A DNA stretch of 64,000 nt from Strigamia acuminata (GCA_949358305.1 OX442314.1:4402001-4466000), one strand, 5' to 3'. Positions 1-64,000 are shown, counted from the first letter of the stretch. Made by a program: numbers and translations. The notes: generated from the sequence alone by a model not told the origin.

Positions 1-496
1 ACGACTTCTGCCTGATGTCGACCAGATTGACATCGCTCGGTGTTTCGATGTTGGGGATCTTGTGTTTGCAAGAGACTACCGGGGCACTCCTAAGTGGGTA
101 CCAGGTATTATTAAGACGAAGACTTCCTCATCTACGTACGACGTGGAAGTTGCCCTTGATGTGACATGGAATCAACACATTGACCAGTTGCGACGTCGCG
201 CAGATGCCAGTTTGTTGCCACAAAATGGGGGGAAAGATTGTAGAAGTTCCCTTCTTCCTTTTTCACTCACTTCTCAACCAACTGCACCGCCTGTGCCTGT
301 GCCTGATCCACCACTTGTCATTCCACCTGCTGTCGTACCACAAAATGTTGTGCCAATACACGCACCGCCGTTGCCCGCTCGTGCGCCATCGCCACCTGCG
401 ATCGCTGGTTCCAGTGTTCCAGTTCCAACAGTGCGCAGCCCTCGACCGGTTCAAAACAGGAAACAAACGGACTTCTTCGGTTTTCCACCAAATTAA
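1..496 (+). mobile_element. pol: 3' end of a Ty3/gypsy (Mag-like) pol: integrase C-terminal region, truncated by window edge
   Basis: ORF FARDYRGTPKWVPGII...TYDVEV...WNQHIDQLRRR resembles a gypsy integrase C-terminus, then a Pro-rich tail; PPT and LTR follow. Confidence 0.8.
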
Positions 497-640
497 TATT
501 TGTATGTGTTTTGAAATAATCAATTCCATTGTGTATTCGTTTTAAGTTCAATCATGTTTTATTAGCCATTTTTAAATGTGTTTGTTGTTTAACCTTTTTC
601 ATTCCTTCCTTGTATTTTGTATAATTGGTGTTTCTCCCAA

Positions 641-817
641 TTAAAGGGGATGTTGAAGTGTTCTACTCCATTGGTCAACCTTGACCAATTGTATCGTTTC
701 CGGCGCTTTTACAAGCAGCACCACCTTTTTGTTAATTTGAATAAAATTAGTTAGTTTAGTTTACTATGGCGACATGTTGTCTTTCTTGACCATCTTTCAT
801 CAAAACATAAGAACACA
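641..817 (+). mobile_element. Polypurine tract and short 3' LTR of the element at the window start
   Basis: TTAAAGGGGA (641-650) then TGTTG at 651; AATAAA near 740; ends in ...ACA at ~807-817 (right end approximate). Confidence 0.6.
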
Positions 818-1624
818 CTAATTATACGTGAGTATGCGTCCCAAACCAGGATAACCAGTCCCCGGGTTACCTTGGCAAAGACCATACCAGTCACATGGGG
901 AATATTAAATGTTCGTTTATATGACTGTCAATTTATGTAGTGAGAGATTCATTCTAGGACAAGTTATCTTGAGCTGAAATAAACGCGTCTATACTTTACT
1001 GATTTTGGAGTTGACTTGTTTTATTTATTGAATTGCTTGTAGTTGCCTAGGAACACTCCCAGACAACTTTACAATAAATGAGTGAACCGAAATAGTATTG
1101 TTAGAAAGAATGATGTCTTGATGATAGTCAAATATGGTGGACACGGCACATAGTTTTTTAATAGAAATTCTAAATGAGTTAAATCTCAACGGATTAAAAT
1201 ATTTTGAAAACTTTTATTGGACATTTACTGTAGTTCACAAAATTCCAACAGTCAATATCAGTATTTCTTGGTTTTCCGTGTCACAACATCAATAATTCAA
1301 CCCATTTTTATCCAATTAACTCCTGAAAGGCCTGACTGACAAGCAGCGCATACAGAACTGTACTTATCTATAATCGACCACTATGTTGCTGGGAAACTAT
1401 GTATTAATACACACGTGTTGTCAGTTCACCTTGAACTCTGCAAGAGTCACACAGCAGAAACTACAGCTACCAGCTTAATTGAAAAGCACATTCAAAAACA
1501 AAATATCTCTTCTGCATACAGGATTCAAAATTCACAAGTCTGTGTCCACATTTGTCAACATCATAAATGTAATTATAAACCACTCAATCTTCTACACTCA
1601 TTTGTTGTGCGATTAACCGAAGCA

Positions 1625-4600
1625 ATGGAAAGGAACAGAAAACTACGTCTGACAATTCTTCAATTAATGAGAGAAGATGCTAAAAAACCGAGCTGTGGTT
1701 TAACTGGTTTAAATGATTTCATTAAAAGAAAAAGACGTTGGAGCAAGATTCACGCTTCATGGCTTCTTTTGTTATTATTTTGCACATGCATTCTTACTTA
1801 TCAGACGTACGATAGAATAATGCATTACTTGAGTTATCCTACAGCTGTTGATGTATCGAGCAGATCGGATGACATCGTTTTACCATACATCACGATCTGC
1901 AGTACGAATACAAAAGAAATGGCTAGGCTTTGGAATAAGAGTAGTGAATTAGATAAATCAAATCTATTCCAGTGCACAAACATGATGAAAACTCTTATGG
2001 CTCGCCCAATTTACAAGATGGATGAAGTTTGGAAAGCAACTAATTTGACACCGGAAATAGTGAGCATCAAAATGAAAGTAAAAGAAAAGCAAAAATCAAA
2101 AACTAAAGTATCATAAAGAATAAAATCTAATCATTTACACCTCTGCAGGGATATTCAAACAAAAGCTTTGTCCAGTCGGAAATAGACAGCCCCTTTGGAA
2201 TGTGCTCAGCATTTCGATTTGGTAAGTGATTAATTAACTGCCTTACTGACAAGGGGAGAGCACTAATAAGCTATTTTAAAATTTTAAAATTAATTATATT
2301 AATTATATTTGTTAAAAAAATAAAATTAATTATATTAAAATTTTTTAAAAACAAATATAAAATAACAAACATTAACATTACTGCTAAAAAAAATAAAAAA
2401 TAAAAGTAAAAATTTTCACAGACAACAGGATTTGAACCTGTGTAGAAAGATTCCTAGTCCATTGCCTTAACCACTGGGCCACCACTACACACTATTGTTG
2501 CCTTCATGCAGGCAGTCATGTTGGTGAACAAAGTTGTGATGTCATATGTCATGAGATATCAAATTACTTGGGTCCCAGAGTAAGGTTTGAACAGGCTAAT
2601 CACCAAGTGTAATGCTACACCTTTTTACTCAGCCTATTTGCATGAAAAATGAACTCCCTCAGTCAACAAAGTTCTACATTGACAATGTCATTGTTACTTA
2701 ACTCTAGCTTATGGAGCAAAATGCTTTGAAATGGTTAAAAAACTGCTTGTAATTGTTATCTCACCAAATTAATTTTAAAATTTTAAAATAGCTTATTAGT
2801 GCTCTCCCCTTGTGAGTTCGCTTCACTGCATAAATTTAATATTGTTAATCCTTGGCGTTGTTTTCCCAGCCTTCTTTATGTTTATTTATTATTTATGCAA
2901 ATAAAATCACTTGTAATTTTACTGTAACAGTGACCATATCGCCCATTCGTTATCAACTATCGTGAAATGCATTGAGTACGATCCGTACTATGCCTAAAAG
3001 TGTATTGTTTGTTGCTTAAATCAGGAGGCTGATGAAATCATGTGAGACATCCATTGTGTTAAAAACAACAACTATCGCCACCTTTTAATGACACTAATAA
3101 CTACTAATACAAGAACGCCATCTGGCGTGATAAATACACAAATATCACACATCCCCCTCCTAGTTACAAAGTTATAATTGGAACGAACTAAACGAATTAA
3201 ATGAATCAAATGAAAAGAGTTCTTTAACAACTCTTCGATCAGCCGACTTGGCTTATTGACCGCTCTTCCGCTCCTTGTAACCATCGGTCTTGGAGATGTT
3301 CGCATCGTCTCTGGTGATTGTCGAACCGGAACTGGGATCTCGGCCGCCGCTGGTGCCTGTTGTTCCATTGGTGGTTCCTCGACCTCACTGGACTCATCTG
3401 CTTGGCTGTCCCCTGGATCGATGTCGTCCGGCTTGTCCGACTCAACCTTCAGTGGGATGAGGTGGAATCGATTGCGTTGCACCGTTCGCTTATCGGTGTT
3501 AACGACGTATGAGCGTGGTCGTTCCGCCTTCTTCTCTATGACGCCCGATCGCCTCAAATCGATGATCCAAACCCTCTCGCCTGGTTGTAGATCTGGAAGA
3601 TCCCTCGCTCGATGTCGCTTGTCAAAATTCCTCTTTTGGTCTGCTATTCTCTTCTCCTCCTTTCCCCGAAGAAGTTTCGCATCTGGAGTCTTCGGCATCA
3701 GTTGGGTTGCGGCGATCGGAACTTCGGTCCTGGTTTTCCGCCCCATCAGCAGCTCCGCGGGTGTGAATCCGTTTGCTAGTGGAGTCGCACGATAGCTTTG
3801 AAGTGCTTTAAAACCGTCACTAGATTTCTTCAAAATCCGCTTGATGACTTTGACCCCGGCCTCTGCGAACCCATTACTCTGAGGATATTTCGGACTCGAT
3901 GTAGTGTGAATGAATTTCCAGTCCGCCGCGAATATGGAAAACTCTGATTTCAATAGAGTCCCAAATTGCGTTCCATTATCGCTGACCACTTCTTCTGGCG
4001 TACCGTATCGCGAAAATATCGATTTTAGAAATTGAATCACTTCGCTTTCCTTGAGCAATGTCAGCGTCTTGACTTCTGGATACCGCGAGTAGTAATCTTC
4101 AACTAGCAAATACCACTGACAATCCAAGTAGAAAAGATCCATGCCAACTTTTTGCCATGGCCGTCTTGGGAATTCTGCCGGCATGAGTGGTTCGTGAAGA
4201 TTTGAGGATTCCTTTATACATTCTGTACACGTGGAAATGCGTTTTTCGACATCCCTCGAAATCCCTGGCCACCAAACCGCAGACCTTGCCCTGGCTCGAC
4301 ATTTCGTGATTCCTAAGTGTCCCGTGTGGATCTTGTCCAATATGAATTCTCGTAATTCGGCTGGGATCACAATTCTTGACCCTTTCATGAGTAGGCCTTC
4401 TTCAATGGCTATCTCGTCTCAATATTGCCAAAAGTCCCCTAACCCTTGTAGTAATTGATCTTTGGTTGGCCATCCATGTTGACTGAACTGCCGTAGCTTG
4501 ATGCAAATCAGATCTCTATTCTGGACATCAATAATTTCACCCAAGCGTTGGTCAGTTGCTTGAAGATGCTTGGTGATCAGCTGCACATATGCAGTCACGC

Positions 4601-7600
4601 AACCCTCGAGTCGTTGCTCAATGTCGCCATCTTCTTCAGTGTCTGGCAATGGACGCCTTGACAAAACATCAGCCGCGCCTAACTCCTTGCCTGGAATGTG
4701 CTTGACCGTGTAGCAGTATCGCTGAAGTCGAAGTCGCATCCGTTGCAATTTCGGAGTGATCTCGTCAAGTTCCTTCGTCATCAAGATGGGTACCAACGGC
4801 TTGTGGTCAGTTTCCAGACAGACGGGAATTCCAATGATGAAGTTCTTGAACCTATCACATGCCCATACGAGAGCATATCCCTCTTTCTCTATCTGTGCCC
4901 AGTTCTTCTGACATTTCGTTAAGGTTTTACTCGCGTAGGCAATCGGCCTGAATTTGCCGTCATTTTGCTTTTGCTTAAGCACCGCGCCGACTCCATACAA
5001 AGATGCATCTGCTGTGATCACTGTCTCTCTCGTAGGATCGACCCACGCTAATGTTGGGGCCTTTGATAATTCCTCTTTAATGGCGTCAAACGCCGCTTCT
5101 TGTTGCGTCCCCCATCGGAATTCATTCTTGCCGCCCAATAGTTCATTCAACGGGTGTGCTTTTGTTGCCAAATTCGGGATGAATCTACCCAGGTAATTGA
5201 CTGAACCCAGTAGACTTCGTAATTCCGACACATTTTCGGGTTTGCCCATTTTTCTAATGGCAACTATTCGATCATCATCGACGTGAACTCCAGCTTGATT
5301 GATGATGTGTCCCAGGAATTTTATCTTGGTTTTCCCAAACTCGCATTTCGCTACGTTCAACGTTATTCCAGCTGCTAGCAAGCGTTGTGACGGTTTACAA
5401 TGGCTATAAATGCCTATTTTCTTAGAAAGAAGCGCTGTTGCGCCATTATCATGATATCTCGAAGATATTCTGTGTAAAACTGATAAATGTCTGGAATAAA
5501 GTTATTTATGATGTTTCAAATACAAAGATGTTCGTTTATTAAGAATAAACACTCATTCCTACTTGATATCAAAGGATTCCGGCCGAATCACGAAGAGTCG
5601 TCTGCTAAAACCGCATTTGTCAATGCGCAATGTTGCCACAAGATGGCGCGATTACGATTTAGCGGCAAATTCAAGATATGAATATAAAACATGTAAATAA
5701 ATATAAAACTATATTTACTAGAATGAAACGAAGCTTTGTGAACATTAATATAAAGATATATTAATGTCTTGTGATGTTAAATACAATGTAACTTCCATTT
5801 TCTGCGGGACAGGACATTTGGTGATCAATCGATCAACCAATAGATCTGATTGGTGGATCCATTTCCGGTCCTGGGTATCCAGTTCCGGTTGTGGTGAGAA
5901 TTAGCACATTGTTCCTCCGTATCCACTTCCGGTGATACGGGATTGGAGGGATTCGTGGAACCCATGTTCCAATTGGATAACTGGATTAATCCTTAATCCA
6001 GTCAGGTTATATAAACCCAAACAACCGGCCATTCTGCAGCTCTGTTTGATTATTTTCTGTTTGGTATTGTTACTTAAGAAATATGATTCGTTGTTCACGT
6101 AAAAAAACCTTTTGGTTCTTTGTTGATTTATTCGCAAAGAACCGTTGCATGATTCTACAGAATCATGCCACCGCCGGCAATTGAAGTCGAAGTGCTGGGA
6201 TCATTATGTTGCATAAATGTTACAGTTTACGGTTGCGACGCCGAAGGAGAACCCGCCGTTGTGCAATTCAGTATCCTCCGGACAGGACCAAGTTGTCTTT
6301 TTCGGTATGAACGTATTCCGTTACCACGAGTAGCATCGGTATTGTTGAGAATCGGTTCCTTCACCTGATGGTGCCAAAGCAGTCTGTTTTACAGTAACCA
6401 CGAGTAGCACCAAGTGTTTGGCAAGCTGATTCTCATGGTATTCGATGCCAAAGCAGTCGGTCTATTATTAGTACCGCGAGAGATAAAACTGCTGTGCGGA
6501 GCCGCGAGCTATCGACCCCTGTGTACGTGGTACCGTCAACCACTCGATGGACGACCGTGCTGCGACGCCGGGGACGCTTGATACCGTTCTGCATGGCAAG
6601 GCGTATATTCTAATCGATGGCAATTGTGTGTTGCGACGGGAAGCTTAATCTTCATTTTATTTATAACAGCAAAACTTAAACTCGACAACCAGTTGGACCA
6701 AAATCAAGTCAGAAGACTTAATCTCATATTGAACTCAATATAACCGATAAGTTGACGACAACTTATTCCCGAAATATCTAAATAAGAATTCACAACGATA
6801 TGAATTAAATATAATTCATAAGTGGAATATTGATAAGTAAATGAATACATTTACTTACACCAATATCCTCCCAAAGTTGTGGCGGTGCAGACAAAGTCAA
6901 CCGCAATGCTCAGATCATTCGATTTATCGACGTGCGATAGTTTACACAGCGAACCAAGGAAACCAGCGAAGCCGTATCGGACTCCAGGACACAGCCATCC
7001 GGCTTAAGATGACATCTATAATCAGGTCGAGCGATGGGGAAACCGCTCCCATATTCCAGACCCGTAGTGATATTATTCTAGGGCCAGTTGGCCAATTCTT
7101 TGTATAGTTTAATAGCTGATTTAACTTGCCAAATGTCGGCATTAGTCCTATGTATAATTTAGCCTTGATATTATTGTTTACCAACAATAAACTGTCTTGT
7201 ATTTATCTCGTATTGTATTCACTGTTTATTTATTGCGATCTCTTCCCGGTACCATTGTTAAATGGGAGTTGTGGTCGTCACCGTCACACGTGGAGGTCCC
7301 ACCGAGATTAGGTTGCAATTAAATTCGATTGAATTGCAACAGTGAATATTGGAGATAAATATTTAACTAAAAGATTTAAGTTAAAAATAGACAGATTAAA
7401 TTTTCAGTTTATATTTCCATGTGAAGAAGTTAAACTGATGAAATAGAAATACGTAGTAGATTTTCCTTCATTATTTTCGTTTGAAGATTTTAGGGATTTC
7501 AAAGACTACCACCTAATCTCACACGTGGAGGTCCCACCGAGATTAGGTTGCAATTAAATTCGATAGAATTGTAAAAGTGAATTTTGAGATAAATATTTAA

Positions 7601-10600
7601 CTAAAAGATTTAGTTAAAAAACAGACCAGTTTCAAACCATGTTTATTTTCTTGAGAAACACCAAAACTGTCCTTTAACTAGGAATTTCGGAAGTTATAGA
7701 CCTATCACACGATCACTGAAATAGGTTGCAAATTAATTCGATCGAATTGCAAAAGCGAATCTTGAATCCGATATTAACAAAAAAATTTTAGTTAAAACAG
7801 ACAAATAGATTTTCAGTTTATATTTTCATGTGAAAAGTTAAACTGACGAAATGGAAACGTTTAGTGAACTCTCTTTACTATTTTCGTTCGACAATTTAAG
7901 GAATACGAAGTATTTTAAATAAGAAATCAAAAAAAAGTTTCGAGTGAAATAAGAATACAGATATTTTTTTCGAAGTTTGTTTTATTTCGAAAAGCTAAAA
8001 ACATACAAGTTTAGAAGGCGGACTTCTTACGAATTTATCTTTCCACCTGAAAAGTTAAAACGAAGAAAACACCGCAACTATTTGGAAATATTTACAAGAA
8101 ATTAAGTTTCTTGTAACTGTACGTCGACACCGATAGCCAGCGACCACGCGCCATAGCAATACGCGTCGATCTCCGTATCAAACGCAGCAGGGAAGCTACT
8201 CAAACCTTCAACGCAAGGTGCGAACGAATGCTTGGAAATTATGGCGGACAACAGATAAAAGACAGCGGAGAAATGTTACAGAAGGTTCGTAGAGATTTAT
8301 TTAAGTGTCGCGAACTAATTTTTCCACTGCCATCGGTACCAAAGATAATTTAGTTGTTGGAGAAAAACAACACACTCCATTTCGCAGAAAAGATTTGCAA
8401 ATCGAAATGAATATTACCTTTATTTGAAGGAATTAACTATTTTCACAAAAAGGAAAATTTTTCCTTCGGGACAATGGAAATTAAGAAAATATAAAATGGC
8501 GGCGAATGAAGTTGCCGACCACGTAGAATAGTATTTTTTACATTGAAAGTTACGAATCACGATAAACGCTTTCCCTCGGAAAAGTAAAAGGATTTCATTC
8601 AATCTTTCCTTTCGGAAATTTAACAGTGTTTTAAGTTTCCAACGATATTTGGGTCTCCCAAATTTTGAGAATTTCTAAATGAAATTTAGCTGTTTGAAAA
8701 ACAACGAATATTTTTAGTAATCTAATCGGACATTTTCCCACATGATTTCTTAAAACCGGAATAACAAATCCATTTGTGGCTATGAACTTTGCCACATGAA
8801 ATATTTACGGAGCGAATATTTTTTGATTGGATTGAAGCTTTAAAATCAGATAGCTGATTTAAACGAAGAAAATAAGTTTCAAAGTAATTATTTTTCTTTC
8901 GGAAAAATCAAATAAATCACCGCTGATGAAAAGTTGTATTTTTCCATTCGAAAAAACTAAGAATTGCACAAGATTTATCTTCTATTTTGAACATAGATTT
9001 TATTCGGAAAAGGAAAGATTCTAGATACATTATTTTTCTCTAAAAATTAAGAATTTAGTCAATTTTCCTAAAGGTTAATGGAATGTCATCATATATTTCG
9101 TTCGTAATTTACGTGTTAAAGTTTAATCAGAAAAACGATTGAATATGTTTTATTTGCGATAAGTAAAAGAAAGGTTCTTTAAAAATGGAATTTCGATGCA
9201 AATCCCACAGTAAAGGGAATGTTATGTGTGAGCAATTAACGAAAAGTTGGAATAACTTCATTTTATTTCATTCAAAAGTAGTTGTGAAAAATCAATTTCA
9301 AATATTTTTCAAAGAAAAATTATTTTTATCGGAAAAAAGTAATTTACATGTCCTCGCGCGGACCGAGTAGTAAACTGCTTAATTGTGACATCGATACTGT
9401 TATTGTGTCACGTGTTATACGGAATTCCAAACCAGTGAATTACGAATTTTGGCGCGATAGGAATAGAAGTTTGACAGTGAAAGTTCTCCAGATTTGTCTT
9501 TTCATTTGAAAAGTTCAAATTGAGGAAATGCTGCAGCAGATGAAGGTATTTACGACAATTGAGATTTAAATATTCTTTCATTCAAAAGATAAAAGATCTC
9601 TGCAAAAACATCTCGTTATTAGAGATAAGGGGGACGAAAATTATTAAAACGAATAATCAAAGACACGTCCTTCGTAAATATCGCAAAGGAATAACTAATT
9701 GTGAAAACAATTGTCCGCTCAGGAAAAGTGGAATTTAGCTAGATATTTTCTTTCGAAAAATCAAAGCAATTGTCATCAAAAAAGAAAGATTTGATGAATA
9801 ATTTTTACCCAAAAGTCTAAAGGATTGTCGAATAGTTTTCTCCCGAAAAACAAGTACACATTTGTACCAATAACTTTATCGTTTAAAGTAAAATTTCGAA
9901 TATTTTCTTTTGGAAGATTAGAGAATTAGATAATTTTTCTCGCAAAACAAATTTAAAGAATTTTAACGAATTTTTATTTGTTAAAAAAATTTGTTAAAAA
10001 AGGGGGAGATGGATGGTGAAAATTTATTTTTTCACACTCGAAAAATGGAATTTAAACCCGAAAAAGTAAAGACTTGGTCAAATTATTCTTCCTATTGGAA
10101 ATGAATACACAATGTTGGGAATCGAAAATAGATTTCAATTACAAAGGAATGATTATTTGAACGATAATTGAATAAGAATAAGAAAAATTGAGAGTTTGAG
10201 AAAACTTTATTAAAACTGTGGTTGTAATGATATTACACACTAAACGGAATAATCAAAGAAAAATATTTTTTGAAGAAAAGTTATTTAATTATTTGGATTG
10301 GTAAAAATCCCAAAGTTCAAGAAGATTGAAGTAAGTTTATTTTATTTTCATTTGAAAAATACAATATTTTACGAATGTCTTCCCGAAGGAATTTTATTTT
10401 ATCGGTAAAATTGAATCTCGAAGGGAACGGACTTAGTAGAGAACTACTAAATAGATGTAACGTCCTTTATACCATTGGCCGACACTAACATCCGCCAATC
10501 AGAAGTTGGGAGATCTAGGGATCCCCAGCCCCCTGCTATTAAAGGAGGACCAGATCAGATACTGATCATTCGCATCCAGACCAGACCAGAAGACGTGTTC

Positions 10601-13600
10601 CAGAGTCATCTTGACCACGCCGTCCCGATTTCAGTCACGATTCGAATTTTGTGTGCCGTGTAACCTGCAAAAGCTAACACGTGTCAAACAAACGCGAAGT
10701 TTAATTTTATTTTGTCAAAAGTAAAGTTTAGAAGTGTTTCTTGTTGAAAAGTGTATTATATTCGTCTTCTTTATAAATTAAAGAATTAAAATCGTCAGAT
10801 TTTGAATTTTTTTATGGCTCAAAAACCATTGAATATGATCGATCCAAAAGGAAATAATAAGCAGACAAACTTAAATTTAAGTTCTGTACCACTTGGCGAT
10901 CAAACAGAAAAGATTCCCGATCATTTTACTCTGTATTGTAATCGTCATGGACTGGATAAAACCAAGTTTAAAAATATAATCGAAGCTTCAGACTATGTAA
11001 AAGCTAGGAACTGGCGAGATCGTACCCAATCTCAATCTTCACATCAAGATCCAGTACGGAATCCACAAACATACAGCCGAAACTTAGTGAATCAAGATTC
11101 TCATACTATGTTTCAAACATCCAGTAGGGGATCTAAGTTAGAAAAGTTTAAACCACCTAATTCGGTAGATAAGGGGGAAGAGAATTATAAACCTAATAAT
11201 TCTCGTCCAGAGAGTTCGTTAACTAACCAGTCGGTTGTTCAGAACAAATTAAAACTCGTTTACAATCGAGATCAGCTAATTTCAGTTCGATATGCTAATC
11301 CAGCTGAAGCACAACGATATGTGGCTAGCCTTAATCTGTCGATTAACCTACCGCTATCAAAAGAATTGGGAACCGTAAACAAAAGTTTTGGGCCACCAAT
11401 ATCAACGCAAAGGAAAGATATTCGGACTCCAAACAAACATTTGCAGTCAAATAACGTACAACAACGTGCCCGATCGCCGATCACAAACTCATGTTTGCGG
11501 ACGTATGATTTGTCTACCAAGAAGAGTCCCCAGCCAAGACAATTCTACCTAACGCCCATTTCAAATCGAAAAAAGGTCAAGCAAACTTTTCCCTTGAAAA
11601 AGTATTACCAACACGATAATGAGAATGATTTTAAACCTAAAAAAGAAAGTTTTTTGACTAACCCACGGGAGATCCGGTATCAATTCGAACAGTATTGTAA
11701 ACAATACCAGTTAAATTCAGCTGAATTTAAAAATATAAACGAAGCGCAACAATTCGTATTTCGAAATCAATACCGTAACCAACGACTAAAACCCGTCCCA
11801 GTCGTCAATCTGACGGAGATACAACAATTTGCGTCTGGAAAGCAACCCTGCAATATCCAGAATAATTCATCTCAACGAGAGGAATTAAGAACTTCAAAAA
11901 AGCGTTTTCGGTCACCAAGTCCAGCTGGTGATGAAGAAACTTCAAGTACAAACCAACATGTTCAAAAACTGACTGAAAACCCAGGTTTCCAATCATCAGT
12001 TCCACGACTTAGAGTCAAATATAGATCCCCTCGTTTGTTGCGGGATTTCACAATTCCAAATATGGGTCCTTTCCACGTATGGTTTTCCAATGAGGGTCCC
12101 ATTCATGTATGGTTTTCCAGAGATGACCTAAAACAAAAAGTTGGGTCGTCACGGTCATTTACACTGCCAAGTCAGTACACTGTATGTAACTGCCCAAAGA
12201 AAAAACGTCGAAAGAAATCAGTACAGCAGGCTGAGAGATCTCGGAAATTTGCAAATATGCGAGCTCAATATTTAGCAAAGAATCATGTTGATTAACATGA
12301 TATGATACACAAAGATTCCCCGATTATAGTGTAAACAGAAAATCCTCTTCTAAAAATCATGACCTCTCTTCTAAAGAAAAGGGGGACAAAATATAAAAGT
12401 TAGAATTAACAAAATTTTGAAAAGTAATGCTACATTATTAAGACAACTAGTTTAATTAAATTAGTCAATTGTACAAAGAATACCAAGTGACTCCGGTCAT
12501 GACAATTAAGGGGGACAATTATGATTTCTTAATTGTCAACTCTTATCATCTAAAAGCTATTTATTGTATATTTATAGCGATACATCTGACTAGGCATATG
12601 AAATAAATATTTTGTGATAACACAAATGATGATTTTATGTATGACGAAAGTTTCTTCAAAAAGAAGACTTGGAAATAAATTCTGGACTTGAATTTAGGCT
12701 ATTAGAAAAGATTATTTCGGCAGAAAATCAGAACTTAGATAATTCAAGTTAGTTTATGTAAGCTCAAATTCGAAATTGGAAGTCACGGTATCTCCAAGAT
12801 ACATCAAGTCCGAAAATAGCATTTATGCTAATTAGGAGAATAACGAAAACTCTATAAAATTTTATATAATTGTGTTATTAAGGGGGATGTGTGACGGTTT
12901 ACAATGGCTATAAATGCCTATTTTCTTAGAAAGAAGCGCTGTTGCGCCATTATCATGATATCTCGAAGATATTCTGTGTAAAACTGATAAATGTCTGGAA
13001 TAAAGTTATTTATGATGTTTCAAATACAAAGATGTTCGTTTATTAAGAATAAACACTCATTCCTACTTGATATCAAAGGATTCCGGCCGAATCACGAAGA
13101 GTCGTCTGCTAAAACCGCATTTGTCAATGCGCAATGTTGCCACAAGATGGCGCGATTACGATTTAGCGGCAAATTCAAGATATGAATATAAAACATGTAA
13201 ATAAATATAAAACTATATTTACTAGAATGAAACGAAGCTTTGTGAACATTAATATAAAGATATATTAATGTCTTGTGATGTTAAATACAATGTAACTTCC
13301 ATTTTCTGCGGGACAGGACATTTGGTGATCAATCGATCAACCAATAGATCTGATTGGTGGATCCATTTCCGGTCCTGGGTATCCAGTTCCGGTTGTGGTG
13401 AGAATTAGCACATTGTTCCTCCGTATCCACTTCCGGTGATACGGGATTGGAGGGATTCGTGGAACCCATGTTCCAATTGGATAACTGGATTAATCCTTAA
13501 TCCAGTCAGGTTATATAAACCCAAACAACCGGCCATTCTGCAGCTCTGTTTGATTATTTTCTGTTTGGTATTGTTACTTAAGAAATATGATTCGTTGTTC

Positions 13601-16600
13601 ACGTAAAAAAACCTTTTGGTTCTTTGTTGATTTATTCGCAAAGAACCGTTGCATGATTCTACAGAATCATGCCACCGCCGGCAATTGAAGTCGAAGTGCT
13701 GGGATCATTATGTTGCATAAATGTTACAGTTTACGGTTGCGACGCCGAAGGAGAACCCGCCGTTGTGCAATTCAGTATCCTCCGGACAGGACCAAGTTGT
13801 CTTTTTCGGTATGAACGTATTCCGTTACCACGAGTAGCATCGGTATTGTTGAGAATCGGTTCCTTCACCTGATGGTGCCAAAGCAGTCTGTTTTACAGTA
13901 ACCACGAGTAGCACCAAGTGTTTGGCAAGCTGATTCTCATGGTATTCGATGCCAAAGCAGTCGGTCTATTATTAGTACCGCGAGAGATAAAACTGCTGTG
14001 CGGAGCCGCGAGCTATCGACCCCTGTGTACGTGGTACCGTCAACCACTCGATGGACGACCGTGCTGCGACGCCGGGGACGCTTGATACCGTTCTGCATGG
14101 CAAGGCGTATATTCTAATCGATGGCAATTGTGTGTTGCGACGGGAAGCTTAATCTTCATTTTATTTATAACAGCAAAACTTAAACTCGACAACCAGTTGG
14201 ACCAAAATCAAGTCAGAAGACTTAATCTCATATTGAACTCAATATAACCGATAAGTTGACGACAACTTATTCCCGAAATATCTAAATAAGAATTCACAAC
14301 GATATGAATTAAATATAATTCATAAGTGGAATATTGATAAGTAAATGAATACATTTACTTACACCAATATCCTCCCAAAGTTGTGGCGGTGCAGACAAAG
14401 TCAACCGCAATGCTCAGATCATTCGATTTATCGACGTGCGATAGTTTACACAGCGAACCAAGGAAACCAGCGAAGCCGTATCGGACTCCAGGACACAGCC
14501 ATCCGGCTTAAGATGACATCTATAATCAGGTCGAGCGATGGGGAAACCGCTCCCATATTCCAGACCCGTAGTGATATTATTCTAGGGCCAGTTGGCCAAT
14601 TCTTTGTATAGTTTAATAGCTGATTTAACTTGCCAAATGTCGGCATTAGTCCTATGTATAATTTAGCCTTGATATTATTGTTTACCAACAATAAACTGTC
14701 TTGTATTTATCTCGTATTGTATTCACTGTTTATTTATTGCGATCTCTTCCCGGTACCATTGTTAAATGGGAGTTGTGGTCGTCACCGTCACAGCGTTGGA
14801 GTACTGCATGTAACCGCCTATCATGTTCCTCGATGGTGTCGCCATAAACCAATATGTCATCAAAGTTGACTTGCTTGCCTTCCAATCTTTCGAGAATTTC
14901 GCTCATCCTCTTCTGAAAGAATTCAGGTGCTGCATTTATGCCGAAAGGAAGCCTTTTGAACATGTACCGGCCAAATGGAGTGATGAATGTTGTCAACAGC
15001 CGTGATTCGGCATCCAACTGACACTGCCAAAAGCCATGATTGGCGTCGAGCTTTGAAAAATACTTCGCTTTTCCTAGTCGACCCAACACGTTCTCAGTAA
15101 CGGGCATTGGATGTGTTTCTCGCATTACGTAGCGATTAAGTCTCACATAATCCACGCACATGCAAATCGATCCGTCGGGCTTCGGTGCCAAAACCAGCCC
15201 AGAACACCAATCTGTTGATTCTTCTACCCGTTCTATTACTCCCAACAATACCATCTTGTCGAGGTTTGCTTTTATCTCGTTCAGTAGAAGAATCGGGACT
15301 CTTCGAGGTGTCATTAACGCGTATGGACTTGCATCAGGTTTCAGTCTAATTTTGTGCGGTATTTCAACGCGTCCCAGACCGCTGAATAGCTTCGGATAAG
15401 CTGCCTTCGGATCGAATGACATCTTCGGTGTCTTTTCCGTTTTCACCGCATCAACCCCGCAACGTCTGATGATGTTCAACTCTTCGCAGGTGTCGCCATC
15501 CAGTAACGGCTGCATTAAACCTCGAACGACGTAGATCGCTGTTAATTTCGACAGTCCTCGGTACTCGATTTTCTCCCATAACATTCCTAATGTTTTCATT
15601 TTTCCTTTGGTCGCATTGTGCAAGTTCAGCTCGGGTTTCCGTAATTTTCTATCGGAAAAATAGTCTCTGTAGACCTCTTCGGGAATACACGTTGTTTCGG
15701 CGCCGGAATCTGCCTTGAATCCAATTCTTGCATTCCTGATCTCCACCGACACATGCCATCTTCCCTGTCGACTGGCTACACCGTTGACTGATTCAACATA
15801 TGCGTCCGTCGCCTCGCCGACCCTTTGAACCGCTGCGCTCCGACATACCCTCGCATAATGACCTTTGCGATTACAGTTGTGGCATGTCAACTTTGCTGCT
15901 GGGCAGTCCTTCATCGAGTGGACTTTGCCGCCACATCTGCCGCAACTACTCGAGTTTTTCGATGCATTTTTCGGCTGCGTCTTGGGACCGCCGTCCGGTT
16001 TGCTCGATTTCCCGCTGTCGTCTGGTCATTCAGTCTTCTTTTTCCAGAAGTTGGATCGTTGCACCTTCTTGGAGTCAACTCGATCCACGGACCTATTGGT
16101 CGATGACGCTTCCAGCAATGTTTTCGACTGCGAATTGACCTGTTCAGACTGTTTCGTCATCTCGATTGCCTTCGCCAATGTCAAGTTGCTTTGAAGCTGA
16201 AGTTTCTTCGCCATCGCCTTGTCCCTGATGCCATTTACTATCTTGTCGCGGATAAACTCGTCATACAATGCATCAAATGTGCAGTGTTTGGCCGCTGTGT
16301 GTAATGCCGTGATGTATTCGTCCATCGTTTCACCGTCCTTTTGCTGGCGGTTGTAGAACATGGCTCGCTCATAAATCACGTTTGTTGTCGTAACAAATTT
16401 TGCCTCAAAAGCTGCCTTCACTTTTGCGTAATCGTGTTTGTCCGGATCCGCCAATTTGAATGAAGCGTAAATGTCATTTGCTGTGTCCCCCATGTGGTAA
16501 AGGAGTGAAGCCACTTGCTTTTTTCCCGGTTGGGTGTCTAAATCCACCATGGAGCGAAATAACTCAAATCTGGCAATCCATCTTGGCCAATCTGCCGCAT

Positions 16601-19600
16601 TTTTAAAGTCAAATTCGTCCGGTGGCTTGCAAATGCTGTGCTCCACTTTTGCCATCTTGTGAGGAATTTCTGCACTAATCACTGGATCAAATTTTAGGCT
16701 TTTAGACAATTTTTCGCTCAATTCTTCAATATTTCTTTCTAATTCCAACTTCTCTTCATCTATTTCCTCTTGGTCTGCCAGTGCTGACTCAATTTTGAGC
16801 GAAATAATGAGCAAATAATGTCAATTTTGATCAATCACGGGTAAACTGCTTGCTGCCCCTTGTAGTTGGCTTCCCACGATGCACTCCACACTTGTTTTTC
16901 TGCTATTTTCGATGCCTGGGTGCTTGTTTGCCACTTCAGTTGGGGTTTGCACAGTCCTTCCCATCAATATTAATCACACTGACCAGTTTTTTAGGTGTTT
17001 CACCGCTGCCACCATGTATTGTTTGTTGCTTAAATCAGGAGGCTGATGAAATCATGTGAGACATCCATTGTGTTAAAAACAACAACTATCGCCACCTTTT
17101 AATGACACTAATAACTACTAATACAAGAACGCCATCTGGCGTGATAAATACACAACATATCACACAAAAAGTAAAATAATTTTCTCTCCACTGTGTTTAG
17201 ATAAGAATTCTAGTAAATCGTTTGTTGGAAAACTACTAACAGTGGATTTTGAGAAATTTTATCAAGACATCTGCCCAGGATCTATGTACATGGTAATATA
17301 AACACAATTACAATCAAATAGCAACGAGAGAAGCAACATCCTTTTTTTTCACTGATAGATTAGGCTATCATTATATAATTTTGGAAAAATTTACTTCCAA
17401 TTACTTAAATCCAGTAGTACCACATTGAAAATAAATTTGAGTTATAACAAAGTAACATTTAAAGTCGATTGAAATTAAACGACTATTCTAAGTCTTCATT
17501 ATATTTCAGTACATGTTTCTCAATTCATCGAAACGCCCGTGCTCCAGTGGAAATGAATACAGAGATTGCTACCAAAAGTGCTTGTTCAAAAGATTAGAAA
17601 ACAACCTAACATGCAGGTAAAAGCAATTTGTTCCTAACTAATCCTAAAAATGACATTTTATGACAAATTTGTTTAATTTACTAACAAATGTTACTATAAA
17701 GGTTTTTGCTAAATCAAACAACCAAAGCCCTGCATTTTTGCTCAAAATCAAAGCCACTGAACAAAACCATTATAATTTCATTAAATTCTTTTTTTTTTCT
17801 TAAGATTTCCTTTTCTGAAGATGAATTTACCTCTCTGTGAATGTTCAGATGCTATACACGATCAATACAGCATAGTCAATAAATTAATTGATACCACAGA
17901 CCCAATTACTACTTGTGCTTGTCGACCTCCATGTCAGCAAATGGTTTTTACACCCTACACAGACTCCGGCAAAGCAGATGATAAAAAAATAATGTCTTTG
18001 ACTTTAGCACTAACCAATGATAAAGTCACCGTGTATCAAGAGCGGTTCACTTACGACGTTATTGCTTTACTATCTGATTTAGGCGGCAATTTGGGACTAT
18101 TTCTCGGCCTATCGTTACTTTCATTACCTGAAATCACTTGGTATTTATATTTTGTTGTGACAACTAAGCGCAAAATTACCAAACTTTATAAGATTCGACG
18201 TCTCTATGAGGAATCCAAGAAAGAAGTCACTGAGAGTGAAAAGAAGATCAAAACTAACGGAGTTTTAAAAAAGTTTAAGTTGCTGCTGGTTGTAATTAGT
18301 GCAGGATTCACTCTATACTTGTTGCTAAGTCGTTTAAACTACTATTTCGAAGAACCTATATCAAAAATGATTACCATAGATCAACGGCGCTACATAGAGT
18401 TCCCATCCGTGACACTCTGTGGTGAAAATCGCAGTGATGAGATGGAACAAGCCAGATTCCAGTTACTTAAACAACCAAACAAAACTTGCAATGACATATC
18501 ACCGTGGCAATTGGTCAACAACAATTTGTCATTAGAAGATATTTGGAAGACCCTAAATATCCATCGAACAATGAGTGTTAAGGACAGGTTCAGCAAGGTA
18601 TACATAGATTTAAAAAGCATACAATACAAAGTGGATAAAATATATATTTACAGTATTATTATGGATACACAACAATACTAAACATAGCAACGAGTCTCGT
18701 CCTACTTCCATTTGGTTATTGTTCACAAGTTAACACAGGTAATTCACATGGAAACCTTATCAGTTTAACAGAATATGACTACACTTATAACAACTCCTAT
18801 TGGTTGGCATATTTATTGTGTATATTGAAATATGACTAGTGCTTGTGACAAACAGATATGCAACCCAGACAAATTTATTGATATCCCTACAACATGTACT
18901 GAGAATTGCTGCCAGAGTTAACATTAGAGACATTGAACAAATCACCTTTTAGTTCTGTTTATCAATGATCTTACCAATTAATCATCTCCTTGAAAACGTT
19001 TTATAACGAATCGCAATATAAGGAATTATCCATATAACGAATTGTGAAAAATGACTTGGTTGGCCATCCATAGAACACCATGTTTAATATTTTCGATATT
19101 ACGAATTTAAATATAACGAATTATTCGTTATAACAAACAAGTTTTATGGACACTATCATACCCACAAGCTCTTGTTATAACATATTTTCAAAACTGATCA
19201 CATGACTCACAACATCCTATGCCCATGTTTAGAACACATTTAAAAAAATAAAAAAAATTTTATTTCAAAATGGCTGCAAAACGAAAGGAAATTTTGATTG
19301 AGGACAAGTTGAACATTTTTAATGCCTTTGACAATGGCAAGAAGCCATCAATTGAAGCAGTTGAGTTTAATTTGTCCTGTTTTACAATTTCAACAATAAT
19401 TAACAAGAATTTATGAATAAATAATGTTGTATACCGGTATGATAAAATTTAATTTTTTTCATCTAATTTGTTTTAATGAACTCTCGTTAAAACAAACTGA
19501 TTTTTCGTCTCTCTTGCGATTCGTTATAAAGAGTTTTGACTGTATACTGAATTGGAGCCCATATCACTAATAGAATACCATGCATACAATTATTTTTTTT

Positions 19601-22600
19601 TTTTTTAGAAAAAACGAACCATATAACAGCAGATGTTACAATTGCTCTTACAAAACTTTTTCCTCCAGAAGTTTGTGAACAACATCTATGGGTAATATCA
19701 AAATAAACTTATTTTAGAACTAATAGTTAATATCAAGCAAACAAAAATGTGCGTGGATCTCAATCAGTATGCGAGGAAATCTAGATTTTGGAATTAGAAC
19801 ATCCGCATTCTATTAAAGGACTTGCGGTAAATCTAAATGTTAGACTAGCCCAAATATTCTGTTGCAAAAGCGGTATTACAAGCAGGTAAGATAATATCAC
19901 GAGTCGACTGCTTCGGTATTTCCCATTTGTCAAGAATCGATGAGCGATGTTATTTCATACATTTAGCTTATGCTTTCAAATTCTGATTGTATAATAATTT
20001 AACCAAATTCTTTTTAAATCCAATTACAAAAATTTTCAGTTTTTTCTAAATAACCCAGAAGAGGAAGTCAATATTTTAGCACCCATGTCTATGGCCTATG
20101 GTTCTATGACTATATTTGCTCTTCGTATATTTAAGGTAACATGCGGGTGCATTCAAAGTTTTAATTTTTACAGTCGTGGACAAAAAAAACTTTGCTTCAG
20201 TTTATCTACCGGGTGGCATAAAAATACATTGAGATTCAATGACATCAATCTTGACCTGATCTCTCGACTTGCTCTAATATCAGTATTAAAAGATAAACCG
20301 AGCAAATAATGATAGGCAAACTTTATACACCTAAACTGAAAGGAAGTCGTTTTTTGTCCACGACTATACGACTGCTTTTCATAAGTTTGGAAAGGTGACA
20401 AAAATTATTGTGTTATAAACTTCAGGAGTTAAAAAATTAATAATAAATAAATTTGATGAACTTTTTCATTGATGAGTAAACAGGTCGATTCATATACATC
20501 AAATAAAGCCAAATACGCGATTCCAGTAGTGAATATTTTTTTCACAAAATCGTTCTTAGCAAAAACTATCTGTTTCAAAAGTTTGGAAAGATGGAAAATT
20601 TGTTTCATAAGTTTGGAAAGTTTGCTGAAATTAGCCAATAACAATGAAGTGACACAGGTTTATGCAACGTGACATTACTCCTGTATATAAGGAATCACCA
20701 GACACGGGAATTTTAAAAAACTTTCTTGTCAACATGGGAAGAACTGGCGCAACTGAAATTTCAAAATGCAACAGATTCAAACCCAATTATCTCAACAACC
20801 TGACCACGGATTCTTTTTTTTCATAAAGCAAACTTTCTCCTCTACTTGACGAAAGTCGTCTATCGTTTGCCTTTTGAAAAAAAAGAATCCGTGGTCAGGT
20901 TGTTGTGATAATTGGGTTTGAATCTGTTGCACCAAATCCGTGGTTTGAAATTTCAGTTGCACCACATTCAAACGGTCGCCACCGCTTGACAACCAAGAGG
21001 GGTCGAGCCTTGTCCTTTTCAGGATTTGTAGAGGAGAATCCCCTCTATCGTTGGCTTTTTGAAACAAAAGAATCCGTGGTCAGGTTGTTGAGATAATTGG
21101 GTTTGAATCTGTTGCATTTTGAAATTTCAGTTGCGCCAGTTCTTCCCATGTTGACAAGAAAGTTTTTTTTAAAATTCCCGTGTCTGGTGATTCCTTATAT
21201 ACAGGAGTAATGTCACGTTGCATAAACCTGTGTCACTTCATTGTTATTGGCTAATTTCAGCAAACTTTCCAAAATTATGAAACAAATTTTCCATCTTTCC
21301 AAACTTTTGAAACAGATAGTTTTTGCAAAGAACGATTTTGTGAAAAAAATATTCGCTACTGGAATCGCGTATTTGGCTTTATTTGATGTATATGAATCGA
21401 CCTGTTTACTCATCAATGAAAAAGTTCATCAAATTTATTTATTATTAATTTTTGAACTCCTGAAGTTTATAACACAATAATTTTTGTCACCTTTCCAAAC
21501 TTATGAAAAGCAGTCGTATAGTCACGGGACGGCCCCTAGAAAGTTGTCCGGTTCTGACAAGTTAAGCCAGCAAACTCACTAGTCTAGACAAATGTCACAT
21601 ATCCTGACTAGATAGAACAATAAAAAAAAGTTTCCAAATTCTTCTGATGAATTGCGGGTTAGTCATCAGAATAATGATAATACATTTGTCTAGTTGTGCC
21701 CTATCAAGCTTGTTTGGACAGTGCTGTGTACTGACCACACAGGATGCATTCCATATTAAACTATGATTATTTTATCAAATAGACCATTCGAAGAAATACA
21801 AAACTTAATCCATGTGAACAAAATAAAACTGCTTATTTTATGTGTCAAACTGCTTGCATGCAAAACAATTTATTTCACAGGATCAATTGCAGGTATTGTT
21901 GTAGTTCTTCTAGCAAATGCTGATAATATTTGAGTGTAATCTAGTAATCATTCCTTCTTTCCATCAATACTTTTATAAAATAAAAATACCACCTTTAAAG
22001 GAGTTGCGACATGAAAATACAACAGGACTTTATATGATGTATTTTTATACATACTAGTAGTTATCAAATTTTTGGTCAAAAATTTGATAACTACAACAAT
22101 TTTGTTGATTTTAAGGGAATGCCCTTTGCGCTTCACTGCTTTGCTTCAAAATCAGGGAAACAACAAAATTCTGCCAATGACGTCATTTAAGGTGTATCCA
22201 ACAATGACAGTATTTGGAATGATATCAGTATGACGTCACACAGAAATAAAAACACACAATTGTTGAAAAATGTACATAAAACCTAATGCTAAAACTTGGA
22301 AGTATATTTTGTGAAAATTAAATATATAAAACCAACAAATTGAAAAAAAAATGGCAATTTTTTTTTATAAATTTACTTAAAAAATTTAAAATCATTCTAT
22401 TATAGAGTATAAAATTTGCTGAAGATTACAGAAGCCCCACTTCATCAATCACACAAAAAAATATACGATTCCTTTTCAATTTTTAGCCACAATATCGAAC
22501 TTTTTGGTTTTTTCTGTATGCAGCTATTGAAATCTATTCTGCCTGTGACGTCATATCCGGTTTCTTGGAGTTTTTCAGAGGTGGCGGGGCTGAGCATTTT

Positions 22601-23828
22601 TAATTCTAGTTTGTAGTAAAACTATAACACTTAAAATTGTGAAAAATTGAGAAACATTTTGTTTAACAATACTTAATCATTTTTTACAATTATAAAAAAA
22701 AAAAACTTTTATGTTGCAACTCTTTTAAAGCCTTGTTCACACTTACGTGTACGCTGCAGATTCACAGCTCAAAATGACGTCACTTCCTGTGAAGATGCGG
22801 TTTTTCTGCAGATTGTAAAAATAGGAATATTTTCTATTATTCTGTGCAATTTTTTCCTAAATTTACCAGCAGCCAATTACAGCTCAAACAATTCCATCTT
22901 GTGAGATTGTTTAGCAAAAACGTCTTTTTGAGCTGCGTATACACACGTTGGAACCAGCCTTTACATTAAGTAATCGGGACGTACAAGTATATGCAATATG
23001 TCCAGACTCCTGATTATGTAATGTAAAGGCTACTTTTGCTATTCATCAACCTCTCCAGAAGTCATAAAACCATTAACAGTTTCATGTTTGCACGTGACGT
23101 CATTCCCATTGAATAACATGTTATTCAATGGGAATCTTGGCGCCAAGTCTCTGTCGATTCATATACGGGGTTTTCAGGGCTTGAAAGTGTGTCTCAATGG
23201 CAGCCGTTAAATCTGCAAGGGTGGACGTCGTTTCCGCCTTTGGGTAGACCAATCTTTTCAACATTCCCATTGAATAACATGTAATTCAATGGGAATGGGA
23301 ATGACGTCACGTACAAACACGAAACGAGTTTTGCATACGTTTTAGACTTATTGAATACACCTAGTGCAAAACCAAACAAACACCCAAAACTCAACTTTTT
23401 GCAGGCAGTTTGTATTTGTGAATTCAGTTCAATTAAACTATAGTGCTTGTTTCAGGTTGCCGTACATGTCATCATCAAGTATACCATCTTGCAACACGAT
23501 GGAAGACATTACTCGTGCCCATTCCCAGTATTTTAACAATTACAATTCCAATCAAAAAACTTGCAAATGTAAACAACCCTGTAAAAATACTTATTACCAA
23601 GCTATCGAGCATGAAACTAAATTCAAATATAATCAATACACATTTATAAAGCTTCGTCCAGTTAACAGTTTCGACGAGACCACAATAGACGACCTAAATT
23701 ATCCAATATCTCGCTTGTTAAGTGATGTCGGCAGCATTGTAGGATTATCATTGGGAATGTCAATACTTTCTTTGCACATTTATCTTTTAAACATTTATAA
23801 TTGGTTTCGCCTCAAACTGAGTGATTAA
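1625..23828 (+). CDS. DEG/ENaC channel gene 1 with two tandem ENaC domains. Exons: 1625-2077, 2149-2221, 17201-17292, 17359-17451, 17510-17616, 17805-18597, 18654-18738, 19609-19691, unresolved exon(s) ~19720-19885, 23456-23828
   Basis: TM1 + YLSYPT..LPYITICS; SPFGMCSAF; Cys-rich thumb (CACRPPC); TM2 LLSDLGGNLGLFLGLS; second TM1 + FPSVTLC; LPFGYC; CKCKQPC; second TM2 LLSDVGSIVGLSLGMS; GT-AG borders give consistent phases. Confidence 0.85.
2250..2812. mobile_element. Non-autonomous TIR element (MITE) in intron 2 of gene 1
   Basis: ~46-bp TIR CAAGGGGAGAGCACTAATAAGCTATTTTAAAATTTTAAAATTAATT; TGA on both flanks (possible 3-bp TSD). Confidence 0.85.
2421..2488 (-). pseudogene. Degenerate tRNA-Ser-derived sequence inside the MITE
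   Basis: Minus strand GTAGTGGTGGCCCAGTGGTTAAGGCAATGGACTAGGAATC...CAGGTTCAAATCCTG resembles metazoan tRNA-Ser(AGA); variable arm and 3' acceptor strand lost. Confidence 0.7.
3072..5385 (-). pseudogene. pol: Element A RT 3' part, RNase H and integrase; in-frame TGA at 4419-4421
   Basis: ADASLYGVGA, ETDHKPL, H-H..C..C, SDNG, SNGFAE; removing B restores HAVLQRLLAAGITLN. Confidence 0.92.
5386..7288 (+). repeat. 5' LTR of B
   Basis: Direct repeat at offset 7504; TATATAAA at ~6009; AATAAA at ~7187. Confidence 0.95.
10814..12295 (+). CDS. Element B ORF (~493 aa), basic and hydrophilic, function unknown
   Basis: Only long ORF in B's AT-rich interior; duplicated F..YC....L....FKNI.EA motif; C-terminal KKKRRKK. 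Confidence 0.7.
   Translation: MAQKPLNMIDPKGNNKQTNLNLSSVPLGDQTEKIPDHFTLYCNRHGLDKTKFKNIIEASDYVKARNWRDRTQSQSSHQDPVRNPQTYSRNLVNQDSHTMFQTSSRGSKLEKFKPPNSVDKGEENYKPNNSRPESSLTNQSVVQNKLKLVYNRDQLISVRYANPAEAQRYVASLNLSINLPLSKELGTVNKSFGPPISTQRKDIRTPNKHLQSNNVQQRARSPITNSCLRTYDLSTKKSPQPRQFYLTPISNRKKVKQTFPLKKYYQHDNENDFKPKKESFLTNPREIRYQFEQYCKQYQLNSAEFKNINEAQQFVFRNQYRNQRLKPVPVVNLTEIQQFASGKQPCNIQNNSSQREELRTSKKRFRSPSPAGDEETSSTNQHVQKLTENPGFQSSVPRLRVKYRSPRLLRDFTIPNMGPFHVWFSNEGPIHVWFSRDDLKQKVGSSRSFTLPSQYTVCNCPKKKRRKKSVQQAERSRKFANMRAQYLAKNHVD
12890..14792 (+). repeat. 3' LTR of B
   Basis: Copy of 5386-7288; no difference seen. Confidence 0.95.
14793..16814 (-). pseudogene. gag-pol: Element A gag-protease-RT, 5' part; in-frame TGA at 16026-16028
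   Basis: Mag-type gag (WPRWIARF..R.Q..GET..Y); knuckles CGRCGGKVHSMKDC and CHNCNRKGHYARVC; protease FKADSGA; RT RLPFGI, NFDD. Confidence 0.9.
17805..18597 (+). CDS. Gene 1 junction exon: domain-1 thumb and TM2, basic linker, domain-2 TM1 and FPSVTLC
   Basis: Single open frame (ORF 17821-18681) containing both GGNLGLFLGLS and YYFEEP...FPSVTLCG. Confidence 0.9.
18990..19542 (+). mobile_element. pogo/Tigger-like deletion derivative with transposase N-terminus (19270-19416)
   Basis: MAAKRKEILIEDKLNI..FNLSCFTISTII resembles the CENP-B/Tigger HTH; inverted TTATAACGAATCGCAA near both ends; right end GACTG-TA; left end degraded. Confidence 0.7.
20171..20366. mobile_element. Tc1/mariner-like MITE
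   Basis: TA-CAGTCGTGGACAAAAA ... TTTTTGTCCACGACTA-TA. Confidence 0.75.
20369..21516. mobile_element. Foldback element with ~450-bp inverted arms
   Basis: 20369-~20818 is a near-perfect reverse complement of ~21066-21516 (mirror ORFs in the track); TA flanks. Confidence 0.9.
21999..22724. mobile_element. TTAA-flanked MITE (Kolobok-like ends)
   Basis: TTAA-AGGAGTTGCGACATGAAA ... TTTTATGTTGCAACTCTT-TTAA. Confidence 0.65.
23079..23325. mobile_element. Small MITE with palindromic subterminal repeats
   Basis: GTTTCATGTTTGCACGTGACGTCATTCCC / GGGAATGACGTCACGTACAAACACGAAAC; two ATTCCCATTGAATAACATGTWATTCAATGGGAAT palindromes. Confidence 0.7.
23456..23828 (+). CDS. Gene 1 terminal exon (domain-2 thumb and TM2)
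   Basis: TTTCAG acceptor; RLPYM..C..CKCKQPC..YPISRLLSDVGSIVGLSLGMS..stop. Confidence 0.85.
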
Positions 23829-24199
23829 TTTGTCTATTCAAGGACTGCATAAGATCGATCCAAATGTTTCTGCACCAATTATTGACTAAAGTGACAAGTT
23901 ACTTATCCACAAATTTATCAGGCAAGTCTACATGCAAATTACAAGCCATTACTACCTTTTTCTTTAGAATGCAGAGTAAAATGCACTTACCACAGTATCA
24001 TGTTCAGCTACCAACGCACCTAGATCGATCATGTGCTCTTACAATGGTAGAAATATTATCTTCAATGCACACTTCCAAAGCGTGAATTAAGAAATTGGGT
24101 TTTCACTGGAGATGAGGATGAGATCCAAAATCTTTGTGTGAACAGGCCATAAGGTTAAGTTCGAATTGATTGAGTTAGATTCTATCCAAAACAGTCAAG

Positions 24200-24300
24200 T
24201 TTTGGTCACATTTGGTCACATTTGGTCACATTTCGATCACATCTTGGTCATGGTTCTATCACGTTTTTGTCATATTTCTGTCATGTTTTTATCATGTTTA
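24200..24300. repeat. Degenerate 10-bp tandem repeat (TTTGGTCACA)n
   Basis: Three perfect and several decayed copies. Confidence 0.7.
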
Positions 24301-24855
24301 TGTGTATCTTAGCCACCATTTTATATACCTAGTGTTACTAAATAATCTGAGATCTAAATAGTACACTATTTATGTAGATTGTTGGGTTGCCTAGCATTTC
24401 CTAGGTATCTTTTTAATTCTTTAGCTAATAAAATACTTCAGTTAACTCCAAATCCTCATTTGTGAAGTGTAAATCTTGGTTCTTGCATTCAGAAAAAAAA
24501 ATTCAGTTTCTATCACGTTTTCTAAATGTTTTGTATTCTACATACTAGTACATTGTATTGTACATACATTTGGAAGAGAAGTTCAGCAATCGCCGAAAAT
24601 GCCTGACAGGATTAATTAAAGCTTCCTTAAATAGACCATCCTTTCCAAAATGGCAAAAAAAATAAAATAAATAAATAAATAAAATAACTTAGGGGTCGGA
24701 GTTTCCATCACCTGTGTTAGCAATGCCAAGATGGCTTGCCACACTACCTGCAACCGACTCATCACACACAGGGCGTGAGTCCGATGGGTGACGTGGTCGA
24801 TAACACATGCAATTCTGCTGCAGCACTCACCTACAACCCACTTGACAACTCATGG

Positions 24856-25293
24856 GGGGGCGTGTCATCTAGCGCGAAAATATAATCCGCAAATCGATTT
24901 ACCGCAAATCGATTTTTCCGCGAATCGATTTACCGCGAATTTCCTAGTGTGGGTTGCTTTCATTTGCCAAGTGACTTTTATTTAATAATTGATTTCATTC
25001 AAATTACGTTGGTGTTTACACTCATTCAAATTCAGTCCGTTTTTCCAACTCCTCTATTTTCTCTTTGCTTTTCTGCCCAGCTTCGACGGCAATCGAGAAC
25101 CCCGTATGCAGCGTGTGATTTTATATTTTGAATTAAAAATTTGCGGTAATTCGCGGTAATTCGCGGTAATTCGCGTCGTCGTACTTCCAATCGCGGTAAA
25201 TCGATTCGCGATAAATCGATGTCCGAGCACGAATTTTTTTTTCGCGGTAAAGCAAGGTCGCGGAAAATTGAGTCGCGGTAGATGTGCGGCCCC
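24856..25293. mobile_element. MULE/Mutator-like MITE
   Basis: 9-bp TSD AACTCATGG; imperfect TIR GGGG..CATCTA.CGCGA; internal TCGCGGTAAT and AATCGATTT repeats. Confidence 0.75.
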
Positions 25294-25665
25294 AACTCAT
25301 GGTGGTTGCAACAGGCCCCATGCCATGTTACTGAGCGTCACAGTGGTGAATGGGAGAAGAGCGGAGTCCACTTAGCTACCTGTCTAGCTGATCGGGACCT
25401 TCCAAGCACACATGCGAACATGCAAGAAATTCGATTTGAACAATAATAGAGCATTCTGAAAAATATTTTTACTTTAACAAATCGATTGAATTATTACATA
25501 CAATTTTAAATAAATAGAATATCATTTGTGTGTGAATATTCATAACTAAAATTAAAAACCCATAAATGATTCACAAATAAATACAAACAATTCTTAATTA
25601 AAAAACAAGTCTAATTATATTTTTGATTTTGCCCATAAACTAGCTTTTGAATTGTGCCTCTAGAT

Positions 25666-25872
25666 TGTAGTGTTAGGACCGTGGCAGCTCACTGGCACGT
25701 CTTCACCCTCGGCTCTCTCAGCAATGTTTCTCTCTCACCACACCACTCACCACTCACTCCTCCCCTGCTAGGTCGGTCCATTCCTTCAAGAGGTGGACGG
25801 CTTGGAGCCACCAGGCGGTGTGTGGAGTGACGTAAGCCACTAGGGTGGCCTAACGGTCACATCTCCCCCCTT
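25666..25872 (-). mobile_element. Short LTR plus PPT of a decayed LTR element
   Basis: Minus strand GAAGGGGGAGA PPT followed by TGTGACC...ACA (~195 bp); no partner LTR in window. Confidence 0.5.
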
Positions 25873-26816
25873 CAAAAAAGCAGGGATGTACAGAGCCACA
25901 CACCAGATCAACAGGCAAGCACGACAGGGATGCCGGTCATCGAAGGACAACCGCATGTCTGAACGTGCCACAACACACACACACCAACACAGTCGTCTAG
26001 GATCACCTAGCCTACATGGCCGAAAATAAAAATAACTATTGTCGGCACAGGAATTAAATCAAAATATTAGAAGTCAATTTTTTTCAAATTTTTCGTCATT
26101 CCACAGACTTTTTGGACGCACCTTATAAGAAAAATAATTCATTGAGTCTGAGCTTAACAGACCCGGAACAAATCATAAACAAAAAACACTTTAAGATAAA
26201 CAAGGATGGTAGAGGTTGGTCAAGCCTCTAATAACAAAAATTATGTGACATCATTTAAATGCCAAATTCATTGTGTTAAATTTAATTATTAGAATAATCT
26301 CTGATATTTTCACTTTAAGTTTGAGTTTGATTCCACTGTCAATCAATATCATGTCTGTTAAAAGTGTATTGGAAAAAAACTTGACATTTGAGATAGATTA
26401 TGATTCCTAACCATATCATTTTCTTCTACATCTAATCAGCTTAATGTTGTACACGGATGGATCGTAAAACAGAATTCACAGTTAAATATACATTTTATCA
26501 AATCAACAGTTCCTGAAAAAACATTTTGCAGTGAATAATTCAAAACACACTAAAAAACAGCAATGTGTGAATCGATGTTAATCACACAAAGTGCTCTTAT
26601 TGGAAATAACATTAAACAAAAGTAACAGTCATTCAGGACTCGGTGCTGGTCCAACTGCAACTAACTTGCCAGTTTGATTTTCTTTCTTCGACACAACGTC
26701 ACCTACAAGGTAGGTTTGGGACCAGGAAACAACGGTAAAGCCTAACGTCTTCACCCGAAAATAACAGGATGGTGTTATATTCGAGTTAGTCAAAAAACCT
26801 AGATTTTCTAAATATG

Positions 26817-28478
26817 TGTGACAAATTAGCCATAGATGGCGCCACTAGTACTAGCGGCAAATTCAACCTCGAACTTACTATTTTGCGTAGAAATAGTTCA
26901 CAAACATATTATTATGTTTGTTACGAATAAATGTGATTTAAATCGATAATATAAAGATATATTATCAATACTTAATAAGATAAAACAGGTGTTGCTGCTT
27001 TATCACCGATACATGACGAGAAACCCATTTTCAGAATGTATTTCCGTTCTGTGTATCCATTTCCTGCCCCCGGTATCCAGTTCCGGTTTATGCTAAAAGA
27101 TTAGCATAATCCCAATTTGCATCTCCGTATCCACTTCCTGCGATACGAGATTGGTGGAACCTAATCCCACCGAGTATAAAACCCCCTGACAACAGGAAGT
27201 TAGTTCTGTTTTCTGGTTATTTGGTATGTTCCGCATGTCAAATAACCGTTTCTCACTCAGGGCATGGTCCTACCGGACCATGCATAGCATGGCTCTGCTG
27301 AGCCATGCAACCCCCGTCAACTGAAGACGAAGTTCGGACTGTTAATGTTTCCGTCAAACGGTCTTGCCGAGGAGAAAGCCTCCCGCATAAGTATCCTCGT
27401 GGTCGGACAATAGAATCAGGTGTGATACCAAAGTATTTAGTAACCGTCAGTAGCACTGTTACTGCAAGAGATTGACTCCATCACTTGATGGTGCCAAAGC
27501 AGTCTGCATGCAAAACATGTAGTAACCGCCAGTAGCACTATGTGTTTGGGAAAGTTATATCTCTTCGGTGATGGTGCCAAAGCAGTCTACTTATGAGTAG
27601 TATCTCGGGTGATTAATTCTGTTGTGCAGAACTGCGGGCTATATCCCCCTGAGTACCAGTGCCGTCTCTCACCGCACTGTTATTTAGGGCACGCGCGATA
27701 CTGTTCTGCTCGGCAAGGTGAACTTTGACGGCAATTGTGTGTTGCGATGTTTAACCCTAACTTATTTTGTAGTTGATAATAAACCTTAATTGTTTTGAAC
27801 TTGACAACAAGTAAACAACCGAAGTAAGTCACGAGGCTTATTTCTCTGTATGACGAATCAAATTCGTAACAATAAATTGAATACAATTTATTGAGTTAAT
27901 TTATTAAACTCACAACCTCGCGAATTAAATATAATTCGCAAACGGAACCTTGAAGAATAAATGACTTCATTTATTCATTACCAATTTCCAACCCTAGTTG
28001 TGGCGGTGCACATGAGTCAACCACACCTCTCGGATCGAACCAAGAAGCATTACACGGACCATTACACCAGATACGAACCAGGAACGCGAAGGAACGCGAA
28101 GGAACCAGTCTCACGATTACGGAGCGCCGACGGAAGCCGCAAGGACACAGCCAGCCCGGCTACGCGTAGATGACATCTTTAACTCGGTCGAGCGGGCGTT
28201 TTGCCGTTCCCGAACCCCGGATCACCAATAACCGTAATCATATTATTTTAGGGCTGTTTCACAGCCAATTATTTGTATAGTTTAACTTGTAAATTAACTT
28301 GCCAAATGTCGGCATTAGAATTTGTATAACTTTTAGGATTGATTATATTGTTTAGTAACAATAAATGTCACGTTTTGAGAAACTCTGTTGTCTTTATTAT
28401 CTCGTATTTTAATCACTTATTCACGCGACTTATACCCGGTACTATCATGCGATAGGAGTTGTGGTCGTCACCGTCACA
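26817..28478 (+). mobile_element. Solo LTR (1662 bp) of a family related to element B
   Basis: TGTGAC...GTCACA ends; TSD TATG; colinear blocks shared with B LTR (TAGCGGCAAATTCAA, GGTGCCAAAGCAGTC, TTAACTTGCCAAATGTCGGCATTAG, GGAGTTGTGGTCGTCACCGTCACA). Confidence 0.9.
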
Positions 28479-30611
28479 TATGGTCAAAAAATTCCTATTG
28501 TAGTCGAATACAATTTGGCCGTCGCCAATTTGGTCCCCGCCCGAAGTAAGAACATAACAAATTATAATAAATAGTACCAAATAATGGGGTGGCGCTATTG
28601 TTGCGAAAATAGAAATCGCGAATTTCAGTAATCGCTAATTTCGCGATTGCTGAATTTAAAGAATTGTATCGCAAACTGGCACATTCGCGAATCCAAGAAT
28701 CGCGAAAGTCACGTTTAAATGAAAAAAATGTTACTACACATGAAAGCAATTTGTATAATATGTCAGCTCACAATCTATTAAAGTAATAAGTTAAATATTA
28801 ATCTCAACAGCTTCGTACCACATCGATAACTGCACTTAAAAGAAACAATGGAGAGAGAGAATTTAAATCGACCAGTAAGCCGACTTCAACAAACGAGAAG
28901 GCGAGAACTGCTTCAACTTGTTCACATAACTTTGTCGAAGCAACAGAGGACTCCGGCTTTCGTCAAATGTTTGACAAATATCTCGGAGAAGAAAAGAAAT
29001 ATCAAGATTTTGCTTTTTATGTTACTAATTATTAACTTAGCAGCTTGTGCTTATCAAACAGTAGATCGGGTCTTGTATTTTATGGACGAACCCACAGCAG
29101 TTGATGCACACATGAGTGAAACAACGCATGGTTCATTTCCCTATGTGTATTTATATCCATATACTACGCAAGAATTTAACGATTTCATTTTCAAGAAATC
29201 AAAAAAATCGGACTACAAAGATCAATGTAAATTTGGTCGAATGCATCCAGTATATTCAGTATTTAATTTAAGTGATATTCTACAATATTCTACCCTACAT
29301 AGTTACATAACTGATGCCTACTTCAAAACAGTAAATCATTTTCATTTTTGCTCGTAAGCAAATTAGAAAAATTTAATCGAATGTGGAAAAAAAATATATT
29401 TGCAGCCCAAAATGCGCATTAACCTTACAATTGCAAATTATGAGACTGTGAGTTATGCTACTGCACAAGTTACCAGTCGTAAGTCAACAATCTTTCCTGT
29501 TTCTTTATTTTTACAAGTTCCTTTTTCCCATAGCAATTTCGTTTCCATATGGGAATGCTGCTTATAAGATGCTGCGATCCGGGTTATTATCGCACTTATT
29601 TCTAATAAATAAGCACGAAACCGCAGGTGAATGCTAAAATAGACTTACAATCAGCGGCCTTAAACTTGTCTAGGGTTAAGTTTATTAAGTAGGAAAATAA
29701 AGACACAATTTTATGATAAAAATCACACAAAAGGTTTTATTCGTTATAAATTACAATGACTAGTATTATTATGAATTATATATTTATTAATTAAAATAAT
29801 AATATCACAGATGCGACAAGTCGCGAGAATGAGCGGGAAAACAATGGAGGGCTTGCAACGACTGTTGCAAGCTACAAAGCGCGGCGAATACGCTTGACAA
29901 CCAAAGTTGTTAGGAAAATGGCTTCCGCTATTTTCCTCGTCTTCACTCACACGTACGATGATCCTCGGATGATGGTTCACGGTGAGTCTTCCACACGAAG
30001 TACGACGGCACGGGGCGGTGGTTCACGTTCGGGCAGGCGTCCGTTCACGTCCGATGGCGGTGGCAGCAGTTCGCGCTACTGCGACGGCGATGGTTCACGC
30101 GACACGGGAAACTTCTCGTTACGATAGCTGGAATTAGCGACGGCTAATTCAAGCTGAATTGCTGGCTTTGTGCGTTTGTTGCACAAAGATAGCAGGTGAA
30201 ACTGAAGAACACGAGTCCACTATCAATACTTTTCTTTCAGGAGCAAAAGCAGTGATGCTTGTGGTTGTGTGTTATTTTTCAGAGTCCCGATTTGAGCCAA
30301 GGCGCGAGCCCAGCACGCTTCAATATTGCGCAGAAAACCTGCGCACTTAGCTCAAATGGGTGCAACTAGTGGTTATTACACCATATTGCACCATAACGGC
30401 TAATAACCGTTTTCACCCCGGACAACCTGGGGTGATATGTGCCTAGAGAGGATTTCTCCCCTCGGTCACATGATCTGACTTGGCGTGTGCCACAGTCAAA
30501 TTAATTAGAAGACAATTAATTTTATCTTCTAAGTTGGTGAATATTTTGAGATCACCACACATCCCCCCATTTAAGACGAATCTTACATGGAGAAAAATGA
30601 ACGAATCCGAT

Positions 30612-33259
30612 TTACGATTCGTCCATGCCCTGAGTTCGCTCAGGCGTCAACGGGCGCATCATGTCCGTGGCGTCGTCCCTCGGATTTGACCGCTCGTTAA
30701 CCGTACACAGGTCGCGACCTGCGTTTGGTCCGGAGACCATTCCAGGGTTGACATGAAGCCAAACCTGGATGATTCTTGCCGAGTTCGCTCGGTTGAAAAA
30801 TCCTAGCGCCGCAAACTCTATCGGATCCTCTGGCGCCAATCGTGCTCTCAGGAGTCGGTCGTGGAGCACCGATGGTGGGCTTAACACCCGAATGTGGTCT
30901 TCGAGCCACATAAACACCTGCCTCCACAACTTGTGGTTGTTGCTTAGCAGTGTTCGCGTATCCGGCGTCAAATAGAAGTGCGGATACAGGCGCATCAGAG
31001 TCTTGAAAGCCGACTCTTTCTTCAGCGGCTTGACTTTCGTCTCCGGCTTGGCTGGCGGCGGCGGCGGCGGTGGACGTGAGTCTTCCGTCGTGGCATCGTC
31101 GAAATGGCTCGGCGAGCCCAAGAAAACCAACGCGGGTGCGGAGGTTGACGAGGGTGTGACGCCTCGTCCCTGCGCTCGACCAACTCCGGTGAGCTTACGG
31201 GGTTCGACTACCCGTTGAACTCCGGCTGGAGTTTGAGAACTTCCGGCGTTCTCCGGCCAAAACGAACATCCAGCGCCCTCTTGAGCCGACTGGAAAACAG
31301 CTAGCGACGCGGCTGCTGTGGCGCTCGTAACTGGAAGCGTTGTTCTTCCGGCCATTTGTGCTGTGGCCTTCGCAAAGGACCACTCGGTTCGTAACCGAAC
31401 GGCGGCCTCTTCTTCGGTCTCGCCGTTTGCTACGACTTGCTTAATGAGCTCGGCTAAGATCGTAGGCGGGTCGAGCCGGAGGTGGTACCACAGCTCGACT
31501 TTCTTCTCCGACAGGCCCATCGGCGCGGTCCAAAGGTACGTAATGGCCGCTAATGCCTGTCCTGGCGAAGGAAGAACACCAGGGTACAACACCCTAGTCA
31601 TCCCCGGAATGAGCTGACGCTGAAAATCCATCAGGCGGGGATCATCAATGGTATTGATGTCGGAGAGTTCTAGCCTTTCAGCTAGTCTCTGCCAGTCCTT
31701 CTGCGACTCGGCGATCTGGGCGCTTTGGTATGCGTCCAGCTTCTGGAGCACTTCCTGCTGCGCTCTAATGGGTTGCTGCTCGTAGCAGGTCCATTGTGGT
31801 CCGAATGACTCACTAAAAAATGGCTGGAGTTGCAGGTTGCTAACTCCAGCCGGCAAGCGGGAAACATATCCATGTTCGGGCAAGCGGCTAGCGTGTCCAG
31901 GTACTGGCACGCTACAGTCGGGAGAGATATCACCGACGACACGTCTCATGGCGTATGGAGTAGCCGGGTTGTCCACTTTGAACGTGGAGGCGGTTCGGCT
32001 ACTTTGGGCGGACTGGATTGTGGAGTCCGATTCGAAGCTCAGCGAGGACGACGAGCCAAACGTTTCTGGTGTCCGTCCTCGTCGCGACTGCGGGCGTGGT
32101 GGCTGTGCTTCAGTCGAATATGGGCGCGATCGCTTCTGTCGCTCCTCTCGATCGCGGCTGGATTCTCGAAACATCGGGCGTGTTGCTTGATCCGGCGGAG
32201 GGAGTCTTCCCACCCTCAAATCCTCGTCTTGCGGCGGAGGATTGATGGCCGCTGGGGCCGGAATTTCATCTTCTCGATAGAAGGGGAGAGCGCATCGCGC
32301 TTGCTCTTCTGCCTCGTGTTCTCGAGCCAGTTGTCGATTTTCGTCGACGCGAAGCTGCGCTGCGGCGGCTCGGAGTGCTTTCGACGGGAAGAATCCCGGA
32401 AAATCGTTGAAGCACCCGGCGAGCGCCAACTGGTGGAGCTCGGTTTGTGTGGCGGGAAATTGCGGGTTCCCGTCACGAACGGACTTGCGGTACCGTTGCA
32501 CGACTTCTCGCTGCGTCGTCTTGAGGTTTTTCCTCACTTGGTGGAGAGCACCGTAATTAATTCCGGTGCTCCTGAGCACTCTTCTGCGCTCGTGACGCTC
32601 TCGAGGCGTCACTGGCCATTGGTTGTGCAGCAACTCGGCAGCTAGTGGTCCTGGGGGGCTCTCGTCGAGCGTCCACTCGATTTCGTCGACTCCGTTGACG
32701 TGAAGGCGCTCGATGAACCGGCCTTTTGCTCCAAGACCTTGCAGGGCGGACTTCGAGAAGTCGTGGCGCAACTTCCACCACGTGTTGTTTGCCGTCTTCA
32801 GTCGCCTGATTTTTTCGGGCAACGCCGCCCGAAAAATCAGCGGGTGCTGAGTCGGCACGTGATCGGGAAGCGCGAATGGCGTTTCTCGATCCCTCTCGAT
32901 CTATATTCGAAGAAAAATAAATAAATTAGTTTATTTAAAAATAAACAAATAATTTCTTATTTGAAATATTTTTTAAGCTTAGCGCTTGTGGCCGTGAGCC
33001 ACTAAGGGATGTTGGTTGTCATGGCAACTCCCTTCGCACATGCTTGAAGCACGTGACTTTTATAGCCGCCATTTTTATTTTTTAGCGGCTTGTGTTTGAA
33101 GTCAGGAAAAGTGAATTTTCTCAATTTTTCTGACTGAAACACCAAGTGAAAATTATTTTAGTAATTTACCCTCTCTTGTAACGATAATTGGCCATCGTTA
33201 CCGGCACCTTCCATCGGAGTTTCTTCATCCGCATGGAGGTTTACTTCGTCGTCTGCCAT
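30612..33259 (-). CDS. Element C spliced ORF3 (exons 33259-33170 and 32900-30612, ~792 aa), unknown function, not env-like
   Basis: 748-aa ORF whose tracked start is GTG; upstream ATG exon joins in frame via GTAAAT..ATAG intron; no signal peptide or TM anchor seen. Confidence 0.75.
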
Positions 33260-33429
33260 TCGTTTTCTTTTTCGCGTCGAAAAAGAAATTCTTTCGGCTA
33301 GAAAGAATTAATAAAGTATATTAAATATATTTATCGAATTTTTCTATCAGAAAAACTACTTACAGTTCGTAGGTTCGCAAAAAACTGTCGTGTTATAACG
33401 CACTCGACGCATCCACTTTGGAAACTACT

Positions 33430-33550
33430 GAGAAAGTGGCTAAGTTCGTTGATTGGAGAAACGAACTTGTTTCGGTGACACCGAATGACGTCACAAATTA
33501 TAACGCATTGTGAACGTTGTCGTTCGAGTGTGAACTACGAATGACGTCAC
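33430..33550 (-). promoter_or_regulatory. Putative internal promoter of C ORF3
   Basis: Two TGACGTCA (CRE-type) sites at 33486 and 33542, a CCAAT, and ACTTAGCCAC, between the pol stop and the 5'UTR intron. Confidence 0.4.
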
Positions 33551-33601
33551 GAGATTGCTCTCTCGGATCTTTTGGGTAAACCCAAAAGGTGAAAGTCAAC
33601 G

Positions 33602-36600
33602 CTATGTCTTGACTCGCGGAACGCGAGATCTCAAGTTGTACTTTGACTTTCGCGAAGTACAATCCAACTTGTTTAGATTGTCATCAGCATCGTCTCCAAT
33701 GTCAGATGAGTTATTTTCTTCATTGTTTGAAATTTTCTCTTTTTCTAAAAACATTTCCTTTTCTAGATTTTCATCAAGAGAAACATTTTCAAGTCGCTTG
33801 TTTATTTCATCGACTTCGTTATTTTTGAGTTTCGATTTTTCACTCGATTCCGTGTTTTCGACAGGAATTTTGGATAATTTAGCATCATCCAAGGTGTTAA
33901 CAATATTTTTTGTTTTTTGACCCACTTCCTCCCCTTCCAGCCAAATTTCTTGGTTGAAAACGGGAAAGTACGGCATTAATTCAGTGCCGTGAACAGCTGG
34001 ATAAATTTTATTATCACTCAGCCGTCGAAGTTGAAAGGCGCCTCCTTGTAACCTTTTGACAATTACATAAGGCCCATTTCTTTTCGGTGAAATGCCTGCT
34101 GCTATTCCTTTAGCGGCATTTGAGAGAATATGAGACTCTCGCCAGACTAAATCATTTTGTCCGAAGTTGTCGAATTTCTTATCTGATTTTTCAGCTTCGA
34201 CACGGCGTCTCAAATCTAAGACGTGAGACATCATATGCTGATACGTCTCTGCAATTATTGCTTCTAATTTCTGAACATACAAATGCGGATTTTTTGGGTC
34301 AATGACTAAAATTCCTTCCGGAATTCTTGGATCCCAAGGAATTCTTAATTCTCGGAAAAAATTTAAGAAAGCAGGAGAATAATCTCTGCCTCTTGTTACA
34401 GTTGTTCTCAAACTGAATGCAAATTCGCGTAGATACTCATCCCATTGGTCATGAATATCTAAATAAATCGAAACTAAATATTTAATATCTCGATTGGTTC
34501 TCTCCACAGGATTGCTTTGTGGATGATAAATCGATGTCGGTGTTCGCGACATGTCGAATTTTTTGCAAAATTCTTTATAGACCTGTGATCGAAATTGAGG
34601 TCCATTATCACTTATGATTTGTCTCGGAAATCCGAAAGTCATTGATAAGTGATAAATTGTGTTGGCAACTTTTATTGCCGTTGGATTACACATTGGAAAT
34701 AATTCGGGCCAATGTGTAGCGACATCTACGATGACGCAAATGTGGGTATTGTTTTTTCTGGTTCTTGGTTTGGGACCAGACAAATCCACACTGAGGCAGT
34801 CGAATGGTCCAAATGGTCCAATCTGAGCGCCTTCAATTTCGGTCTTCGATCTCGGCTTACATGCCTGACATCCTTGACAATGCTGAATAAAACGTGTAAT
34901 ATCACGTTTCATACCTTTCCAGGTATAAACTCTTCGAGTTCTGTACATTGTCCTCGCAATGCCTGGGTGGCCGGACAGTGGATGTCCGTGCATCAACCAT
35001 ATGATTTTATAAATCAATTTTCTTGGCACAACAACTTTAAGTGCCCTACCATCCTCTCCTAATTCATCGGTGGAGGTAGGATGATAATGGAGTAACATAT
35101 CTTCTTCAATGAGATAAGTACTCGCGTGTCTTTCAAAATTTCTTCTTTGAAGACGAGTTACTATGTAACTTGGATATTGCTTGTTTAACAAGTAATTGCG
35201 AATATGTTGGCAAAATTTGTCTGCTTTTTGCGCCGCAATAATGTCATCTCTCGTTGGAGGATCACATTCTAATTGTTTGGCAATTTTAGCTGCAAATGCT
35301 TTAATTAAAACATTTGTTGTTGGCAGCTCGAATTTTTTAGCCATCATAGCTCTTAATTCGACGTCAGGGGTTCCTGACGGATCATGCATGTTAATACAAA
35401 AATTAATTAATGCTTGATCGTCTTCATTAACTATTATCGACTTGGGTAATTCGTTCAATTTTCCCATTTGCCAACTTCGGCAAGGAGATGGACAATATGA
35501 TAATAAATCATCATTATCGCCATCGTCTTCTGGTTCGTCAGGTGCGCTGACAGGTGCACGTGACAATGCGTCTGCTATTACATTCAGCGGACCTTTGACG
35601 TATTGTATTTCGAACGAATACGCCATCAGCTCCATTTGCCAACGAGCTAATCTGCCCGACGGGTCAGATAACGACATCAACCACTTAAGTGCTTGGTGAT
35701 CCGTTTGTACAGTGAATGTAGTGTACTCTAAGTATGGGCGAAATTTGCGCAATCCCCATACTACTGCGAGACATTCCAATTCTGTCACAGTATAATTCTT
35801 TTCAGCGGGTTGCAAGCTTCTGCTTGCATACACGCATGGCATTTCGACTTCTTGGCCATCCACAATTTTCTTTTGTGTAAGGGCTGCACCCAACCCTTGT
35901 CTACTGGCGTCAGTATGAACAATAAATGGCATGTACAAGTCAGGCATCTTCATTGTTTCAGCATTCGTAAGCAAGTCTTTTATTGCGTCGAATGCTGCTT
36001 GATGATGCAGTTCCCAATCGAACTCCGCATCTTTCTTCAAGAGAGGCCTTAATGGTTCTGCAACCGTGGCCAAATTCTTGATTAGGCGGTGAAAGAAATT
36101 CACCATGCCTAGAAATCTTTGTAATTCCTTAAGATTGGTAGGAGCCGGAAATTGCGTAATTGCAGCGACCTTTTTAGGGTCTACTGCAAGTCCTTCTACT
36201 CCTACTTTGTAGCCTAGAAAAATTAATTCCTTTCTACAGAGATGCGTCTTGCCAGGGTGCGCATGTAAATTAGCTTCTGCCAATTTTTTAAACACTATAT
36301 CTAAATGTTTAATGTGTTCTTCGAACGATTTGGATACAACAATTATGTCATCCAAATATGCCCATGCAAATTTTCTGTAAACGTCACCCAAAACTTTTTC
36401 CATCAATTCTTGGAAAGTAGTTGGTGCGTTTACTAATCCGAAAGGCATGACTAAAAACATTAGTCTTCCCATTGGGCTCCAGAAGGCAGTCTTTTCTCTG
36501 TCTTCAGGGCGCAATTCTATCTGCCAATATCCCTTGGTCAGATCTATAGTACTGACCCACTCGAATTCTCCGATTTCTCGCAGAATTTCCTCAATTGTTG

Positions 36601-37198
36601 GCATTTGAGGTGGGTTGTACTTAGTATGTGTATTGATGGGGCGAAAATCAATGCACAAGCGTGGGTCGTTTCCTGGTCGCATGACTAGGACTGGCCGCAT
36701 TCCGTAATCGCCTTCAGCTTTGACGACTACGCCTTTGTCAATCATGTCTTGACAAAGTTGTCTGATTATTTCCCTTTTTTGAGGGTTTATGCTCTTAAAG
36801 GGGACACGGATGGGTTTCTCCGTGTCAAGCTCAATTTTGTGCTTAACCAGGTGTGTTTTACCTGGATCTTTAGAAATAATCCTTTTATGTTTGGATAACA
36901 TCTTTTCTAATAATTTGGATTGCTCCAAATTTAAGTTAGCTTCTTCGACTAACTTTTGGATGAAATTCTCTTCATCAATTTTGCCTTGAGTTACACTTGC
37001 AGCGTAAGCTTTTGCAAAGGTCATAAATGAGGAATCGGGTTCCTCTATTTTCTCCAAATAACGATCCAGCAACGCTTGTGGAATGTAGGGTAAATCTGCA
37101 TCCACAGGTTGCGTGAAATTCCAAGACATCGTCTGTGGATTAGGTTGGATTTTTAATTTATTCATAAAATCGCAACCCAATAGTACCATTGGATACTT
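33602..37198 (-). pseudogene. pol: Element C pol 3' part: RT, RNase H, integrase (open frame but separated from gag-PR by D)
   Basis: YLDD, HTDASRQGLGA, TDHQAL, H..GH..CQGC, SDNG, NPVER, GPY. Confidence 0.93.
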
Positions 37199-38388
37199 TG
37201 TCACGGTCCTGACTTTAGACAGTAATAATTTTCAAAATTTTAAGCGCATTTTGCGCCTTTCCTTTAAATTTTCCCCAATCATATTGAGAAATTGTTCTAG
37301 TTTCCCTAAATTATTTTATTTTTCCCAAATCTAAATTTATTATTTTATTTTATATTATTTTCCTTATTTTTGATATTTATCTTTAATTTGGCCTGGTTTT
37401 AATCACCCCATCCAGACAATTCATGAGAATTCTGCAATAAGTTGATATAATCGCGCTCTAAATTTACATATTTCACCCCTGGTCGCCTGTTTTCTGCCCA
37501 GTCCCCATTGGGAATTGACTTGGCCTTTGACATGTGATCAGAGGTGACTTGTTCTGTCGGGACATTTTTGACAGAGAGAATAATTTTCGCCTTCGACTAG
37601 ACAACAGCTCCTGTCTCAACTAGGAGATTTCCAAGTGCGATTATGTTGCGTCTCAACGCATACGGTCACATTGCAGCCCGAATTCTCATGTTAGTCTAAC
37701 TAACCACAACATTTATTATTTGCCCATTATTTGCGTACGAATTACTGGAAAAAGGCGTATTCGACGGTCTCAATTCGTCAATACATTTTATGCCACGACT
37801 GTGACTTCCTCCTCAGCCTAGACATTTTGAACTCATACTCGTCTCAATTGCGTATTCATTTCATTATCAACGGTTCGACGACGTTGTCTGCGGTTTGGTA
37901 CCTGTTTGCGCGTTCACCCAACGTTTGCGCGTGTTCAGGAGAAGAAACATACTCTTCGTAAGTACGCCTAGCATATGACGACATTTTCCCTAGTGAAGAG
38001 CGATATTTTGGTCTTAAATTCGAAGTATCAACGTTCGCCATTTTGTACGGCGCCCGAATTGAATCCTGCACCCATAAAATACAGATTTCACGAATAGACG
38101 CTGTCTTAACCTAGCTACCACCCCCGGCAAAGTTTTAAGAGTTGCAGCGCCTGCGAACCTAAATTTTCTGGTTATTACAATCCCTGGAAATTCTTAAATT
38201 TCCGAAACCATTGTTAAAGAGTCGACTACGACGTGACAATCTTGGCGAGCTAGACAGGATTCAACTCGAAACGTGTTCTAAGAGAACACAAACCACCATT
38301 TTCTTCAGTGACGACTACGCAAGTATAGGTCGTTATATTTATTTAATTAATTACTTATTTTTGCCGGCACACATATTATTGTTTCAAC

Positions 38389-40305
38389 ATGGCTTCACGC
38401 GACGCTTTGTCGCAATCCAGTGTTTCGGACGTAGAAGCCGAACAAGCGCATACTTTGCCACTTCCAGACTCACCAACACATGAGCCGGACCAACAGCAGG
38501 AACTACTAGTACAACCAATTTCTACAGACGTGCCATTTTCCAATCCTTGGAGGACATACGCTCAAATGGAAGCGGATCAACTCCAACATGAACGGGAAGC
38601 GGCTGCGGCGCGGGATCAATGGGAGGAAAATAGACGCCATTTGCAGGACTCACTCATGGAAAGAAGTCAAATTGTGGACGGGATGCGAGCGGTTCGAGAA
38701 GACATTCAACGAGGACCGCCGCCTCCCTACCAACCTGCGTTTATGCAACCGGAACCACAACAACATCGAAGGAATCCACCTGCACTGACGATGGAAGCAT
38801 TGATGAGAGTATTACGAGAGGATAGAAGGGAGTTACAACACGAACTTCGCCAGGAGTTGCTCGAATCGATGAGGCAAATTAGGCGCGAGCTGAACGACAG
38901 AGTGGAGGAATTTATCCATTCGCACAACGAGCGAACTCAGCCTGAACCACCAGCACCTGAAGCAGGTTCGGGGGCCACACGTCGTGGTCGAGAGGGCGCT
39001 CGGGGAGCCGATTTTTCTTTTGGAGATACTGGACGTGCATCGGGACCACGACGCACTGGCTCTTATTCTCCGAGACGACGCCAACAACATTCACAACAGG
39101 GAGACACGACTTCCAATGTTCCACGGGACCCACCACCAAATCCTGACCCGGATTCCGCTCAAAGAGGTAGTCAAGGCATACCACTCAGCGCCTCAAGACA
39201 GCAGCCTCACACGAGATCTCAACTCTCGTTGGAGTCGGAAGATCAGCGTCAAGCCGCTCAGGTTGGAAGGTATAAACTTAAAGTTGAAAAAATTCCATAC
39301 TTCGACCCGGATGAAGCTACTTTCGACACAGTGGACTTGTTCCTGGGTAAGCTATATGCGCACATGTTTACCATGGGAGCACCGGAAGGAATATATTTGA
39401 AAGTATACGTGGTTCTCGCGCTCCGAAATAGAGCGCAACGTTGGTGGATGGCTCTAACTCCAAAACCAAACAATTGGGAGGACTTTGAATTAATTTTCAG
39501 GCAGGTATTTTCCATTAATTCAGCTTTAGCTAATGTTAAGTTGTCTCAGCGCAAACAAAAGCCAGGGGAATCAACTATGTCGTTCCTCAGCGAGATGATT
39601 CATTATTTAAATATTGCTGGATACAAGGACAAGGGCTTGCAGTGGGAACGAGTTCAGGGCATGATGCAAACTCAAGTCGTACAATTAATGCGCTCTTGGT
39701 GCATCAGGACGATCGACGACGCAGTCAAAATGGGCAACGACGTCGATAATCGCCTTCAGTTGGATTCGTTGCGGACTTTTGAGTATAAACAGTGCGGAGT
39801 TTCGGACCAAGAGATGCCTTTACCCGCAGGAGTGGGTCCTGCCACACGTACCAGAACAGAGGAGGAGAAGTTAAATCAACAATCTACTTCGTCCAGGTCT
39901 GGTCATTTTTCAAGATTCAACAAAGTATTTACAGCATTGCTCGAGGACATGTTGGCGTGCGCGCTTGATCCAGAGGATCCCAACAGCGAGGAAACCAATA
40001 AGGACCCGCCAAAGGAGTCTGCATCAGCGGCAGCACAAAAGTCTGATGTCCACGCCATGACTGCGACTACTGCGCCAACACCTAGAACGGATACACAGCA
40101 CACATGTCCCAAGGACGTTGTCATTTTTCCAGCCGCTAAAGAAGCGCCTTCAGAGCCAAAGCTCCCGAAGAATGCTATGTGGAGAAAAACACCAACGGAC
40201 AAATGGTTCATGTCTGACAGGCAATCATGGAGGCCTGTGTGCCCCGTTTGTGGCAAGGAATGGAGTCGTCAGTCGGGAAACGCAAGCGGCCTGCTCAAAG
40301 CATGA
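38389..40305 (+). CDS. gag: Element D Gag (638 aa)
   Basis: A..WW...W..F..F and RKQKPGES..F retrotransposon gag motifs; no CCHC knuckle. Confidence 0.9.
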   Translation: MASRDALSQSSVSDVEAEQAHTLPLPDSPTHEPDQQQELLVQPISTDVPFSNPWRTYAQMEADQLQHEREAAAARDQWEENRRHLQDSLMERSQIVDGMRAVREDIQRGPPPPYQPAFMQPEPQQHRRNPPALTMEALMRVLREDRRELQHELRQELLESMRQIRRELNDRVEEFIHSHNERTQPEPPAPEAGSGATRRGREGARGADFSFGDTGRASGPRRTGSYSPRRRQQHSQQGDTTSNVPRDPPPNPDPDSAQRGSQGIPLSASRQQPHTRSQLSLESEDQRQAAQVGRYKLKVEKIPYFDPDEATFDTVDLFLGKLYAHMFTMGAPEGIYLKVYVVLALRNRAQRWWMALTPKPNNWEDFELIFRQVFSINSALANVKLSQRKQKPGESTMSFLSEMIHYLNIAGYKDKGLQWERVQGMMQTQVVQLMRSWCIRTIDDAVKMGNDVDNRLQLDSLRTFEYKQCGVSDQEMPLPAGVGPATRTRTEEEKLNQQSTSSRSGHFSRFNKVFTALLEDMLACALDPEDPNSEETNKDPPKESASAAAQKSDVHAMTATTAPTPRTDTQHTCPKDVVIFPAAKEAPSEPKLPKNAMWRKTPTDKWFMSDRQSWRPVCPVCGKEWSRQSGNASGLLKA

Positions 40306-43300
40306 GTCCAGAGAGCGGGTCGGATATAAACATCAAGGACTCTACTGAGAAGAAGACTGAAGAATCACCAGACATCGATGGAAGTACAAAACCGTCTACT
40401 CCGACACCAGAGGCGCCATCTGCTGTTCGAGAAGACAACAACAAATCATTAACCCCGTCTACGGACATTAAATTAACTACATTAATCAAAACAGATTCAA
40501 GTAAATCAAAATCAAAAATACCCGGTGTCGTAACACCACAACCAACAAAATCAGCGCAACTTTCGTCTGTGAAAGCCAAGGAAACTCCCAAAAAACCAAC
40601 TTCGTTGACGACACAGAGTGAGACGTTGAAAACAAACTTCGTTCTTTTGTCGCCCGAAGAATTGCAAAAATCTGAAGAGCCAATAATCGAAATTACGAAG
40701 ACTGATCGCTTCAACAGAGAAGCACCATACATTAAAATAACATGGGCTAACGTGAGTTTTGTCGCACTTTTGGATTCAGGCGCTCAGACATGTGTAATGT
40801 CAGAATCATTATTTAACAAACTTAAAGCCAATATGGGTTTGGAATTGCTCGAACTTCACGAAACAGTGCGTACAGCGGCCGATGACAAAATTCCAGTTAA
40901 GGGATCTGTTAAACTGTCGGTGCGCGCACCTTTGGCCGTTATTTCTTTCATTTGCTTAATTATACCCAAAACATCAGAGGACCTTCTGCTGGGAAGAGAT
41001 TTCTGCAGAGCGGTTGGTCTGTGCACGGACTTTGAATTGTGCCAGTGGTATTTGAAGGGATCGCCGGAGCGAAGACAATTCATGACTTTAGAACAAGCTA
41101 ACAAGTCAGAATCTGTTCTTTTATTTCCCATCAAGAAGCCCGATGATACAAAGGACAGCGCTAAGGATGTACCCAAGGTAGTAATTAACAACATTAATTG
41201 TATTCTTCTAGAACATCGACCTTTGTCGCAAGAGATTTTCGAATATCCAAATGACGATGCTCAGCACCAAATCAAGAGGATTCGGAATCGTACGCGAGAT
41301 CAATGGTCATTGATATGGTCACCAAAGAGGAAGGATTCCATTAAAAAATCAAGAAAATTCAATTCATCATTGTTTTCGACGCTTAGTCAACGCAGACGTG
41401 CAAGACGACAGCGAAGACGCCTTTATGAATTGTCACCAACAATAAAACAACTTAACACGCAGGGAAGACAGCTTTTGCGTCGTGTGGATGAAAATGCGCT
41501 CATGGCCAGAGTACACGATCATTCGACGATTTCGGAGCTGCCTTTGGATGTTAATGTACTACAATATCAACCAAGCAGTGATCCAACACAACTGGATTGG
41601 ATTTACGACCAGCTGTGGTCATCATTGACGGTACCCCAAATTCGTTTATTAATTCAGACTCTTCGACCAATTTCGAAAGTATTTCGCGAGGAGGTTGGAT
41701 TATGCAACAACACTCAGTTTGAAGTAAATTTAAAACCGGACTTTAGACCAATTCATGTGCCTGTAAGACCCGTTAACCCAGCAAAAAAGATGGTGATTGA
41801 CGCTTATTTGGACCAAAAACTAAAACAAGGCATTATTCGTCGATCAAAAAGTGATTGTGCGGTGGCGCCTGTTGTTGTTCCAAAGAAAACTGGAGACTGG
41901 CGTACAGCTATGGATTTTAGACCGATGAATGCTCAAACTTTACCAGATGTCTACCCATTACCCGACATCGATAATATATTTTCCTATTTAGGAGGATCAA
42001 ATTGGTTTTCGATCATAGATGGACGAGAAGCTTTCCACCAGATTGGAGTGCGTCCAGGTGACGAGAGATTTCTCGCATTTATTACGCACAGAGGACTTTT
42101 CGAGTATGTGAGAATGCCGTTTGGACCCATTAATGGCCCAGCAACTCTGCAGAGAGCCATGAACAAAACTTTGTCGAAATATCTTTACAAGTTCGTGTTC
42201 GTTTATCTCGATGACGTCATAATTTTCAGCAAGACTTTCGAGGAGCATGTGCAACATCTCAAAATAATTCTTCAAGCCTTGGATGAAGCGGGATTCACGA
42301 TGAACGCCAACAAGACGGAATTGTGCAGAACATCGCTCGAAGTTTTAGGACACATTGTGGAGGCTGGACACATTAAACCAAATCCAAATAAGGTGACGGC
42401 AATTCAATATTTTCCGGCGCCTACCAACATCAAAGAATTACAAAGATTCAAAGGAATGATTGGTTATTATCAGTCATTTTTTCCAAATTATTCAAAAACA
42501 TGCGAGGTGTTTCGCCCTTTACTCAAAAAAGATTCTGAGTGGAATTGGACGATCCAACACCAAGAAGCATTTAATTCACTCAAGAGAGGACTGGCTGAAC
42601 CAACTCTACATCGAAGATTCCCGGATTGGACCAAGCCATATATACTACAAACAGACGCCAGCTATTCAGGTTTGGGCGCTGCACTCATGCAATTAAATGA
42701 TCAGGGTGAACGAACACCAATCGCCTTTGCATCACGTGCATTGAATTCTGCTGAAAAGAATTACAGCGTCACCGAAATTGAGTGCTTAGCGGCGGTTTGG
42801 GCGGTCAAGAGATTTCGTGTGTATCTTGAGATGATGAATTTTTATTTAGAAAGCGATCATTTGTCGTTAAAGTGGCTTTTCCAGCAGCGAGAACCAAAAG
42901 GACGCCTGGCACGATGGGTTCTGTCCCTCAGTGAGTACAGATTTACATTTCTTTACTGTTCAGGAGCACAGAATCGTGTTGCGGATGCCCTTAGCCGTGC
43001 GCCTGTGGAACCATCGGAGCCATTGGATGCAGACGACTCGCCTCTCGTTGATGAAACATGCTACATCGCCTATTTTGACGACCCAAATGATTGGCCAAAA
43101 TTACCAATAATCAACATTATTGGAGTTGGATTGGCTGCGGCACAACAACGAAATAACGCAGCTGTGATGACAAGAGCGCAAAAACGACAACAACAAATTA
43201 AACCAAAATTGGGCAGGCCAAAAGGTTCTAAAAATAAGAAGAGACCGCCACCAAATTATCAGGTATTAACTCGAGCCAGGGCACGTCAGCAAGCGCAAGT

Positions 43301-45047
43301 TTCGACGCCTCCTGGGGCTGTTGCACCATTGCCACCTTTGATGTCGCCTCTGCCATCGCCAAATGTGCCGACTGCATCATTTCCGACCCCTAATATGTTG
43401 AGCCCACCTGCAGGACCATCTGGAGCTGCGCGACCGAATTATGACGGATATGGAGGTCCGGATTCGGATTCGTCGGACGATTCGACAACTTATCGACCAG
43501 CATGGATGGGACGTGCAGGATTTATGCCACAGCAAGTGCGTCAAGATCGATCACAATTTCAAAGAAATGCGACGAGACGCCCTGTTGCTGATGAACAACA
43601 AGACGAAGAAGAGGACGAGGCCGAGCGACTCCATGAGGCGCCGCAAGACCACCAACCATTTCGTCTAATACCAACTATTAACGAAATAATTCGTCGACAA
43701 CACGAAGACACGTGGAGCGCCGAATTAATCGAATATCTTGATCAAGGACATTTGCCCAATGACCAAGTACAAGCAGCGCGTATCAGGTATCGTGCCGTAG
43801 ATTTTGCTATTTATAAGGGAATGTTATGTCGTTATCCACCGATCGACATAAACAAAATTCGCCGTAGAAGACAAATCTATTTGCCCCTAGTGTTACGCGA
43901 ACAATATTTCAAAGCTCTGCATTACCCGCCGAGCTGCGGACATTTAGGAGTTGAGAAAACACTTCATCGACTCCGGGCCCGAGTTTATTGGCCAAAAATG
44001 AAAGAGGACGTCTTGCTTTGGATTCAAAAATGTGAACCATGTCAACGGGCCAAGCCGTTGAATCGCCTCCCATATGGACCAATGATCATGGCCAAACCAC
44101 GACATTTGTTTCACACAATTTACATCGATTATTATGGTAAAAAGCCCCGATCGATTGGAGGACATTGTTACGCATTAGTAATTGTGGATGCCGCCAGTCG
44201 GTGGTTAGATGTAAGATTGACCGAGACATCTGACTGGAAAACAACAATCAAACAATTGCAAGGATTTATTCAGCGATGGGCATTTCCAAAAGTTATTATA
44301 AGTGACAATGCGCCAGCTTTCCGTTCAATGGAATTCCAGGCTGCATGTCAGAGTTTTGGCGCCATCAATCGCTACACGGCTGTTTATCATCCACAGGGGA
44401 ACTTAGCCGAAAGATTAAACCAAGCATTAAAAAACTGCATTTTGGCATATATTGAAGAGCATGTGCGCTGGGACGTTCACATTGGATATTTTGTGCTAGC
44501 AATCAACTCAGCATATCAAGCTTCGCTTCAATATTCTCCTTATCAAATGGTGACGGGACAGGAGGCGCGTTATCCAGGTGATTTCGATTCGGACACCGAC
44601 GATGGACAGCCGCTGCCACCAGCACGAGCGCGAGAGACGCATGAATTGATGAGAGAATTGCGAAATAATGCCACTGCAAATTTACAAAGAGCTCAAATTA
44701 GACATGAACGTTGGTTCGATCGAAAAAGAAGACCACATGATTTCAAACCAGGCGATTTTGTGTCTATTAAAAATCGACAATTGTCATCAGCGGACCGACA
44801 GTTTGCTGCAGGACTTCGACAGAGGACGGAAGGCGTTTACGTAATCCATAAATTAACTGGACCCAACACTGTCATTCTTATGGACAAGGATGGTCGTCGA
44901 ATGCTGCCGTATAACGTCGTGGAATTGCGCCATTGGTTCAACAATGATGATGATCTAGACCAAACAGACGCAACAATGATCGAAAAACATGTTGCTGCGT
45001 TTACATCGGAAATTGAAACCATCATCGCTTCATTTTCGATAAAATAA
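40275..45047 (+). CDS. pol: Element D Pol (PR-RT-RNase H-IN), probably via -1 frameshift at G GGA AAC (40275-40281)
   Basis: LLDSGA, YLDD, QTDASYSGLGA, H..GH..CEPC, SDN, AER; uninterrupted 1606-codon frame, -1 relative to gag. Confidence 0.95.
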   Translation, partial: GKRKRPAQSMSPESGSDINIKDSTEKKTEESPDIDGSTKPSTPTPEAPSAVREDNNKSLTPSTDIKLTTLIKTDSSKSKSKIPGVVTPQPTKSAQLSSVKAKETPKKPTSLTTQSETLKTNFVLLSPEELQKSEEPIIEITKTDRFNREAPYIKITWANVSFVALLDSGAQTCVMSESLFNKLKANMGLELLELHETVRTAADDKIPVKGSVKLSVRAPLAVISFICLIIPKTSEDLLLGRDFCRAVGLCTDFELCQWYLKGSPERRQFMTLEQANKSESVLLFPIKKPDDTKDSAKDVPKVVINNINCILLEHRPLSQEIFEYPNDDAQHQIKRIRNRTRDQWSLIWSPKRKDSIKKSRKFNSSLFSTLSQRRRARRQRRRLYELSPTIKQLNTQGRQLLRRVDENALMARVHDHSTISELPLDVNVLQYQPSSDPTQLDWIYDQLWSSLTVPQIRLLIQTLRPISKVFREEVGLCNNTQFEVNLKPDFRPIHVPVRPVNPAKKMVIDAYLDQKLKQGIIRRSKSDCAVAPVVVPKKTGDWRTAMDFRPMNAQTLPDVYPLPDIDNIFSYLGGSNWFSIIDGREAFHQIGVRPGDERFLAFITHRGLFEYVRMPFGPINGPATLQRAMNKTLSKYLYKFVFVYLDDVIIFSKTFEEHVQHLKIILQALDEAGFTMNANKTELCRTSLEVLGHIVEAGHIKPNPNKVTAIQYFPAPTNIKELQRFKGMIGYYQSFFPNYSKTCEVFRPLLKKDSEWNWTIQHQEAFNSLKRGLAEPTLHRRFPDWTKPYILQTDASYSGLGAALMQLNDQGERTPIAFASRALNSAEKNYSVTEIECLAAVWAVKRFRVYLEMMNFYLESDHLSLKWLFQQREPKGRLARWVLSLSEYRFTFLYCSGAQNRVADALSRAPVEPSEPLDADDSPLVDETCYIAYFDDPNDWPKLPIINIIGVGLAAAQQRNNAAVMTRAQKRQQQIKPKLGRPKGSKNKKRPPPNYQVLTRARARQQAQVSTPPGAVAPLPPLMSPLPSPNVPTASFPTPNMLSPPAGPSGAARPNYDGYGGPDSDSSDDSTTYRPAWMGRAGFMPQQVRQDRSQFQRNATRRPVADEQQDEEEDEAERLHEAPQDHQPFRLIPTINEIIRRQHEDTWSAELIEYLDQGHLPNDQVQAARIRYRAVDFAIYKGMLCRYPPIDINKIRRRRQIYLPLVLREQYFKALHYPPSCGHLGVEKTLHRLRARVYWPKMKEDVLLWIQKCEPCQRAKPLNRLPYGPMIMAKPRHLFHTIYIDYYGKKPRSIGGHCYALVIVDAASRWLDVRLTETSDWKTTIKQLQGFIQRWAFPKVIISDNAPAFRSMEFQAACQSFGAINRYTAVYHPQGNLAERLNQALKNCILAYIEEHVRWDVHIGYFVLAINSAYQASLQYSPYQMVTGQEARYPGDFDSDTDDGQPLPPARARETHELMRELRNNATANLQRAQIRHERWFDRKRRPHDFKPGDFVSIKNRQLSSADRQFAAGLRQRTEGVYVIHKLTGPNTVILMDKDGRRMLPYNVVELRHWFNNDDDLDQTDATMIEKHVAAFTSEIETIIASFSIK

Positions 45048-45577
45048 CTTAATTTCTTTTTATTTTATAATTTTATTTCTTTCTTTACTTTACCCAACCT
45101 TCTTTCCTTCTTGTGTTTATAATTTTCCCTGCTTTAAACCAAATATTTACGGAGGATAGACGCTGAAAATAGTAAGTAAAGATTAGTTTAGGAATTTGAA
45201 ATTCATCAATTTAAAATGATGATACAAAAATTTACTAAGTCCAAACTCATGCTTCTTCGAAGTGCGTGATTAAATCTCGTTCACGCGAGAGGTCCGTGTC
45301 ATATTTTATGACGAGGCGACCCCGTAGCGAGACCGCGTGTATTAAAGACATGTGAGGGCACGACTTAGCCACATTTTAATTTGCGTCTGAATAGTCGCGC
45401 CTCAAAAACCTAACAATCATTTAAATTGGATGAATATTGTTAGAAACTGTGCGTCTATCACCCGTAAGTACTTTCTATTTCACAACAATTCATTTTTAAT
45501 TGAATATTTTCGTTAAAATAACTTTTTCTTTCTGGAAAATTTCCATTTCTTTTAGTTTCACTTTACGATAATTAATT

Positions 45578-48451
45578 ATGGCGTCCTACGATCCAAAAGT
45601 AACAATTACGATTCCAAAACCAACCCAAAAAGGCTATCCAAAATACCTGCCGATGCCACCAATTGAAGCGTCGGGCGAAGGACTGGTGCCACGCTTTCAC
45701 CCGGACCACCCAAACGACCAAAGTTTTCCAAATTATGAACTGTGTCCAGTTTGTAGTGGTACAGGATTTGAAATTTACCAACTGCGGGCGCCACGAGAAT
45801 GCCGAGCGTGTCGGGGCGGCGGTGACTTGCGCCGTTGCAAATTTAGGAAATGGATGCGCCTCATGTTCGCTTATGTACTTGGTTATGAGTCGATAGATAA
45901 AACTTTGTTGGCTGGAGTGGATTTTCCGCCGCCGAGGATTCCATTCGGCAGTGCAAACGCCATCGCTCGTTTTCGTCATGCACACGCGTCATATTTGGCA
46001 CGCATAAAGCAATTGGCGAAGGAGAAGGGAATCCGGCCGTTGACTTGAAAATATCCAGAGGGAGCCTACATAATTGCCGGCGAGCAACCTGCCGAGCTTC
46101 CGGACCAGTTTGTGACGCCTGAAGGAAAGACCTACGATGTGGAATCGGGCATAGAACTGTGTTTGACGGCGCCTAATGTAATCGCGGATGCGAAAAGAGC
46201 GTATTCGGAGCCGGAGAGAGTTGCGGCAGACTTGCCATTTCAACATTCAAATCTGCGCCCACGACATACGTACGAGGAGCGAAGCACGCATCGTTTGAAA
46301 GAGTACACGCAGAAAGTAACAAAGAGAATTGGAGCGGAGGCGAACCGGGACACTCACTTCGTGACGGGACGATCCGGACCAACATCGAGCGCATCTTCGA
46401 TTATAGTCGAGGAAGATGGAGCGGTTGGAGGAGCGCCTGCCGCCTTGCCTGTCGTTAAACCAACAGAAGAGCTTTCGTTGGGCGATCAAGTGATTAAAAA
46501 GGTAAAGAAGAATGAAGAAAACAGAAGAGAGAGAGAGAAAATTAGTAATATCAACACGATGTCGACCCCGATCATCAAAACGGAATCGAGTGTGACGGCG
46601 GCGGAGGCGAAGTTAACCAACGTTACAACGGTGACCACTGCTGCGCCGATCGTCATTCCTTATTTTTATGTCGTAAAAAACAAATCATCTTTGATTGAGA
46701 CGTCTGAATCGAGCCAGACTGCCCGACCTGTCGATGTCACCACTGTGACTCAATCGAATGTGACGCCCAAGATGATGACTTCAGTTGCTGCGACATCGGT
46801 GCCGATTACGTACTCCAAAATTGCAACTTCGAACACACAAATGGACACAATTGCTGATTTTAACAAAAAACTAATTAAAACTGATTTTTCCCCACAGGTT
46901 GACCGAGATATTAAGGCGTTGCTGAACTTCACACCGTCTTCGTCCATCGCGAATATCGCTGCCGAGATTGCGAGAGATGCGGAGGAATGCGCAAAGATCC
47001 ACGACGTCAAGAAATTGGAGAGCAAGATTTCTAATCCAATTGCTAAGGCCATTTCAGCGGTCTCGAGCGGATCGACGTCGTCGGAAGGATGCGCGTCTCT
47101 GAAGCCACGATATCTCCAGGGATTCGACCGAAACGGATGTACGATGCGCCCGGACCGTATTTTCACTCAGATGTCTGAAATATTCCGGCGCCACGAGCTT
47201 GAGATACTGTACCCCATGGAGAACAGGGGTCAAGGACGAATCAACCTGAGATCGGAGGGATGGAACGAACTTTTTAAGATGTCGATTAATTTGGATTTCA
47301 ACGTCAGCGCCTCGGACTTCAAGACGGTCGTCGGAACGATTTTCGGGCGCCTCGGAAACATCGCGAAGGAAATAGAGGCAAAGATGACAAAAGACTGTAC
47401 CGGAGACGAGCACGCGGTGCAGCACATCATCGTGCACGCCGTGCATTTTAATTTGAAGGAAATCATCACCCAAATGCATCAGAGTCGTCGCGACGCCGTT
47501 AAACGATTTCGAGAGGCCGACGCGCTCAAGGAGGCCCAGCGACTGGAGGACGAGAGAAATGCGCCCGCCAAACCACCGCTGGATCCGGAATTGATCATGA
47601 CGGAGGATGAAATTAAGAACTTTTCAGAGAAGATTCTCATCGAACTGGCGCCTGAGAAATTGGTGCAACAATTCGAGGATGCGATTGCTGAGAATCCAAA
47701 ACTGGCGGATCCCCGAACCAAATATTCGTTCAGATACGATCCCGTAATTGTGGCGGACACCGGAAAACTCGCCTCGGAGTTATCATCGGATATGGGTTCC
47801 TCGATGTCGGATGTCGAGTCGCTTCGCGAATCAACGGGCGACGAGGAGAACCACAAGGCATTCCTGGCGGCGCAAGAACACAACAAGATTGAGGTAATTC
47901 AGGCCGACGAGCCCTTCAGACTTCCTGGAGTTGGACGGGGCGGTGCAAAGGCTGGACGTCGATCGCCGTTAATGTCAAAGATGCCTAAGATGATTTTGAC
48001 ACCGCCAAAGGAGAGTGACGACAGTGCAAGTGAGGTTGTCACACGTGAGAGTCTGCGTGAACCACCACAGCCCAAGGAAAAACGTCTCGTGGAGCCGACT
48101 TGCGCATTGGCAATCATGGAGGAAATCATCCCGATTGACGAGATTATTTATTCGCTTCCATGGGAACCAACTGTTAAATTGGTCGTGGATTGGAAGATTT
48201 TGTCACGCCTTTTCGAGACGATTATATTCTCGGACCTTCACCTGGACCACACCAAGGGAGAAAAGGTGTTGGCCGACCTTAAACAATATTATATTGAACA
48301 TTTCCTTTACCGAGTGAACCGAATTAGCCGGAAGTGCTACGCGACTTCTAAGCAACAGGTGAGAGTGATCCTCGTGAAAACAGCGCTTAGATTGATTTAT
48401 TGTGCGATCGACGGTTCTGGCCCATCTGCATTTATGGATGGCAACGTCTAA
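45578..48451 (+). CDS. Element D ORF3: 156-aa Zn-finger part and 779-aa part in the same frame, separated by one TGA (46046-46048)
   Basis: CPVCSGTG..CRACRGGG; frame open from 46049 to 48451; preceded by GTAAGT..TTTTAG intron 45464-45555. Confidence 0.75.
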
Positions 48452-48599
48452 AAGATTGTATTTGAAAACCTACAGTGACTTTGCGCCTTCTAAAAACCCA
48501 TATACGAACTGTTGTGTGTGTGAACTTTATTGTGATAATTGTGATACAAACGATAAGTGTTATAATTGTTTAAAATGTGATTGTTATGCGCCTCGATGA
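48438..48599 (+). CDS. Small Cys-rich ORF (53 aa) overlapping the end of D ORF3
   Basis: CCVCELYCDNCDTNDKCYNCLKCDC. Confidence 0.4.
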   Translation: MATSKRLYLKTYSDFAPSKNPYTNCCVCELYCDNCDTNDKCYNCLKCDCYAPR

Positions 48600-50310
48600 A
48601 GATTTTTTACGTAAAGTTCCGTGAAAACTCAAACGCCTACGAAAGAAAATAATATTCGTTTGCGAACTTTTTATTTTTTGATATTTATATTTTAATAATC
48701 ATTTTTTGCTAATCATTTTTATTAACCATTGTGATCATTGAAATTTTGCTATCCTTATATTGTGATAATTGGCGCCAAATCAGCGCCTAATCAATATTTT
48801 TATTTGCTAATAATTTACATTTTTATAGAGATTTTGCCACCCGTAGGCATTGTTAATTAATCTTGAGATATTTAATCCTCTAGTCATAACAAAAAGTGTC
48901 ATTGTTGATTCCAAGTGTTATCAAATAATTTAACAAATTTTATTATTTTGTTTAGAATTTAGTCGTAATTAGCGCCTAAACGTCTATTGATTCTGTTAAT
49001 TTTTAATCAAACGATTTTTTACAATATTCCTCTCCTAAACCCATTTGTTCGTGTTTGTTTGTTCTTGTCTGTAGTTGCGCCAAGTTGTGCGCCTGTTGCG
49101 TCTGTCCAAATAAATCCCTACCTGTGTTATGTGTTTATTATGAGATTAATGTTGTTGATTCATTATTTTTATTTATTTATATGTTCAAATTTTTATCAAT
49201 CATGTTTGTTAACTCCATTTAGATGTTGATTATATAAAAACCATATAATAAACATCTAGGTGGGGGGGAATGTCACGGTCCTGACTTTAGACAGTAATAA
49301 TTTTCAAAATTTTAAGCGCATTTTGCGCCTTTCCTTTAAATTTTCCCCAATCATATTGAGAAATTGTTCTAGTTTCCCTAAATTATTTTATTTTTCCCAA
49401 ATCTAAATTTATTATTTTATTTTATATTATTTTCCTTATTTTTGATATTTATCTTTAATTTGGCCTGGTTTTAATCACCCCATCCAGACAATTCATGAGA
49501 ATTCTGCAATAAGTTGATATAATCGCGCTCTAAATTTACATATTTCACCCCTGGTCGCCTGTTTTCTGCCCAGTCCCCATTGGGAATTGACTTGGCCTTT
49601 GACATGTGATCAGAGGTGACTTGTTCTGTCGGGACATTTTTGACAGAGAGAATAATTTTCGCCTTCGACTAGACAACAGCTCCTGTCTCAACTAGGAGAT
49701 TTCCAAGTGCGATTATGTTGCGTCTCAACGCATACGGTCACATTGCAGCCCGAATTCTCATGTTAGTCTAACTAACCACAACATTTATTATTTGCCCATT
49801 ATTTGCGTACGAATTACTGGAAAAAGGCGTATTCGACGGTCTCAATTCGTCAATACATTTTATGCCACGACTGTGACTTCCTCCTCAGCCTAGACATTTT
49901 GAACTCATACTCGTCTCAATTGCGTATTCATTTCATTATCAACGGTTCGACGACGTTGTCTGCGGTTTGGTACCTGTTTGCGCGTTCACCCAACGTTTGC
50001 GCGTGTTCAGGAGAAGAAACATACTCTTCGTAAGTACGCCTAGCATATGACGACATTTTCCCTAGTGAAGAGCGATATTTTGGTCTTAAATTCGAAGTAT
50101 CAACGTTCGCCATTTTGTACGGCGCCCGAATTGAATCCTGCACCCATAAAATACAGATTTCACGAATAGACGCTGTCTTAACCTAGCTACCACCCCCGGC
50201 AAAGTTTTAAGAGTTGCAGCGCCTGCGAACCTAAATTTTCTGGTTATTACAATCCCTGGAAATTCTTAAATTTCCGAAACCATTGTTAAAGAGTCGACTA
50301 CGACGTGACA

Positions 50311-50970
50311 ACTTATTTGGTATTACGATGAACGGATGACGTAACGTGCCATGTGTCCATCGAAATGAAAGATGGATAGTTCCATCTGGAGTGACTTCTT
50401 CACTTGCCGTCGTGACTCTGACACCAGGTCCGATAGGTCGTAGATATTTTTCTAGACCTAATTGATTAATAACTGAAGTGGCTAGGAAGCTTTTATTTGC
50501 TCCTGAGTCCAACATTCCAGTTATTACACCCTTTAACGTTTCTAACTTTAACGTCGGAAGGTCTTGGCTGTTTGGTATTCCAGCCACTTTGCACTCAAAC
50601 TTGCGCAATTTATGATGAACTGTAATTGGAGGCTCCAAAGGCAATTCATCTAATAACTCATTGGTATCAAGAGTTGTAGCTGCAAATAACTTAATGCACT
50701 CCTCAATTCCAGGTGTCTCTGGAACTGAGCTTGGTCTATCGTTTTTAATTTCGCCTTTATCTTTAATATTGGAAGTGTCTTCTTCAGTCGGGGTTTTGCC
50801 GACAATCTCCTTTTTTACATCAAGAGATTCTTTTTCTTTTAGTTCTGTTTGACGAATTAATTCATCAATAACTTCTCCAACATCTTCCATTATCTTCAGA
50901 TTTTTATTCTCTGATTCCGATTTCGGAGGTGACGCAGCGTCCACTAGACCTGATGGATCTGCGTCTACAA
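50311..50970 (-). pseudogene. pol: Element C pol 5' part (aspartic protease), cut by D
   Basis: MLDSGANKSF; removing D restores IVIPNKYPMVLLGCDF. Confidence 0.88.
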
Positions 50971-53900
50971 GTTTTTTCGAAACATGTCAGTTATGATCTT
51001 GACTGCTTTTTCAAACTCAGCTGTTGACACTGGTTTGTCCTTTTTAGAGGAAGGGCAGTCTTTTTGCCAATGCCCTAATTTTTTGCATAAATTGCATGGA
51101 TCAGTCGCAGGCGATTTCTTTTTCGTTGCTGCTGGTGAGGCAGAACGAGAACGAGCGTCAGACCGGCGCTCAGGCGACACCGCAGGTGACTTTGAATTTC
51201 TTTCGGTATTCACCTTTGATGCGTCAAAAGAAACCTTTTTTGATTTCATTTTTGGCTTCCATTTGCCTGCAACGGGGTTATTTTTTGCTAACAACGCCGC
51301 TGCTTTGGCCAATAAAGCCAACGTCTCATCTCCTGCTTCCTCCTCCTCTTCAGCTTCTTCAGCTTCAGACGACGGAGTTTCAGCTCCAGTTATATTTGCA
51401 TGTAACTTAAAAACTGAATGAGGATTTTTGACGTCCTTTTTGGAAGATTCTTTTTTCGAACTCTTCCCTTCCACCTCGTCTAGAAAGTCTTCGTAACTAG
51501 GTGGCTGCAACAATTTCAAACCATTGAAGGTTTCATTGTTTTGCTCAGCGAGTCTTTTCTCTCGCTTTAAGTACGCTGACCTTTCGCTATCTGTAAGGTA
51601 AGCTTTGTACTTTTCGTCAATGCGCAATTGATTGACCTCCATGAACTCGTTTAACTCGGAGAATTTCCCCGGGTCGGGAGCGTCCGACATCATCAGAATA
51701 TTTTTACTATATTCTGTGAGGCCAGCTCTAAACTGATCATCTGCTGTTGCATCAGTAACAGCATGTGGCATTCTGCCAAGCAGATTCTCTGCTCTTAGCA
51801 TGTACGAATGTAAGCTTTCGCCTTTTCGTTGCTTAAGACATCTCCAGAGCGTCTTGATGTCTTCGCTCGATTCACCAAATTTAAACATAAATTGTTTAAC
51901 GAAGTCATCCCACTTCGTGAAGTCTTTCCTGCGAAACCACTCCTTGACATCGCCAACCAGTATTCTTGGTACTAGATGGGCCAATGCACCTTCACAGCCA
52001 AAACTGTGAACCTTGCCTAGTTCGAATATTTCCAGCAAGAGGTTTGACCCTGCTTGCCAATTTCCATTATAGGCATGTGGGATAACTCGATCCCATCTAA
52101 TGAACTTTTCATCTGTTGTTTGATGAGTCCATTTATCAGAAGTGAATTCATTTATTTTTTGCAAAATAATTTTATCCCTTCTGTTTTTTCGCTGTTGTTG
52201 AGCATTTTGCCTCAACAACTGGTCAATCTCATCCTTCGTGTAGAAATCGGGTCTTTGAGTTCTACTACGTGTTCTGTGACGAGATCGCCCTCTCACACTG
52301 GGGTGTGAGGAATCTGTATCTGACGCAGATTCATAATTCGGATTTGGCGGCGGATCGGGGTCCGGAGGATCGTCGCCATCTGGCGGACGACGGTCTCCAT
52401 TTGGTGGTCCCCTTCCACCTCGATTGCCATTCGAATTGTGGTCTCGTGAGTGGCCACCTCCATGTCCATCTGAACTATCTCCACCTGGTGGGTCACCACC
52501 TGGCGGATTTCCACGATATCTCGGTCCATCACGGATGTCGTTATGACAATCTCGCTTTGGTGAGCCTTCTCGCGGATTATCGTGTGACCGTCCACGATCG
52601 TGTGGTTTCTCACGTTCTTTATTTTTTCTCTCTAGCAATCCGATTAATCGGTCACTATTGCTAAAGAATCGATCCGAATTTTGCGGAACGTTCGGGGAAT
52701 GATATTCGGTCGGGTCTGGTTGTCGCTTTCGCTTTTTGCGACTGTGATGACTATTACGGCTTCCACGACTACTGCGTGAGTCATCACTGTCAGTCCAACT
52801 TGATTGTCGACTGACTTTTGGTTTAGCTGATGTTAAATCAATCAACTCAGGTGATTTGGAAGCACCTTTTTGCAAAACTGGGGCTGGCTTTGCAAAATTA
52901 TCTTCGCCGCAAACGTCTTGTACTTTTTGTACGACTACTGCAAAGTTTTCTTGCACCGTCAATAGATCTGCGCGAAGAATTTCGTTTTCACGAGCTTGCG
53001 CAGCTAAGTCGGCACGTAATAACTGCTCTGCAGTACTTTGACTTTTGGCGGCTTGACCAGCATCAATTACGGACTGCTGTCGAGCGAGAAATACTTCGTT
53101 TTCTCGTTGTGCTAATCTCTTAGCTCTTGCTGCTTGCTCTGCAGCATAATTCTCGTAATTTCGAGAAGTTGAGGGGATTGCTTCCCTCGCTCGAACTGGG
53201 GCGGTTAGTTCGGCAGTCATTAAATTTGTGTTGGCTTCTCGCAAATTTGCGTTAGCCAATCTCAAATTTTCATTAGCAATTTCTAAATCTTTTTGTGCTT
53301 GATTTAGTTGCTCGAGCCTTTGTTGTTGCTCTTCGTCAGTAATTAGCCAGGAAGCTTTTTCCTGCTCTAATTGTAACAACTTAACATGGTCATTCGCACG
53401 TTGTTGTTTTAGTTCGGCATTTTGCTGATGCATTTCTGCATGCATTCGCTCGAACTCTGCTTGCAAGCCTGTTCTGACGATTTCAACGTCTTTTTGACAT
53501 TGTTTGCGAACCATAGCTTTGTGGATTTGTTCCACAGTCATTTCGCTAGTGACTTTTACTCCCTCGAGCCTAGCTTGCTCACGGAGTGCGTCCATCATGG
53601 TTACACGCACGGGAGAATGAGAAACTTCCATATTGGAGTTCTCAGAATCTTGCTGTGCTGCACCTTGAACCGGTGATGAATTCAGCGAGTGCTCTGCACT
53701 TGACGATTGAATTCGTAAATTCAAATCATCGTTTTGCGTCTTGGAACGGCCACTTCCAGTTGGATTATTTAAGTCCAACTGGCCGCTTGGCGGGGATGGC
53801 TGTTGTCGCTCCAACGCTTGCGTGAATTCATTCACGATTAACTGTGCCGAGTCACAGTTAGCTGTTTGATCCATGGCTTCAAACAGTTCTTGTGACTCAG

Positions 53901-53988
53901 TCACTTCTTGATCTACGGCTGGTAGATCGATCGCCACTCGTCTCTTCGCCGGCCTTCCTCTCGGTCTCTTTTCGCCTGGAGTCGCCAT
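50965..53988 (-). CDS. gag: Element C Gag (1007 aa)
   Basis: First ORF after PBS; coiled coil; LKQRKGESLHSY capsid-like motif; CCHC knuckle CNLCKKLGHWQKDC. Confidence 0.9.
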   Translation of the reverse strand: MATPGEKRPRGRPAKRRVAIDLPAVDQEVTESQELFEAMDQTANCDSAQLIVNEFTQALERQQPSPPSGQLDLNNPTGSGRSKTQNDDLNLRIQSSSAEHSLNSSPVQGAAQQDSENSNMEVSHSPVRVTMMDALREQARLEGVKVTSEMTVEQIHKAMVRKQCQKDVEIVRTGLQAEFERMHAEMHQQNAELKQQRANDHVKLLQLEQEKASWLITDEEQQQRLEQLNQAQKDLEIANENLRLANANLREANTNLMTAELTAPVRAREAIPSTSRNYENYAAEQAARAKRLAQRENEVFLARQQSVIDAGQAAKSQSTAEQLLRADLAAQARENEILRADLLTVQENFAVVVQKVQDVCGEDNFAKPAPVLQKGASKSPELIDLTSAKPKVSRQSSWTDSDDSRSSRGSRNSHHSRKKRKRQPDPTEYHSPNVPQNSDRFFSNSDRLIGLLERKNKEREKPHDRGRSHDNPREGSPKRDCHNDIRDGPRYRGNPPGGDPPGGDSSDGHGGGHSRDHNSNGNRGGRGPPNGDRRPPDGDDPPDPDPPPNPNYESASDTDSSHPSVRGRSRHRTRSRTQRPDFYTKDEIDQLLRQNAQQQRKNRRDKIILQKINEFTSDKWTHQTTDEKFIRWDRVIPHAYNGNWQAGSNLLLEIFELGKVHSFGCEGALAHLVPRILVGDVKEWFRRKDFTKWDDFVKQFMFKFGESSEDIKTLWRCLKQRKGESLHSYMLRAENLLGRMPHAVTDATADDQFRAGLTEYSKNILMMSDAPDPGKFSELNEFMEVNQLRIDEKYKAYLTDSERSAYLKREKRLAEQNNETFNGLKLLQPPSYEDFLDEVEGKSSKKESSKKDVKNPHSVFKLHANITGAETPSSEAEEAEEEEEAGDETLALLAKAAALLAKNNPVAGKWKPKMKSKKVSFDASKVNTERNSKSPAVSPERRSDARSRSASPAATKKKSPATDPCNLCKKLGHWQKDCPSSKKDKPVSTAEFEKAVKIITDMFRKNL
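50971..50977 (-). other. -1 ribosomal frameshift heptamer A AAA AAC (C gag/pol)
   Basis: In phase two codons before the gag stop; pol is in the -1 frame. Confidence 0.75.
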
Positions 53989-55949
53989 TTTTCAATGAAG
54001 ACAAAGAAAGGATAGAGAAGAAAGATAAGCAAGATAAAAATGGCGGGTAAATTTTAAACTATCAAAATTTATACAATGACTATCCCGGACGGGCCCCCAC
54101 GTGCTGCGATCCGGGTTATTATCGCACTTATTTCTAATAAATAAGCACGAAACCGCAGGTGAATGCTAAAATAGACTTACAATCAGCGGCCTTAAACTTG
54201 TCTAGGGTTAAGTTTATTAAGTAGGAAAATAAAGACACAATTTTATGATAAAAATCACACAAAAGGTTTTATTCGTTATAAATTACAATGACTAGTATTA
54301 TTATGAATTATATATTTATTAATTAAAATAATAATATCACAGATGCGACAAGTCGCGAGAATGAGCGGGAAAACAATGGAGGGCTTGCAACGACTGTTGC
54401 AAGCTACAAAGCGCGGCGAATACGCTTGACAACCAAAGTTGTTAGGAAAATGGCTTCCGCTATTTTCCTCGTCTTCACTCACACGTACGATGATCCTCGG
54501 ATGATGGTTCACGGTGAGTCTTCCACACGAAGTACGACGGCACGGGGCGGTGGTTCACGTTCGGGCAGGCGTCCGTTCACGTCCGATGGCGGTGGCAGCA
54601 GTTCGCGCTACTGCGACGGCGATGGTTCACGCGACACGGGAAACTTCTCGTTACGATAGCTGGAATTAGCGACGGCTAATTCAAGCTGAATTGCTGGCTT
54701 TGTGCGTTTGTTGCACAAAGATAGCAGGTGAAACTGAAGAACACGAGTCCACTATCAATACTTTTCTTTCAGGAGCAAAAGCAGTGATGTTTGTGGTTGT
54801 GTGTTATTTTTCAGAGTCCCGATTTGAGCCAAGGCGCGAGCCCAGCACGCTTCAATATTGCGCAGAAAACCTACGCACTTAGCTCAAATGGGTGCAACTA
54901 GTGGTTATTACACCATATTGCACCATAACGGCTAATAACCGTTTTCACCCCGGACAACCTGGGGTGATATGTGCCTAGAGAGGATTTCTCCCCTCGGTCA
55001 CATGATCTGACTTGGCGTGTGCCACAGTCAAATTAATTAGAAGACAATTAATTTTATCTTCTAAGTTGGTGAATATTTTGAGATCACCACAAAGATGGTC
55101 ATAAATCTTAATTTTCCCAAACAATGTGAATATGTACACGTGAGTATTTAATTTCATCGACAATTATCACAATTTATTTTGCATTTCAACAACCACAAAG
55201 TTACACACTACATTTTTTCAAAAATGAGCTGTCAAAATTGTGAAATAGTCTGTAATAAAATTTGATAATCATTCTTGAAACCATTGCATTCAATTTCAAG
55301 GTGTTGATAGATCCATCAGCAGTTGTTTATCATTTATTCGCGGATTTGATGCAAACCCTACAAATGAAACATGGCAAACATACAGTTGGAATAAGAGTGC
55401 AAGAAGTAAGGATTAAATTAAAAATTAATTCAAACAGAAAAGAGAATTATTTTCTAGCCATTAATCAGAAGCATTTCTTCGATCTATCAGCTTTATTTAA
55501 GCACAACTACTAATTATTTACTAACATGTAATAAGGGCCGTCCGTAATGTTGTGTTTTGGTTGACTAGAATTAATATCAACACATAACATCAAATTTCTC
55601 TAACAAGGTCCAAACAAATTCCCTCCTTCCCTAGAAAATTACATAATAAAAAGAACCACCCAAAGATGCTACATAATAATATAAGAATTTGAAACTTGTA
55701 TTTTAGTATCACTATATCAACACTAAGAAAAATCCATGTGAAAATAATCTACATGAATGCCTACGCCCATGTCTGGTCAAACAAATGAAATGCAAGTAAG
55801 TCTTTTAATTCGACTCAATAACAGAATTCGATAAAAGAATATTTATTTCTGTGCATAAATCTCAATTCAAAACATTTAAAAAATATTTTTTTATCTGACT
55901 GTTTTTAATAAAAATTATTAGTTAACTTAAATAAAGGTTGTCACATTAG

Positions 55950-56730
55950 ATTTCCATTTTATGAAGCGAGAAATATGCCCGAATGCAATGACAAAGACAC
56001 TTTGATTCAGTACAAACAAATAGGAGACCTTACCTTAGGTGGTAGAGTATCAGAGTGTAGATGTGCTAATTTATGTGATGAGACAAGTTTCAGCCAAACA
56101 TTCGACACAACACCTGGTGATGGAGATAAAATAGAAATTTATGTTGTCAATACTTTCGTTCGAACATTAGTCGAACACTTTTCTTATGACATCATCAATT
56201 TGCTATGTGACATTGGAGGAAACATCGGCCTCCACTTCGGCATGTCTTGCTTGACACTGGTCGAAATATTCATTCACTTATGTAAAATATGCATCAGCAA
56301 ACCAACAACAGCAAATTCCAAGTTGACAGATAAAATTGAAATGACACTTGAAAAGATGCAGAATAGCCGAAAACCAACTTTCGTTAACAAACTGATTAAA
56401 ATCATAACATCACTATTCTTTGGCTGGATGTCAGTCTATTACATTTACCATTTGATTCATTCTTATTTTCAATTTCCACTCTTGAAAACGGTTAAACTCA
56501 TTAGAGATGAAAAAATTCATTTTCCACTCATTATTGCATGTGCAGACAGTGAAAACATATCACATGCTAAAAGGGAATTAGCCCAAAAACTCAACACAAC
56601 TGATTGTGATCATTTACAACTGTTCGATTTACTCCATCCACTATCTGAATTCGCAAATCAACCACTGCAATTGTGGAATGCCTCGTCTCTTCTTCATTTC
56701 TACGACTTAGATCGGAGAAATGCTCTCAAG
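55950..56730 (+). CDS. Gene 2 junction exon: domain-1 TM2, linker, domain-2 TM1
   Basis: ORF 55975-56751 contains CRCANLC, DIGGNIGLHFGMS and HSYFQFP..IHFPLIIAC. Confidence 0.88.
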
Positions 56731-59431
56731 GTAAAAAAGTCAGAATATTAAATTCTCAATTCAAACGTGAAGAAATATAACAAACTTATAGAATGGGGCA
56801 ACAGCAGATCAAATTGAATTTATTTATGCCAAATTATCATTACAACCAACAGTGTATGGAATGTGTACTGCTTTTAATAAAGGTAAAAATAAAAACACAA
56901 GTCACTTTGAATTCTCACTAAAACATTTGCACACAGTTGACCGGCCGTTTGCTCGAAAGCAAAACTTTGTAGTGATTTTCAATCTGCGCAGTGTTCACTG
57001 TAGTCCTAAAACAGATGTGAGATAGAACTTCATCCTTCATACTGTTAATTGCAACAGTTACTAATTTGACTTTATGTATTCCAGTACTTCATTTTGCCAA
57101 CAAATCAATTTTTTCATCCGAAATATCGTTTAGATGTATCCAACAATTTAAGTGCTTATATCAACTTCGCCCCTCAAACGGTGAATTCAAAAATGATGAA
57201 TCCACTATACTTTAAACCGATACAATGTTGACCTTGAGCAGGATTACACCTAATGACCTAACTGTGAACTGTGCTCTACTTCGCGGAAAAGTAATTCTGC
57301 TCTTAAGAGTGTCAAAGCATCACGTTTGACAATGAAACAAGGGTTCTAATCGATCACAATGTCTGGAATTCGATTACAAATCTGGTGTTATGGATTACTT
57401 TTTTGTGCCAATACACCAGTGATGCGGCTGGAGTTACGTCAACATTGTATTGGTTTGAGTACAGGCGTATTCGAAAAGCCATTGCAACATTTTAAATACT
57501 CTGTAGAGTGATTAGACTTCAAAAGTGGCACACAATTCAATCTGCATCAGTTGTAGTTTAAATCTCTTGATTAAAAAAAGTATAAGTAAAAATAAAAAAT
57601 GTTTAACAAGTGCTTTTGAATGCGTTATTTGACAGGTTAATCAAATTTGAGAAATTGTTGTCACTTTTGAAAAAATCAAATTTTTTTTCGGTTTGTGGTC
57701 CCAAATTTTTTAATTTGTTCAAATTGCCACCCAGTTGATTAATCTTTCCAGCTTGTTCGATTAAATACTCCGAGAAGTCCTTGCAGACCAAATGATGAAG
57801 TTTTAAGATGTGAAGAAAACTGCTATGAGAACAAACTTGAGCAACAACCTTTTAATTGCAGGTAACTTGTGTTAGAGAGTTTTGTTACAATAATTACTTT
57901 ATTAGAAAATATGTTGTTTTAAGGAATGAGTTTGTTATCTATGTTGATCGTAAGCATTGCATGGTGGGATTGTTGGCACTTGTGAATGTAGGTGAAATTC
58001 AACGTGCACGACATTTATTGAGTTCTGTACAGCCATCAACTAATTAAGTGATACCTAGAAACCAACTAACCAACCATCCACCCACACTCCCTCCCACCCA
58101 ATCATTAACCCAGTGATCCATTATATACGCAATATTCGTACGCGCGACATGTAAGAATAATTCTTACACGCGATGTCGCGCGTATGAATAGCACTGCCAT
58201 GCGTTACTGCGATATCGCATGTTCTGAAAAATTTAACTTAAGATAACTAAGATCAGTGGTATAGTACTGATTTAATGGTGCTCTACAACTTTGTAATTGG
58301 AAATTTTGCTGTATCTTAAACGGTTTAAAAGTTAGCAAGTGAATGACCTTGAAAATGACCTTCAAGGTCAAATTTGATGACGTCATTGGATTGCTCTCAC
58401 CCAACTTTCTATACGATCGCTGCATCAAAGTTGGCCTAGATGCATTTGCTCAGGAAATATTTGGAGGGAACCAGACGTTTAGGACACCGTGTATAGTAAA
58501 ATGGTTAAACCAATAGGAGTTAGGACAACGTTGGGACTGTTTGGAATATACCTACAAACACTCAAACATACAAGTGTATGCCCAATTTTTTATAACTGGA
58601 AAAAATCATGTGCCATGGCACACTGTATTTTTCCATTAAATATTGTTGTATTACTAGACTTCCATCCATGGATAAGAGTAAATTTCCTCTTTGCCTATCT
58701 CAAGAGACGGCTAAAACAACTTACGAGACATATTTGAAAACTCAGTTGAAGACAAACCCCCCAGGAAGACTGTTCCTGCGCAGCATCTTGTCAAGAAACC
58801 ATCTTCAATCCTTCAATCATCACCAACTTAGTCAACTTCGACATTTGGGCAGCCTTTGTTTGGTATAGCTTTGAAAATAACATCAGAGAAATAATTGAAG
58901 AACAGCAACAGGTTACCATTGTAAAGTTATTGTGTCAGATTGGATCTATTATTGGTATTCTCACTGGTTTCTCCTTATTTTCTCTTCTTCAATTTTGATT
59001 GACGTTGATTACAAGAGTTTAATATAATAAAATATTATTTAACGTATAACTGGAAGCATTGAATTTGTACTGTAAATGCACTAATAGAATGCGATATGTC
59101 CTTTACAACGCAGGTCAAAATTGTTAGTTCTCGTAATCATCTATTTGTGATTCTATTCTATTTACAATATGTGTGTTAGCCATTTCTTTGCGGTTTAGGA
59201 TGGGCAGTGTTTTCGCCCATCTAACATTAGCTGATGTTGTGCCTTGCCAAACCTTGTTGTTAAATAAGTGCGTTGATATGTTTGGCTGCACACACCTTTT
59301 GTTACATGTTGCTTAGGAAAACGTTAAATGTAGATGGTTGCATTATGTCGTTATATTCTGTGTTTGTTTACCGTTTATTTATACAGCCATAGTCCAAAAG
59401 AATATGTAAAGACAGGCTGTTTCACATTTAA

Positions 59432-59865
59432 CCCTTCCAACCCTGAGATGGGTCATTTTGTGACCCTGTTTTAAAAAAATCATTATTTTTATAAGAAATA
59501 ATTTTTTTTTCTTTCTGATTTTTGCTGACTATTCCTTTGAAACATCACTAGACACTACACCACAGTTGAAACTTTTTTAATTTTTTAAGTTTTTCTATAA
59601 TTTGAACTCAAAGTTTAACTGGGTCAAAAAAGACCCATCTTAGGAGTCCAAAGGACATAAATCATGATCATCAGCAGGCTCCGCTAATGTCAACCATTGC
59701 CACCAGGTGTCGCGGCGGCCATCTTTGTTGTTGTCAAAAACACACGTGTTGGCCAAATTCCTTCGGAAATCTTTAAGACCCGGATTTTGCGCATGCGCAG
59801 AATCTGGGTCATATAATGCCCATCTTAGGGAGAGATGGGAGGCCAATTCTTTCGGGTTGGAAGGG
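59432..59865. mobile_element. piggyBac-like MITE
   Basis: TTAA-CCCTTCCAACCC ... GGGTTGGAAGGG-TTAA. Confidence 0.85.
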
Positions 59866-62042
59866 TTAATATCGTAAAGGATAAATCTCCTATTCATCTT
59901 GTTTTACTATATGATTTGTCCTATCTTGCTTTAGTTGACCATGTAAATATGTGATAAAGCTCACTTGCTCACTTGTTCTTATGCTTTCAAAGAATAAAGA
60001 TTTTCAAAATTTATTTCCCACTTAGTCAAGCGTGATGAGTTCAATTTTCATATAATTCTTGTGCTGACTAGAGAGCATTATGTTCGATTGACGGATCATC
60101 CTTGGGCCCAAATAACTTACTGGTGTCCATCCTGTGTCGGGACCACACAGTACACAGAAGGTGCAATAAAAGTTTGAATTTATGCACGGAAAAACAAACA
60201 TTTTCCTTTTCAATTAATTTTTCCATTAAAAATTGCAAAACTAAAACTTTGAATGCACTCAGATGTTACCTTAGATATACGAAAAGCTACTACAATCCCT
60301 GTGCCATAGTTTAATAACATTGGTGCTAAAAAATTCACTTCGTCTTCTGGATTATTTAGAAAATACTGAAAATTATAGTAATTGGTATTAGAAATAACTT
60401 GTTCAATTATTAGAAAAAGTTAGATGGTCTCTACGTTCTATCCAAATTAGTTAATTAATTCATTTATTTATTTATTTATGCAACTGTTGCACACGTGCAA
60501 TTAAAACTGTTGGATAACTTTCTGTTTGTAATTTCAAACGACCAGCCACATTCGAGAATTCAAACGCAGACGAAATATCTCGAAATATCCAAATATTGCA
60601 CAGCAGGCCGCATTTGAGCACTCGAATGTCCCCAAAATGTTTCGATTTTTTCTTTGCAAAAGCACGGCAGGTCATTTAATCAAATAAACTTTGAAAAGAT
60701 GCAAATTAATGATAACTTAACCAAAAAAAACAAATTTCACGCTATTCCATCTATTTATGGAAGCACTAAATTTTGGCGTTTCATAATAAGCGCGTAATGA
60801 ATAAGCGTAGAAAAAATTTAAAGTAGACATTTAACAAAAAGACTTATTGAATTGAATAACCGCGGAATTACACAACCAACAATTGAATAAGTGCGGAATG
60901 TAATAATTAGGAACTGAATAACCCCGGAATATTTGTTTAATTTTGATGAAAATTCAATTAAAACATCTTACAAATGTATGAAGCCAATGATTATCAAACA
61001 TGTTTTTATATAAATGTAAACCATACTTCGGAACAGAGGGAGTATTTTTTTGAAATAAATTTACTTTAATCCTACTTTAATCCTAAATGGGGTGGGGTTA
61101 ATCACAAACTTCCGGAGGATAAAGATCTATTAGTCCAGTTGTAGGAACTGCGGTTACATGGTGAGCTTTCTCTATAAAAATAAAAAATAAAAAGTAATAT
61201 ACAGTATTTTTTTGTATACAACTCAAAGACATGAAATTAGAATACACACCTCTGTCAAAACAAAAGTTGTGTTTGAAATTACATCACACAAAAAATAAGC
61301 AACATACAGCCAAATGTTTATTTTTCCCAATACAATGAGCAAAAAAAGAATTAATTAAACAAAATTTGATGGAAATTGATCAAATTTTTCAGAAGTTATC
61401 ATGAAAAATGATTGGGCCCTGCAAGACTCTAAATTAGAATCCTCAAGAATTAGAGGCATGAAATTAGAATATTGAGCAGAAATGCAAATTATAACGTGTA
61501 GTCATCACAAACTCACCTGCAATTAATGAGCTAAGCCCAAATAGTGAATGTATAGTGTGAAAACCGAGGGTTTTACTCATGTATTGTTTTATTGTTGTTC
61601 AGTTTGTCATTTTATTACCATTTAATTCATTCAAGTTCAATTTTAACATTTTGTCATTTTGTATTTTATCTGGTGTTTATTATTTGCATTTATCTCCACT
61701 TTAAACTTCACCTATTTACTTAATTATAATCCCCACCTTCTCACCCTATAACTTCACTTCTTAAACTTCCACTTGACCTTTCTTGGAACCAGCTAATTGA
61801 GGTCAATTAATTCCGCTCTTTAATCAGAGAGCTCCACATACCCTTTTCCCCCCTTTTCTCTAGTCTAAGAATAAAATCACCAGTGTTCTTTTTAACAACT
61901 CAAGAGAAGGTCTCCTTTTATTTTCATCTCCACATCTACATTTCAAACCAAGCACTTTTAGTCAAAATTAAGAGTGTGCATTTCACATATAGTCATGATT
62001 TCTTATTACATTATGCCAATGTCACTTCAAATTTAATCCAAG

Positions 62043-62500
62043 ATGGGAAAGCGATCAGACTTAACTGATCGTTGAAATACCAAAATAATTATTTTATTTT
62101 AACCAAAACTGAAGCAAATTGACATAGTCAAAGCTATTCCTTGCTCCAGTCAACTATGTCAAAAGTTATAAAACAATTTAAGGCAAATGGTGACGAGATT
62201 TTTATCCAGCAAAAATATAAACAACGCGCTCGTAAAACATCGAATACACGGACAACTCTCTTCCTGTGATTGTGAAGAAAAATAGGTTCAAGAATGCTGA
62301 ATAAATAACTGAAGGATGGAAGCAAGCATCTAAAATCCAAGTGTCAACTCGCACAACATTAAAAAGGCTAAAAGAAATGGGATTCAAGTCTCGAGTTCCG
62401 AAACGCAAACCACATCTTAATGCAAAACAGCGAAGAAAACGATTATTGTTGGAAAGTAAACACATGAAATGAACTGTTCATCAGTGGAAAAAAGTCACCA
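62043..62500 (+). pseudogene. Tc1-family transposase relic (N-terminal HTH region)
   Basis: MGKRSDLT...; VSTRTTLKRLKEMGFKSRVPKRKPHL...RL...W with stops and frameshifts. Confidence 0.75.
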
Positions 62501-62908
62501 GGAGGCTCCGTCCGTTCAGAGAATTAAATTCCCAGCTGAGCATGCGTGAAATAACTCATTTCGAAATTATTGCCCTCACCGACGCTTTTAAATAATTAAA
62601 CAAATAATTCCCTTTGAATGAATCAATACAACGCACAAAATAGAAAAACAATTTTTTTCTTCTAAATTAAAAAAATATTGACTTTTCCTTTCTTATTAAT
62701 TCCACTGCTCCTTTGAAAGTTCTCATTGCCTCCTACAACATGAAACCACCACGGGTTATCCGTATGTACCAAATCAATCCCAGCTGGCAAAAAGGTATCA
62801 ACAAACAGCAAAATCCACTCAAATCTTATGCGTTCTAAATTTATTTCTCTTTCCCTAGGTGCCCCCAACTACGCAAAGAAAAAAATTGCCTTCATCAATA
62901 ACAAGAAA

Positions 62909-63741
62909 ATGGCGGACGCCAAGAATGATAAGATATCAATTCCGGGCTTCGATCGGATCCTCAATTCGAAGAAAAACATCGTTTACAGTATCCCGTGGTT
63001 TTTAATCATTTCTTTAAGCGCTCTCACCTGTTCCTACCAAATTTACGACAGATTCTACATCTATTTATCTCGGCCGATCGAAACTCGAATCAATCTAATT
63101 CGAAATTCCTCCGTTAAATTCCCGTCCATAACCCTGTGTCCCGGACCCGGCAATTACATGCCATTGCTCCCCATGAGAATCCAAAGAGCAAAGGAAATGG
63201 GTGTTACATCATTTTGCCCAATAAGTATTTACAGTTTGCTCAATGCGACCTTCAACATTTCTACAGTGTGGGACCTAGTATCGTTTAATGGATCATTGCA
63301 ATCGGCTTCGATAATTTCCGTAAAAAAAAAATATAAAAATACCGTATTTTACTGATTATAATAGAGCTGTGTTATTATTATGGGCGTTTCCAAAAGGGTA
63401 TTTGCTACTTTTGGCCTTATTTTAAAAAATTGTACGGGTTTTATTTGACATTTAACATTGATTTAAATACAAACGGATTAGTCCTCGAATTGTAGCCACC
63501 CTTGAATAGTAGCTGCAACTGAGACACCAAGAATACTGTATTTTTGCAAAAATGGCAGTTTTGAATAAGAGACGCGGTTCTTAATCGATAAAATACCGTA
63601 ATTCAAATTTATTGAAAATAATATTTTTTGGGCTTCAGAGGTCGACGACTCTTCTCGGAGTTGCATTATTCAAACCTCCTGCACTTTCACACGACGTTGT
63701 CACAAAAACTGTGTTCGGCTCGTGTCATACATATTCGTTCA
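62909..63741 (+). CDS. DEG/ENaC gene 3, first coding exons (62909-63319, 63639-63741); incomplete
   Basis: IPGF..W..TM1..YLSRPIET..VKFPSITLCP; next exon TVFGSCHTYS; the acceptor at ~62858 suggests a further upstream exon. Confidence 0.85.
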
Positions 63742-63769
63742 GTAAGTTAATTAGAAAGCAATTGAACCT

Positions 63770-64000
63770 TGCGGCGATCCGGGTTTTTACTTATTAAATT
63801 ATTTAAATTCAATAAGCAATCGTCGTAGAGATGCCGTACAGGACTTCTACTCTGTGGCCAAATGTTTGTCTAGGGGAATGATTTTACACAGAGTAAAGGA
63901 AAAATTAGATAGTTTTAATCGTTCAAAATACAAAGGAGGTATTATTTAAAATGTTTGGGGTCGATCTGGCTTCTTCTTCAAATATACACTCACAGTTGAC
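63770..64000 (-). mobile_element. Start of an LTR related to element C, in an intron of gene 3
   Basis: TGCGGCGATCCGGGTT vs C LTR TGCTGCGATCCGGGTT; shared AATAAGCA and TTGTCTAGGG; truncated by window end. Confidence 0.65.

Follow-up and report, generated by a model that had tools for sequence, protein, structure and literature searches.

The window, a 64,000-nucleotide stretch of the Strigamia acuminata genome, contains a DEG/ENaC gene with two domains (gene A), a broken tandem paralogue of it (gene B), the start of a third DEG/ENaC gene (gene C) and nested LTR retroelements. Their coordinates are given in Table 1. Gene A was modelled in 11 exons from an ATG at 1625 to a stop codon at 23828, with the Strigamia maritima match as guide for exon placement. 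The model encodes 785 aa with no internal stop, all ten introns are GT-AG, and 20 of the 20 splice sites are canonical. Two further stretches were tried as exons and rejected. The alignment to S. maritima splices exon 2 straight to 17201, which rules out 2931-3001 as an exon broken by a retroelement, and 19718-19886 was needed neither for the frame nor for homology.

Table 1. Coordinates of the features in the window.
Feature	Position	Strand	Evidence
Gene A exon 1: start codon, N-terminus, protomer 1 TM1, LPYITIC	1625..2077	+	ORF; Pfam ASC 5-97, E 3e-13
Gene A exon 2, palm G-x-C-x-x-F motif	2149..2221	+	GT-AG, phase 1; T1JEH2 alignment
Ty3/gypsy-type LTR retroelement in gene A intron 2	3001..17166	-	152-bp LTRs 99.3% alike, 5-bp target duplication
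Nested LTR element	5386..14792		1.9-kb LTRs 99.9% alike, 4-bp target duplication
Gene A exon 3	17201..17292	+	T1JEH2 match
Gene A exon 4	17359..17451	+	T1JEH2 match
Gene A exon 5, thumb cysteines of protomer 1	17510..17616	+	Covered by contigs; too short for a Pfam match
Gene A exon 6, the junction exon: end of ectodomain 1, TM2, linker, protomer 2 TM1, start of ectodomain 2	17805..18597	+	
Protomer 1 TM2, canonical D-x-G-G-N ... G-L-S	18058..18156	+	91% identity to T1JEH2, motif table
Linker, basic, about 38 aa, predicted cytoplasmic	18157..18270	+	No in-frame stop, Met or His-Gly motif
Protomer 2 TM1	18271..18345	+	KD peak 2.07; 70% identity to T1JEH2
Gene A exon 7, protomer 2 G-x-C motif	18654..18738	+	Intron position and phase equal to exon 2
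Gene A exon 8	19609..19691	+	Model and intron comparison
Gene A exon 9	20040..20135	+	Model and intron comparison
Gene A exon 10, thumb cysteines of protomer 2	21783..21892	+	Too short for a Pfam match
Gene A exon 11: end of ectodomain 2, TM2 D-V-G-S ... G-M-S, stop	23456..23828	+	Pfam ASC E 1.3e-7; KD peak 1.78
Gene B, tandem paralogue, equal 11-exon two-protomer plan, pseudogene	28848..59022	+	
Gene B junction exon (TM2 - linker - TM1)	55950..56730	+	Pfam ASC, 2 stretches
Gene C exon 1, start of third DEG/ENaC gene	62909..63322	+	Pfam ASC E 3e-11; tree support 100

The two domains of gene A meet within the junction exon. An earlier note had read this as one exon encoding a TM2 with its GxS filter, a basic linker, a new TM1 and FPSVTLC, and both the open frame and the Pfam ASC matches agreed with that reading. 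The exon is flanked by an AG acceptor before 17805 and a GT donor after 18597, and its 264 full codons are all open, an outcome expected by chance at about 1e-9 at the local composition. Pfam ASC matched it in two stretches, the best of which covers profile positions 340-453 of 455, the TM2 end (E 2.5e-23). The G-L-S of protomer 1 lies at 18106-18114 and the FPSVTLC of protomer 2 at 18400-18420; 12 of the 33 linker residues scored are K or R. Since the linker taken alone would be open by chance in about 3% of cases, comparative evidence was required for it.

Part of that evidence comes from contigs. Two of them (18122-18299 and 18129-18306) cross the linker from end to end, show 3 and 15 differences, and extend 28-36 letters past each linker end, where the bar of the search tool is 31 letters. 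The contigs derive from two public runs of unrecorded kind that belong to one study and may be where the window itself came from. They cover introns and exons alike and represent several paralogues approximately 5-12% apart. One paralogue contig in run X2 (one contig only) has a 2-base deletion in the linker at 18259; judged from its frame, the deletion would stop that paralogue after protomer 1, making it a pseudogene or a derived single-domain subunit. At 17610-17803, a contig found in both runs at single-copy-like depth lacks the 188-base intron and runs from exon 5 directly into the junction exon; it is probably a paralogue that has lost this intron.

Protomer 1 begins 15 kb upstream, at the ATG, and the intervening intron is full of nested LTR retroelements. 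At the other end, the second ectodomain and TM2 that the earlier note had placed after the junction, ending at 23828, were found there, the last exon carrying thumb cysteines, the TM2, a G-M-S and the stop codon. Pfam ASC (PF00858) scored 50 bits on exon 1, 83.3 on the junction exon and 31.5 on the last exon, against a cut-off of 23.6. Two DEG/ENaC domains had been expected in the spliced protein, and a home-built single-domain profile, made from 65 relatives, gave two full-length matches to it: residues 22-391 (profile 8-388 of 389; E 1e-66) and 412-779 (profile 18-378; E 3e-57), compared to 0 of 20 shuffles. This profile is not an independent library, because its relatives were themselves matches to the junction exon. 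The top four Kyte-Doolittle-type (KD) hydropathy peaks lie at residues 40-58, 358-376, 432-450 and 755-773 (KD 1.56-2.07); a threshold of 1.6 recovers two of these four helices, and ranking by peak recovers all four. With the peaks at the expected helices and two full-length domain matches, the proposed four-TM, two-protomer chain stood up. The 95 open codons before the ATG at 1625 and the 55 before gene C contain no TM2 motif, by eye or by tblastn, and thus give no sign of a third domain upstream.

Each half of gene A follows the plan of TM1, Cys-rich ectodomain and TM2, and thumb cysteines are present in both. The TM2 filter motif G-x-S is G-L-S in the first half and G-M-S in the second. The His-Gly motif before TM1 is represented by T-G in the first half and is absent from the second. 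A canonical subunit has one protomer and two TM helices per polypeptide, whereas gene A has two protomers and four TM helices in one frame. The two halves are 20% identical to each other. Nevertheless, in each of the four halves that make up genes A and B, five introns lie at the same profile columns (approximately 136, 165, 199, 232 and 269) and in the same phases (0, 1, 0, 0 and 2). Equal columns and phases in halves this diverged would be the footprint of a duplicated and fused six-exon gene.

Intron 2 of gene A is 14,979 bases long. The Ty3/gypsy-type element that it contains has Pfam matches to gag, a zinc knuckle and RT, and is interrupted by the nested element. A 501-aa ORF inside the latter had no Pfam match, and this element is perhaps non-autonomous. 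The near-identical LTRs and the target duplications indicate that both insertions are recent. A diverged solo LTR of the kind found in the nested element lies between genes A and B, at about 26630-28480, and gene A introns contain fold-back or MITE-like inverted repeats at 20362-21523 and 2245-2817 (359-bp arms 99% alike and 51-bp arms 98% alike, respectively).

Gene B has a junction exon of its own, 27% identical to that of gene A over 240 aa (E 6e-23). Its coding exon 3 is split by 25.5 kb of nested LTR retroelements (29570-55091; 4-bp target duplication), the outer element having 990-bp LTRs with 2 mismatches and the inner one lying at 37199-50314. The last exon has a frameshift near 58752, where a contig (58716-58811) agrees with the window with 0 differences and 0 gaps, and the last TM2 is cut by an early stop. 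A word-index search with the gene B junction exon gave no match among 440 candidates. The remainder of gene C lies beyond the end of the window or was not found. Between genes B and C, minus-strand remnants at 60237-60412 and 61102-61190 are 78-80% identical to exons 9 and 8 of a gene-A-like copy.

Relatives of the junction exon were found in S. maritima, where the matching proteins are uncharacterised predictions and in many cases truncated. The closest model, T1JEH2, is 57% identical to the exon over 99% of its length, and T1IL99 is 22% identical over 96%. Over 690 alignment columns gene A and T1JEH2 are 52% identical. Identity is 60% in the N-terminus and TM1 encoded by exon 1, 91% in the first TM2, 70% in the second TM1, and 58% and 53% in the ectodomains, and falls to 32% in the linker. 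As both halves are kept and the linker has diverged, the linker would act as a spacer. T1JEH2 lacks a counterpart of gene A exon 5. Among the best 150 of 456 representative matches, 32 have the TM2-to-TM1 junction: 17 named S. maritima models, nine without a name look-up, and six others identified as from a midge, two shrimps, an ostracod, a leech and one Logan cluster. One of the S. maritima models, T1IZ33, has an impossible zero-length linker. Single-domain relatives also occur among the S. maritima models, e.g. T1IGW0, T1INH1 and T1J5J9. A word-index search with the family alignment found only P0009 among 7988 scored, and a search of the ESM Atlas returned single-domain ASC clusters only.

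Phylogenetic analyses sorted the halves by position. The first halves of this old family formed one clade with 15 of 15 included (IQ-TREE SH-aLRT 97; FastTree 0.95). The second halves formed one clade in FastTree (0.94, all except one long row), and this grouping was not rejected in the AU test (p-AU 0.75). The free IQ-TREE search placed the second half of gene A apart from the rest of the second halves, a position that was weakly supported. A sister relationship of the two gene A halves was rejected (p-AU 2e-6). The first tree left out domain fragments shorter than 150 aa, and the second comprised 62 chosen rows in quick mode with no mixture model. Tandem duplicates fused by a gene predictor would sort by gene, and the first-half clade together with the rejection of the gene A halves as sisters argues that the fusion is old and no predictor artefact. 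The earlier note had drawn the latter conclusion from the single exon; it is borne out by the second junction exon in gene B, by the conserved junction of the S. maritima relative, and by the position-specific clades with their matching intron positions. The two-domain architecture of the family is almost certainly real. The shared introns suggest an origin by tandem duplication of an ancestral six-exon gene, after which copy 1 would have been fused in frame, through its last exon, to the first coding exon of copy 2. One single-domain S. maritima model, T1IWH1 (P0039), nests among the second halves in IQ-TREE; from its placement it may stem from a gene model that was split in two, or be a second half turned independent.

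A younger clade (support 100) unites gene C with one-, two- and three-domain models of S. maritima whose domains are close kin; its members include P0006 (T1IU28), P0007 (T1IZL2), P0008 and P0002. This separate clade suggests a second, possibly independent, fusion in Strigamia.

The two pore helices of the old family are unequal. In the first-half TM2 the D is present in 23 of 23 sequences, GG in 22 of 23, the filter G in 23 of 23 and the S in 22 of 23; in the second-half TM2 only one of eight has GG, and the downstream Glu is absent from all eight. Judged by these residues, the first-half TM2 is strictly conserved and the second-half TM2 relaxed. Linkers of the old family are approximately 28-56 residues long and K/R-rich. 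The two longest (P0012 and P0019) keep a P-G-L motif like that of the segment before TM1 in single-domain relatives; most other members, including gene A, have lost it.

The fold was tested on a complete paralogue, T1JD34 (791 aa), instead of gene A. AlphaFold2 predicted two complete protomers (pLDDT 71.9, pTM 0.66), of which residues 51-381 match the whole PDPNaC1 chain (Z 20.1) and residues 423-774 the whole BRTNaC1 chain (Z 20.6, 323 residues aligned). The linker was modelled at low confidence (pLDDT below 50 at 396-422) as a helix that extends TM2, and the Atlas model of T1JD34 has a pTM of only 0.53. The AlphaFold2 pTM exceeds what would be expected for two freely moving halves, and the predicted packing may echo that of known trimers. 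Prediction of a 2+1 complex of T1JD34 46-780 with the ectodomain of T1IGW0 scored 0.01 against a mark of 0.34, in a run that used no alignments and a T1IGW0 model without the thumb exon.

The comparison with known systems draws on passages of PMC9974506, PMC12714832, PMC10329638, PMC8438182, PMC5203786, PMC7067487 and PMC4244043. The heat-activated Scolopendra channel BRTNaC1 (PDB 8ymr; PMC9974506) was both the best PDB sequence match of the S. maritima orthologue (E 5e-11) and the best fold match of the paralogue model, with a compact ectodomain of like size. It differs from gene A in being, as described in its passages, a single-domain protein of 431 aa with two TM helices and seven exons, and identity is approximately 19%. 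The proton-gated Scolopendra channel PDPNaC1 (PDB 9jf7), characterised in the passages of PMC12714832 as a broad cation channel, lacks the canonical His-Gly, as do both gene A halves, and carries a further Gly four residues ahead of the one in G-x-S, again as in both halves; it differs in being a 421-aa homotrimer of separate chains. The His-Gly motif is present in 43% of insect PPKs according to the passages of PMC8438182, and since PDPNaC1 and most insect PPKs are without it, its absence from gene A is no bar to DEG/ENaC membership. Kinship with BRTNaC1 and PDPNaC1 suggests that gene A probably encodes a non-selective cation channel with a sensory role, in the detection of protons, heat or chemicals.

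In those passages DEG/ENaC/ASIC subunits are trimerising two-helix chains, and concatemers are laboratory constructs. Engineered ASIC concatemers, in which the C-terminus is joined to the next N-terminus, conduct in oocytes as covalently linked trimers (passages of PMC10329638). They are artificial and consist of three full-length subunits with 19-residue spacers; gene A, unlike them, is natural, old and two-protomer, with tails trimmed to about 38 residues. The main text of PMC8438182, as far as its passages extend, assigns 3-5 predicted TM segments to 8% of insect PPKs and does not use the words 'fused' or 'tandem'; the main text of the S. maritima genome paper has no occurrence of ENaC, pickpocket or degenerin. 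No natural DEG/ENaC concatemer was found in the open literature, as covered by listings and the starts of abstracts. From its sequence, the two-protomer chain is apparently a real, undescribed architectural variant of a well-studied family.

Several families of channels, namely the two-pore channels, K2P and the four-domain Nav/Cav channels, have fused the subunits of an oligomeric pore in one chain, after which the repeats diverged. These derive from tetramers, whose symmetry fits two or four repeats equally well. A trimer does not split evenly into pairs, so a natural two-protomer DEG/ENaC chain faces a symmetry mismatch of 2 into 3. It would have to be resolved by recruiting a partner subunit, by leaving one protomer dangling or by linking trimers, and each of these would be new for DEG/ENaC.

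The gene A product is probably made as one chain, and given this, a 2+1 assembly is moderately probable. Our overall reading, held with slightly better than even confidence, is that gene A joins two complete DEG/ENaC domains via its junction exon, and that the four-helix chain likely fills two neighbouring positions of a trimer, with a separate single-domain subunit likely in the third. The basic cytoplasmic linker would have arisen from the C-tail of protomer 1 joined to the N-tail of protomer 2, with both chain ends on the same side of the membrane as the linker and the four helices in two adjacent positions. The third position would most simply be filled by a putative single-domain paralogue, for which the S. 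maritima models are candidates. The linker would fix the order and the 1:1 ratio of two unlike protomers, and the canonical pore helix of protomer 1 combined with a relaxed protomer 2 without the His-Gly loop before TM1 could create an asymmetric, ENaC-like heteromeric pore. Vertebrate ENaC, present in PDB titles as beta-gamma dimers and beta-beta-gamma trimers, offers a functional analogy for 2+1 with its fixed order of unlike subunits and unequal pore helices, but it is encoded by separate genes, has no covalent linker and is 10-13% identical. Counting against this overall reading are the low-confidence linker of the T1JD34 model, the 14 kb of recent retroelements in intron 2 of gene A, and the dead neighbour gene B.

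A real and intact tandem chain might instead assemble with itself, three chains giving two tethered trimers, a trimer with a protomer left out or an array of linked trimers. We consider this unlikely, yet it accounts for several observations: all structural modules and the G-x-S are kept in both halves, the first half, with its fully canonical TM2, could by itself line a homotrimeric pore, and tandem models outnumber the single-domain S. maritima relatives among the best 150 of 456 matches. BRTNaC1 and PDPNaC1 are also described as trimeric or homotrimeric in the passages of PMC9974506 and PMC12714832. A linker of 33-38 residues could in principle reach a second trimer. Two tethered homotrimers, however, need all three linkers to span tens of angstroms, whereas AlphaFold2 draws the linker, at low confidence, as a helix continuing TM2; the three-domain relatives described below further suggest that the linker joins neighbours inside one trimer. 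Improbable, in our judgement, is that the family is real and gene A itself is silent or decaying like gene B, which is disrupted three ways. The 14-kb nested LTR insertion in intron 2 and the inverted exon remnants near gene C would fit such a fate. Of the listed differences between gene A exons and contigs, moreover, 11 of 13 change the amino acid, in a biased subset of 40 of 245 rows, and this excess hints at relaxed selection on gene A. Gene A nonetheless retains 785 codons without a stop or frameshift, canonical splice sites throughout, and its cysteines and pore motifs, and the insertions are intronic and recent.

That the chain ends as two ordinary single-domain subunits, through linker cleavage, an internal promoter or early polyadenylation, seems very improbable. 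The linker is rich in K/R pairs, and the paralogue contig with the 2-base linker deletion would also suit a split. The linker is, however, predicted to be cytoplasmic, and is 32% identical to the S. maritima orthologue compared to 53-60% for the ectodomains and N-terminus, with no conserved sequence motif. A cytoplasmic linker is out of reach of furin-type convertases. There is no Met from TM2 to the end of the next TM1 (the first is at residue 461), and the gene A linker contains no AATAAA or ATTAAA and no pyrimidine-rich acceptor. On these features cleavage of the linker looks the weakest of the assembly options. Some junctions in the databases are likely predictor fusions, e.g. one from Helobdella, in which the linker is 174 aa long and the halves are sisters, and possibly one from Polypedilum. 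For gene A, a chance merger of two adjacent genes by assembly or annotation is scarcely credible: the junction lies within one exon in two paralogues that are 27% identical there, contigs span it with few (3) or more (15) differences, it is conserved in a second species, and the 20%-identical halves group by position and not by gene.

Chains with three domains were found in Strigamia, Halocaridina (1244 aa), a Penaeus cluster, a Logan cluster and Polypedilum. The Penaeus cluster consists of a RefSeq model and five Logan contigs of 3.4-4.0 kb and has a reduced middle domain; the Logan cluster holds three 1268-aa proteins on contigs of approximately 4.5 kb. Being barely longer than their ORFs, the Logan contigs look like transcripts. 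Three DEG/ENaC domains or TM2 motifs per chain were observed in P0036, P0073/P0154, P0126, P0031, P0055, P0064, P0091, P0142 and P0148, and in several unlabelled three-domain chains the middle domain has shrunk to about 180 aa. AlphaFold2 modelled the shrimp protein P0073 at pLDDT 47 and pTM 0.34, with 11 sequences in the alignment. Some of the three-domain chains have very short linkers, and such chains fit neighbouring positions within one trimer. It is possible, from their domain content, that they are natural single-chain pseudo-trimers.

Taken across these groups, we think it fairly probable that arthropods repeatedly hard-wired the stoichiometry of DEG/ENaC channels: in an old, expanded centipede family of two-protomer chains that needs a borrowed third subunit, in a younger clade of two- and three-protomer chains, and in independent three-protomer chains of shrimps. 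If true, trimeric channels would have their own equivalent of the transition from Kv subunits to the two-domain TPC and the four-domain Nav/Cav channels. Two-protomer chains would provide natural reagents for asking about subunit order, which protomers require a canonical pore helix, and whether the re-entrant loop before TM1 is needed at all three positions. Surveys of DEG/ENaC genes in which two TM segments are expected may mistake a large family of centipede receptors for fused gene models, and if the proposal is true, the two- and three-protomer chains would constitute an undescribed class of sensory receptors.
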